In this document: piece by piece, positions 1-64,000 of the stretch
Layout of the letters: every line of letters begins with the position of its first letter
Position numbering within the stretch: the stretch's first letter is position 1
Source: Eledone cirrhosa
Taxonomy: Eukaryota
DNA: 64,000 bases
Assembly (NCBI GenBank): GCA_964016885.1
Contig: OZ024751.1
Coordinates: forward strand, 52,452,001 to 52,516,000
Direction of reading: 5' to 3'
The notes under the pieces: generated by a model
What the model was told of the DNA's origin: nothing
Databases searched by the model: none
Seen by the model: the letters and a program-made list of their open reading frames with translations, nothing else
Made by a program: the position numbers and the translations under genes

Positions 1-59
1 TTTGATGGAAAGAAGTGAGAGAATTTTGGCTGGATATGACCAGTTTAAATGCTAAAGGG
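1..59. mobile_element. Right end of piggyBac-like MITE (same family as 4114-4313)
   Basis: Ends gtttaaatgctaaaggg followed by TTAA, matching the end at 4297-4317. Confidence 0.55.
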
Positions 60-148
60 TTAAATAGCTTAGTATCATAGATCTGGGAACTGGTTTCATG
101 TGGTTTGGTTATTAAAAGAGTAAAGGCTATCTAAATTCTCTTCTACAG

Positions 149-225
149 AGCTAAAGAATTAGAGCTCGAAGATCGACAAGCTCGTCTTGAAACAGAATTA
201 AGAAGCAAAATGACTACTGATGATG
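149..225 (+). CDS. MICAL: MICAL-family F-actin monooxygenase, internal exon (bMERB domain)
   Basis: ttctacag acceptor, gtaag donor; encodes AKELELEDRQARLETELRSKMTTDD, like MICAL3 ARELELEDRQSRLQQELR; ends in phase 1, compatible with exon at 24080. Confidence 0.9.
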
Positions 226-469
226 GTAAGTTGGATTCCATTGTTTACTTTTAATTTCATGGAGTTATACCTGATATTTCTCATAGAACTTCTATTTGTT
301 TACGACTTGAGAGTCTCTGCAATATGGTAACAGTTGTAATGTAATATTAGAGTAAACTCTGTTAGAGTTGATGCATAACCTTTTTTCAGGAAGTGGTCAG
401 TCTTTGAGATTCATGAACTACCAAATATATATTTACTATCAACACAATAGGATGTGAAACTCTCCATGG

Positions 470-830
470 TCCACATAAACCTTGGTATGGACCACATGTG
501 GTGTAGGTAGACAATCTAACCCCACACTAAACATGTTGACTCCTTCCACTATCCATGTAGCCATATGGTACACATAGACAATGTGTGCTCCAAACTATCT
601 ATCCATTTTACCCATGAGGTACAGATAGACTACCCATGTAGCCATGTGGTATAGATAGGCAATGTAATCCACATGTGATACAAACAGACCAAGTGTGTCA
701 CCCCCACACACATGCACTACCAATGTGGTACAGATAAACAATTTTAGCTCCATGCTACTCATGTAGTCATGTGGTACTAACAGACAATGTAATCGCCACA
801 CTACTCATGTTATCATGTGGTATTCATGTA
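470..830. repeat. Degenerate minisatellite
   Basis: Recurring ccatgtagccatgtggtac..atagacaatgt units. Confidence 0.6.
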
Positions 831-1275
831 GCAGTGAATTTTCTCTCTACACCAAACTTCCAGTCCCTGTGAGTTTAGCTCATCACCACCTACTCCTCTC
901 TCTCTCTCTCTTTCAAGAAGAAGAAGAAAAATTTACATTGGTTGTCACCAATTGATGCACTGAATGACCCTGATCATTGCTATGGAAACATTATTTTAAA
1001 AAAAATTAAAATTTTATCACATATTTCATTAATCAATTATATTGTGACCCTCTCTAGAAATAGTTCTCACACAGCTAGAATATTTGAGGATGCTGTTTTC
1101 TTATTTTAGAAAACGAAAATGGGAAGTTATGGTGTTCATGCCTTTTTATAGAACAATATGTATATCTGTTGAAAACCTATAACTACTACTACCATTACTA
1201 CAACTATTACTACCACTATTACTGAAGTAAATATGGTAACACATGTTGTTGTTGTTGTTGTTATTATTATTATTA

Positions 1276-1379
1276 TTCAAATCCCGCCGAGGTTGACTTT
1301 GCCTTTCATCCTTATGGGGTCGATAAAATAAAGTACCAGTAATGCACTGGGTAATTGCCTTGTGCCTAAAGTAGAAACA

Positions 1380-1410
<31 letters not shown>

Positions 1411-1612
1411 ATTTATAATAACTCTATGCTGAAAAGCATAGCGTCAGACATCATGCTTTACAGCATAGAGTTGTGGCCCCTTACGTTCTGAGTTTAAATC
1501 ATGCCAAGATTAACTTTGTTTTTCATCCTTATATGGTCAATAAAATAAAGCACCAGTAATGCACTGGGGTAATTGCTGGCCTTGTGCCAAAAGTAGAAAC
1601 AATTATTATTAT
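1276..1612 (+). mobile_element. Two tandem 5'-truncated tRNA-derived SINE copies
   Basis: B-box (gag)ttcaaatcc, body gcctttcatcct..ggtcgataaaataaagtaccag, (ATT)n tail; copies at about 1276-1385 and 1432-1612. Confidence 0.8.
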
Positions 1613-1749
1613 TATTCAGGATATAAAGAAACGTTATTGCAAAACTGGACGTACCATTAACCCACTACATCTTTGAAGGTAGAGTAAAACAATTTAAAGA
1701 AATGTTATTTTAAAACTGGAATTAATGTTACCTAATGTTCCTTTGATAA

Positions 1750-1946
1750 TAGAGTGAAATGGTGTGTATCTTAAACTCTTCTAGCAATACTTGGACAGGG
1801 CTCCTATCCACTATCATTGGACCCTCCCCTCTTCTATCTTGACTAGAGTGAAAGGGTGTGTATCTTAAACTCTGCTAGCTCTAACTAGCAGTACTTGGAC
1901 AGGGCTTCCATCCAGGATTATTGGACCCTTCTTCCATATCTTGACT
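1750..1946. repeat. Tandem duplication, about 95-100 bp x2
   Basis: tagagtgaaa.ggtgtgtatcttaaactct...tatcttgact occurs twice. Confidence 0.8.
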
Positions 1947-2472
1947 TTGAAATGCTAGGTTGTTGTTTTTTTGGCCTATGTTGAAAAGGGTGATGGTTTG
2001 GATCATGAAGCTAGCAACTTAACCTCCAGGGATTAACATTGCTACAGAAACGATTAAAGTTACCCAATACTCCATAGGAAGAAAAAAGGGATGAAGAATA
2101 AGAAGCACACATCCTTTAGTTGTAACCTGATTCTCACAGAAACTTGATACTTGATTTCACAGTTAACATGTCACCCTTCATATTTATATATTATTTCGGT
2201 CTTCTGTTGCTTTTGTTTTTTTAATTATTTTCTTTGTGTCTGTGAGTATGTGTGTGTGTGTGTTTTGTTGTTTTGTTTTTGTATTTTTAATAATTTTTGT
2301 TTTTTTAGTTTCCCCTCCTTGTGGTCCCAGAAATGTCCCAAGTTTGTCTCAGAATACAGAAGAGGGGTATGACATTAGTTCTGCTGTTATTGCCTTCATG
2401 TTTCAATACTGTTGACATTGTGCCAGTTGACAGTTGGCTAGTTTCTGTCTCATGCAGCCTCCTCTACTATGT

Positions 2473-3692
<1,220 letters not shown>

Positions 3693-3924
3693 GTGTGTAT
3701 GTATGTATAGTTATCATAAATGGCTTTGTTCAGTTTATCTCAGGTAGTGTTGTAGTTGTTTGCTAGTATTTAACTAATCAATATAGTAACATGGTAAACA
3801 GCAATGAACAACAATAAAACAACTTTCTCTATTCAGTCAAGTTAGTTTATTTTTTAATCAGTTCTATTTTAGTATTAATTCAAAATATTCGACAATCTCT
3901 AGTCATAGAAATAAAGTTGGTTAC

Positions 3925-4103
3925 ACTGGTACCATGGAAAAACCTGCTCTGTAATGCACTGTAAGATAGTTGGCATTATGAAAGGCATCTAGCTATAGAA
4001 AAACAAACCAAACCAAATATAGATCATATGAGAATGATGTAGTCACCTGACTTGTCTGGTTTGATAACATGGCAACCTGTCTTACCCAGGCATGCATGGA
4101 AAA
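3925..4103 (+). mobile_element. Degenerate remnant of RTE-related SINE body and tail
   Basis: cactgtaagatagttggcattatgaaaggcatctagctatagaaa resembles 19012-19060. Confidence 0.5.
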
Positions 4104-4113
4104 TATATGTTAG

Positions 4114-4313
4114 CCCTTTAGTATTTATATTACTCTATATTTACTATTGTATATTCATGGTAAAGGCTTTATCTCACATAACCTCAAGTCTACGAGATTT
4201 TGATGATATTATTGTTTATTTTAAGAACGATATCTTAACATCAGTGTGAGCTGCTGGTTATGGCTGGTTTCAAAATATTCTGACCAGATACAGCCGGTTT
4301 AAATGCTAAAGGG
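4114..4313. mobile_element. piggyBac-like MITE
   Basis: TIRs ccctttagta / tgctaaaggg flanked by TTAG and TTAA. Confidence 0.6.
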
Positions 4314-4671
4314 TTAAATGGTGACGATGATGTTAATGGAGTTATTAGAGTATTGGATTATATGGCATGTGGTATTGGTTGTTGTTGTCTGTAGTTTCAC
4401 AACTGTGGGAGAAGAAAAAAGAGTGTCTTAACATATCAGACATTAGTCCTTTATCAGGAAAGAGTAAATTTAGGAAAAATAGGAGGTTAGAAAGTATAAG
4501 AAAAAGGGAAAAAACAACAGAGTATCAAGGTTTCCGAAGAAAACAGTCTGATAATATACAGTTATATGTCAATTTGATCAACCCTCTGAAACGATCTTAA
4601 TTAACCTGACTTTGTTATTATTTTCATTGTTAAATTAATATTGAATATATATATATATATATTCATATATT

Positions 4672-4709
<38 letters not shown>

Positions 4710-4733
4710 TATATTTAAATATATATATATATA

Positions 4734-5059
4734 AGCAGAAGGGATATTCAATTTGTTGGTAATTCAACAAATATAAATGTTTATAACTGATTTAGAGCAC
4801 TCAGCAAGTTTTCTGGAGTATAATATAGATTGATATTAAATAAATGGAAACTATATTTATAAAACCATATTTATTCTATTATATATATATCAAGGGTACC
4901 AAAATTTTGGTACGCTATCATCAGATAAAATACAAAATGTTTTATAAATATTTTGTATTTAATCTGATGATAGCGTACCAAAATTTTGGTACCCTTGAAA
5001 TATATATAATAGAATAAATATGGTTTTATAAATATAGTTTCCATTTATTTAATATCAAT
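4734..5059. mobile_element. Mini fold-back PLE 3' end in (TA)n
   Basis: Inverted arms about 4829-4938 and 4949-5059; left arm has extra tail 4734-4828; related single copy near 60070-60165. Confidence 0.75.
4956..5016 (+). ncRNA. Minimal type I hammerhead ribozyme
   Basis: CTGATGA 4964-4970, stem II gtaccaaa/tttggtac, GAAA 4997-5000, palindromic TATATA stem III, AUA site, stem I tatttaat/atagaata with one mismatch. Confidence 0.65.
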
Positions 5060-5559
5060 GTATATATATATATATATTTACTAGGATCTTCTGAAAATAG
5101 CTTTAGTTTTCCTTTATATTGTAGCCACTGGGTAAACTGGTTCATTGCTAACAGTTCTATTGTTGCAGCCATTTGTATTTTTTTCTTTTTCCTTTTCTTG
5201 GAAATCCTTCCATCATCTTCCTTCATTCAAGCACTCTATGTTCTTCCATTTGTTTGTCTCAAGAGACCTGCATGCTTTGTTCTCTCTCCTACCACCACCA
5301 CCACTACCACCCTCTTACCCTTTGTGCTTTATTTTGCATTTGGTTGGCATATCCCCTCCCTTGCCTTGTTTGGGTATCCTATCCTGTTGCTTACACCTAT
5401 TTTATATTATTTTATTTTTGTTTTGTTTTGTGTGTGTATGTGTCCCCTTGTGTTTGTGTGTGCGTGAGTATGTGCATTGGAACAAATAGCTTATAGGTAG
5501 ACTAGGTGGCTGTTTGAACATTTAGAGGGTCATGTACCTTCTTGCATCCCTAACAAATT

Positions 5560-5715
5560 TATTGTTTGAACAATATGTTTGATGGTTTCTTTAAGCCACA
5601 TGTTTGATAGCTTGTTTGAACTGTGTTTGATGGTTTGTTTGATCAATATGTTTGATAGCTTGTTTGAACTGTGTTTGATGGTTTGTTTGACCAATGTGTT
5701 TGATGGTTTGTTTGA
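5560..5715. repeat. Minisatellite, about 24/48-bp unit
   Basis: atgtttgatagcttgtttgaactgtgtttgatggtttgtttga repeated. Confidence 0.8.
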
Positions 5716-5940
5716 AGCAACATTGTGTTTTTATTATTTTGTTTTCTCTCGTTTTTTAACTTTTCTTTTCCTATTAAACTACAGCATGCTATGACATTTT
5801 ACATAATTAAATTTTTTTTAAATGTTCCCTTCTGGTTTAATATTAAATTGTATTTATCTTTTGCATGTGATAATTATTTTCATTAATTGGTTTTAATTAG
5901 GTCCTACTTGGATAATATTCCAACTTCTTTATTATTATTA

Positions 5941-5972
<32 letters not shown>

Positions 5973-6084
5973 GCTTCACCAGAGTTTACGTCGGGTCACC
6001 CTCTTTCTTGACTATATTGAAAAGTTATCTTGTCAGCACCCACCTCCTATCATCTCGCCAATCTGACATCAGTTGCTCATGTAT

Positions 6085-6932
6085 ATTATATATAATATAT
6101 ATAATATATATATATAATATATATATATATAATATATATATATATAATATATATATAACATATATATATATATAATATATATATATATAACATATATATA
6201 TATAATATATATATATATAATATATATATAATATATATATATATAATATATATAATATATATATATAATATATATATATAATATATATATATAATATATA
6301 TATATAATATATATATATATAATATATATATATATAATATATATATATATATCATATATATATTATATATATAAATATATATATATATATATTATATATA
6401 TAAATAAATATATATATATTATATATATAAATAAATATATATATATTATATATATAAATAAATATATATATATTATATATATTTATATATATAATATATA
6501 TTATATATATATATTATATATATAAATATATATATATATTATATATATTTATATATATAATATATATTATATATATATATTATATATATAAATATATATA
6601 TATATTATATATATTTATATATATAATATATATTATATATATATATATTATATATATATATTATTTATATATATAATATATATTATATATATATATATTA
6701 TATATATATATATTATATATATATATAATATATATAATATATATATATATAATATATATATAGATAATATATATATATAATATATATATATATAATATAT
6801 ATATATATAATTATATATAATATATATATATAATATATATATATATAATATATATATATATAATTATATATAATATATATATATATAATAATATATAATA
6901 TATATATATATAATATATATATATATAATATA
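6085..6932. repeat. (TA)n/TAA-variant microsatellite array
   Basis: Directly visible. Confidence 0.98.
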
Positions 6933-7519
6933 TTAGAATGATCGAGTAACGAAAAATCGGCGCACGAGTTCACGATAAACAAAATTCGAAATGAGCGGCA
7001 GAGGGCTCAATAATTCAGATAAATCAGAGCTATAACTATCGTTAAAATACCGTCACACATAGAACAAGTCTATAATCAACCGCACGATCGAAAAAATCGA
7101 TAACAGAAGATTCGGGACACTCAGATAAAAAATATCAATAAATTAATAATTTAAATGAATGTAAAATCATACCCGGACCCACTAGAAAGGTGTTAAATCT
7201 AGCTTCTTGGGTTTCTGTAAATCCTTAAACTGTACTCTATCAGCTCACATATAAATATATAAGACTTCTAGAATTCAGGGGACAGGAAATTTACTTCTTC
7301 AACGAGCTTCGTCCGAACGGATAAGATGGCTTAACCCAAGCTAAATACGCACATGGAATTCGGCAAGGGAGATAACCTCTACATCCGCGAAAACTATTCG
7401 AGAAAATGTGGAAATACACATATCGAATAAAAGTGCTCAATAGACATGTTAAAATAAAACAGGAGCTATTCATCACTCAAAGGATCGACAAAAAATGAAC
7501 AATAAAATTAACTGGTGGA
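6933..7519 (-). mobile_element. Probable single-arm PLE 3' remnant in (TA)n
   Basis: Minus strand carries the tail motif gctctgatttatctgaattattgagccctctg (about 7030-6999); flanked by TA arrays; no recognisable ORF. Confidence 0.45.
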
Positions 7520-7825
7520 TATATATATATATAATATATATATATATATAATATATATATATATAATATATATATATATAACATATATATATATAACATA
7601 TATATAACATATATATAACATATATATATATAATATATATATATATAATATATATATAATATATATATATATAATATATATATAATATATATATATATAA
7701 TATATATATATAATATATATATATAATATATATATATATAATATATATATATAATATATATATATAATATATATATATATATCATATATATATTATATAT
7801 ATAAATATATATATATATATATTAT

Positions 7826-7959
7826 AATGTATAAAATCAATACAATATTATTACTAATAATATTGTATTGATTTTATACATTAAATTTTGCTCTGATACT
7901 GACATAGAGCACTCTTCATTTCTATGACCTTTTCTGTTTCTAACTGAAATTTCAATACT

Positions 7960-7960
<1 letters not shown>
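7826..7960 (+). mobile_element. Mini fold-back PLE end, related to the 45966-53496 family
   Basis: Perfect 28-bp arms 7826-7853 and 7855-7882, then tail 7883-7960 similar to the reverse complement of 45966-46041. Confidence 0.75.
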
Positions 7961-7991
<31 letters not shown>

Positions 7992-8159
7992 ATTATATAT
8001 ATATATTATATATATAAATATATATATATATATATTATATATATATATTATATATGTATGAATGAAGTAATTCCGTCGGAAAAGTCCAGGAAAAAAGAGT
8101 GCTCTATGTAAGCAACAGAGCTTAATTATTATTATGTAATAAACAACATAAGGCAATTA

Positions 8160-8219
8160 TTCCATTTACCAGTGGTTTCTTAAAAGCAAAAGGTTTTGCT
8201 TTCAATCCTCAGAACGAAA
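8160..8219 (-). ncRNA. Type I hammerhead ribozyme (inverted copy of 13265-13324)
   Basis: Reverse complement of the fold at 13265-13324. Confidence 0.8.
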
Positions 8220-8353
8220 AAATCCTGGTTTGTTTATTGAATCTGGATCTTAAAAACAAAAAAAGCAAGCTATATGAAAGTGAGGCTGGAGAAGGAAGAA
8301 GGAAAGGAGAAAATAAAAACAAAATAAGACTACCCATACAACCACACATACAC

Positions 8354-8416
<63 letters not shown>

Positions 8417-8844
8417 TGTGTATGCGCGCACGCACGCACGCGTATACAAATATAAATATATTTCCCCCATACACATGTGTGTGCGTGCATGCGCGCATAC
8501 GCGCAGGGTATGTTCTGTTGAAAGTGTCTCGTGAATTTATGGCTACAGTTGTATAGATTATACTTAGAAATTGTCCACAGAATTCCCCAAACCTTCGTCA
8601 ATATACTAGAACCTTTAAGAATTTAGCTTTTAAGGAATCTCCCCTTCCTCCAAATCTATCTACCATGACTGACCCCATACTGATCTTACAGACACCTGTA
8701 AGCTAAAGAGAAAGCTAATGATAAGGAATGGCTCCAATCTGAATACAGAAATCTGTCTGCCTTTGTTCCTCTAAGAACAAACATATACAAACATTCATAC
8801 ACACACACACACACACAAACATATCTACACACACACACGCATAC

Positions 8845-8875
<31 letters not shown>

Positions 8876-9380
8876 TACACACACACACATGCATATATAC
8901 ACACACATACACACACACAAAAGCACATATACATACGCACGAAATAGTCAACGCATTCACACACTCTCACACATAAAAAAATTTTTTCAAATACAAATAC
9001 ATAACCGCATACATACGCATACATGCATAACCACGCACAAGTGTACAATCTATACACACACACATGTGTATACAACTATATGCACACACACATATATGCA
9101 TACATAAGCACACATATAATTACATAAATACAAACGTACACACACACATATATATACACACGTACACATACACACACATATACATACATAGCTAAACAAT
9201 TATACACATACAAATACGTATATATCATAAACACGCACAACAGAACACAAACACACACACACACACACACACATACACACACACACACACATACACACAC
9301 ACACACACACACACATATACAAATATCAATATCTACACACGCACATATGTACACACACACACATACATACACACACACAT

Positions 9381-9431
<51 letters not shown>

Positions 9432-9789
9432 CATGCATATACACATATACACACATACACAACCACGCCCACACACATGCATACGCATACACACACATAT
9501 ATGCGTGTGTGTATGTAAAACTCAATCTTAGATAAATCATAAGGACCTTACATATACGTATATATAGTAGTAAAGTATTAAAGCAACATAAGGTAATTAT
9601 TCCATTTACCAAGGGTTTCTTAAAAGCAAAAAAATTTTTCATACAATCTTCAGGATGAGAGAAACCTGGCTTATCCACACATACACATATATACACACAC
9701 ACACAAATACATACAAATATAAATACATACACACAGGCACACACACACATACGTATAAACATATATACATACACACATACACACACATA

Positions 9790-9841
<52 letters not shown>

Positions 9842-10045
9842 TACACACAAATATACACACACATACACATAGGTATGTGGCGGGCAAGGCAAAAAGAATA
9901 TATGTGGGGGCCGCATAGGAGAAGGTAAAATATAAGGGGAGGTAAGGGAGAAAAAAATATATAATAAATGTAGGTATACAAGAGTACAGAACGTAGAAAC
10001 AGTAAAATAAAAACCGTAGCAGAAGTAAAGAGCGGGAGAAGGAGT

Positions 10046-10372
10046 TCAAGGCGGTTGATTTCTCATAGGAGTGTCAATCCAGTTACAGATCAGGTGCGGT
10101 CTCAGATAAGGACAGCATCTGAAGATCTCAGTCTTTGAATTAAGGCAAGCGGAAGTGTCTCTCAAGTTTAGCAAAATCCTATACTTTTCTGTGGTACACA
10201 AAGAACAATTCTTTGTGCCCCTTTGGTACTCCCTCGAATGGTCTAATATAGACCAATCAATAGAGTACGGGATGTTACTATCCTTGAGTTCCCACACCTT
10301 ACTTGCGAGGGCCGTTGATGTTCGTTTATCGGAGTGCTTAAAAGAAGCGACATGTGAGTAAAATCTGGTTTT
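10046..10372 (-). pseudogene. PLE GIY-YIG endonuclease C-terminal fragment
   Basis: KTRFYSH...CSLCTTEKYRIL...CCPYL, nearly identical to the + copy. Confidence 0.85.
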
Positions 10373-10640
10373 AGACATTTTTAATAAAGCCGCCCCTTAT
10401 AAAGCCCTTAAGAACAGCGGTTTTACAGAAAAAATTTATTATTTACCTACTCCCCCCCCCCCCTAAAACTAACCACAATAACAGGAAAAGGAAGATTATT
10501 TGGTTCACACCCCCCTTCTCTCTAACTGTCAAAACTAATGTAGGAAGGAAATTCCTTGAACTATTAGACAAACATTTTCCTCCTAATCATAGATTATCGG
10601 AGTGCTTAAAAGAAGCGACATGTGAGTAAAATCTGGTTTT

Positions 10641-11434
10641 AGACATTTTTAATAAAGCCGCCCCTTATAAAGCCCTTAAGAACAGCGGTTTTACAGAAAA
10701 AATTTATTATTTACCTACTCCCCCCCCCTAAAACTAACCACAATAACAGGAAAAGGAAGATTATTTGGTTCACACCCCTCTTCTCTCTAACTGTCAAAAC
10801 TAATGTAGGAAGGAAATTCCTTGAACTATTAGACAAACATTTTCCTCCTAATCATAGATACTATAAGATATTTAATAGGAACGTAGTCAAGATCAGCTAC
10901 TCTTGCTGCCCATCTATGAAGTCCAAAATCACCAGCTCAAACCGGACGAGAATAAATCCAGGATGCAGTTGCAGGAAGCCGGACGAATGCCCATTGCAGG
11001 GTAGATGTAACACTAAATCTGTCGTTTATGAGGCTATGATAACACCAGTAATCAACAACCAGCCAGCCAGGAGTGAGCGATATGTCGGTATGACCCAGGA
11101 CAGGTTTAAAACCAGATTTTACTCACATGTCGCTTCTTTTAAGCACTCCGATAAACGAACATCAACGGCCCTCGCAAGTAAGGTGTGGGAACTCAAGGAT
11201 AGTAACATCCCGTACTCTATTGATTGGTCTATATTAGACCATTCGAGGGAGTACCAAAGGGGCACAAAGAATTGTTCTTTGTGTACCACAGAAAAGTATA
11301 GGATTTTGCTAAACTTGAGAGACACTTCCGCTTGCCTTAATTCAAAGACTGAGATCTTCAGATGCTGTCCTCATCTGAGACCGCACCTGATCTGTAACTG
11401 GATTGACACTCCTATGAGAAATCAACCGCCTTGA
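10641..11434 (+). pseudogene. 5'-truncated PLE ORF: RT thumb, Cys linker, GIY-YIG endonuclease
   Basis: RKIIWFTP..KHFPPNHRYYKIFNRNVVKISYS, CSCRKPDECPLQGRC, VVYEA..RYVGMT..FKTRFYSH..CSLC..EK. Confidence 0.9.
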
Positions 11435-11638
11435 ACTTCTTCTCCCACTCTTTACTTCTGCTACGGTTTTTATTTTACTGTTTCTACGTTCTGTACTCTT
11501 GTATACCTACATTTATTATATATTTTTTTCTCCCTTACCTCCCCTTATATTTTACCTTCTCCTATGCGGCCCCCACATATATTCTTTTTGCCTTGCCCTC
11601 CACATACCTATGTGTATGTGTGTGTATATTTGTGTGTA

Positions 11639-11704
<66 letters not shown>

Positions 11705-11834
11705 TATGTGTGTGTATGTGTGTATGTATATATGTTTATACGTATGTGTGTGTATGCCTGTGTGTATGTATTTATATTTGTATGTATTTGTGTGTGTGTG
11801 TATATATGTGTATGTGTGGATAAGCCAGGTTTCT

Positions 11835-11894
11835 CTCATCCTGAAGATTGTATGAAAAATTTTTTTGCTTTTAAGAAACCCTTGGTAAATGGAA
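11835..11894 (+). ncRNA. Degenerate second hammerhead in family A UTR (inverted copy about 9600-9660)
   Basis: CTGAAGA 11841-11847, GAAA 11875-11878, acc-ctt-ggt-A; stems I and II imperfect. Confidence 0.5.
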
Positions 11895-12060
11895 TAATTG
11901 CCTTATGTTGCTTTAATACTTTACTACTATATATACGTATATGTAAGGTCCTTATGATTTATCTAAGATTGAGTTTTACATACACACACGCATATACGTG
12001 TGTGTATGCGTATGCATGTGTGTGGGCGTGGTTGTGTATGTGTGTATATGTGTATATGCA

Positions 12061-12147
<87 letters not shown>

Positions 12148-12600
12148 ATGTGTGTGTGTATATATGTGTGTGTGTACATATGTGCGTGTGTACATATTGA
12201 TATTTGTATATGTGTGTGTGTGTGTGTGTGTGTATGTGTGTTTGTGTTCTGTTGTGCGTGTTTATGATATATACGTATTTGTATGTGTATAATTGTTTAG
12301 CTATGTATGTATATGTGTGTGTATGTGTACGTGTGTGTGTGTACGTTTGTATTTATGTAATTATATGTGTGCTTATGTATGCATATATGTGTGTGTGTGC
12401 ATATAGTTGTATACACATGTGTGTGTGTATAGATTGTACACTTGTGCGTGGTTATGCATGTATGCGTATGTATGCGGTTATGTATTTGTATTTGAAAAAA
12501 TTTTTTTATGTGTGAGAGTGTGTGAATGCGTTGACTATTTCGTGCGTATGTATATGTGCTTTTGTGTGTGTGTATGTGTGTGTATATATGCATGTGTGTA

Positions 12601-12637
<37 letters not shown>

Positions 12638-12660
12638 GTATGCGTGTGTGTGTGTAGATA

Positions 12661-12696
<36 letters not shown>

Positions 12697-13264
12697 AATG
12701 TTTGTATATGTTTGTTCTTAGAGGAACAAAGGCAGACAGATTTCTGTATTCAGATTGGAGCCATTCCTTATCATTAGCTTTCTCTTTAGCTTACAGGTGT
12801 CTGTAAGATCAGTATGGGGTCAGTCATGGTAGATAGATTTGGAGGAAGGGGAGATTCCTTAAAAGCTAAATTCTTAAAGGTTCTAGTATATTGACGAAGG
12901 TTTGGGGAATTCTGTGGACAATTTCTAAGTATAATCTATACAACTGTAGCCATAAATTCACGAGACACTTTCAACAGAACATACCCTGCGCGTATGCGTG
13001 CATGCACGCACACACATGTGTATGGGGGAAATATATTTATATTTGTATACGCGTGCGTGCGTGCGCGCATACACATGCGTGTGTGTGCGTGTGTGTGTGT
13101 GTGTGTGTTTTTTCGTGTATGTGTTTTTTCGTGTATGTGTGGTTGTATGGGTAGTCTTATTTTGTTTTTATTTTCTCCTTTCCTTCTTCCTTCTCCAGCC
13201 TCACTTTCATATAGCTTGCTTTTTTTGTTTTTAAGATCCAGATTCAATAAACAAACCAGGATTT

Positions 13265-13324
13265 TTTCGTTCTGAGGATTGAAAGCAAAACCTTTTGCTT
13301 TTAAGAAACCACTGGTAAATGGAA
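13265..13324 (+). ncRNA. Type I hammerhead ribozyme
   Basis: Stem I tttcgtt/aatggaa, CTGAGGA 13272-13278, stem II ttgaaagcaaaa/ttttgcttttaa, GAAA 13305-13308, short stem III acca-c-tggt, GUA site at 13315-13317. Confidence 0.82.
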
Positions 13325-13659
13325 TAATTGCCTTATGTTGTTTATTACATAATAATATATATATTATATATATAAATAAATATATATATATTATATATAT
13401 AAATATATATATATATTATATATATTTATATATATAATATATATTATATATATATATATTATATATATATTATATATATATATATAATATATATATAGAT
13501 AATATATATATATAATATAGATATAATATATATATATTATATATATATATATAATATATATATATATAATATATATATATATAATATATATATATATAAT
13601 ATATATATATATAATATATGTATATATATATATAATATATATATATAATATATATATAT

Positions 13660-13980
13660 CATCATCATCATCATCCTTTTACGTTCGCTTTTCCCTGCTT
13701 GCAAGGCTAGGACGGGAACTGATGACGGCTTGATTTCTACAGCTGGATGCCCTTCCTAACACCAACCTCATTTACAGTGAGTACTGGGTGCTTTTTTGCC
13801 GTGGCACCTCCACGACCACTTTGCATTGGAATGATAGGGACCCCAGTCCCTATCATCTCATTTCTACAGCTGAGTAAGCTGGAGCAATGTGAAATAAAGT
13901 GTCTTGCTCAAGGAAACAACACATCACCCGGTCTGAGAATTGAACTCACAACCTTACGATCGCAAGGCCAATGCTCTAAA
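13660..13980 (-). mobile_element. Composite tRNA-headed SINE with RTE-derived body and (GAT)n tail
   Basis: Minus strand: B-box gagttcaattc, ccttgagcaagacacttt core, gttaggaagggcatccagctgtagaaa, tail ccttgcaagcagggaaaagcgaacgtaaaa(gat)n matching 15637-15678. Confidence 0.75.
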
Positions 13981-14388
13981 TTGCCAGAATTAATAACAGA
14001 ACACACTCACTGTTTGGTTGATTTTCGCTTCTCGCTGTCTTTTATATATATATATCTGCGATCTAACTTACTCGGTCCTCAATGTTGCCATTGACTGACC
14101 GGCGGTCAAAAATAATACAGATACAATATAGACAAACACATATATATATAGTTTACATGTAAACTATATATATAGTTTATATGTAAACTATATATATATG
14201 TGTTTGTCTATATTGTATCTGTATTATTTTTGACCGCCGGTCAGTCAATGGCAACATTGAGGACCGAGTAAGTTAGATCGCAGATATATATATATAAAAG
14301 ACAGCGAGAAGCGAAAACCAACCAAACAGTGAGTGTGTTCTGTTATTAATTCTGGCAATATTACGCAAATATGACCCTCCCCAAATAT

Positions 14389-14394
<6 letters not shown>
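13981..14394. mobile_element. Fold-back insertion, arms about 180 bp, probably PLE-derived
   Basis: 13981-14165 inverted at 14180-14358; right arm extends about 35 nt; single related copy at 32382-32540. Confidence 0.65.
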
Positions 14395-14433
<39 letters not shown>

Positions 14434-14800
14434 ATATATATATATATAATTTCTATATATAATATATATATATATTTCTATATATAATATATATATATAT
14501 ATATAATTTATATATATAATATATATATATATATTTATATATATAATATATATATATATATTTATATATATAATATATATATATATATTTATATATATAA
14601 TTTATATATATAATATATATATACATATTTATATATATAATATATATATACATATTTATATATATAATGTATATATATATATATTTATATATATAATATA
14701 TATATATATTTATATATATAATATATATATATATTTATATATATAATATATATTTATACATATAATATATATTTATACATATAATATAATTATACATATA

Positions 14801-14831
<31 letters not shown>

Positions 14832-14916
14832 ATATATATATATATATTTATATATATATATATTTATATATATATAATATACATTTATATATATATATAA
14901 TATATATATATATATA

Positions 14917-14960
<44 letters not shown>

Positions 14961-15292
14961 ATATATATATATTTATATATATAATATATATATATTTATA
15001 TATATAATATATATATATAATATATATATATAATATATATATATATAATATATATATATAATATATATATATAATATATATATATAATATATATATATAT
15101 ATAATATATATATATAATATATATATATAATATATATATATATATAATATATATATATAATATATATATATATATAATATATATATATATATAATATATA
15201 TATATATATATAATATATTTATATAATATATATATATAATATATAATATATATATATAATATATATATATAATATATATATATATATAATAT
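14395..15292. repeat. (TA)n-variant microsatellite array
   Basis: Directly visible. Confidence 0.98.
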
Positions 15293-15678
15293 ATGGAGAG
15301 AAATGAGGCAAGCATGCTCCGTTGGATGTGCAGTGTAAATGTGCGTGAACGACCCAGCATAAATGTGTTGAGAGAGAAACTGTGTCTGAGAGGGATAGAA
15401 TGTAGTGTACGGGAGAGGGGACTGAGGTGGTATGGACATGTGATGCGCATGGAGGATGACCGATGGGTGAAGAAGTGCCAGGAAATGCCAGTTGAAGGAA
15501 GATGTGGTAGAGGTAGACCACGAAAAACATGGGCGGAGGTGGTGAGAACAGACCTCAGATCATTGAAGCTCACGGTGGAGATGACGAGGGACCGTGACGA
15601 GTGGAGAGATGCTGTGCTGAATAAGACCCGTCCCACCCTTGCAAGCAGGGAAAAGCGGACGTAAAATGATGATGATGA
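15293..15678 (+). mobile_element. 5'-truncated RTE LINE (ORF C-terminus plus (GAT)n tail)
   Basis: ERNEASMLRWM..LRWYGHVMRM..GRGRPRKTW; ends in tgatgatgatga. Confidence 0.9.
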
Positions 15679-15698
15679 TATATATATATAATAATAAT

Positions 15699-18600
15699 TG
15701 TTTCGTCCGCGGATGGCTAACATAACCCTATCTCCTCCCGCCCCCCACCACCCCCACCCTCCAAACGCAACCCAAAACTTCAGAGTTGGTACCATAAATG
15801 TAGGCACCCTAAAGGGTCGCGCTAACGAGGTTGTAGAAATGCTTGAACGTAAGGAGGTCGATGTTTGTTGTATTCAAGAGACCAGGTGGAGGGGTGGGTC
15901 TGCTAAATTCATTGAGGGTAAAAAACGATGTTATAAGCTTTTCTGGGTGGGAAACGACGATGGGCTGGGTGGAGTAGGAATCATGGTAGCAGAAAAGTGG
16001 GCAGATAAGATAATAGACATAAATAGAGTGAACGACAGAATAATTAAAATAAGACTTGTCCTCAATAGAACTACGGTGACAGTAATATCTGCGTACGCAC
16101 CCCAATCCGGACTGCCCGGCACTATAAAAGACAGATTCTATGAGACACTGTTGCTAACTACCTCCCAAATATCTGACAGTGACTATATAATTATTGCAGG
16201 CGACCTAAATGGTCACGTTGGACAACATTGTGACGGCTACGACGAAATCCATGGAGGCTATGGGTTTGGTACTAGAAATGAGGAAGGCTCCAGAATTCTG
16301 GAATACTGTGATGCAAATAACCTAACTATCTGTAACACTAACTTCAAAAAACGTGACAATCACCTGATTACCTATAGATCCGGGGAACACACAAGCCAGG
16401 TAGATTATATCCTTACCAGAAGACGTGACAGAGTGTCTGTTGTAAACACTAAATCCCTCCCCCATGAAGAATGCACCTCCCAACATAGACTGATAATTAG
16501 CGACCTCATAGTCAGGACGAGACGTACCCGACAGCAGAAGAGGACTATCCTCAGGAGGAAAATATGGAAACTAAAGGACCCCACAGCCAGAAATAAATTT
16601 CAAAGCATATTACTTGATGCTTTCGACAGTAAGGAAGAGCATCTAGAATCGGACAATATAGAGGGACAGTGGAAATTTCTGAAAGCAAACCTGCTGTTGG
16701 CGACAGACGAAGTCTGTGGCTGGAGCAGGCCTGTAGGCAGGAGGAGAGTAACATGGTGGTGGAACAATAGGGTGGAGGGGTCAATTAAGGCCAAAAAGCA
16801 GGCTTGGAAAGTATGGCGGGATGGGGGAAGTAGAGTAGACTATCAAGTGGCCAGGAGGGAAGCTAGGAGAGAAGTGTACTTAGCAAGAAGGGAAGCTGAG
16901 GAAAGAAAGTTCAAGCATGTTCTACAACGCGATGACCAAAAACGTGAGGTGTTCAGGATTGCCAGGCAATGCGTCAAGGAAAACCGTGATATTGTCAGGG
17001 AGAAGTGTGTACTTAACGATGATGGCATACTTGCCATCACCGACACTGATAAGAAGGTAGCTTGGAAGTGTCACTATGAAAGGCTACTAAATGAGGAGAA
17101 TAAATGGGAGAAAGACAGTCTCCCCCATATCGACCCGATAGAGGGACCAGCAGTGTTAGTCGAGGGGAGTATAATAAGTAAGGCAATCAAGGATATGAAG
17201 ACTGGTAAGGCGGCTGGGCCTTCGGAAATAGTTGCTGAGATGCTGAAGGCATCTGGCACGGTGGGACACACCATGGTCACCCGCATAGTTAACCAAGTCG
17301 TACAGAATGGGGTTGTTCCGAAGGACTGGCATAGCAGCATCATCGTTAACTGTTATAAGGGTAAAGGAGACGCCCTAGATAGGAGTAACTATAGAGGCAT
17401 TAAATTAATCGACCAGGTCATGAAGGTCACGGAAAAAGTAATAGCGCAACTAATCAGAGAGAGAATTGATCTAGATGAAATGCAGTTCGGGTTTGTGTCA
17501 GGCAAAAGCACCACAGACGCTCTTTTCATAGTACGACAACTACAGGAGAAGTACCTAGCTAAAGGTAAACCCCTCTACTTAGCTTTTGTCGACCTGGAGA
17601 AAGCCTTCGACAGAGTCCCCCGCTCCATTATCTGGTGGGCTCTTAGAAAACTAGGCGTTGACGAATGGCTTATGAGGGCTATACAAGCCATGTATAAAGA
17701 AACAGTCAGCAAGGTTAGAATTAACAACGAATATAGTGAAGAGTTTAGCGTAAAAGTTGGCGTCCATCAGGGCTCTGTTCTCAGCCCCCTACTATTTATT
17801 ATTGCCCTTCAGGCTATAACAGAGGAGTTCAAGACAGGCTGCCCATGGGAACTCCTATACGCAGACGACCTGACACTCATAGCGGAATCAATGGCCGAGC
17901 TAGAGAAGAAATTCCAAACATGGAAGCACGGCCTAGAGTCAAAAGGACTTAAAATTAACCTGGCTAAGACCAAAGTTCTAGTTTGTAGGAAAGAAAACAA
18001 GGCGGCGGTCCCTTCTGGGAAATGGTCGTGCTCGGTATGTAGGAAAGGCGTAGGTAGAAACTCCATCTTATGTCCTAAATGCAAAGTATGGGTGCATAAA
18101 AGATGTAGTGGGATCACAGGTAAGCTAACTAAGAACATAGACTTTACATGTGGCCGGTGTTCTGGTGCAATAAGTAGCAACAAGTGCCCACAAAATACTA
18201 GCTCTTTCAATTGCGCAGAGGGTTCTATAGAAATAGTGGACAGCTTCCGTTACCTGGGCGATAAAATCAGCAGTGGGGGAGGGTGCTCTGAAAGTACTGT
18301 AGCTAGAGTCAGAACTGGTTGGAAAAAGTTCAGAGAGCTTATACCACTATTAGCTGCTAAAGGGTTCTCCCTAAAAATGAAAGGCAGGTTGTACGATGCC
18401 TGCATACGAACAGCAATGTTGCATGGTAGTGAGACCTGGGCATTGTGTGCAGAGGATATACGCAGACTAGAGAGGAACGAAGCTTGCATGCTCCGCTGGA
18501 TGTGTAACAGTAATATACGTGAACGGCAAAGCATAAACGAACTAAGGAAAAAATTAGAGATAAGAGGGATCAGATGTTGTTTACTCGAGAGAAGGCTGCG

Positions 18601-19170
18601 TTGGTATGGACACGTGATGCGCATGAAAGTCGATAGCTGTATTACAAAGTGCAGGGCAATAAAGATAGACGGTAGCCACGGAATAGGCAGACCTAGAAAA
18701 ACATGGGATGAGCTGATAAACTCCGACCTCACACACTTACACCTCTCCAAGACAATGTCACTGGACCGTGACCTTTGGCGGTACTCAGTAACAGAGAAGA
18801 CCCGCCTTGCCAGTAGGCATCTCTAACAAACTACACCCCGTCCCGCCACCCCCCCACCCCATCCACACCACCCCGTTCTATGTAAAATTATGTTGGTACC
18901 GCGCCATCCAGGCCGAAACAAATGAGATCGTGTAGGTGTCACGACAAAAAAACACACAGTCCACGCTGTAATGTGGCCGTGTAGGCAACACGGTAAAAAC
19001 CTCCCAGACCCACACTGTAAATGTGGTTGGTGTTAGGAAGGGCATCCAACTGTAGAAAACCTGCCAGACAGTCCTATGCGAGCAAGACAATCACTCTTGC
19101 CTCAAGTGGGACTACCCCCGTCCAAACCCATGCAAGCGTGGAACACGGACGTTAAACGTTGATGATGATG
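15699..19170 (+). mobile_element. RTE-clade LINE with complete ORF
   Basis: Single APE-RT ORF, about 340-nt 3' region, (GAT)n tail, inserted in (TA)n; almost no 5' UTR present. Confidence 0.93.
15713..18826 (+). CDS. RTE polyprotein: AP endonuclease, reverse transcriptase, PHD-like finger (1037 aa from first ATG)
   Basis: INVGTL, IQETRW, AGDLNGHVG, VDYIL, SQH; FVDLEKAFD, GVHQGSVLSPLLF, YADD; LRWYGHV; no stops. Confidence 0.93.
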   Translation: MANITLSPPAPHHPHPPNATQNFRVGTINVGTLKGRANEVVEMLERKEVDVCCIQETRWRGGSAKFIEGKKRCYKLFWVGNDDGLGGVGIMVAEKWADKIIDINRVNDRIIKIRLVLNRTTVTVISAYAPQSGLPGTIKDRFYETLLLTTSQISDSDYIIIAGDLNGHVGQHCDGYDEIHGGYGFGTRNEEGSRILEYCDANNLTICNTNFKKRDNHLITYRSGEHTSQVDYILTRRRDRVSVVNTKSLPHEECTSQHRLIISDLIVRTRRTRQQKRTILRRKIWKLKDPTARNKFQSILLDAFDSKEEHLESDNIEGQWKFLKANLLLATDEVCGWSRPVGRRRVTWWWNNRVEGSIKAKKQAWKVWRDGGSRVDYQVARREARREVYLARREAEERKFKHVLQRDDQKREVFRIARQCVKENRDIVREKCVLNDDGILAITDTDKKVAWKCHYERLLNEENKWEKDSLPHIDPIEGPAVLVEGSIISKAIKDMKTGKAAGPSEIVAEMLKASGTVGHTMVTRIVNQVVQNGVVPKDWHSSIIVNCYKGKGDALDRSNYRGIKLIDQVMKVTEKVIAQLIRERIDLDEMQFGFVSGKSTTDALFIVRQLQEKYLAKGKPLYLAFVDLEKAFDRVPRSIIWWALRKLGVDEWLMRAIQAMYKETVSKVRINNEYSEEFSVKVGVHQGSVLSPLLFIIALQAITEEFKTGCPWELLYADDLTLIAESMAELEKKFQTWKHGLESKGLKINLAKTKVLVCRKENKAAVPSGKWSCSVCRKGVGRNSILCPKCKVWVHKRCSGITGKLTKNIDFTCGRCSGAISSNKCPQNTSSFNCAEGSIEIVDSFRYLGDKISSGGGCSESTVARVRTGWKKFRELIPLLAAKGFSLKMKGRLYDACIRTAMLHGSETWALCAEDIRRLERNEACMLRWMCNSNIRERQSINELRKKLEIRGIRCCLLERRLRWYGHVMRMKVDSCITKCRAIKIDGSHGIGRPRKTWDELINSDLTHLHLSKTMSLDRDLWRYSVTEKTRLASRHL

Positions 19171-19202
<32 letters not shown>

Positions 19203-19810
19203 TATATATTTATATATATAATATATATATATAATATATATAATATATATTTATATATATAATATATATATATAATATATATAATATATATTTATATATA
19301 TAATATATATATATAATATATATTATATATTTATATATATAATATATATATATAATATATATAATATATATTTATATATATAATATATATATATAATATA
19401 TATATATAATATATATTTATATATATAATATATATATATAATATATATTGATATATATATAATATATATTTATATATATAATATATATATATAATATATA
19501 TAATATATATTTATATATATAATATATATATATAATATATATATATATATATTTATATATATAATATATATATATTATATATATTTATATATATAATATA
19601 TATATATTATATATATATAATATATATATATATTTATATATATAATATGTATATATATATTATATATATATAATATATATATATATATATTTATATATAT
19701 AATATGTATATATATAATATATATATATATATTTATATATATATAATATGTATATATATAATATATATATATATAATATGTATATATATAATATATATAA
19801 TATATATATA
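19171..19810. repeat. (TA)n-variant microsatellite array
   Basis: Directly visible. Confidence 0.98.
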
Positions 19811-19831
19811 TTTATTAAAATAACAGATTAA

Positions 19832-19882
19832 AGTTTAAGCAAAGAATCGCTGCTTTCACCCTTAACGGGATCTTCTGAAACT
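19832..19882 (-). ncRNA. Hammerhead-like fold with CAGAAGA core
   Basis: Same sequence as 56294-56344. Confidence 0.65.
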
Positions 19883-20795
19883 AACAAAGTCAATCTGTAA
19901 ACGCAGAAGTGGATATTTCAAAAAACGTTGCAACCGGAGGAAGACAGGAAGACGATACTTTGGTTCGTGGAAACGTTCCATGGCAAAGAACGGGAAAAAA
20001 ACAAATATAATACGTCATTAATAGGAGTGGTGAAAAACAATTACGCGCAAAGACAGAACCACGTTTATGGTATAAAAGAAGTCGTAGACTAATGTTCTCT
20101 TAGGTGGTTCATAGAGACGTTCTCTGGCAATGAACAGAAAAAACGAAGATATAACATCATATGTGGAGCATGGAGAACAATTGCACGCAAAGACAAAACC
20201 ACGTAAATGGTATAGCTGAAGTCGTAGACTAAATTCTAACTAGGAAACCGAATGAATCTCCGCTTCAGAGTTAAGAATAAAGTAAATAAATACAATACAG
20301 GGGTAATAGAAATTAAATAAATGCATACACACAAGCATACGCAAAACACTTGCCATAGGTATACAAAACCACGCACATATAAATATGTGTGTGTGTGTGT
20401 GCGTGTATACAAATAAATAATTAAATAAACGTATATAAATAAATACGTATATAACAAGCGCACCCACATACCTACCTGTAAATACACAAATGTTCGAAGA
20501 CGTAAGTCAGCCAAAACATGAAGTACACATATACACACACCCTACATACGTACGAACCTGCATACACACGCAGACGCAAAACTCCCGTATACACATAACC
20601 AAACCATATGTACCAGAAAATATAAAAAATGTATACGCCACAACATAATCAATCAAATATACGTATGAGAAAGTATACGTACCTTCACAAAACATACAGA
20701 TAATATATACTTACCTATGCAAATAAGTAATGGTATAAACAAAACATATACTTAGCTACCACATCAAGACGTAAAAAATCCACGTATAGATCGTA

Positions 20796-22167
20796 CTATC
20801 CGTTAGGGTATAACGTGGGGCTGTAATACAGGAAAGTTTTGTGCAAATTGCCTCAGATTTTTTGTTTAAGATGTGGTCTGTGGTGTAGAGTATTTCCAGT
20901 GTAACTTATATTGGGTGTGGTTGTCTTTTAGACTCCAGATATAAGCTGAAAGTGACGTCATATTCATATCATAACGAAAAGAATGGGTATGCATGTAAAG
21001 ACGCTGCTTGAATCTATTGGTGGTTAACCCTATGTAGGCCCTACAGGACGTGGGTGTTTCAACCTTACATTTGTAGACAATGTTACTAGAGAGACATTTC
21101 CCGGATAGGGGGCAATCAACCCAATTCCTACAATTACAGTTAGTACTAACTACAGGGTTGCACGTGTTCCTACGGTTAGGTAGTTTAGCTAAATTTGAAG
21201 CTGTGATGTTATGTGCAAGGTTAGGAGTCGTAGAGTAAGAAATTTTAATATTATTTCTATTAAAAATTTTACTATATTTATGTGTAGGGGGAAAATGCTT
21301 CGTAATAAGGGAAGGAAAGATCTTAGCTAATGGTGTGGCCACCTCCATATTATATGGTGGGTTATACCAACAAATGCGACGGGATCTATTACTTCTAGGT
21401 CTATTTTCGTACTCTGTATATGCTACCTTATCGACAAATCCACTCCGAGCAAGAGCTTCATTGTAATAAGTGCAATGGTCGTTGAAAATATGCTCGTTAG
21501 TAGATAGACGGGAAAGCCTCAACGAAACGTTTCTTACCAGGTTCTTGGTTATGCTGGCAGGATGGTTGGAATGCTTACTTATGTAATTAAGCGTATCATT
21601 CGGCTTTCTATACGGGTAATACAACCCATTCGATAAATTGAGGGTAACGTCGAGGTAATTAACGACCGAGTGATTGGCCTCAACCTGTATAGAGAGGTTG
21701 AAGCCTTTAAAGAAGGCTGTGAGTTCTTTTCTGAACCAGTAGCAAGCACGAGGTCCGCACTTAGTCATGGTCAAAAGACCATCATCACGGTACAAACCAC
21801 CGCCCCCGTTGGGGAATTCGTCCTTGATAGAGAAAAGAAGGAAAAGGCCGATAAGATCAGTAACCTCCGCAGAATCGCTAGCGCCCATACTCACGTCGAA
21901 TGGGGTACTATTGGATTTTTTAATCCAAATAGAGTCGTCGAAATTAATCACCAACTTACGGGCATTGAGGATGACATCAACTTCGAAATCCTTAACCACT
22001 GTGAGTGTTTTAGCGAAATTGATAGCTCTAAGGAGAAGTGGTAAAGTGATGGAGGAGTAGTAATTGTTGATGTCGAATTGGATAAAACGGCAATGTTCCT
22101 TGTTGCATATGCCGTTGAACCAAACAATCACCGCGAAAGAATTGTTCCACAGTGCAAGAGGGGCCAA
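20796..22167 (-). pseudogene. PLE reverse transcriptase plus GIY-YIG, 5'-truncated, deletions in EN
   Basis: FIQFDINNYYSSI, VSMGASDSAE, GLYRDDGL, NYLDVTL, CNCRNWVDCPLSGKC, IVYKC..AYIGLT..FKQRLYMH. Confidence 0.92.
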
Positions 22168-22325
22168 ACTTCCCCGTTAAGGGTGAAAGCAGCGATTCTT
22201 TGCTTAAACTTTAATCTGTTATTTTAATAAATATTTGCTCTACGGTTCTTATATATTTGATATATATTTATCCTTATCGAGCCCTCTTTGGATTTTAATC
22301 TTCAAATTTATTATTATTACTATTA

Positions 22326-22357
<32 letters not shown>

Positions 22358-22849
22358 TTATACATATATATATATGAAGTATTGAAATTAAGGATATGTG
22401 CAAAGGTAATTCTATTATCGTGGACTTACAGAACTGATACAAGAACTAGAACTAGATCAAGAGAAAATGGCAGCATAGAAGTTCTTGAGGAAACACAAGC
22501 AAGTTTCTTGGTTATTAAATTATGGAAATGTGTAGGTCTTAGTATTTTCTTGACTTTGTTTAGAATTCTGAGTATTCTAATATACTTAGCATATTTCTTA
22601 GGACTTTTGAAATACATGTACAGTCTAGTCTCTCTGACAGGGTTCCAAACACAAGTTTTGGGTTTACTTGGGTCAATAGTAAAAACATATGTACATACAT
22701 TATGTAAGTATATATAATGAGAGTATATATATATATAGACAAAGCTAATTTACACATGAAAAATCATTGCACAACTTTAGGATTCATGGTCTGACAATCT
22801 TAAATAAGTGTATTTGATGTTTGTCAGCCATATCTTCAGCAAACTGTAT

Positions 22850-23292
22850 ATAACCCTTACTGAACATCATGAATCTTGGGTAATGACCAAAAGAGTACAA
22901 TCATGAATACAAGCAGCTGAAATAAGGTTCCTCCAAAGGGACTTTGGAGTAATGTTACTGATTAGAATGCATAGCTTGAAAATCAGGGAGTTACTCCAGG
23001 TAGAGCTGCTACTTCTCCAAATTGAGAGACCATAGCTCTGATACTACAGACATGTGGTTAGAATGTCTAAGGAAAGAATCGCTGAACAAATTTTACGGGC
23101 AAAACCAACCGGCCTGAGACACAGTGGTAGATCCCGGACAAGATGATTCGATAACATCCATGAGCTCATCTGGTCTTGTTTGGGGATACAGCAGGATCAA
23201 TTGGAGACAGTTGCTTCTAGCAGGACCTGCTGGAAGGCGTGCTTGAGGACATTGCTTCCACAACCCTCCCAGAAATATGTGGGCAAAGAAGA
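22850..23292 (+). mobile_element. Decayed RTE (Rex3/Expander-like) 3' fragment
   Basis: Translates HESWVMT..IQAAEIRFLQR..HVVRM..GRSRTR with stops. Confidence 0.7.
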
Positions 23293-24079
23293 AGGTGACA
23301 GTAATTGTTAACAAACAAATAAAAAAGAGCGATTGTTTAAACTCTTAACGTCTTGTAATGATTTAGTAGAAAAATAACTAAAAATAGGTTTGTTAATTCA
23401 AATGTTTGTAGCATCTTTACTACTTGACAGATGATTGTAAACATTTGTATTATTAGACTAAAGTAAGACTTGAATTTTTAGTGGGGAGCTGTCATAGTAC
23501 TTTTCAAAAATATCTTGCTAATGTTTCATGTAATGCATGGCATTAGGAATTAATACTTCTTAGTGAAAAAAGCGATGTGTAAATTTAATAGGACAGAAAG
23601 AGGTTGTGTATAGAAATGATTATGTGATAATCATATATTTTTTTAAATTCTTGTTTCAATAAATACTTGTTTAAATATCGTTTGGGTATTATTATTATTG
23701 TTATTATCATAAAAAAACATGTTTTCCTTGCTTTCCATTATTTCCATTTCCACAGAGACTGTGTGTGTGTCTATACATATACATACACACAAATAGACAT
23801 GCACAAACATATATGTGTGTGTATATATATATGTATATATGGGTGTGTGTATATGTATATATGTGTGAGTGATGTATGTATGAGCATATATATATATATA
23901 TATTTGTGTGTGCGTGTGTATATACATATATATGCGTGTATGTGTGTGTGTATATATGTATGTATGCAAATATAGATATCCCAATGTTATGCATTTTGCT
24001 TATAAGACCAATTTCCACTGCCATTTAAAGCATGCTTGGTTTGTTTGCTTGAATGTTGCCTATTTCATGTGATTTTCAG

Positions 24080-24194
24080 AGAAAAGTAAAAGCTCGGATC
24101 AGGTTGAAGCTGAGAAACGGATTCTTGCCGAATTGCTTGAAGTTGTCGAAGAACGTGATGCCTTAGTGTCAATGCTTGAGGAGGACAGACTCAG
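24080..24194 (+). CDS. MICAL: MICAL penultimate exon (bMERB domain)
   Basis: ttttcag acceptor, gtattg donor; EKSKSSDQVEAEKRILAELLEVVEERDALVSMLEEDRLR, like MICAL3 EKQILNEMLEVVEQRDSLVALLEEQRLR; phases match both neighbours. Confidence 0.92.
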
Positions 24195-24469
24195 GTATTG
24201 TCTCCCTTCCCTATGCTGGCATTTATATAAAACACTTTATGAAAAATACAGTGACATATATGTATATATATATATGTATACTGCTATATCTTTCTCCCTC
24301 TCTCTCTGTATGTATATATACATATACATACACACACACACATACATATAAACGTATACACACCCACACATACATACATTATATATATTATATATACACA
24401 CACACACATACATATAAAATATACACCCACCCACCCACACACACGTACATTATATATATATATATATAT

Positions 24470-24621
24470 CTAAGGCGGGTAAAATTCCCGAGATCCATGG
24501 ACGAGTTCTCTCCAGCGGTCTCTGTCCCTCATTATCGCTGCCATGTCCTGCGTCTCCAACAGACCAGTGTCTGTCCTTAGGGCATCAACATACATTAACC
24601 TTGGTCTTCCTCTTCTATTTG

Positions 24622-24622
<1 letters not shown>
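24470..24622 (-). mobile_element. Short RTE-like LINE 3' fragment in (TA)n
   Basis: RRGRPRLMYVDAL..MRDRDRWRELV. Confidence 0.7.
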
Positions 24623-24661
<39 letters not shown>

Positions 24662-25234
24662 CAAATAAAGGACCACCAAGGTTTAGCAATTAATAAATTA
24701 TTTATTTGATATTGACAAAATTAAATTAGAGCTTTAAAATATCTAAATGCCTTATACCATTGTATTATCGACTTATATAATTTACCTTATTTACATAAGT
24801 ATATAACGAAATTCATGGGTATAAAAAAAATTTGTTGTAATGCAAAAATTCTTTATAGCGAGATACCAAAACAAATCGAGCATTTGCTTGTTATTACCTC
24901 GGGCATTGAAGAAAATTTCATTATACTGAAAAATTTGTTATAATGGAATTTTACCTGTATATATATATGTGTCCTGGAGAGGGATGGGCTCTGTCAGGCT
25001 TAAAATGCCCAAGAAACGCTGTATGACAATGCGGTGCCTCTACGACTCTATCAGGAGTTACGGGACCATACCACACTATATATGTATGTATGTACATATC
25101 TGGTTCAAGATTAAAAAGGACAAACACAAAAGTACAGTTATACAATTACACAGTCTGATTGCTATATCAAGTGTTAACCTAATATATACCTTCCATATAC
25201 TGTACCGATTGTGTTGTTATTTCTGTTTACCTTT

Positions 25235-25283
<49 letters not shown>

Positions 25284-26235
25284 CACAAATATATATATAT
25301 ATATATATATATACTATATACACACCATACACACATATATATATAATATATACTATATACACACTACACACATGCTCGTGCATATTTATATATACATACT
25401 CGCACACATATCTATTTATCTATCTTGTATGTCTGCCATTCTCTCACCACCCCTCTTCCACTTCTCGTCTTCTTCATTTCTCTGCTGTTCCTTACAAACT
25501 CTATTGCATCGCTGCACCTGTTTGCCTCTGCTGCTGCTGCTGCATATATACACTCTAAGGCTTTTAGTGGATGATGAGTCAGCTCTTTCTCATTCAAGTG
25601 CTAGCCAATGGGAGACTTAGAAAGAAACTGGATCAATAAATATATAAATATATATATATAAGATAATATAAATGAGGTAAAGGAAAGGAAATGTGCTGAT
25701 CATCAGACCAATGAAACAATGTTCCCATTGGTCTTTCGGTCAAAAGAAAGGAGCAGATCATCATATGTGACCAATGAAATGATATTCCCATTGGTCTTTT
25801 CATCACTGATACTATCTGTTGGTCATAACACCTTGCAGAAGAAAGAAGCAAATCATCAGATGTGACCAAGGAAATGATGTTTCCATTGGTCCCATCTGAT
25901 GATACTGAGTACCAATGCTATTTTTTTCCCTGGTATCCTACTTCCCCACAACGTTATATGTTGATTTCTACATTAAAAAAGAAATGGTTAAAAATTAAGT
26001 AAACGAGATATTTTGATCATATTTACTTTTTCTTTGTGCTTCACAAACTAAACTAAAACATACCAGTATGTCTTTGGTCTTTGGCACACAAATGAGTACC
26101 ACAAAAGACATACCAGTCAGTACGTTGTGGCACCCAACGAGTTAGTAAATAAAAATTAATCAGGCAGTGAAATAATTCCAATATAGAAAAGATGTTTTTA
26201 GGTGGTTTTCTTTAACATCTTATCCTATTATTATT

Positions 26236-26420
26236 TGGCAGTATCGGTAGAGGGTCGGACGCTATGCTTTGACGTATAGAGTTACGGCCCTTGCCATTCT
26301 GAGTTCAAATCCCGCCGAGGTTAACTTTGCCTTTCATCCTTACAGGGTCGATAAAATAAAGTACCAGTAATACACTGGGTATTTGCTGGCCTTGTGCCTA
26401 ACGTAGAAATAATTATTATT
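26236..26420 (+). mobile_element. Near full-length tRNA-derived SINE
   Basis: A-box-like tggcagtatcgg, B-box gagttcaaatcc, shared body, (ATT)n tail. Confidence 0.85.
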
Positions 26421-27000
26421 ATTTTATAATTGTAATGTTCTATATTAAGATACATTAATATATAAAATAGTCTATATAAACATATTAATGTATAAAATAG
26501 TCTATATAAACATATTAATATATAAAATAGTTTATATAAACACATTAATATATAAAATAGTTTATATAAACATATTAATATGTGTTAGGTAATTCCGAAG
26601 AAAAAGCAAAAGAAAAATGAGTGCTCTATGTATAGAAGAGAGCTATTTAATTAGACATTAATATATAAACAAATACATTACCATCACCAACAGTTCCTGT
26701 ATAATACACTCAAGTCTTGTTTATATCAGGTATACGTTTCTGATCTCAATAAAATTATTTAGCAGAAATGATCTAAAACAGGGTTGTTAATTCAAACGTT
26801 TATAGTATTTTTTACTAGTGAATAGATTGTAGTGAAAATATGCAGTATTAGAGTAAAGACTTTCATTCTTAATGTGTTGCAGTCATAGTAATATTTTGCA
26901 CTTTTCAAGAATGTCTTACTAATGTGGTTTCATGTGGTAAGAAGACATTAAGAGTTAATGATATCCACTGTTGTGGAAAGACTAATTAGATACTCTAAAG

Positions 27001-27295
27001 CAGTGATTCCCAACGTGGGGCACACATCCCACAGAGAAGCAATTTGAAAGTGATGTTAATGAGAACAAACATCAGGTTTTACTTTATTACTTTTACACCA
27101 AGGCAACTTTGGTTCACATTACTGTCAGAAACTCCTGCCTCACCCCTCCATATGTTATTGTGCATTTGGCACCACTTATACACCAATTTGTTTACACTTT
27201 GCAGTTGATCAGTGCTCTTTTTATGTCAAAGGGGGACATAACAATTTTTTAGATGTTGAGGTGGGATATGGTACACAAAAGGTTGGGAACAACTG
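27001..27295. mobile_element. hAT-type MITE
   Basis: TIRs cagtgattcccaac / gttgggaacaactg; exact 8-bp TSD CTCTAAAG at 26993-27000 and 27296-27303. Confidence 0.9.
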
Positions 27296-27984
27296 CTCTA
27301 AAGTTATGATATTTCCTTTGATTCAGATTCAGTGGATGTGAGGTTTGTTGTGTCAATGCTGCTATTACACTCCAAGGTTTTACTATTGCAATATATGTGC
27401 AAAATTAATGGAAGAAGTTGTATTCTTTACTCTTGTTTCCTTTTTTCGTGTTCTTTAACAGTTCATTCCCTTTTCTAATATTTATTATTATTTAATTTTA
27501 TCTTCTTACTTATTTATTAATTAATTTTTTTGCCTGTTGAATGACTTTTTATTCATTTTTATTATCTTACTAAACATTCCTGACTGTATTCTTTGATAAA
27601 CTTTGATTAAAACATCTTTTTTGTAACCTTAATAATCTACATTGTTATAAATTAATTACAAAAATCACTTCACTCCTCAGGATTGTTTCCTGTTTTCTCA
27701 TCCGATATCTTTCGATTTAGTTTAACATTTAAGAGAATATATGTTGATTCAGAAACTGTAAAAATAGTTGAAGAATTTGATCTCATAATGATGACCACAT
27801 CAAGCTATTGATCTGACTTGTTTATTTTTCAATTCATAAACTGTTTTTACAGTAATGGATTTTGATCAGACTCCAAGTTGTTTGAGATTTTATATATCCC
27901 AAGGGAACAATATTTTAAGGACCCATTAGTGATATGTATAAGATGTTCAGTATGTATATATATATATATATATATATTTAGTGA

Positions 27985-28090
27985 AGGCGTGTAGCTGAGT
28001 GGTTGGAGAATCGTGAGGTTGTGAGTTTGATTCCTGGACGGGGTGATGCATTATGTCCTTGAGCAAGACACTTTATTTCACGTTGCTCCT
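27985..28090 (+). mobile_element. SINE head (same family as 13660-13980)
   Basis: tagctgagtgg A-box, gagtttgattcc B-box, gtccttgagcaagacactttatttcac. Confidence 0.7.
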
Positions 28091-28374
28091 TCTACCTGGA
28101 GTTGCGACCGATAGATAGTACTAGCAATTGGAAAGACCAATGGAAACATTGTTTCCCCAGTCTGATTTGATGAAAGTCAATCGACTGTCGATATATATAT
28201 ATATATAAAATATTCTGAACTATGGCGTATAAAGATAAAGGTGTTTCAAAACAATGTATTCAACAACTAAAACATGAAATTAATTTGTTTTTAGAAGAGT
28301 TTTATTCTATGTAAAGTATTGTTGTGTTTGTTGCTTATGCCTGTAGATGTCGACCACATCAATATCCTTATCTT

Positions 28375-29185
28375 CACTATCACCACCACCAACTCGGCCA
28401 CCACTATCACCACTTCAACCACCATCACAACTATCATCAATACCACCTGAGCCACCACCATCGCCACTATCACCACCTCAACCACCACCACAACCACCAT
28501 CCCCATCACAGCAATCACCAGCTCCACCATCGTCATTATCACCACATTAACCACATCTTTCACCAGTACCACCACCATCATCAGCACCACCTCGACTACC
28601 ACCAACACCGTCACCATCACATTATCATCAATACCACCTCTGCCACTGAAATTACCATCACCACCACTCATTTCAACCGAGCACCATCACCACAAATATC
28701 ACTTCAACCACCAGTACCATCATCACCAGCGACCCTTCAACCACAATCACCATCTCAACCACTACCACCATCACCACTACCACAATCACCACTATCACCA
28801 CCACCACCACCTCAACCACTACCATCACCACTACCACCATCACCACTACCACTATCACCACTACCACTACCACCATCTCAACCACTACCACCACCACCAC
28901 TATCTCAACCACTACCACTACCTCAACGACTACCATCATCACCACTACCACTACCATCATCTCAACCACTACCACCACCACTATCTCAACCACTACCACT
29001 ACCACCATCTCAACGACTACCACCATCACCACTACCACTACCACCATCTCAACCACTACCACTACCTCAACCACTACCACCATCACCATTACCACTATCA
29101 CCACCTCAACCACCAACTCAACCACTACCACCACCATAACCATGTCACTATCACTAGCATCACATCAACAACTACCACCACCAGC
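28375..29185. repeat. (ACC/ATC/ACT)n trinucleotide low-complexity array
   Basis: Directly visible; yields poly-His/Pro/Thr/Val ORFs. Confidence 0.95.
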
Positions 29186-29649
29186 CATAGCTGTGGTTGT
29201 TACATCTTCTTCATTGATTTAATAATAAAGTCAACACATGATTAATTAGTTATATTTTACCACAGCTCAATCTCTCCCTCTAGATTTACTGAATTTCAAG
29301 CGCTTATTGTTGTCGTTGTCGTCGTCGTTGTTGTTGGTGGTGTCATTGTTGTTGTTGTCGTTTTGTTGTCGTCATCGTTGTTGCTGTCGTTATCGTTGTT
29401 GCTGACGTCATCGATGTTGTCGTCGTTGTTAGATTAATGGCTCGAGAGAAAGGTTAGAACGTCGGATAAAATGCCATTGTGGCATTTGTTCTGAGTTCAA
29501 TTCCTGCTCAAGGTTAATAAAATAAAGTACCAGTCAGGTACTGTGATCAATGTAATGACTTTCCCTTCCCCCAAAGCCTTGTGCGTAAATAAGAAACCAT
29601 TATTATTATTGTTGTTGTTGCTCTTTATTGTCTCATTTGATTATTCCAG

Positions 29650-29767
29650 AGAGCGAGAAGAAGATCGAGACTTAGAGGGTATAATGCTCACCAAAGGATT
29701 TGAATTGTCTCCGCTCAGCTGCATTCGCCCTCCGAAAGGACCATCACGCTTAGGTACAACTTCATGA
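29650..29767 (+). CDS. MICAL: MICAL terminal coding exon
   Basis: ttattccag acceptor; EREEDRDLEGIMLTKGFELSPLSCIRPPKGPSRLGTTS-stop, like MICAL3 EREEDKDLEAAMLSKGF. Confidence 0.92.
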
Positions 29768-30252
29768 TAAAACATTCTTCTCCAAGATACACCAGATTGT
29801 TGGAAATATTTTATTTTAACTTTCACAGACAGCCAAAAATGAAGATATTTAGTTTCAAAGCTCACAATAGGTCCTACGTAAAGAAACAAACATGTCGGTT
29901 ATCATTTGTTTGTTTGTTTTTTGTTTTTGTTTTTGGTCAAAACTCGCAATGGTTATTCAGGGGGAGGCAACTAATCCCTGTCTTTAACCTGATTGGATCT
30001 ACTCTCGACGCTTTATATCTATAGAGGGAGACAACTGTGTCTTCTACTTTCACGCTTTCTATTATTATGCAACATTCAGGTGGTTCAAATTATTTGAAGA
30101 AAAAAAAAAAACATTTACAAAAGAATATCTCACGTAATGAAAACCAAAAATAAAATAAATAAATGAAATATAAAAAGAATGAAGTCATTTTTTTCCCCAT
30201 AAAAATCCCCTCAAAAAAAAAAAACGAAAGAGAAAATAGAATTTCATTATTA

Positions 30253-30430
30253 CAGTATCGGTAGAGAGTCGGACGCCATGCTTTCCAGCATAGTTACGTC
30301 CCTTTACGATCTGAGTTCAAATCCCGCCGAGGTTGACTTTGCCTTTCATCCTTACGGGGTCGATAAAATAAAGTACCAGTAATGCACTGGGTAATTGCTG
30401 GCCTTGTGCCTAAAATAGAAACAATTATTA
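30253..30430 (+). mobile_element. tRNA-derived SINE
   Basis: Matches 26236-26420. Confidence 0.85.
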
Positions 30431-31599
30431 ATATATCAAGACCTTCAAAAATGAGTCTGAAAAAGAAAATAACTAAAAATACTATTTTATACGTGAAATA
30501 ATATATAGCAGTTCTCTCCCTTGGTTTCTTTCTCTGTTGGTGTACTATGGGCCCCTACACTGATTGCAATCTTACAAACTACAATGCAGTCATTTTAGAT
30601 GCTGTATGCTGTTGGTGCATTCGACCCTGCACTATTACAAACAGCAGTGCAGTCAGTTCAGAGGATGTATGCTTGTTGTGTGTGTCATCTCTCCCAGCTT
30701 GTAGTGAAGAAACACGTTGGAACAAAGAACTTAACTTTTTTTCTTGTGTTTGCAAATACATGTGTAATATTTTAGCCCCCCCCCCCCCCCCCCAATATCA
30801 GCCTGTTGTCAACTTGAACTTACATCATCAGAAATTAATGTTCTCTCTCTCTCTCACATATATATATATATATAGACATCTTGGAATTTTACTTTTAGCT
30901 TCATTTTCCCCCAAGCAGAGTGCAGGGGACATTCTGTGACTTTGAAATACGTTTGAATGATTAAAAAAACACAACAAAAAAATATTTATTTTTCAGTTCC
31001 CTAACTTTTAATACTGCTTTATATATTATCATCCCTTATTATTTTTATTTTTATCCCCTCTCTCATGTGATTTACTTTGACTTGAAAAGAAAAACCCATG
31101 AAGACTATCATAATTTTTCCCTCCTAGCATGCCATAGCAAAGGTGGGTTGTCTGGATCCTTTTCTCCTTAGATCTGATAGATCAATGTCATTTAAGCCTC
31201 AGATAACTCATCTAAAGACTTTCTCTATTATAACTTTCTAATGGATCATATTCTCAAACAACACAGACAGCTATCATCAGGAATCTATATAACTTAAACC
31301 TTAAACTGTTATCAGCAATATAACAAGTATTCATCCCATAACACACACACACAGTTATTTCTTTCTAATATCCACCATGTTAAAACTCTATAAACTAAAC
31401 AGCAGATTATCTCATGAAGTGTTGATATCATTAGCTTTAATAGGATATCATAGTGGAATAATCTGATTGGACCAAAATATGATTGTTATTCCTCCTTATT
31501 TATTTATCTATTTATTATATGTATATATATATGTGTGTGTATACATATGTGTGTGTGTGTATGTATACATACGTGTATACGTGTGTGTGTGTGTATACA

Positions 31600-31860
31600 T
31601 ATGTGTGTGTATGTATACATACGTGTATATGTATACATATGTGTATATGTATACATATGTGTATATGTATACATATGTGTATATGTATACATATGTGTAT
31701 ATGTATACATGTGTATATGTATACATATGTGTATATGTATACATATGTGTATATGTATACATGTGTATATGTATACATATGTGTATATGTACACATATGT
31801 GTATATGTACACATATGTGTATATGTACACATATGTGTATATGTACACATGTGTATATAT
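31600..31860. repeat. 18-bp minisatellite (acatatgtgtatatgtat)n
   Basis: Directly visible. Confidence 0.9.
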
Positions 31861-31895
31861 GTAGATGTATGTATATATGTATGTGTATCTGCATA

Positions 31896-31932
<37 letters not shown>

Positions 31933-32570
31933 GCTGTGTCTATGGAATGTCCTATCTATGCAACATCTTCTCTCGTGTAAATTTATGGTTTATTTCTAGT
32001 AGGGTTTCTTTTTTGTTCTTTTCTGTTCTCATTGCAACTTATTTCACAATCCTTCTCCAACCATTCCATCACAAATATTAAAGTGTACTTACATTTTGTT
32101 GTTGCGAAACAGTGAGTTTCACAAAACAAAGTAGTACTAATACTCATCACTTGCCTTTTGCTAGTAAACCACTGTTGTGATTCAAAAACTAGTAATAGTA
32201 ATAGTATTAGTAGTAGTAATAATAATATATTTGCACTATGATGTCTGGCTAGACTTATCTTTTGTTTGTAATATATTCTCTGGGTTCTTTTAGACTGTAA
32301 TACACCATAAGAACAGACTACAAAATTTTAGAACATATGTTTCCATTTTTTAGCGTGTCAGAATATATATATATATATTATACTTGGGGAGGGTCATATT
32401 TGTGTAATAATATTGCCAGAATTAATAACAACACACACTCACTGTTTGGTTGGTTTTCGCTTCTGTGTCTTTTATATCGGTTAATTTAATTTATTCGGTC
32501 CTCAATGTTACCATTGACTGACCAACGGTCAAAAATACATATGTATTATATATATATATATATATATATA

Positions 32571-32779
32571 AAAATACAGAGACCAAAATCCAAAGAGGAC
32601 TCGACAGTGGTTGTATATATTTAAGTATATATAAACTCATAGAGCAAATATTTATTATTAGAATAGATTAAAAGTTTAAGCAAAAAACTTTCGCTTTCAC
32701 CCTAAGCAGGATCATCTGAAGCTTAGGGTAAAAGCAGAAGTTTTTTGCTTAAACTTTTAATCTACACTAATAATAAATA
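32571..32779. mobile_element. Mini fold-back PLE end related to family B, with CAGATGA hammerhead fold (32672-32724, minus)
   Basis: Tail on left, arms about 32648-32707 and 32721-32779; similar to 22172-22300. Confidence 0.75.
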
Positions 32780-32802
32780 CATATATATATATACATACAT
32801 AT

Positions 32803-32997
32803 ATATTATAAAGAGTCAGGACTCGAAGGCTAAGCTTTTGCCATTTCAACAGCTAGTTCTAGTACACTTGTGTCTGGAACTAGCGGTTGAAACGGCAAGA
32901 GGTCAGTCGTTGGTTCTCGACTCTTTATAATATAACCATACTCTGCTACCCCAAGTATCGAGTACTCTGTTGAATAATGGTCTAACCAGTTAGTTTA
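32803..32997 (+). mobile_element. Mini fold-back PLE end
   Basis: Imperfect arms centred near 32868; GAAAcggc..gtcgTT half-hammerhead; tail actct..gagtactctg; related to 53541-53739. Confidence 0.7.
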
Positions 32998-32999
32998 TA

Positions 33000-33048
<49 letters not shown>

Positions 33049-33610
33049 CATACAGACACACATATGTGTATATATAGTTAAAGACTGAGCCAATTGTTAT
33101 TTAATTTTTTTTTTTTTACTTTTTAGCTAAAATATTTGAATATTTGAAAGCTTCAAAAAACAACTGATTATTTTCTCAGCTCAACAATTTAATTAGTTGT
33201 AAATATAATAACAACAACAACAATAATACAGGTCGTCTGTTGTTTTGTGACACTTGCACTGGTATATATGTATTTAAGAATGTGATAAACTTTTTCAAAC
33301 ATATGTGTGTGTGCATATTGTGACAAAGCACTGTAACTGCTTCACAATAGTAATAGTAGTAAGTGTAGTAGTGGTCGTTGTTGTAGTAGTTGTTGTAATA
33401 TTGTGGTAATAGTAGTAGCATCAGCTGCCGCTATTACTACTACTACTACTACTACTACTACTGCTACTTACTACATTTCAGTATATTGTAGCCAGGCTTC
33501 TTCTATTCTATGCAGGAAAGAGACCTCCTTCCCCTCCACTCCACTCAGTCACTCATAAAATGTTCACAATTATAATTTCAAAACCTGCAGGAAAGTAAAA
33601 AGTAAGTAAG

Positions 33611-33641
<31 letters not shown>

Positions 33642-33771
33642 AGTAGAATGAAAGAAAGGATGGAAGATAAAAGAGAGATAAAAGATAAAAGAAAAAGAAA
33701 TGTTATCAACTCCTATTGAATTCGCTGCTGTGGTACAGTCTGAAAATCGGACGCATTTTTTTTTTTTTCAT

Positions 33772-33811
<40 letters not shown>

Positions 33812-34213
33812 TTTATTTACATGGTCCATTATATTTTTTCCGTGCATTGAAAAAGAAATCACGGTAGCAAAACAAATGTAACCAGAAAAAGAACTATTGC
33901 TGCACTTACAAATTGTTATGCTGGTATCTAGCATGATAAATATCTCTGTTCTTACAAATTCCATGTCAAAGAAATAAACTGAATTAATAAATAAAAACAA
34001 ATATTTAAAAAAAAAATAATTAATAAAAAAAAAAGACTGACCAAATTCTATTCCTCTGGTGACAGTTTAAAAATACCTGAATTAGATTTCAAATACTATT
34101 AAATATCAAAATTCCTTCTTCCCCCCTCCTCCTCTTTCTACACTTCGTCCTTCCCCTCCTCTTTCCCCCTCTTCCAATAGTCTTCCTCCAATATTCCATA
34201 CAATGTTTTTAGT

Positions 34214-34870
34214 CATCATCATCATCATCATCACTTGTCCACTTTCCATACTGGCATGTGTTGGACAGGTTGTCACAGTTTGAAACCAGGAGCTCATAGA
34301 TGTTGTTATCCAACCATCTTGCTCAGGGTCTACCCCTAGGCCTCCTGCTGGCTGGTTTTACCCATAAAATCTGTCCAGCAATCCTTTCCCGAGACATTCT
34401 AACCACATGCCCATAGTATCGAAGCTGTGATCTCTCAATTTGAAAAAGTAGTGACTCTGAGTAATATTACTCCAAAGACCCTTTGGAGGAACCCCATTTT
34501 GGCCACTTGTATTCACTATCGTATTCTTCCAGTTATAACCCAAGATTTATGACTATAGGTAAAGGTTGGCATGAATATTGAATTGAAGATAGCGAGTTTG
34601 GCTTTTACACCTACCTCCATTTTTCTGATTACCGAATGCTGAAGCTGGCACATTACAGCACCAGCTCCTGCAATTATTGAACTTAATTCAGCCTCCTGCC
34701 TTCTTGAACACAGTCCTGAGATACTTGAACTTCTCCACTTGCTTCAGTGGAACTCCATTCACATGTAGAGTGCACTGCGCAGGCTTTCTTGGGAGGAGGA
34801 GGTCTCAGTTTTCACAGCACAGATCTTCATTCTAGCCATGCAACACTCAGCATCAAACCTATCAAGTGGT
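34214..34870 (-). mobile_element. Decayed RTE fragment(s)
   Basis: Minus strand similar to 22850-23292 (catgtggttagaatgtc, RRPRGRP-type coding); (GAT)n RTE tail at 34214-34280. Confidence 0.65.
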
Positions 34871-35428
34871 GTTTATCTACAATATGAAAGTGACACCAAT
34901 GATTTTCTCAGAACCATAATATAGTAGTAGTAACAGCATATAGTCCCAGGAAGAAAGACATGCAGCCAAAACTCCCTCAGAACTAACTGGAAAGGATTCA
35001 GGAGGAGATCCTGAAGCAAAACTGGACTGACAGTCTCTCTATGCAATACATCAGTATACAGCTTGATCATTTCATGACAACAATACAAGCCATATATGCC
35101 TTAAGTTTGTCCTAGAAAGAAATCACAGTTAAAAAAGATACTCAAAACAATGGTAGAGTATAGGCATCTTTATTTTATATATAGAAATGACTTCTATGGG
35201 ACTAGAACTGTTTCATTCATATGAAATCAGGGATGTCATAAGAGTTATCTACTTTCAAAGCTGACAGTAACATTGGGCAAAAATATTTCAGTGGAGTGTG
35301 CTGTTGCCTTGTTTGAGCTGTGATTGTGGCGTGCAGTAGTGACAATGCCAGGGTGAGGGGTTGTCTTTTCGATATATAATAATAATAATGAAATTATTGT
35401 GTAAAGTGCTCAGGTGCACTACAACTCG

Positions 35429-38340
35429 TCAAAGGTGTATGTATAGTACATAGAATAATACACAAATGTCAGGGAAGTGAACAGTGTCATAGTATACATG
35501 TGTGTATGGAGGGGGAACATTAGCTGTAGTGTTGGCGGATCTCGGAAAGCATGGAGGCCTTAAAGGATGCAGTGTCTCGACAGCTAACAACTGATGAAGG
35601 TAGTTTGTTCCATGCTTCAGCAACTCTGAGCGTGAAAAATGTTTTCGAAAGTCATGGGAACAGTGCTGTTTTCTGACTTTGTGGGCATGTCCACGTGTGT
35701 TAGACACATGGAAATCAAAAAGGTACTCAGGGTTGTTGTTGGCAACATGGTTAACAATTTTGTGGGTGTTTACCAAGTCGGCTGCCAGGCGTCGGAGCTT
35801 CAATGTATCCATGCCCAGGGAAGCAAGGCGCTCAGAGTATGGTAGATGCCTGATGGAGGGTATTCGCTTGGTTGCACGTCTCTGAACAGTTTCCAGGCGG
35901 TCAATGTTCTGAGCAAGATAGGGGTTCCAGACTGGTGATGCAAATTCTAAGTGTGGTCGTACCATAGCCATGTACAGCCTTAAATAGATATCTGGAGAGC
36001 GGCTGACAAAGGTCTTGCTGAGTGATGTTAAGACACCCTCGGCCCTCTTGACAATTTTAGAGACGTGCTTCGTCCAACGCAAATCGCTGCTGACTGTAAT
36101 GCCCAGGTCACGTTCACAAGAAGACTTCTTGATATTAGTGCTGTGGAGGGAGTATGTGGACGCTGGGTTTTTACTCCCAAAATGCATGGTGGTTCACTTG
36201 TCCACAGCTAGCTTGAGTTGCCAGTCTGAGATCCATTGTTGCATTGTATCCAGGTCAGACTGCAAGCAAGATCTATAGTGTTCAGGATCTGTCCTTTTTA
36301 TCTCAAAGTACAACTTGATGTCATCTGCGTACTTTAGTACCGTGGTATTCTTTAAGTTGGCATCTATGTCATTAATATATGCCACAAACAAAAGGGGGCC
36401 AAGAACAGATCCCTGTGGTACACCAGATGACATCTCATATGGTGAGGAATGCTGTCCCAGAACCGTGACTACCTCTCTTCGACTGAGAATGAATGACTTC
36501 AACCAGTTAAAAAGATCATCCTTCATACCCATTGCAGAGAGTTTTGCCATAAGCCTTTTGTGTGGCACAGAATTGAAGGCTTTCGCAAAGTCAAGGTAAA
36601 CAACATCCACCCATGAGCCGCCATCAGTGATCCGAGTGATGTCCTCAAGAAACTCTATAAGTTGATCACAGCAGCTGGAGTTGGGGATAAATCCAAATTG
36701 CGAGGGCTGGATAAGACTGTGAGAGCTCCAGAAGTTCCAAAGTGTTTCTCTGACACAGGATTCCATCAGTTTGGCGATGCAACTAGTAAGACTGACTGGA
36801 CGATAGTTCACAGGTGATGTGCAGTCACCCTTTTTGAACAGAGGAATGACACTGGCAGTTTTCCACTGTTCTGGAGTAGCACTGTTGTTCAGACAGAATT
36901 GGAAGAAGCGTGATAACTGGTGCAGAAGGACGTACCCACCACGTTTAAGAAGCAGGTACATAACACCAAGACTAGGAGAGGCATGGTTGCGTTTATTTTT
37001 TAGGTGACGTCGCAGCATTGCAGGTGTAAATTCCATGGTTGTAATAGAGTCCGGTGTCATAGGTGGTGGAGATGGTACACTCTGGTCTTCAATAGTGAAA
37101 ATGCCTGCATAGCATTCAGCAATGAGCTCTGCGCATTCCTTGGGGGCATCAGTAACCTGGCTTGTGTGGGGATTGCGAAGAGGACCAACTGGAGAGTGAG
37201 GCCTCTGCTTTGAGTGAACATACTTTCAGAACACCTTACTGTCAGGGCTGGTTGCTATGCGCTGCTCAAATTGAAGCACTGCCTTTTTTGTCACCTGTTT
37301 GAGGTGGTTGGACGATCTATTTCGCCTCTTCCTATTAATGTCTGATTTGTGAAGTTTGTACTCACGTTCAGCATTGCGCCGTTCTTTTCTGGCAAGACGA
37401 ACTGCTGCTGTCTCCTAAATTGCACTTTTGGGATGTTTTTTCCGCTTACGTGGCACCGATGCTGCACATGCTGTCCATATTGAGCTCAGGATGTTCTGGA
37501 GTACAGTGTTGACATCTCCACAGCCATAGAACTCAAGCCAGTTTGGCCGTTGCAACTCGGTGCAGTAACAGTTCCAGTCTGCTTTATTCCAGTCAAAGTG
37601 AGCAGCTTGGAGATGGTTGTGGTTCTTGTTACTGCCCATGAGGGATAGATTGGCAATGATCATAGCATGATCAGAGTCACCTAAAGGTTCCTCAGCAGTA
37701 ACACTAATGACCGTTTCAGGAGTAATGGTGAAGAGTAGGTCCAAAGTGTTGTCACCTCTTGTTGGGGAGGTGACCACCTGGGACCAACTCGAGTCCAGCA
37801 CTAGCTCAAGGAAGTCATTTGCACTTGGCGGCCAACGAAAGGTTTCCCAGTCAATCTCAGGGTGATTGAAGTCTCCTGCAATGAAAACATAAGTGGCTGT
37901 CTTCTTGGCAGCAGCTCTGGGGATATCACAAAGTTGAGTGTCCTGATGGTAATTTGGGGGACGGTAAACGACTCCAAGTAGCAGTGTTGACATGGTCATA
38001 CGTATATCGCAGAAAAAAACTTCCTGCTGTGATTGGTTCAAATCAGCACAAGGAATTGCCGACAGATTTGACCGAACGTAGACCATTACACCACCACCAC
38101 CACCACCACCACCACCACGATTAATGCGATCTTTACGAAACAGGTTGTAGCTAGTCATGCTGAAAACCTCATCACAGAGTAAGGGATGTGCCCAAGTTTC
38201 CGTGACTGTAATGAAGTCGGGGTTGATACTTTTGACAGGAGTCAAAAAGATGAATCTTATTGCATAGACTACGTGCATTCAAGGACAACAATTTGTACCT
38301 TGATTCCAGTCTATGATTATGTGCAGGGGATGGCAGGTTG
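35429..38340 (-). pseudogene. CR1 ORF2 (AP endonuclease plus RT) with stops and frameshifts
   Basis: VTETW, VYRPP, AGDFNHP, LDL, SDH; NYRPVSLTS, YLDFAKAF, GVPQGSVLGPLLF, YADD, ERDLG, VRPHLEFASPVWNP. Confidence 0.9.
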
Positions 38341-38347
38341 TTCTGAT

Positions 38348-39589
38348 TTAGTTTCCCAGAGTTTTTTCAGTTTCTTTATTGTCAGTTGTTGTGGGTACAG
38401 TGTTTTCAGACCAGCTGGTGTCTCTTTTCCATGTTTCGCCAGCCTTAACAAACTTCCATATCTGCCCATCATCTCGTAGGCTGAAACTTTCATGTTCTGC
38501 TGAGCTGCGGTTTAAGGAAGCTGCAGCACGCAACTTTGGGCGGACATCAGGTGGAAGACCAGGGCGTGTTCGGAAAGCAATCCGACTTTCACGCCTAGCT
38601 TTATCAGAGGCTACAAGTTATGAACGTGCCTCAGTTGAGTTTGAAAACGACAGTCTAATTAGCCTGGTTTTCGGACCTGGTCGGCCAAGGCGTAGAGCAC
38701 CCTTTGCGGGAGCACAGCCCAGGTCTTTGGATGAACTGGCAGCAAATGCCTGAAGATCAACTATGTCTTCTGGTACACCAATGGCAATCACTTCGTGGTT
38801 TGCAGATTCAGTGGTATTCTCAATGCGTCTAGGTTCAACATGAGGTACGCGGAGATTTTTTAACAAGGCACTCCGGTAAGATCCCTCATTGTGGGGTTCT
38901 ACACGGACGCTTGATTTTATTTCCGCTATTTCTTGGCTTAAAGCGGAAATCATTTGCCGTATTTCCTCAAACTCCGTATTGACGGTCGGTTTTTGTTGTT
39001 GTTCTTCTCCTTCAACAGGCATGGTAGCAGAAGACACAGTCATCGGTTGTTGTTGTTGTTGAAAAGTGACGGGTGAGGAAGACATGGGTTGCTGTTGTTG
39101 ATGAAGTCCTTCAACGGGGGTAGGAGCAGAAGCTACGGTCGTTGGTTTTTGCTGTTGTTCAGGAACAATGGTAGAAGAAGACACGATCCTCGGTTTTTGT
39201 TGTTGTTGTTTGGGAACAACGGTAGAAGAAGACACGATCTTCAGTTTTTGTTGTTGTTGTTCCGCAGCAATGGGAGAAGCAGGCATACAGTCCAGGCACT
39301 GAAAGGACCAGTTTGTTAGCTGGACCATCTCCCAGAGTCTATCCATCGTAGCAATATGATGTTTCTTGTTTTGGCCTGGGATCTTCCGGAAGCCTGTGGC
39401 GCATTGAAGGCAGACAGAGATGTGACAGGTTCCACATTCGACCCAACGATTACGGAACGAGTTTTCGGGTTCCGTACAGATATGGCAGATGTGATCTTCT
39501 GGGCAATGTTCTATTTTGGAACATCGACCAGTTTTGTCGCATACTTCATCGATGGATATCACCATGGCAATTTTGTTATTTCTGCTCAT
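38348..39589 (-). pseudogene. CR1 ORF1 with PHD-like finger and Gln-rich repeats; one in-frame stop at 38618-38620
   Basis: CHIC..WVECGTC...CLQC..FQCLDC, coiled coil, RLGRPGPKTRLIRLSF; same frame continues to 38348. Confidence 0.8.
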
Positions 39590-40759
39590 CCGTAGAAAAA
39601 CACAGAATGTAAACAATTTAGGTTTAGCGCACTTGATTACGATAGAAATAAAATGTCTGTTTTTTGTTTTGTTTTTTTTGTGTATTTTGTTTCCGTTTTC
39701 CTAAATGTTGTGTATGTGTCACAGAAGAGTCTGCGCATGAAACAAATAAATATGCTGCGTAAGTTAAATGAAACGTACTGTAGAAGGCAGTTGTTTATTA
39801 ACAGCGAAATAACGTTTTTTTCCTGATACTGCTTCTTTATAATAAACTTTCAATAATATTTTTCAAATTATTAACTTTCAGCTGCTAGTATATATATATA
39901 TATAATTAAAAGGTGTATGTGGGTTAGAAGCGAAGTCAATGTTCAGAGATATTTTACAAATGTACGTAAGATTGGCCGGTATAGTGTCTCACACGAAATA
40001 GTGTGGTTTCTTTTCACTTGTGTGTATATGCATGTGGTATATATCTGTATATAAATCTGTGTTATATTGTTGTTTATATGTTTTGTGGAGTACTTACTGC
40101 GATCCCTAAGGGATGTAGTGATTTGTTGTTTTTTTTTCTTTTTTCCCGTCCATGTCTACACGTGGTTTGTTGGCGAAAATCAAGTCAAATTAAATATACT
40201 TCGTTAAAATAATTCTATGTTGAAGCTGGTACTAATTGTCAGGGAACAGTCAAAGTAATTGTAATAATGAATATTGTAATCCATCTGACATGTGTTTAAA
40301 GGGCAGTTTTTTGGTGAAAATATTATATTTTGTTTGGTCAAGACGTGGTCAAGCGACCTTCCTTGTCGCCATTATATATAACTTCAACCATTCTGTTGAG
40401 AGCTTTATTCGATTTGTATAAGGAACTATGTTTACTGACTGGTGCAGCTAGATTACAGTAACAAAAAAAAATCAACAATCTGGCCCTCACCCACACAAAC
40501 AGCAGTACTGGTGGAGAAAGTGTTGTGGTGGACATGAAGTAGTGATGAATTATGACGAGAAAGAAATAGAGAATTAGAGGAGGAAGAGAGAGCAGGAGAA
40601 ATGAGGGAGATAGAGAGAGAAAATAAGGATGAGATAGATTGATAGATCAAGAGTGAGTGAGAGGTAGTATGTGTGAGGCGAAGTAAGTCAGAAGTAAAAT
40701 ATGTAGGAAGTGATGATTGGGGGAATTTCGGAAATAGTTGAAGGCAACAGATGAAACTA

Positions 40760-41186
40760 CAGTGGAACCTAGGTTCACAAACTTAATTCATTCCTGAAGG
40801 CCGTTTGTCACCCAAAATGTTAAATGTCTGAAAACTGAAACTAATGTTGAGAGAGAAATACAGAGAGAGAGAATGTGTCAAAGACAGATAGAATATCATA
40901 ACTAACTACACTGCAAGTGACATTTTACTGCTTGATACTTCAAGCTTGTTGCCAACCATTATTGCCAGCTTGCATATTTGTTACTTGAAATACCGTTCAT
41001 GAATCGAGACGTTTTATGTTCAGAAACATTATTCGTAAACCAATTTATTCGTAGTATCTTTATTGTGAAAATTTGTAGTGTTGGTCTCTTAAAATCCTAT
41101 AATGATTAAGCAAAAAATATCTAAAAAACAAGTTTATTAATTCAAATGTTTGTGAGGAGAGGCATTTGTAAACTGAGATTCCATTG
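40760..41186. mobile_element. Tigger/pogo-like MITE
   Basis: TA-flanked TIRs cagtggaacctaggttcacaaa / tttgtaaactgagattccattg. Confidence 0.75.
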
Positions 41187-41350
41187 TATAGGAATTAAAT
41201 ATATGGGAAAACACAGAAAAAATACGTTCGAGGAGATGTCTTTGCCACATTCTGGGGTCGCAGTTTTATGACTCCAAACCACTGGTCTGTTCTCTCTCTG
41301 TATGTAGAAAGACTACAAAGAATACATTCCTATATTCCTATGTGGTAGAA

Positions 41351-41530
41351 ATAATTGTTTCTACTTTAGGCACAAGGCCAGCAATTACCCAGTACATTAC
41401 TGGTACTTTATTTTATCGACCCCGTAAGGATGAAAGGCAAAGTTAACCTCGGCGGGATTTGAACTCAGACTGTAAAGGGACGTAACTATGCTAGAAAGCA
41501 TGGCGTCCAACCCTCTACCGATACTGCCAA
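41351..41530 (-). mobile_element. tRNA-derived SINE
   Basis: Reverse complement of the 30253-30430 family. Confidence 0.85.
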
Positions 41531-42429
41531 TTCACCATGTGGTAGAAATAATTGTTTCTATTTTTGGCACAAGGCCAGAAGCTGGTTTGGCCAAGTCGGA
41601 CAAATTCTTAACAGTATTTGTGTATTTGTTTCAACCGTTTACGTAATGAGTTCAAATCCTGCCAAGGCTAACTTCACTGTTCATGCTTCCGAGGTTGATA
41701 AACTAAAATACCAGTTAAATACTGAGGTTCATACCCCCCCCCCCCCACACACACACACGCACACACGATATATATATATACAATATAGAGAGGAAAAAAA
41801 ACACAGGAGTATGTGTTTTTATTTACAGGGGGTAAATGAAAACACTCTCCTATGTTTGTTTTTCCTTTGTGCTCATTAAATTACAGGGATAAATGTGAGT
41901 CCTTTACTCCGTTATATATATATTGTTGGCCTTATGCCTAAATTGGAAGCCATAAGTTGTGTATGTGTTTGAGAGAGTGTTAGTCTATATATGATGTCTT
42001 ATACGTATATCAATGTGTACGAGTAACTTAGTATGTATCAAGATGTACCTGTGATTTTATATTATGTAGGAGTGGGCGTGTGGGTGTTTGACGGAGTGGA
42101 TGTTTGTGTATGTTTAGATCTCTGTGTATATGTGTAGGGTAGGAGTGGATCTTTGTATGTATGTGTATTTGGATGTCTGTATGTGTATGAGTCTGTTTAA
42201 ATGTGTGTATGCACACGCGCGCATGTGTCAATGTCCTTCAGTTTCCAGCTATTTTCTCACCTGTAAATAAAATGAATGACTCCAACCAACCAACCAGCCA
42301 ATCACTCAACGAGAGAAAACAAGAGTCGAGTGATACCTCAGCTGGAAGTGCTAGAGAAAGCAGAAGAGTGTAGGTGGAGAGGTGGATATTGTAAGATGGA
42401 CAATGGAGACATGAAATAAAAAAATTTAA

Positions 42430-42900
42430 CTATTGTTTATTTAGCCCAAGGTCAGCACTGATAAAACCGACCTGTGATCAAACGTCTTCTAGTTGTGACC
42501 ATCTCTAGTTAGTATTTATATTTTATTTGTGTATAACTTAGATTACATTGCCCAATTCGTAATTTTCGTGGTCGGTGTTGTTTAGCCCTAGGTCGGCCTT
42601 GATCGAACAGATATGATAAAATATGTTCTAGCTGTTATCACCCTGTATTTTTGTACTTCATTTATCAAGGACTACATTGTCCTGTGTGCACCTTTTGTCG
42701 CTGTTGTTTAGCCCCAGGTCGGTTCTGATCAAGCAGGGTTAAGGATCAAACGTGCTCCAGCCATGGCCACCTCATATGATTGTATATGAGAGATAAACAA
42801 TGGACAATGAACTTTTAAAAAATTAAAGTAGAGGTAATGTAAAATTTGGGAAGATTTTGACTGCTATTTCTAGCAGACTGATGAAGAGACCAAGTAGAGG
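42430..42900. repeat. Three diverged tandem units (about 130 bp) of a dispersed repeat
   Basis: tttagccc.aggtc.gc.ctgat recurs at about 42441, 42581, 42707; related inverted copy near 58100-58290. Confidence 0.65.
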
Positions 42901-43516
42901 GCTTTCTCCCTTCCCCCTCCCTCTCTCCTAACTTCAATAGTATTTCTGGCTAACCACTTGTTTGCATTAACATGTGACAGACATCAAAACTTAACTTTAA
43001 CTTCATCTGTCTAACCCACCTTTACCTAACATTCCGTACATGACACAGTGCTTTGTTATTGGCGGCGGTGGTGACAGGTGAAAGATAGGGTGAAGAGGGA
43101 GAGGGAGGAGAAAACGGAAGAAAAGGAAAACAGATAATTTAAGGAAAACCAGAGAGAAAGGTGAGGAAAAAGTGGGAAGTACAAACGACACGAAAAAAGA
43201 TTTACCTGGAGTTTTATTTCATTAAATGAATTTCCTCTTGACCAAACCTCACCTTTCTATTAATTTATTTTCCACTTACATGATCAACAAATGTTTTATG
43301 TCGATATTTGTCCGGATTAATACCAGCTCTATCTACCACCACCATTAATATTGTAATCGTGGTGGTGGTCACGTTAATAGTTAATACAAGAACAGGACAA
43401 ATACCAACTAAATACAATATTTCTGAGATTTGGATTATGAAATCAATTTTATAGTAAAGGTAAGTAAAGTTTTACATATAATTATATTGTCCTGCTAGCG
43501 TATATATATACTCATA

Positions 43517-43614
43517 CAGGGTGTACCAAAAAATGTCTACATATGTTGATTACCTGTACAGGCAATATTTATTAGAATGCTGTCGAAGTGTGTATACATT
43601 TTTGGGACACCTTG
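43517..43614. mobile_element. Tc1/mariner-type MITE
   Basis: TA-flanked TIRs cagggtgt.ccaaaaatgt.taca. Confidence 0.8.
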
Positions 43615-43667
43615 TATGTATGTATATATATATAAATGAAAATATATATATATATGTGTGTATATAT

Positions 43668-43802
43668 AATTGTTTCTACTATTGGCACAAGGCCAGAAAA
43701 TACCCAGTACATTACTGGTACTTTATTTTATCGACCCCGTAAGGATGAAAGGCAAAGTTAACCTCGGCGGGATTTGAACTCAGAATGGCAAATGCCGTAA
43801 CT
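43668..43802 (-). mobile_element. tRNA-derived SINE, truncated
   Basis: Same family as 41351-41530. Confidence 0.8.
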
Positions 43803-43856
43803 GTATATATAATATGTGTATATATAATATATATGTATATATTATATATATACATA

Positions 43857-43953
43857 CAGGGTGTCCCAAAAATGTATACACATGTTGATTACCTGTACAG
43901 GCAATATTTATTAGAATGCTGTCAAAGTGTGTATATATTTTGGGGACACCCTG
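43857..43953. mobile_element. Tc1/mariner-type MITE, second copy
   Basis: Near-identical to 43517-43614; partial third copy near 56982-57050. Confidence 0.8.
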
Positions 43954-43969
43954 TATATATATTCATTTG

Positions 43970-44001
<32 letters not shown>

Positions 44002-44004
<3 letters not shown>

Positions 44005-44326
44005 CTGTTTCTACTTTTGGCACAAGGCCAGCAATTATCCCAGTGTATTATTGGTACTTTATTTTATTGACCCTGAAAGGCAAAGTTAAGCTCGGCGGAA
44101 TTTGAACTCAGACCATAAAGGGCCGTAACTATTTGCTGCAAAGCATGGCGTCTGACCCTCTACCGATACTGCCAACAAAACTGATTAATAAATTCAATGT
44201 CTTGGTTTTCTATCCATTATTCGAGGTTAACTTTGCCTTTCATCCTTACGGGGTCGATGAAATAAAGTACCAGTAATGCACTGGGAGAATTGCTGGCCTT
44301 GTGCCAAAAGTAGAAATAATTATTAT
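44002..44326. mobile_element. Divergent SINE pair (44002-44174 minus, 44222-44326 plus)
   Basis: Same SINE family; further decayed minus copies at about 45225-45380 and 57180-57350. Confidence 0.8.
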
Positions 44327-46069
44327 TTATGTAGTCTATTCATCTACATTCATACAATACGACGGATTTATTTAATCAAAGTTTATTAATTCCCAATACT
44401 GTAAGGAATATAATGTATTCGATTATTTTACTGATTGTGGTCACGTTTATAGTTAATACAAGAATAGGACACCAAGCTTATATATACTGTATATATATAT
44501 TTGTAAAAGTTCGTTGATATCTATGTTACAAAAGACATCTAGGCAATTGAAAGACACCTACAATGTATGTTAATAAGTAATACTGTCTATATATGTATGG
44601 TATATTGTCTATGTATGTATATATTGTGTACTGTCTGTATGTATGGTATATTGTTTCTGTATGTATGGTATATTGTTTCTGTATGTATATATGGTATACT
44701 GTCTGTATGTATGGTATATTGTTTATGTATGTATATATGATGTACTGTATGTGTATATATGATACACTGTCTGTCTATATGATGTACTGTCTGGCTATAT
44801 ATGTATGGTATGTCAAGACAACAAACGGGAAGTGTTGTGTATATTTCGTGGTCAACAAGAATTTTTGTGGACCTAAATATATAAAAATATAAATCACTGA
44901 ACTTAGGTAACTTTTTTTTTTTTTTACGATACTCGTTTCAAAGACGAGTGTAATTGTAGACATTAAAAAAAACTACGGTTTTACATTATTTTCATAGTTT
45001 TTTTTTGTTTTGTTTTTTCATGTGCTATCAACTAATCTAATCTCCAAGATTCTGACAATCGACTTTTTTCCCTGAGAACGCAGAACTACGTTAAGGATGT
45101 GTGTGTTTGTTAGAATACCCAGCACGTTAATTTCATTGGCAATTATCTGTTAATTGGAACACTCATCTTAGGAACCGACGGAGGTCCAACACACATTCAC
45201 ACTCACATAAATAGGTAGATATAATAGTTTCTAATTTGGGGTACAAGGCTAGTAATTGGAGTAGAAAGTAAAGTCGATTGTATCGACGCCAATACTTGAC
45301 TGGTACTTTATTTTATCTTCCACGGAATGATGAAAAGCAAAGTTGACCTCGGCATGATTTGAACTCAGAAAGTAGAGAGCCTGAACAAATTGTGTGTGTG
45401 TGTGTGTGAGAGACAGAGAGAGAGGTCTTCTGTGTTCACTTCTTCCAGGTACTTAGCTTTTTTTTTATACGGTAGTATATCAGATGAGCTTTTGGTTATC
45501 AAATGTCTGACCTAATGGCACCACTTAGACTGTCCAATTATTGTTATAAATAGACAACGAATTCATGCTTTCTCCCATCCACTCAATGACGGTGAGTGGT
45601 ATGGCTTAAGAGAAGGAAGGTTGGAAGTCAGGAGGGAGGTGTTTATATATATATATATATATATACATACATAGTTCACGATTAAAAAATACAAACACAG
45701 ATACAATTACACAAAGCCTTATTAGTTTTATGCATGTCTGAAATGAAAATGAATATCTCAATGTATTGGACGTTGGTCTTTCATCGGGAAAGAGGTTGAA
45801 AAATTGAAGGGAAAAAGTGTTTATCGGGATGTGTGGAGTGGTCGTGGAGCGTCTGTGTCTATCATTGATGTCTGTGTGCGATGAGACGCATTTTGTGAGT
45901 GTATGTTCTTAAAATTTCATGTAGATCTCTCTATATATATATATCTATATATATATATATATATAGGTATTAAAGTTTCCGTTGGAATTGAAAAAGTCAT
46001 AGGAGTGAAGAGTGCTCTATGTAAGTACCAGAGCAAAATTTAATGTATAATAAACAATACAATATAATT

Positions 46070-46141
46070 ACCTCATTACCAGAGGTTTCCCGAATAAGAC
46101 GAATACGAAAGAAACGTCCTCATTCGTTCGTCGGACAAGGC
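46070..46141 (-). ncRNA. Hammerhead fold with CCGACGA core (inverted copy of 53397-53468)
   Basis: Near-identical reverse complement. Confidence 0.7.
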
Positions 46142-47365
46142 AATATAAAACATAGTGAAATATTTGGAAAGTCTCCTCAAGAAATGCAAAAAAATATATA
46201 TATATAAATAAAGGTAATGCAATAGACATATAAAATATATAAAAAAATATAAGGAAATATAGTTAGTTGTGTGTATATGTATGTACAAATGCGTGTGTAT
46301 GGTGAAAATGTGTGCGTAAGTACATATATGAGGGCAAGTATATTTGTGTATATGTAACCACAAATACGGATGTAATCTAATTGACACCAATCCAGAAGCA
46401 GGTATTAGATACACATATAAGTATGAAAGCACGCGTATAAACACACACACACGCGCGATCACTTATATGCGGAAGATAAAGAGGGAAGGGAGTGTAATAG
46501 TTAAAAGAAAGTGTCATTCTCGATATATGTATAAAAATTAAACAATATGTGAGAAAGAAAAAAATTTTAAATGAAAGAGAAAGTAGTCAATTAACACTAG
46601 AGAAAAGAAAAGAAAAGAAGATACACGCGTACATACACATATATCTATTAAAAACCATATATCTATAAGAAAACATATATATACATGCAATACGTACAGA
46701 CAAAAGCGTATGCATGCGTACATACTTACACAGGATGCACGCATACATATACATACATATCGCCCCATGTATATCTATTCGCACGTACGTACGCGACTGT
46801 ATATATATATATATATATATATATACACGCACACATACACATCCATACATACAATACATATATACACACAAACATATTTACGTACATTGACCCCCTTACA
46901 GACATACACATAAAAATAAGAATGTAAAAAACATAGATATAAAAACACACATACATACACATATATATATACACGCGCGCATACGGAGGCGTTCGTGTAC
47001 ATATACAGAACGTATACACACATAAAGACGCTCAGACACATAGATACAGGGTGTAAAGCAGCCTTATGAATAAATGGGTACAAATATAAAAATATAAAAT
47101 TGGCTGCGAAATAACAGAAAATATCTGGAGTGGAAAACGCAAGTGAACTGTTCAATCAGGTAGTAAAGAAAATAGGTAAGTAAAAAGTGGAAAGTGAAAA
47201 TATTAGGTAAGTGAATCGAAGGATAAAGTAGGGGGAGGGGTTACTGGTGGATGTGAAGTAAAAATAAAAATAAAAATAAAAATAAAAATAATAATAAGGT
47301 TAAAAATGAAAGTAAACCAGAAAGAGTAGTCTTTAAAGAGAATAATTTAAGTGAAGAATAAGAGC

Positions 47366-47719
47366 TTATGGAGGATAAGTATCTGAAAGTGAGTTAAGTT
47401 TATATGAGCTGGAAAGCAAGTGTGATTTCATGTGTGGGCAACTGGTAAACATTTCTGTCTTTGTACTTAGGCAGGTTTTTGGTGATTTAAGGTTTTGTAA
47501 AATCCAATATTTTTCATTTATGCAGAGTGTGCATTTTCTTGTTCCTCTTGCATATTCTTTAGATTGGTTCAAAATTGACCAATCCAATTTATATTGGATA
47601 CCTTGGTCTTTCAAATCCCATATTCTGCTAGCCAGAGCTGTTGTGAATCTTTTTTCTGGATGTCGAAAGGATGCGACATGTGAGTAATAACGCGTTTTGA
47701 ACTTGTCTTGTGTCATACC
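47366..47719 (-). pseudogene. PLE GIY-YIG C-terminal half, split from its N-half (51932-52036) by the Gypsy insertion
   Basis: GMTQDKFKTRYYSH..CTLCINEKYWIL..SCPH. Confidence 0.85.
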
Positions 47720-48001
47720 TGTGGTTAGAAAAAGCTATCTCACTTACCGCTTTTCACAGGCGCCGCTAAATTCCACTGCAGGTACTCCTCTTCCACGTGC
47801 GTCCGACTGCTTAACACCGGGAGCTGCCCAAAACGCGTCCTCACCGTATGCTGGTCACCACTAGAGAGAGGCCCTCTCCTGGCCCTTCATGTCGAGCATC
47901 CTTCCGGTCAAAGACCCCTTCCGGTCGAGCACTCAAAAACCCCTTCCGGTCGAGCACTCCCCCCCCCCCCCCCGGCCACCGCACGCCACACCATACCCAC
48001 A
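47720..48001 (-). repeat. 3' LTR (TG...CA)
   Basis: Matches 51657-51931; internal tandem ccttccggtcgagca units. Confidence 0.9.
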
Positions 48002-48014
48002 CGCCCCCCTGATC

Positions 48015-50897
48015 TCAAGGATCAATTTCCCCCTCGTCCCTCTGCATATGAAAGTCTGCCGTCCAGGTCGGTGGTCTACGACTTCGTTGCGATCTTCGTA
48101 GTATTGGGGCAGGGCTCTGGGTTTCCACCTCATCTTGGGTTTCCTCTTCCTCGTAGTCCGTCGATACAGTGATTCTTCTTACATCCAGGACATGACGTGG
48201 TACCCCGTCCACGGACACATTGTTCTTTGAATTTACGGCCGTCACCGTTCCCCTTCCCCATTGAGATGTGCACCGTGCATCTGGGGGCTTAACCCAGACT
48301 TCTTCGCCCACCTGCACGAATGCACTCTCTCTCCCCACTGGCCGTTGTGGTGGCGTGCTCGGGTGCCGCCACTCGTATTTGAATACTGCTCTGTGTGGCA
48401 CCGATTCCTCGACCTGTCCAACCCGAGGGGACATATTGTACCAGAACACTGCCTCCATTGGTGAGATATGGCCCCGCTCCGTCATTGCCTTGATCGTCCG
48501 GTGGTGTCGCTCCACGATTCCATTCCCGCTCGGCCTGTGCGCCGCTCTGAAGAAACGGTCCACCTTCCATCCCTCGAGCATCCCCCTCAGTGCCTCCGAG
48601 CGGAACGCTGCGCTGTTGTCCATCAGCAGTTCATCCACAGGGCCCCGCTCCAAGAACACCTCTCTCAACGTCCGCACGATTTCCTCGGCCGTTCCAGTCT
48701 TCATCTCCCTCCATATCACCACTCGACCTGGTCCACAGTCGACCATCGAGAGGTACGTTCCCTGCCGGTAGTGCGTCACATCCACCGCTAATCGCTTCCA
48801 GTCGCGATCCACCGGGAGGCTTCCCGTTTCGTGTACACCCGGGGCGGGATCAATGGACTGACATCGGACGCAGCCTCTAACGACCCCCCGAACACTGTGT
48901 CTGCTAACGTCCGAGTCGATTCTCCTGGCTAGGAACAGACTCCTATCCACCCCCATGTGGTGCATGTCATGCAACCCCTTCAGGTCTAACTCGGTCAGCC
49001 GACACACGGCAGCTAGCTCATCCTCTACCTCCTCCGGTGCTTCCATCCAGGCTTTCTTCACTCTAGTTAAGATGTCCGCCCTATTTTTCTCTGAAGGCAC
49101 GAACACTACGCTCAGCTTCAGGTCGAACTCGGTGGCCAGCTCTCCTAATGTTCCCAGGCGGCGCTTTATCAGCATCTCCGCCGCGCCTCTCGTTCGCACT
49201 CTCTTCTCACTGGTGAGCACTGATCTTACCCATCCGAGTACGGTAGCCGAGTCGGTGCGTATCTCGATGGTGCGCAGCCCCCACCGCAGGGCGAGGTTCA
49301 CCCCTCTCAACACCGCGTCCAGCTCGGCCACATTGATGTGGCTGCAGTCGTCCTTCTTTCTAAGCCAGGCTGCATCCTCGACCTCAACACCTCCTATCTC
49401 CAACGTGACACCCAGCGCTATGCTGCTGGCATCGCACCATACGGTCCCGCTCCGTGATTTGGGAACGTACCAGCGTCCCCGCACTGGGTCGTCGGCCTTC
49501 ACCCTCCCCACGATCTCCTGCATCATGGCCACCGTTCTCTCTCCCACTCTGTCACTCCAAGTCACCCCTCCCGCTCGTCTCTTGACATAGCTGCATGCCG
49601 TCCGGAGCCACCCAGCGATCGGGTAGTGACCCACCAGCTTTCCACACACCGAGAAAAGCTCCCGCCTATTCATACTTGGGCTCAGTTCCGGAACTTCGTT
49701 TCCCCTCTGGAACACCAAAACGCCCGTCTTATCTCGCCGTAGCCTAAGTCCCAGCGCGGCTCCTCCCTCCAATGCTTCTGATGGCTTCGCAGTCAGTCCA
49801 TACCTCCGCAAATGGTTCGTGACCTCCGCCGTCGACACCACCGACTCGTCCACTAGGATGTCGTCAATGTAGGAGTTAGTAGCCCTCTTTATCTTGTCGG
49901 CCCTCCCCAGAGCGGTCTTGAGGACCGCCGCCATGATCTTCGGTGCGGAGCTCAGCCCGAAACCGAGCCTGGTCAGGCAATATGTCCGGCCCTTATACCT
50001 GACCAGCTGATACCGCCAGAGCTTCTCATCTATATGCAACTGCAAGTAAGCCGACTTTAGATCCACGATCGCTGACCCCCCCCCCCCCGTCATGCGTCTC
50101 CACTCACGCAGGGTTTCCCCACAGACATCCGTGACCTCACCACCCGTGTGGCATGACACGTGCTCGTTCAGCTCTCGATAGTCCAGCACCGGCCTCACCT
50201 TGCTCTTCGTGGGTTGCACCACCGCCATCAACGGCAATACTCCGCACTTCACCTCCTCCTTCCAGGGAAGCAGTATGCCCTCTTCGATCCATCTCTCTAC
50301 TTCTCGCTCGAACTCGCCCCTAGCGTTTCCCTTCAATGTGTGTTGATAGCAGCCCACTTTGGTCTTCAGTGTTTGTGGTTCTCCCTTCCAGTACCACTCA
50401 ACAACCCATCGCTGCCCATCAAACACGGCCTTGAAGTCCTTGTCCTGTACAGTGTAAGCGGGGTATTGCTCCTCGTGGGCCTTCTGGTTCTCATGACGTG
50501 CACTCACAGCGCATACCGATGCAGCGGCGCCAAACGACACACCGACATTGTTCACCGTGACGCCCCCTAGACGGCCAATCGCGTCCATGCCCATAACCAC
50601 GCCGATCCCATCCACCACACTGTCTACCACGATGGCGGAAAGCCTTATCGTCCTTCCCCGTACCGCTATTTCCATCTAGCTGCGACCTCGGCATTCAATT
50701 TTCCTGCCGTCGACTGCCCTTACGCTGCTCTTCCCTCCCCACCTCTGCGCCACCCCCGCGGTCACCAGTGTCGTCGTACAGCCCGTATCCACGAGGGCTC
50801 GCTGTGGCTTCCCCCTCACGAAGACTTCCACCACGGGCAGCACCGCTACTCGTAAGGGGCAACTACCGGCGCAGTAGTTCCCCTTGGACCGTTTCCC
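48015..50897 (-). pseudogene. Gypsy pol (protease, RT, RNase H, integrase), one in-frame TAG at 50676-50678
   Basis: ALVDTGC; IVDLKSAYLQ, LGFGLSSAP, YIDDIL; WCDAS; HDMHH..CVRC, VDVTH, LMDNS, GIVERHHR. Confidence 0.9.
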
Positions 50898-51597
50898 TGG
50901 TCGCAATTAGTAGCGATGTGGCCTGGTCGCTTACACCGGTAGCAAATTATATCCGGCTTCGACTCTCTACAGTCTCTAGCCATATGCGGGCCATGACACC
51001 TAAAATAGCGGCCCTTAAATTCTCGCGAACGGCCGCGTGCCGAGGTTGCCTCCCTTTGACCATTCCGCTGCCAGGTGTCCTGAGCCTCCGTAGTCGCTAT
51101 CGCCACGACACTCTTTTTGGCATCTTCCGTTATGATCCGGGCTTGTTCCACCAGTGAACGCATTTCCATCTCCTTGTACCCCGGGACTTGCTGCAGTTTC
51201 ACCGCTATTCACCATTGATGAATGCCAACCGCACCGTGCGTTCGCATTCCGCCTGGTAACCCGCCAACATAGCCAACCGCCTTATTTCCGCTGCGAAAAT
51301 GTCGACGCGCTCACCATTCCACCTGATTCTCGCCAGCTTAGCAAAAGCCGCCAACGGTCCCTCGGCGAATGCATCCATCAGACGCCTCTCAATCTTCTGC
51401 ACATCTCTTTGGCTGTGCTCGTCCAACTCAAGGAAGAGTACCAACGCGTCGCCCTCGAGGTACAATGCAATGAAACCGGCCACGTCTTCTATCTTCTGCA
51501 AGCCCGCGACCAGCCGAACCTTCCGCAGCCAAGCGACAACATCACCTTCCCCGGTGAATGGCCTGATAGCTTCGTTCATCCGTAGTCTTGTCGCCAT
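50846..51597 (-). pseudogene. Gypsy gag with frameshift near 51205
   Basis: RPFTGEGDVVAWL start; CYRCKRPGHIATNC zinc knuckle plus a degenerate second knuckle. Confidence 0.85.
50854..50897 (-). promoter_or_regulatory. -1 programmed ribosomal frameshift signal
   Basis: G GGA AAC heptamer in gag phase, 5-nt spacer, hairpin aaggggaactact/ggtagttgcccctt; pol is in the -1 frame. Confidence 0.8.
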
Positions 51598-51656
51598 CTT
51601 CTGATTTGTTTTGCGGCAAGTGTTTTCTTTTTTTTTTTTCAGTCGCCGAAATAGCT

Positions 51657-51931
51657 TGTGGTTAGAAAAAGCTATCTCACTTACCGCTTTTCACAGGCGC
51701 CGCTAAATTCCACTGCAGGTACTCCTCTTCCACGTGCGTCCGACTGCTTAACACCGGGAGCTGCCCAAAACGCGTCCTCACCGTATGCTGGTCACCACTA
51801 GAGAGAGGCCCTCTCCTGGCCCTTCCGGTCGAGCATCCTTCCGGTCAAAGACCCCTTCCGGTCGAGCACTCAAAAACCCCTTCCGGTCGAGCACTCCCGC
51901 CCCGCCCCCGGCCACCGCACGCCACACCATA
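51657..51931 (-). repeat. 5' LTR, outer 6 nt missing
   Basis: Matches 47720-47995. Confidence 0.9.
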
Positions 51932-52599
51932 TCGTTCATTGGTGGCTGGTTGGTTGTTGCTGATGGTTGTCACTTTAGCCGCATATACAATGGCTTTGGT
52001 ATTGCATTTACCTTGTAATGGGCATTCACTTTTGACTCTACAGGAGTCTACATTCAAAAGTGAATGCCCATTACAAGGTAAATGCAACACCAAAGCCATT
52101 GTATATGCGGCTAAAGTGACAACCATCAGCAACAACCAACCAGCCACCAGTGAACGATATGTGGGTATGACACAAGACAAGTTCAAAACGCCTTTATTCT
52201 TCGATTCACTTACCTAATATCTTCACTTTCCACTTTTTACTTACCTATTTTCTTTACTACCTGATTGAACAGTTCACTTACGTTTTCCACTCCAGATATT
52301 TTCTGTTATTTCGCAGCCAATTTTATATTTTTATATTTGTACCCATTTATTCATAAGGCTGCTTTACACCCTGTATCTATGTGTCTGAGCGTCTTTATGT
52401 GTGTGTATACGTTCTGTATATGTACACGAACGCCTCCGTATGTGCGCGTGTATGTATGTGTGTTTTTATATCTGTGTTTTTATATCTGTTTTTTACATTC
52501 TTATTTTTATGTGTGTGCGTGTAAGCGGGTCAATGTACGTAAATATGTTTGTGTGTATGTGTGTATATATGTATTGTATGTATGGATGTGTATGTGTGC

Positions 52600-52697
<98 letters not shown>

Positions 52698-53396
52698 TCG
52701 CGTACGTACGTGTGAATAGATATACATGGGGCGATATGTATGTATATGTATGCGTGCATCCTGTGTAAGTATGTACGCATGCATACGCTTTTGTCTGTAC
52801 GTATTGCATGTATATATATGTTTTCTTATAGATATATGGTTTTTAATAGATATATGTGTATGTATGCGTGTATCTTCTTTTCTTTTCTTTTCTTTTCTTT
52901 TCTCTAGTGTTAATTGACTACGTTCTCTTTCATTTAAAAATTTTTTCTTTCTCACATATTGTTTAATTTTTATACATATATCGAGAATGACACTTTCTTT
53001 TAACTGTTACACTCCCTTCCCCCTTTATCTTCCGCATATAGGTGATCGCGCGTGTGTGTGTGTTTATACGCGTGCGTTCATACTTATATGTGTATCTAAG
53101 ACCTGCTTCTGGATTCATGTCAACTAGATTGTATCCGTATTTGTGGTTACATATACACAAATATACTTGCCCTCATATATGTACTTACGCACACATTTTC
53201 ACCATACACACGCATTTGTACATACATACATATGTACATTTGTGAGTGTATATACATACATATACACACACCTAACTATATTTCCTTATATTTTTTTATA
53301 TATTTTATATGTCTATTGCATTACCTTTATTTATATATATATATTTTTTTGCATTTCTTGAGGAGACTTTCCAAATATTTCACTATGTTTTATATT

Positions 53397-53468
53397 GCCT
53401 TGTCCGACGAACGAATGAGGACGTTTCTTTCGTATTTGTCTTATTCGGGAAACCTCTGGTAATGAGGT
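53397..53468 (+). ncRNA. Hammerhead fold with CCGACGA core
   Basis: Stem I gccttgt/atgaggt, CCGACGA 53404-53410, long stem II cgaatgag.acg/tgtcttattcg, GAAA 53449-53452, acc-tct-ggt, GUA site. Confidence 0.72.
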
Positions 53469-53493
53469 AATTATATTGTATTGTTTATTATAC

Positions 53494-53540
<47 letters not shown>

Positions 53541-53545
<5 letters not shown>

Positions 53546-53739
53546 AAAAAGTATGACCCCGACGGCAGAGCTCAATCCGTTTCGACGGCTATTTCTGGCA
53601 TGTCCAGAAATAGCTGTTGAAACGGTTTGAGCTCTGCCGTCGGGATCATACTTTTTCCTATTTCCCACTCTACTACCCTAAATATTGAGTACTCTGGTGC
53701 GTTATGGTCCATCTGGTTCCTTACCACAATTCCTTTGTT
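53541..53739 (+). mobile_element. Mini fold-back PLE end
   Basis: 58-bp arms 53541-53598 and 53604-53661; GAAAcgg..ccgTC half-hammerhead; tail 53662-53739. Confidence 0.78.
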
Positions 53740-53750
53740 ATATATATATA

Positions 53751-56355
53751 GTAATAATAATAAAATTGAAGACTAAAATCCAAAGAGGGCTCGATAAGGA
53801 TAAATATATATCAAATATATAAGAACCGTAGAGCAAATATTTATTAAATAACAGATTAAAGTTTAAGCAAAGAATCGCTGCTTTCACCCTTAACGGGATC
53901 TTCTGAAACTAACAAAGTCAATCTGTAAACGCAGAACTGGATATTTCAAAAAACGTTGCAACCGGAGGAAGACAGGAAGACGATACTTTGGTTCGTGGTA
54001 ACGTTCGCTGGCAAAGAACGGGAAAAAACGAATAATACGTCATTAATAGGAGCGGTGAAAAACGATTACGCGCAAAGACAGAACCACGTTTATGGTATAA
54101 AAGAGGTCATAGACTAATGTTCTTTTAGGTGGAGCATAGAGACGTTCTCTGGCAATGAACGAAAAAACGAAGATAATAAGTCATATGTGGAGCGTGGAGA
54201 ACAATAGCACGCAAAGACAAAACCACGTAAATGGTATAGCAGAAATCGTAGACTAAAATTCTAACTAGGAGACCAAATGAATCTCTGCTACAGAGTTAAG
54301 AACAAAGTAAATAAATACAATACAGAAGTAATAGAAACATTTGTAGACAACGTTACTAGAGAGGCATTTCCCGGATAGGGGGCAATCAGCCCGATTCCTA
54401 CAATTACAGTTAGTACTAACTACAGGGTTGCACGTATTCCTACGGCTAGGTAGTTTAGCTAAATTTGAAGCTGTGATGTTATGTGCAAGGTTAGGAGTTG
54501 TAGAGTAAGAAATTTTAATAGTATTTCTATTAAAAATTTTACTATATTTATGTGTAGGGGGAAAATGCTTCGTAATAAGGGAAAGAAAGATCTTAGCTAA
54601 TGGTGTGGCCACCTCCATATTATATGGGAGTTAAACCAACAAATGCGACGGGATCTATTTCTTCTAGGTCTATTTTCGTACTCTGTATATGCTACCTTAT
54701 CGACAAATCCACTTCGAGCAAGAGCTTCATTGTAATAAGTGGAATGGTCGTTGAAAATGCGCTCGTTGGTGGAAAGACGGGAAAGACTCAACGAAACGTT
54801 TCTTACCAGGTTCTTGGTTATGCTGGCAGGATGGTTGGAATGCTTACTTATGTAATTAAGCGTATCATTCGGCTTTCTATACGGGTAATACAACCCATTC
54901 AATAAATTGAGGGTAACGTCGAGGTAATTAACGACCGAGAGATTGGCCTCAACCTGTATAGAGAGGTTGACTCTAGTAACGTTGTCTACAAATGTAAGGT
55001 TGTAACACCCACGTCCCGTAGGGCCTACATAGGGTTAACCGCCAATAGTTTCAAGCAGCGTCTTTACATGCATACCCATTCTTTTCGTTACCCTCTAAGA
55101 AGGAATATGACGTCACTTTCAGCTTATATCTGGAGTATAAAAGACAACCACACCCAATATAAGTTACACTGGGAGATCCTAGCTAGGGCTAGATCGTATA
55201 ACGGAAATAAAAGACCATGTGACCTCTGCGCCGCTGAGGCCTTGGAAATACTCTACGCCACAGACCACATCTTAAACAAAAAATCTGAGGCAATTTCGAC
55301 TTGTAAACATAAATTGCACAAAACTTTCCTGTATTACAGCCCCACGTTATACCCTAACGGATAGTACGATCTATACGTGGATATTTTACGTCTTGATGTG
55401 GGAGCTAAGTATATGTTTTGTTTATTCCTTTACTTATCTGCATAGGTAAGTATATATTACCCGTATGTTTTGTGAAGGTATGTATACCTTCTCGTACGTA
55501 TATTTGATTGTTATGGCGTATAATTTTTATATTCTGGTATTTAGGGTTTGGCTATGTGTATACGGGAGTTTTGCGTCTGCGTGAGTATGCAGGTTCGTAC
55601 GTATGGTGGGTGTGTGTATATGTGTACTTCTTGTTTTAGTTGACTTACGTCTCCGAACATTCGTGTATTTATATGTAGGTATGTGTGTGCGCTTGTTATA
55701 TACGTATTTATTTACTTATATACGCTTATATAATTATTTATTTATTTGTACACAAGCATACACACACACACACACATATTTATATGTGCGTGGTTTTGTA
55801 TACCTATGGTAAGGTTTTGCGTATGCTTGTGATGTACGTACTTGTTTGCGTGTATGTATTTATTTATTTCTATTACTTCTGTATTGTATTTATTTACTTT
55901 GTTCTTAACTCTGTAGCAGAGATTCATTTGGTCTCCTAGTTAGAATTTTAGTCTACGACTTCTGCTATACCATTTACGTGGTTTTGTCTTTGCGTGCTAT
56001 TGTTCTCCACGCTCCACATATGACTTATTATCTTCGTTTTTTCGTTCATTGCCAGAGAACGTCTCTATGCTCCACCTAAGAGAACATTAGTCTACGACCT
56101 CTTTTATACCATAAACGTGGTTCTGTCTTTGCGCGTAATTGTTTTTCACCGCTCCTATTAATGACGTATTATTCGTTTTTTCCCGTTCTTTGCCAGCGAA
56201 CGTTACCACGAACCAAAGTATCGTCTTCCTGTCTTCCTCCGGTTGCAACGTTTTTTGAAATATCCAGTTCTGCGTTTACAGATTGACTTTGTTAGTTTCA
56301 GAAGATCCCGTTAAGGGTGAAAGCAGCGATTCTTTGCTTAAACTTTAATCTGTTA

Positions 56356-56361
<6 letters not shown>
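53751..56361. mobile_element. Penelope-like element family B, inverted insertion
   Basis: Left minus arm: tail, hammerhead (53860-53910), UTR to 54336, deletion, RT thumb and linker to 54970; right plus arm 54971-56361 with EN (AYIGLT..CDLCAAE..CKH), UTR and hammerhead. Confidence 0.9.
56294..56344 (+). ncRNA. Hammerhead fold with CAGAAGA core
   Basis: Stem I agttt/aaact, CAGAAGA 56299-56305, t-ccc-gttaa-ggg-t, GAAA 56319-56322, stem III agca/tgct, CUU site. Confidence 0.65.
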
Positions 56362-56418
<57 letters not shown>

Positions 56419-56421
<3 letters not shown>

Positions 56422-56644
56422 AGGTGTATTATTGGTTGTTGTGTTAAACGGTCCAATAAAATTTTTGTTAGCAATATTAAGTTCTCCACGCTTTTGTATA
56501 TCTCCAATTCCATTTATGGGAACAGCTAGATGATGTAAAACGGAGTATTTGTATCAAAATAAAGATCCGAAGGCATGGTATAAATTTCCAATCATTTAAA
56601 ATGATTGGAAATTTATACCATGCCTTTGGATCTTTATTTTGATA
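56419..56644. mobile_element. Mini fold-back PLE-like end
   Basis: 46-bp arms 56552-56597 and 56599-56644; extra tail 56419-56551; TA flanks. Confidence 0.65.
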
Positions 56645-56705
56645 TATATAGTGGTGGAACACTGGAAGGTAATATCCGTAGTGGTAGAGCACTCAGTCCA
56701 AGGGA

Positions 56706-56763
<58 letters not shown>

Positions 56764-56860
56764 TATGCTGTAATGAATGTTGACCCACAATATTTGCATA
56801 TGTATCTGTATGTCTCTTGGGTGAAAAGGAGGTCATATAACTGTTCATTCATTAATAAAT

Positions 56861-56907
56861 TGCTCCGAAGAATCCAAACCTCGGTTTGGAGGAAACAGTT
56901 GTAAGCA
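56861..56907 (+). ncRNA. Hammerhead fold with CCGAAGA core
   Basis: tgct-CCGAAGA-a-tccaaac-ctcg-gtttgga-g-GAAA-cagttg-TA-agca; all three stems pair. Confidence 0.75.
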
Positions 56908-57589
56908 CAAAAATGTTTTGAACAGTTCTTTGATTCTTATATTTCATATATATATATATATGCCTTCTACTTCATTATATATAGTGTGTCCACAAAAAAT
57001 GTATACACACTTTGATTACTTGTACAGACAATATTAGAATGCTGTGGAAGTATGTGTCCATAATGTATATATATATTATATATAATATAATATAGTAAAA
57101 GGCAATAAGGTTATATAGTTCACTACATTTCATTTATCACGTAATAGCTGTTAAACACATTTCCAGTAAATTTCGGGGAATGGAAATCGATTAAATCAAC
57201 ACCAGTTCTTGACTGCTACTTTATTTTATCGACCACAGAAAGATGAAAGGCAAAATTGATCTTGACGGGGATTGAATTCAGAACTTAAAAAGCCGGAATA
57301 AATACTGTTAAGCATTTAGTCCGACACCCTAACGCCTCTACCAATCCTCCACCCTCATCATAGCCATAATAATCTGATATATTACATCCATGTGTTCTCA
57401 CATGTAGACGCACGTTCTCTACCATAGTGTTGTGTCCCTAAACGAAGCTTATTTCCTTTAATAGTTACAATGTAATTTGTCTGCAGTATGTATACAATGA
57501 GATATGATTAAAATTTATTTTTCTGACCGTAGGATATAGTTTGAATGAAAGTATAGGTCCCCTTGATCAAAGCTGACTCAGAGTTTATC

Positions 57590-58017
57590 AACAACAACCA
57601 TCGCCTGGGATGCCACTTGCACCGACGCTTTTTGCAGCCGCAACCTGGTGCAGTCTGCGACTGACCCAGGTTCTGCTGCACGTCGGGCTGAGGGAGCCAA
57701 ACTCCTCAAATACCGGTCGCTCTCCGACAGGTTTGCGGTCGTTCCCCTGGCAGTGGAGACTTCTAGTGTCCTCGGCCCCAGGGCTACCTCCTTACTCACC
57801 ACCATAGGCGGTGAGCTGGCCAGCCGCAGGTGTGAGCCCCGCGAGTTGGAGTGGCTTTTCCAGCGCGTCTCCCTTGCCGTCCTCCGGGGAAACGCCTTCT
57901 CCATTCTGTCCGCGGGGGCTATGGGTGGGCCCCATCGCGTACCAATACATTAGTTAAATACCATTCTTTCATCTGATACAACACAATAAAGACTAAAGTG
58001 TTTAAAAAAAAAAAAAA
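57590..58017 (+). mobile_element. 5'-truncated CRE-clade non-LTR retrotransposon (restriction-like endonuclease C-terminus)
   Basis: WDATCTD..AARRAEGAKLLKY..PLAVET..LFQRVSLAVLRGNA, then AATAAA and a poly(A) run. Confidence 0.78.
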
Positions 58018-58485
58018 TTATATCCCCTACATATGATAGTGCTCAGCCTTTTGATATTTCATAGGAACTCTGCGTACAAAATAAAACTACAACTACTAGT
58101 GCTATCAAGCCAACGGAAAACCACTACGAAGTCGCTTGACTTGCCCAAAACAGCAGCCAAATCAAATTACATCTTACGGTCTTAAGAAAAGGACACATTA
58201 AATAGTGTAGTTTTAGATACTCTGTCATGGGTGTTGCGCCTTTCATAATAAGTCTGTTCTATCCGAGCTGACGTGTAAGCTATAAAGCTGTCAACATAGT
58301 TTATATTTTGAAAACAAAAAAGGTCATGATAGTATACGAGAGTTATTTCCCTTGATGGGTCGCAAGTCAACATTTATACACCGTTTCTATATATACAGCC
58401 AACATCTATACACCCTTTCTATATATCCAGCCAACCTCTACTCTATCTATATATCCAGTCAATACCTACTTACTGTCAACATCTA

Positions 58486-59017
58486 CAGAGGTTTCCGAAC
58501 TTTTTTTTTTACTCATGGTGCACTTTAAAAGGAAAAATTATGCGTACTTCCTTCTTTAGTCAATAAATGGACCAAAGTTATCAATGAGAACCATGTGTTC
58601 GGTGTTTTTCGACAGTGTTTTCATACTTATTTTAGCTAGTTTTGACAGTGACTTATATAATTTTATGTAAGAACCTGTCATATTCCAAACACCAACTTAA
58701 TGTTAAAATAAAATTTAAAAAAAAGCATAGTACGAAAAACAGGAAATATTCTGTCAGATCTCTTGGGGCTATGATTAATTAGTTCTATGATTCTGATATT
58801 CCCTTAATTCTACTATTCATAACTATATTTAAGTATACAAACCACCACCATCATTACAACAATGATAAATGAATGGAGAATGTGAGAGAACCCCAGGCGT
58901 ATGTACGTCGCGTTATGGTCCCAGTGGCTAGAATATGAGAGTGTTACTCCGGATGATAGCTAACATTGTAACTGGGCACCTAATTATATCTCGTAGTGGC
59001 CAGTTTTGGGACCACTG
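58486..59017. mobile_element. Possible decayed hAT MITE
   Basis: cagaggtttccgaact / agttttgggaccactg imperfect TIRs; no clear TSD. Confidence 0.4.
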
Positions 59018-59624
59018 CTTTAGAAAGATGTACTTTGTCTCATGAACTACTTTTATACATACAGTGGTTAAGGAATTCATTTTCCAGGTTTATTCTTATT
59101 ATGCTGCACCGTGGGCAAGTGTCTTTTAATGATGCTTCGGGTTAACCAATGCCTTGCAAGTAAAATGTAGTGGACGGAAACTGCAGAGGTTCGTCTCGGG
59201 CGTCCGTGTCCGGAGTGGGATGGGAAGATGGAATATAAAGAAGAGAATAAGACAAGAAAAGAAAGGGGAGCGAGAGAGAGAAAGGCAAACGTGAATGACT
59301 ATATGTATAACATGTGTGCTTGTGTGTGTGTTTGCAAGCCAAGAGACGGACGTTAGGAAGTTGATGCAGCGACAGGAAGGAAACCTATCAGATGAGTGCA
59401 AACAATCTGGTAAAGGGCACTGGTACTTCTGTATCGTCTTTAAAACAGACTGGCATTTGTTACGAGTCTATGAAATGGCGAAGAACGTAGTGCAAGGAGG
59501 GGGGGGGGGGGGCATACATTGTGGAAGGAGGAGTGGAGGAAGGTAGTTTGAGGAGGAGGTGACGAACAAAGTGGAAAGAGAAAGAGAACATCCGACAGTT
59601 AGCGAAGACTATCTAATGGAATGG

Positions 59625-59930
59625 ACCTCCGTCGGTTTCGACGATGATACCCCAGTTGTTTGATCAACGGAACAGCCAGCTCATGAAATTAACGTGTAAA
59701 TGATGACTAAGCATCCCATAAACACGTGTACCCTTAATGTAATTTTCAGGGAGATGCAGCGTGTCAGTGTGTGACAAGCCTGGCCCATTCGAGCTTTGAA
59801 ACAGTTTTCGTCTACCCTTTTTACTCACAAGGCATGGGTCGGCTCGAGGCTGTGGTAAATGAGATTTGCCCAAGATGCCACATAGCGGGATCGAACTTGG
59901 GATTTAATGATTGTGAAGCCAGGTACAGTA
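59625..59930 (-). mobile_element. tRNA-derived SINE, third family
   Basis: Minus B-box aagttcgatccc, cttgggcaa core, acgttaatttcatgagc..aaccgacggaggtcc end also seen at about 45075-45188. Confidence 0.6.
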
Positions 59931-60075
59931 CAATCCGACCTGTACGTACGTATTTATGTGTGTGTGTGTGGCATATTCATCCTATGATTTGAAGTTGTAC
60001 TTCACTATTCAAACAGAACTCAAAACTATAAGTTTCTTGTATTGAATATGTCACTATCTATAAAACAACTTTTGT

Positions 60076-60135
60076 GTTTATATCTGATGAGGCATACCAA
60101 AAATGTTGGTACCCTTGAAATATATATAATAAATA
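60076..60135 (+). ncRNA. Minimal hammerhead, same family as 4956-5016
   Basis: CTGATGA 60084-60090, taccaa/ttggta stem II, GAAA 60117-60120, TATATA stem III. Confidence 0.6.
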
Positions 60136-60164
60136 AATTGGTTTTATAAGATAGTTTCATTTAC

Positions 60165-63397
<3,233 letters not shown>

Positions 63398-63653
63398 AGG
63401 AGGTGAGTTTTATTGTAGTACAATAAAGCAATGCAGATATCGGATAAGAAGCACTCTACAGTTTGTAGGACTGGAGTATGCATAATATAAGATCAAAAGA
63501 TGGTTAAAGGAGTTCCATGTATTTTATTATGCGCATTTCAAAAACAAACATCATCATGCAATAATATTTGTGTTTTCATCAGATAAAACAGGAGAACATG
63601 ATATGAAGGCTAAAAAACACTTGTGGATAGTGCAGTTTTAAATCAACATACCC

Positions 63654-63704
63654 AGATTCCTGATGATTTCTAATGAATGAAACAGTTCTAGTCCTGTAGA
63701 ATCT
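63654..63704 (+). ncRNA. Type I hammerhead ribozyme in a PLE 3' remnant (about 63398-63790)
   Basis: agattc-CTGATGA-t-ttc-taat-gaa-t-GAAA-cag-ttctagtc-ctg-TA-gaatct; tail motif follows at 63726. Confidence 0.85.
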
Positions 63705-63924
63705 CATCTATATTAAAACTGTTATACTCTGCTATGTATTGAGTACCTTACTTACTGTGGTTACCTCCGATTCAACCCGGAATAACGTACACATATATAT
63801 ATATATTATATACATACACATATATATATTATATATACATACACATATATTATATATACATACACACATATATATATATATATATTATATACATACACAC
63901 ATATATATTCTATATACATACACG

Positions 63925-63995
<71 letters not shown>

Positions 63996-64000
63996 TTAAT

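Follow-up and report, generated by a model that had tools for sequence, protein, structure and literature searches.

The window analysed here, i.e. the whole stretch of 64,000 nucleotides, contains an insertion of a Hydra-type Penelope-like element (PLE), designated family A, that consists of two inverted arms. The left arm (45966..47719, minus strand) comprises the end of a GIY-YIG frame with its stop at 47366, a microsatellite-rich 3' UTR of 1.2 kb, a hammerhead motif and the tail; the fold-back junction (51928-52161) and the right arm, delimited together as 51932..53498 on the plus strand, end in (TA)n. The insertion was split by an LTR retrotransposon (47721..51931, minus strand; RT-like, RNase H, integrase and DUF7047 parts), whose LTRs differ by 1.5% and which is outside the ribozyme system. 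Where the 3' UTR of its own frame ends, about 40 nt upstream of the (TA)n junction, family A carries a type I hammerhead (53394..53471, plus strand) with a CCGA core and A.G at positions 10.1/11.1. Its stem I has 10 bp, including four G.U pairs (53394-53403 with 53462-53471), the narrower limits of 53397-53468 given earlier corresponding to a 7-bp version of that stem; the core CCGACGA occupies 53404-53410, A10.1 is 53411, G11.1 is 53448 and GAAA is 53449-53452; stem II is long, stem III has 3 bp, and the GUA site places the cut after 53461. In the computed best fold, pairing between the core and the 3' strand of stem II is possible. The corresponding hammerhead of the left arm (46067..46144, minus strand), which served as the reference stretch for the alignment of public reads, differs from the right-arm copy by 1.3-3.6%, and since both arms stem from a single insertion, families A and B represent two independent events rather than three.

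Family B is a solo 3' fragment (56761..56946, plus strand) flanked by two (TA)n runs. Its hammerhead (56861..56907, plus strand) has a stem I of 4 bp, the core CCGAAGA (56865-56871), A at 56872, a stem II of 7 bp, G at 56891 and a GUA site with the cut after 56903, and the fragment includes a distal stem I helix of 9 bp (56839-56847 with 56919-56927). Family B is present as a single copy without an attached frame, and a blast search of the window and of 94 loci revealed no second copy. All three motifs (53394-53471, 46144-46067 and 56861-56907) thus lie where the original prediction had located them, each with the CCGA core and the A.G apposition that it had described.

The motifs of families A and B are real type I hammerheads. 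Three helices surround the core, the ends lie in stem I, and C3-G8, G5, A6, A9, G12, A13, A14, A15.1-U16.1 and H17 are present in all three copies; the departures are C instead of the required U4 and A.G instead of the 10.1/11.1 base pair (usually G-C), both in both families. A relaxed descriptor matched the window at 10 places, whereas 40 dinucleotide shuffles gave 0.175 matches on average, and a chance motif was rejected; with stricter stems none of the 40 shuffles gave a match, and a one-mismatch scan found 9 matches in the window and 0 in 5 shuffles. Two relaxed-scan matches near 34123-34151 and three core-only model matches (4933, 60075 and 31289) were not counted as hammerheads. A non-LTR retrozyme was likewise rejected, the copies being single or inverted and placed at PLE ends with no tandem array of short units, and no relative was found in viral contigs.

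Folding calculations did not set these motifs apart. The hammerhead fold of A and B lies 2.6-3.4 kcal/mol above the minimum-energy fold, which is inside the range of 0.5-4.2 kcal/mol obtained for the canonical-core motifs of the window, so that minimum-energy folding gives no separation of variant from canonical motifs; placing U at position 4 did not rescue the fold in the model. The computed stem III self-dimers amount to -5.1 (A) and -3.4 (B) kcal/mol. The original prediction also held that standard descriptors would overlook the variants, and this stands for a descriptor that demands CUGA. Rfam misses them too. No Rfam hammerhead (e.g. RF00163) was among the 41 matches at E up to 10 in 53330-57000, or among the matches listed (150 of 422) for the whole window; however, only 2 of 15 descriptor hits at 8 control loci were recovered by Rfam, and 12 of the 13 missed had CUGA, so the failure of Rfam on A and B is not due to U4C. 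With a covariance model derived from 47 other-host motifs, A (even with E allowed up to 1), C and D' went undetected, and the matches to B and D had E values of only about 0.04.

Further families accompany A and B in the window. Family D has the core CAGAAGA (U4A) with U.U at 10.1/11.1 and a CUU site (56294..56344, plus strand; inverted arm at 53860..53910, minus strand); its second insertion (19832..19882, minus strand), 4.9% from the first, lies downstream of a Hydra-type RT-EN frame (20866-22176). The related D' motif (CAGAUGA, 32673..32720, minus strand; 5' side cut by a fold-back junction) differs from D by 13%, and A4 is retained in both despite that divergence, with N7 and wobble changes between them. 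The remaining motifs have canonical cores: C' (CUGAGGA with U-A closure, 13265..13324, plus strand; inverted copy with its core at 8212, minus strand), which is related to family A 3' of GAAA (22% apart); a remnant of family C (CUGAAGA, weak stem I, 11841..11900, plus strand; inverted copy with its core at 9653, minus strand) downstream of an EN frame at 10643-11434; E (CUGAUGA with U.U closure, 63654..63704, plus strand), which the other-host model finds at E 1.1e-5; and F (CUGAUGA with A-U closure, 63522..63590, minus strand). Position 4 has thus changed in three separate lineages and no other core base in any. The insertions of the window are young, with 1-5% between arms.

We place the motifs of families A and B in the 3' pseudo-LTR (pLTR) of Hydra-clade PLEs, and the assignment to Penelope-like elements made in the original prediction was borne out. 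The C and D frames have the full CxCx5C linker before a C-terminal GIY-YIG, and of the three linker cysteines of family A the second and third remain, the first having been lost at the fold-back; the family A EN piece is 55% identical to that of C. Insertion into (TA)n was found, as was, for A, a hammerhead within the pLTR. The RT evidence for Hydra in the window comes from the family D frame, whose RT motifs agree by eye with the printed Hydra alignment, A and B having no RT part in the window; B is filed under Hydra by its layout, its (TA)n ends and a weak match (E 0.039) to the other-host model. Pfam gave no name to any Hydra frame of the window and left the GIY-YIG domain uncalled. A bulged hairpin (GCUC ... 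GAGCACU; 46011..46034, minus strand) lies shortly beyond the point where family A ends on its 3' side. As a separate observation, Hydra elements of many hosts carry a covarying bulged hairpin, often in tandem, directly 3' of the element end.

Public reads allow the two deviations to be considered one at a time. At position 4 of family A, run X7 shows U in 581 of 747 reads (RAD reads at this position start at only about 58 places); the U share of contig depth is 38% in run X1 and 53% in X5, and the single X6 contig does not have U there; these shares are unphased, and contig depth is not copy number. Among the changes listed, none falls at C3, G5, A6, G8, A9, 10.1, 11.1, GAAA, stem III or the site; those listed concern N7, the loops, the bulge and positions at which G.U becomes G-C (46137 and 46096), the window copy having G.U where many relatives have G-C. 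Read alignments end at the borders of stem I (419 of a depth of 606 at 46066, and 208 of 785 at 46142) with mixed sequence beyond, i.e. sequence conservation of family A is confined to the ribozyme.

The mixture of C and U at position 4 means that CCGA is a subfamily trait and not a local mutation, and that A.G also occurs together with CUGA. A family consensus of CUGA, which the original prediction had taken as the mark of a merely local change, is half realised, CUGA being the majority in two of the three runs with useful depth. It could be argued that the family state proper is CCGA, from which CUGA copies arose by CpG decay, C4-G5 being a CpG at which C-to-T is expected, or conversely that CCGA is local decay; the unphased shares do suggest repeated change at position 4, as U4 exceeds a stem I variant in X1 and falls below it in X5. 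However, G5-to-A is not among the listed changes, the other listed CpG sites (46130 and 46116) change in 0-17% as against 38-78% at position 4, and C4 makes up 62% of the X1 depth, which renders either version highly improbable. Decay of single copies was rejected, as the original prediction had also maintained: many copies carry C4 while their other core positions are unaltered, and the runs in which they occur bear three organism labels.

The original prediction went further and read U4C and A10.1.G11.1 as a coupled, compensating redesign of the core. In its favour, both uncommon states appear together in two families whose stems are unrelated, and since U4C occurs once and A.G never in 60 other-host motifs, finding the combination twice is remarkable; a one-way dependence, in which A.G permits C4, would be compatible with the data. 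Nevertheless, the linkage did not hold. Position 4 is U in 38-78% of reads or depth with no listed change at 10.1/11.1, so that most X7 reads combine A.G with U4; a consensus of the loose ends of 10 contigs has CUGA and, at 10.1, again the A of the window copy; L006 pairs CCGA with G-C closure after an extra A; and family D combines CAGA with U.U. No contact is known between positions 4 and 10.1/11.1. U4C and A.G are thus not linked, and a coupled redesign is improbable. A loose 10.1/11.1 pair is normal for the Hydra clade (28 of the 60 motifs: U.U in 27 and A.A in one), A.G being absent from the other-host motifs. As to whether position 4 departs from U more often in the window, the counts are 1 of 5 versus 1 of 60 without A and B (p 0.15, not significant) and 3 of 7 versus 1 of 60 with them (p 0.003), A and B being the families picked by the original prediction.

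On balance, if with modest confidence, we favour an explanation in which one or more subfamilies carried a tolerated U4C substitution along as they spread, A.G represents the clade-typical loose pair as it occurs in this lineage, the two are independent, and the RNA still cleaves at GUA, slowly. The A and B motifs, in other words, look like tolerated and probably slower versions of a known ribozyme, not a new design. C4 would drop a U-turn contact and might thereby lower the rate; a metal site at the A9 phosphate uses N7 of 10.1, and A10.1 would keep a purine beside that phosphate. Cleavage could proceed in a dimer formed via the near-palindromic stem III or with the help of an element protein. 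Reverse transcription would start downstream of the cut site and would have to read through it, such that the template would be uncut or re-ligated RNA, and for that reason low ribozyme activity would be cheap for the element. It counts against this explanation that a young subfamily would retain an intact core whether or not it was cutting.

The same consideration leads to a rival account, in which the C4 and A4 motifs are dead or nearly so, a changed master copy having been amplified with the ribozyme dispensable and the intact core reflecting youth. The low divergence between the arms, and the G.U of the window copy of family A, would fit. So would published work: in Poseidon from anole, ribozyme mutants were without effect on insertion in vitro (Frangieh et al. 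2024, PMC11167929), and every single mutant in the CUGA region of a type III hammerhead examined by pairwise scanning was weak (PMC9901934). Naiads, moreover, persist at high copy number without canonical hammerheads. Against this, it is position 4 that was altered in all three lineages, D and D' have kept A4 and the remaining core over 13% divergence, the conservation seen in reads stops at the ribozyme borders, and natural CCGA ribozymes do cleave. We therefore regard loss of function as a serious contender that is nonetheless unlikely.

A more speculative reading, which we would put forward only tentatively, treats position 4 as a dimmer of Hydra-element hammerheads in this host lineage, with at least three separate reductions (two to C, one to A): a conserved bulged hairpin a little way downstream would set the start of reverse transcription, the RT would have to copy across the cut site, and fast cleavage would destroy the template. 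If this were true, the tandem hairpin would be an RT-positioning signal of the clade that accounts for the two 3' ends (the tail), and U4A would be a natural core variant of a kind that we did not find in print. The hairpin is in any case a ready candidate signal for internal initiation of reverse transcription and may outweigh the main finding. With regard to the role of hammerheads in PLEs, a family with both CUGA and CCGA copies and a CAGA neighbour would offer matched natural pairs for examining the need for cleavage. Descriptors restricted to CUGA undercount PLE hammerheads, and A.G closure broadens the known tolerance at 10.1/11.1.

Among known systems, Poseidon PAc of Anolis (Frangieh et al. 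2024, PMC11167929) has a tail delimited by two internal RT start sites, both downstream of the hammerhead; uncut RNA is the main template and cleavage needs protein. It differs in belonging to another PLE clade, in its canonical core and in an RT start in an AC-rich stem loop inside the frame, and the tandem GCUC/GAGCACU hairpin does not appear in the portion of that paper covered here. Literature searches found no U4A or U4G hammerheads and, by title, no relevant paper for A10.1/G11.1 or for GAGCAC with Penelope; octopus, Penelope and hammerhead together led only to Craig et al. 2021. The minimal metazoan PLE hammerheads of Cervera and De la Pena 2014 (PMC4209133), likewise lie in pLTRs, have a long stem II and leave a base unpaired after A9; their short stem III was read as dimer-dependent, and activity in vitro was low. 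In them, however, a conserved G10.1-C11.1 pair comes next to the extra base, and the core variant reported is U3-A8, with neither U4C nor A.G found in the portion of the main text covered. Viroid-like hammerheads share U4C, and in the passages available CCGA cleaves in the ZV1 minus strand and in betaviroid-like 786 (both polarities), as well as in a PLMVd variant as cited by others; these belong to type III, have loop-loop contacts and reside in circular RNA replicons instead of genomic retroelements, and A.G closure is not mentioned in those passages. The Hydra pLTR hammerheads of Craig et al. 2021 (PMC8557442, File S2) have the same type I layout, near-palindromic stem III and GUA-type site, are placed 40-60 nt before the (TA)n junction and are commonly mismatched at 10.1/11.1, where U.U is frequent; exceptions to the base pair in the form of U.U have been published. 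By eye, all 26 Hydra rows of File S2 read CUGA, which the descriptor required, and none closes with A.G, whereas here two families have C4 and a third has A4, and stem II of family A is longer. Natural CCGA hammerheads that cleave are already in print for viroid-like RNAs; new here, as far as the literature covered goes, are the A.G closure, the occurrence of CCGA within a family of retroelements, and CAGA (U4A) in a third family of the window.

The window is animal DNA rich in repeats, with microsatellites of a style that would suit a cephalopod genome, and inspection of its sequence confirmed all three motifs named in the original prediction. As had been claimed, they belong to two separate families of type I hammerheads with a CCGA core (U4C), A.G at positions 10.1/11.1 and a GUA site. 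These families, A and B, count as two independent cases, since the family A hammerheads at 46144-46067 and 53394-53471 are the arms of a single fold-back insertion (1.3-3.6% divergence). When the window was scanned with a descriptor that left position 4 and positions 10.1/11.1 unconstrained, 10 motifs were recovered, whereas 40 shuffles averaged 0.175 and, with stricter stems, contained no motif. The hammerheads of the window outnumber those originally listed and include families C, C', E and F, which have the CUGA core, as well as D and D', in which a CAGA core (U4A) is combined with a CUU site and with U.U as the closure at 10.1/11.1. Family D consists of three copies from two insertions (19882-19832 and 53910-53860, both minus strand, and 56294-56344, plus strand) and D' lies at 32720-32673 (minus strand); core, U.U and site are retained between D and D' despite 13% divergence. 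Families E and F, different canonical hammerheads, stand back to back on opposite strands at 63522-63704, and a decayed E-like copy lies near 35230-35190 (minus strand). A related pair at 4933-4866 (minus strand) and 60075-60128 (plus strand) combines CUGAUGA and a GGUACC-centred hairpin with changes in the right half of the core, and perhaps represents decayed hammerheads of an additional family.

The layout, location and family variation of these hammerheads are demonstrated. The family A hammerhead terminates a 1.2-kb 3' UTR downstream of a frame whose C-terminal domain is a GIY-YIG, the CxCx5C linker is found in sister frames of the window, and the family D frame agrees by eye with the printed alignment of the Hydra clade of Penelope-like elements (PLEs) in the available part of Craig et al. 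2021 (PMC8557442). Element ends are located in (TA)n. Family B is a 186-nt solo end without a frame, flanked by (TA)n runs on both sides and bearing an additional distal helix on stem I; judging from its layout and from a match to the model that is weak (E 0.039), it, too, may belong to Hydra. An LTR retrotransposon with DUF7047 (47721-51931; LTRs differing by 1.5%) later split the fold-back insertion, entering the family A element in its endonuclease part. Long fold-back palindromes occur at 32664-32779, 51928-52161, 56546-56650 and 53548-53654; several such palindromes sit at junctions between inverted PLE copies, and they produce spurious microRNA matches in Rfam. An intact non-LTR frame of 1042 aa, with an APE endonuclease, RT and then a PHD finger, occupies 15698-18826.

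U4C and A.G had been proposed to be linked deviations of a maintained structural variant. For family A only, four public read runs (of nine listed) were aligned to 45968-46192 at 80% likeness; X5 and X6 are labelled as other organisms, and X1 is perhaps the window's own source. At position 4 (46133), run X7 has U in 581 of its 747 reads, and U makes up 38% (X1) and 53% (X5) of contig depth, these shares being unphased, with RAD reads beginning at about 58 places and depth not equal to copy number; the single X6 contig covering 46133 has no U there. Among the changes listed, none falls at 10.1 (46127), 11.1 (46090) or other fixed core bases; they are located at N7 and in the stem II loop and bulge, and convert two G.U pairs to G-C (46137, 46096). 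Across the loose ends of 10 contigs from X1 the consensus is CUGA, again with A at 10.1. Alignments of X7 often end at the stem I borders (419 of depth 606 at 46066, 208 of 785 at 46142), past which the sequence is mixed. CpG decay does not account for the C/U mix, because other listed CpG changes reach only 0-17% and the G5-side change is absent from the listing. With position 4 mixed and 10.1/11.1 free of listed change, the claimed coupling fails against the read data, and the proposal as a whole is supported in part. On these reads, C4 would mark one or more amplified subfamilies of family A, and A.G would be fixed throughout the family, unlinked to C4.

The protein alignment comprised 33 of 120 homologues listed plus the window frame (n = 34), and the alignment search retrieved 94 loci from other hosts (77 metagenome, 17 genome-collection), which lean young because they were selected for intact frames. 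A one-mismatch scan of these loci gave 63 distinct motifs, some lying in elements that adjoin a Hydra copy rather than in the copy itself, and none in two shuffles; 59 have an intact core, and U4C, C3U, G8A and A15.1G occur once each. The sole U4C case (L006:2650-2705) is a minimal-type hammerhead with CCGAAGA and an extra A before a G-C closure, and it precedes a Hydra frame by 345 nt. Closures in the 60 intact or U4C motifs are U.U (27), G-C (22), an extra base with G-C (5), A-U (3), G.U (2) and A.A (1), with A.G in none. Covariation is strong in all three helices of 47 motifs, 27 of which leave 10.1/11.1 unpaired; mismatch closure here is a habit of the clade. A non-U position 4 occurs in three of seven window families versus one of the 60 other-host motifs (p 0.003), and in one of five window families (p 0.15) once the two originally picked are removed. 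At loci L078-L094, Hydra-type retroelements with hammerheads lie inside contigs that are catalogued as bacterial; most likely these contigs are host DNA that ended up in the bins.

Downstream of the hammerhead lies a covarying bulged hairpin, GCUC-Y-stem-loop-R-UH-GAGCACU, whose 3' heptamer follows 42 of the 57 hammerheads with 200 nt of following sequence. Scanning for the complete pattern yielded 84 distinct motifs, spread over 53 of the 94 loci (106 sense matches versus 4 opposite), frequently in tandem (32 pairs, spacing 59-83 nt; for example L019:316-348 and 378-411). The outer four pairs are built into the pattern and relatedness is uncorrected in the pairing counts: the first inner pair forms in 80 of 84 hairpins (C-G 52, U-A 26) versus a shuffled mean of 61.8 and maximum of 69, the second and third in 59 and 55 (shuffled 33). 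Window copies lie at 46034-46011, 8121-8098, 26643-26620, 7466-7432 and 7030-7002 (all minus strand) and at 7890-7913, with longer forms at 53834-53786 and 32645-32596 (both minus strand) and at 22237-22285. Here 5-10 nt separate the element's 3' end from the hairpin, and a second end in the reads lies about 74 nt further on, inside the tandem spacing range. At ten two-pLTR loci, the (TA)n junction is seen in four, 0-4 nt ahead of the first hairpin; four others reach the contig end and two diverge earlier. Four published Hydra consensi show the motif on visual inspection, Rfam at gathering score matched none of the hairpins in eight loci, and no description of it was found in the literature. 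We infer that the hairpin may be the signal that positions the RT for internal initiation, and it is likewise a candidate signal for the tail.

As for the ribozyme itself, cleavage at GUA would be slow, occurring as a dimer or aided by the element's protein; the stem III segments self-pair (-5.1 kcal/mol in A, -3.4 in B) and are unstable alone. Inserted copies reach about 35-43 nt beyond the cut site, so the cDNA was copied through it, from RNA that was uncut or re-ligated. With such a template a weak ribozyme may cost the element little, which would agree with position 4 having changed repeatedly.

Our literature searches turned up neither a PLE hammerhead with CCGA or CAGA nor any A.G closure at 10.1/11.1, although Lunse 2017 and several supplements may contain such instances. 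In the available portions of the sources cited here, Craig 2021 (PMC8557442) has CUGA in 26 of 26 Hydra rows, with U.U closure in 14 by our own count and A.G in none, while Cervera 2014 (PMC4209133) describes an additional base after A9, a conserved G10.1-C11.1 and a U3-A8 variant, with low activity, dimers included. Perreault 2011 reports that natural U4C reduces in vitro activity with viroid infectivity still possible, that U4 is contacted by the phosphate between A6 and N7, and that U10.1-U11.1 was already known. Mutants of the CUGA region were weak and rescued by the 3-8 swap alone (Roberts 2023, PMC9901934), and Frangieh 2024 (PMC11167929) found two internal sites of RT start, insertion unaffected by ribozyme mutants and a protein requirement for cleavage. 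Of particular interest are the naturally matched pairs, the family with U4A and the hairpin; the CCGA core is already known outside these elements, being present, in the available portions of those sources, in CtaHVd-LR1 variants and in zeta and betaviroid-like RNAs, and ZV1 and 786 transcripts cleave in both polarities.
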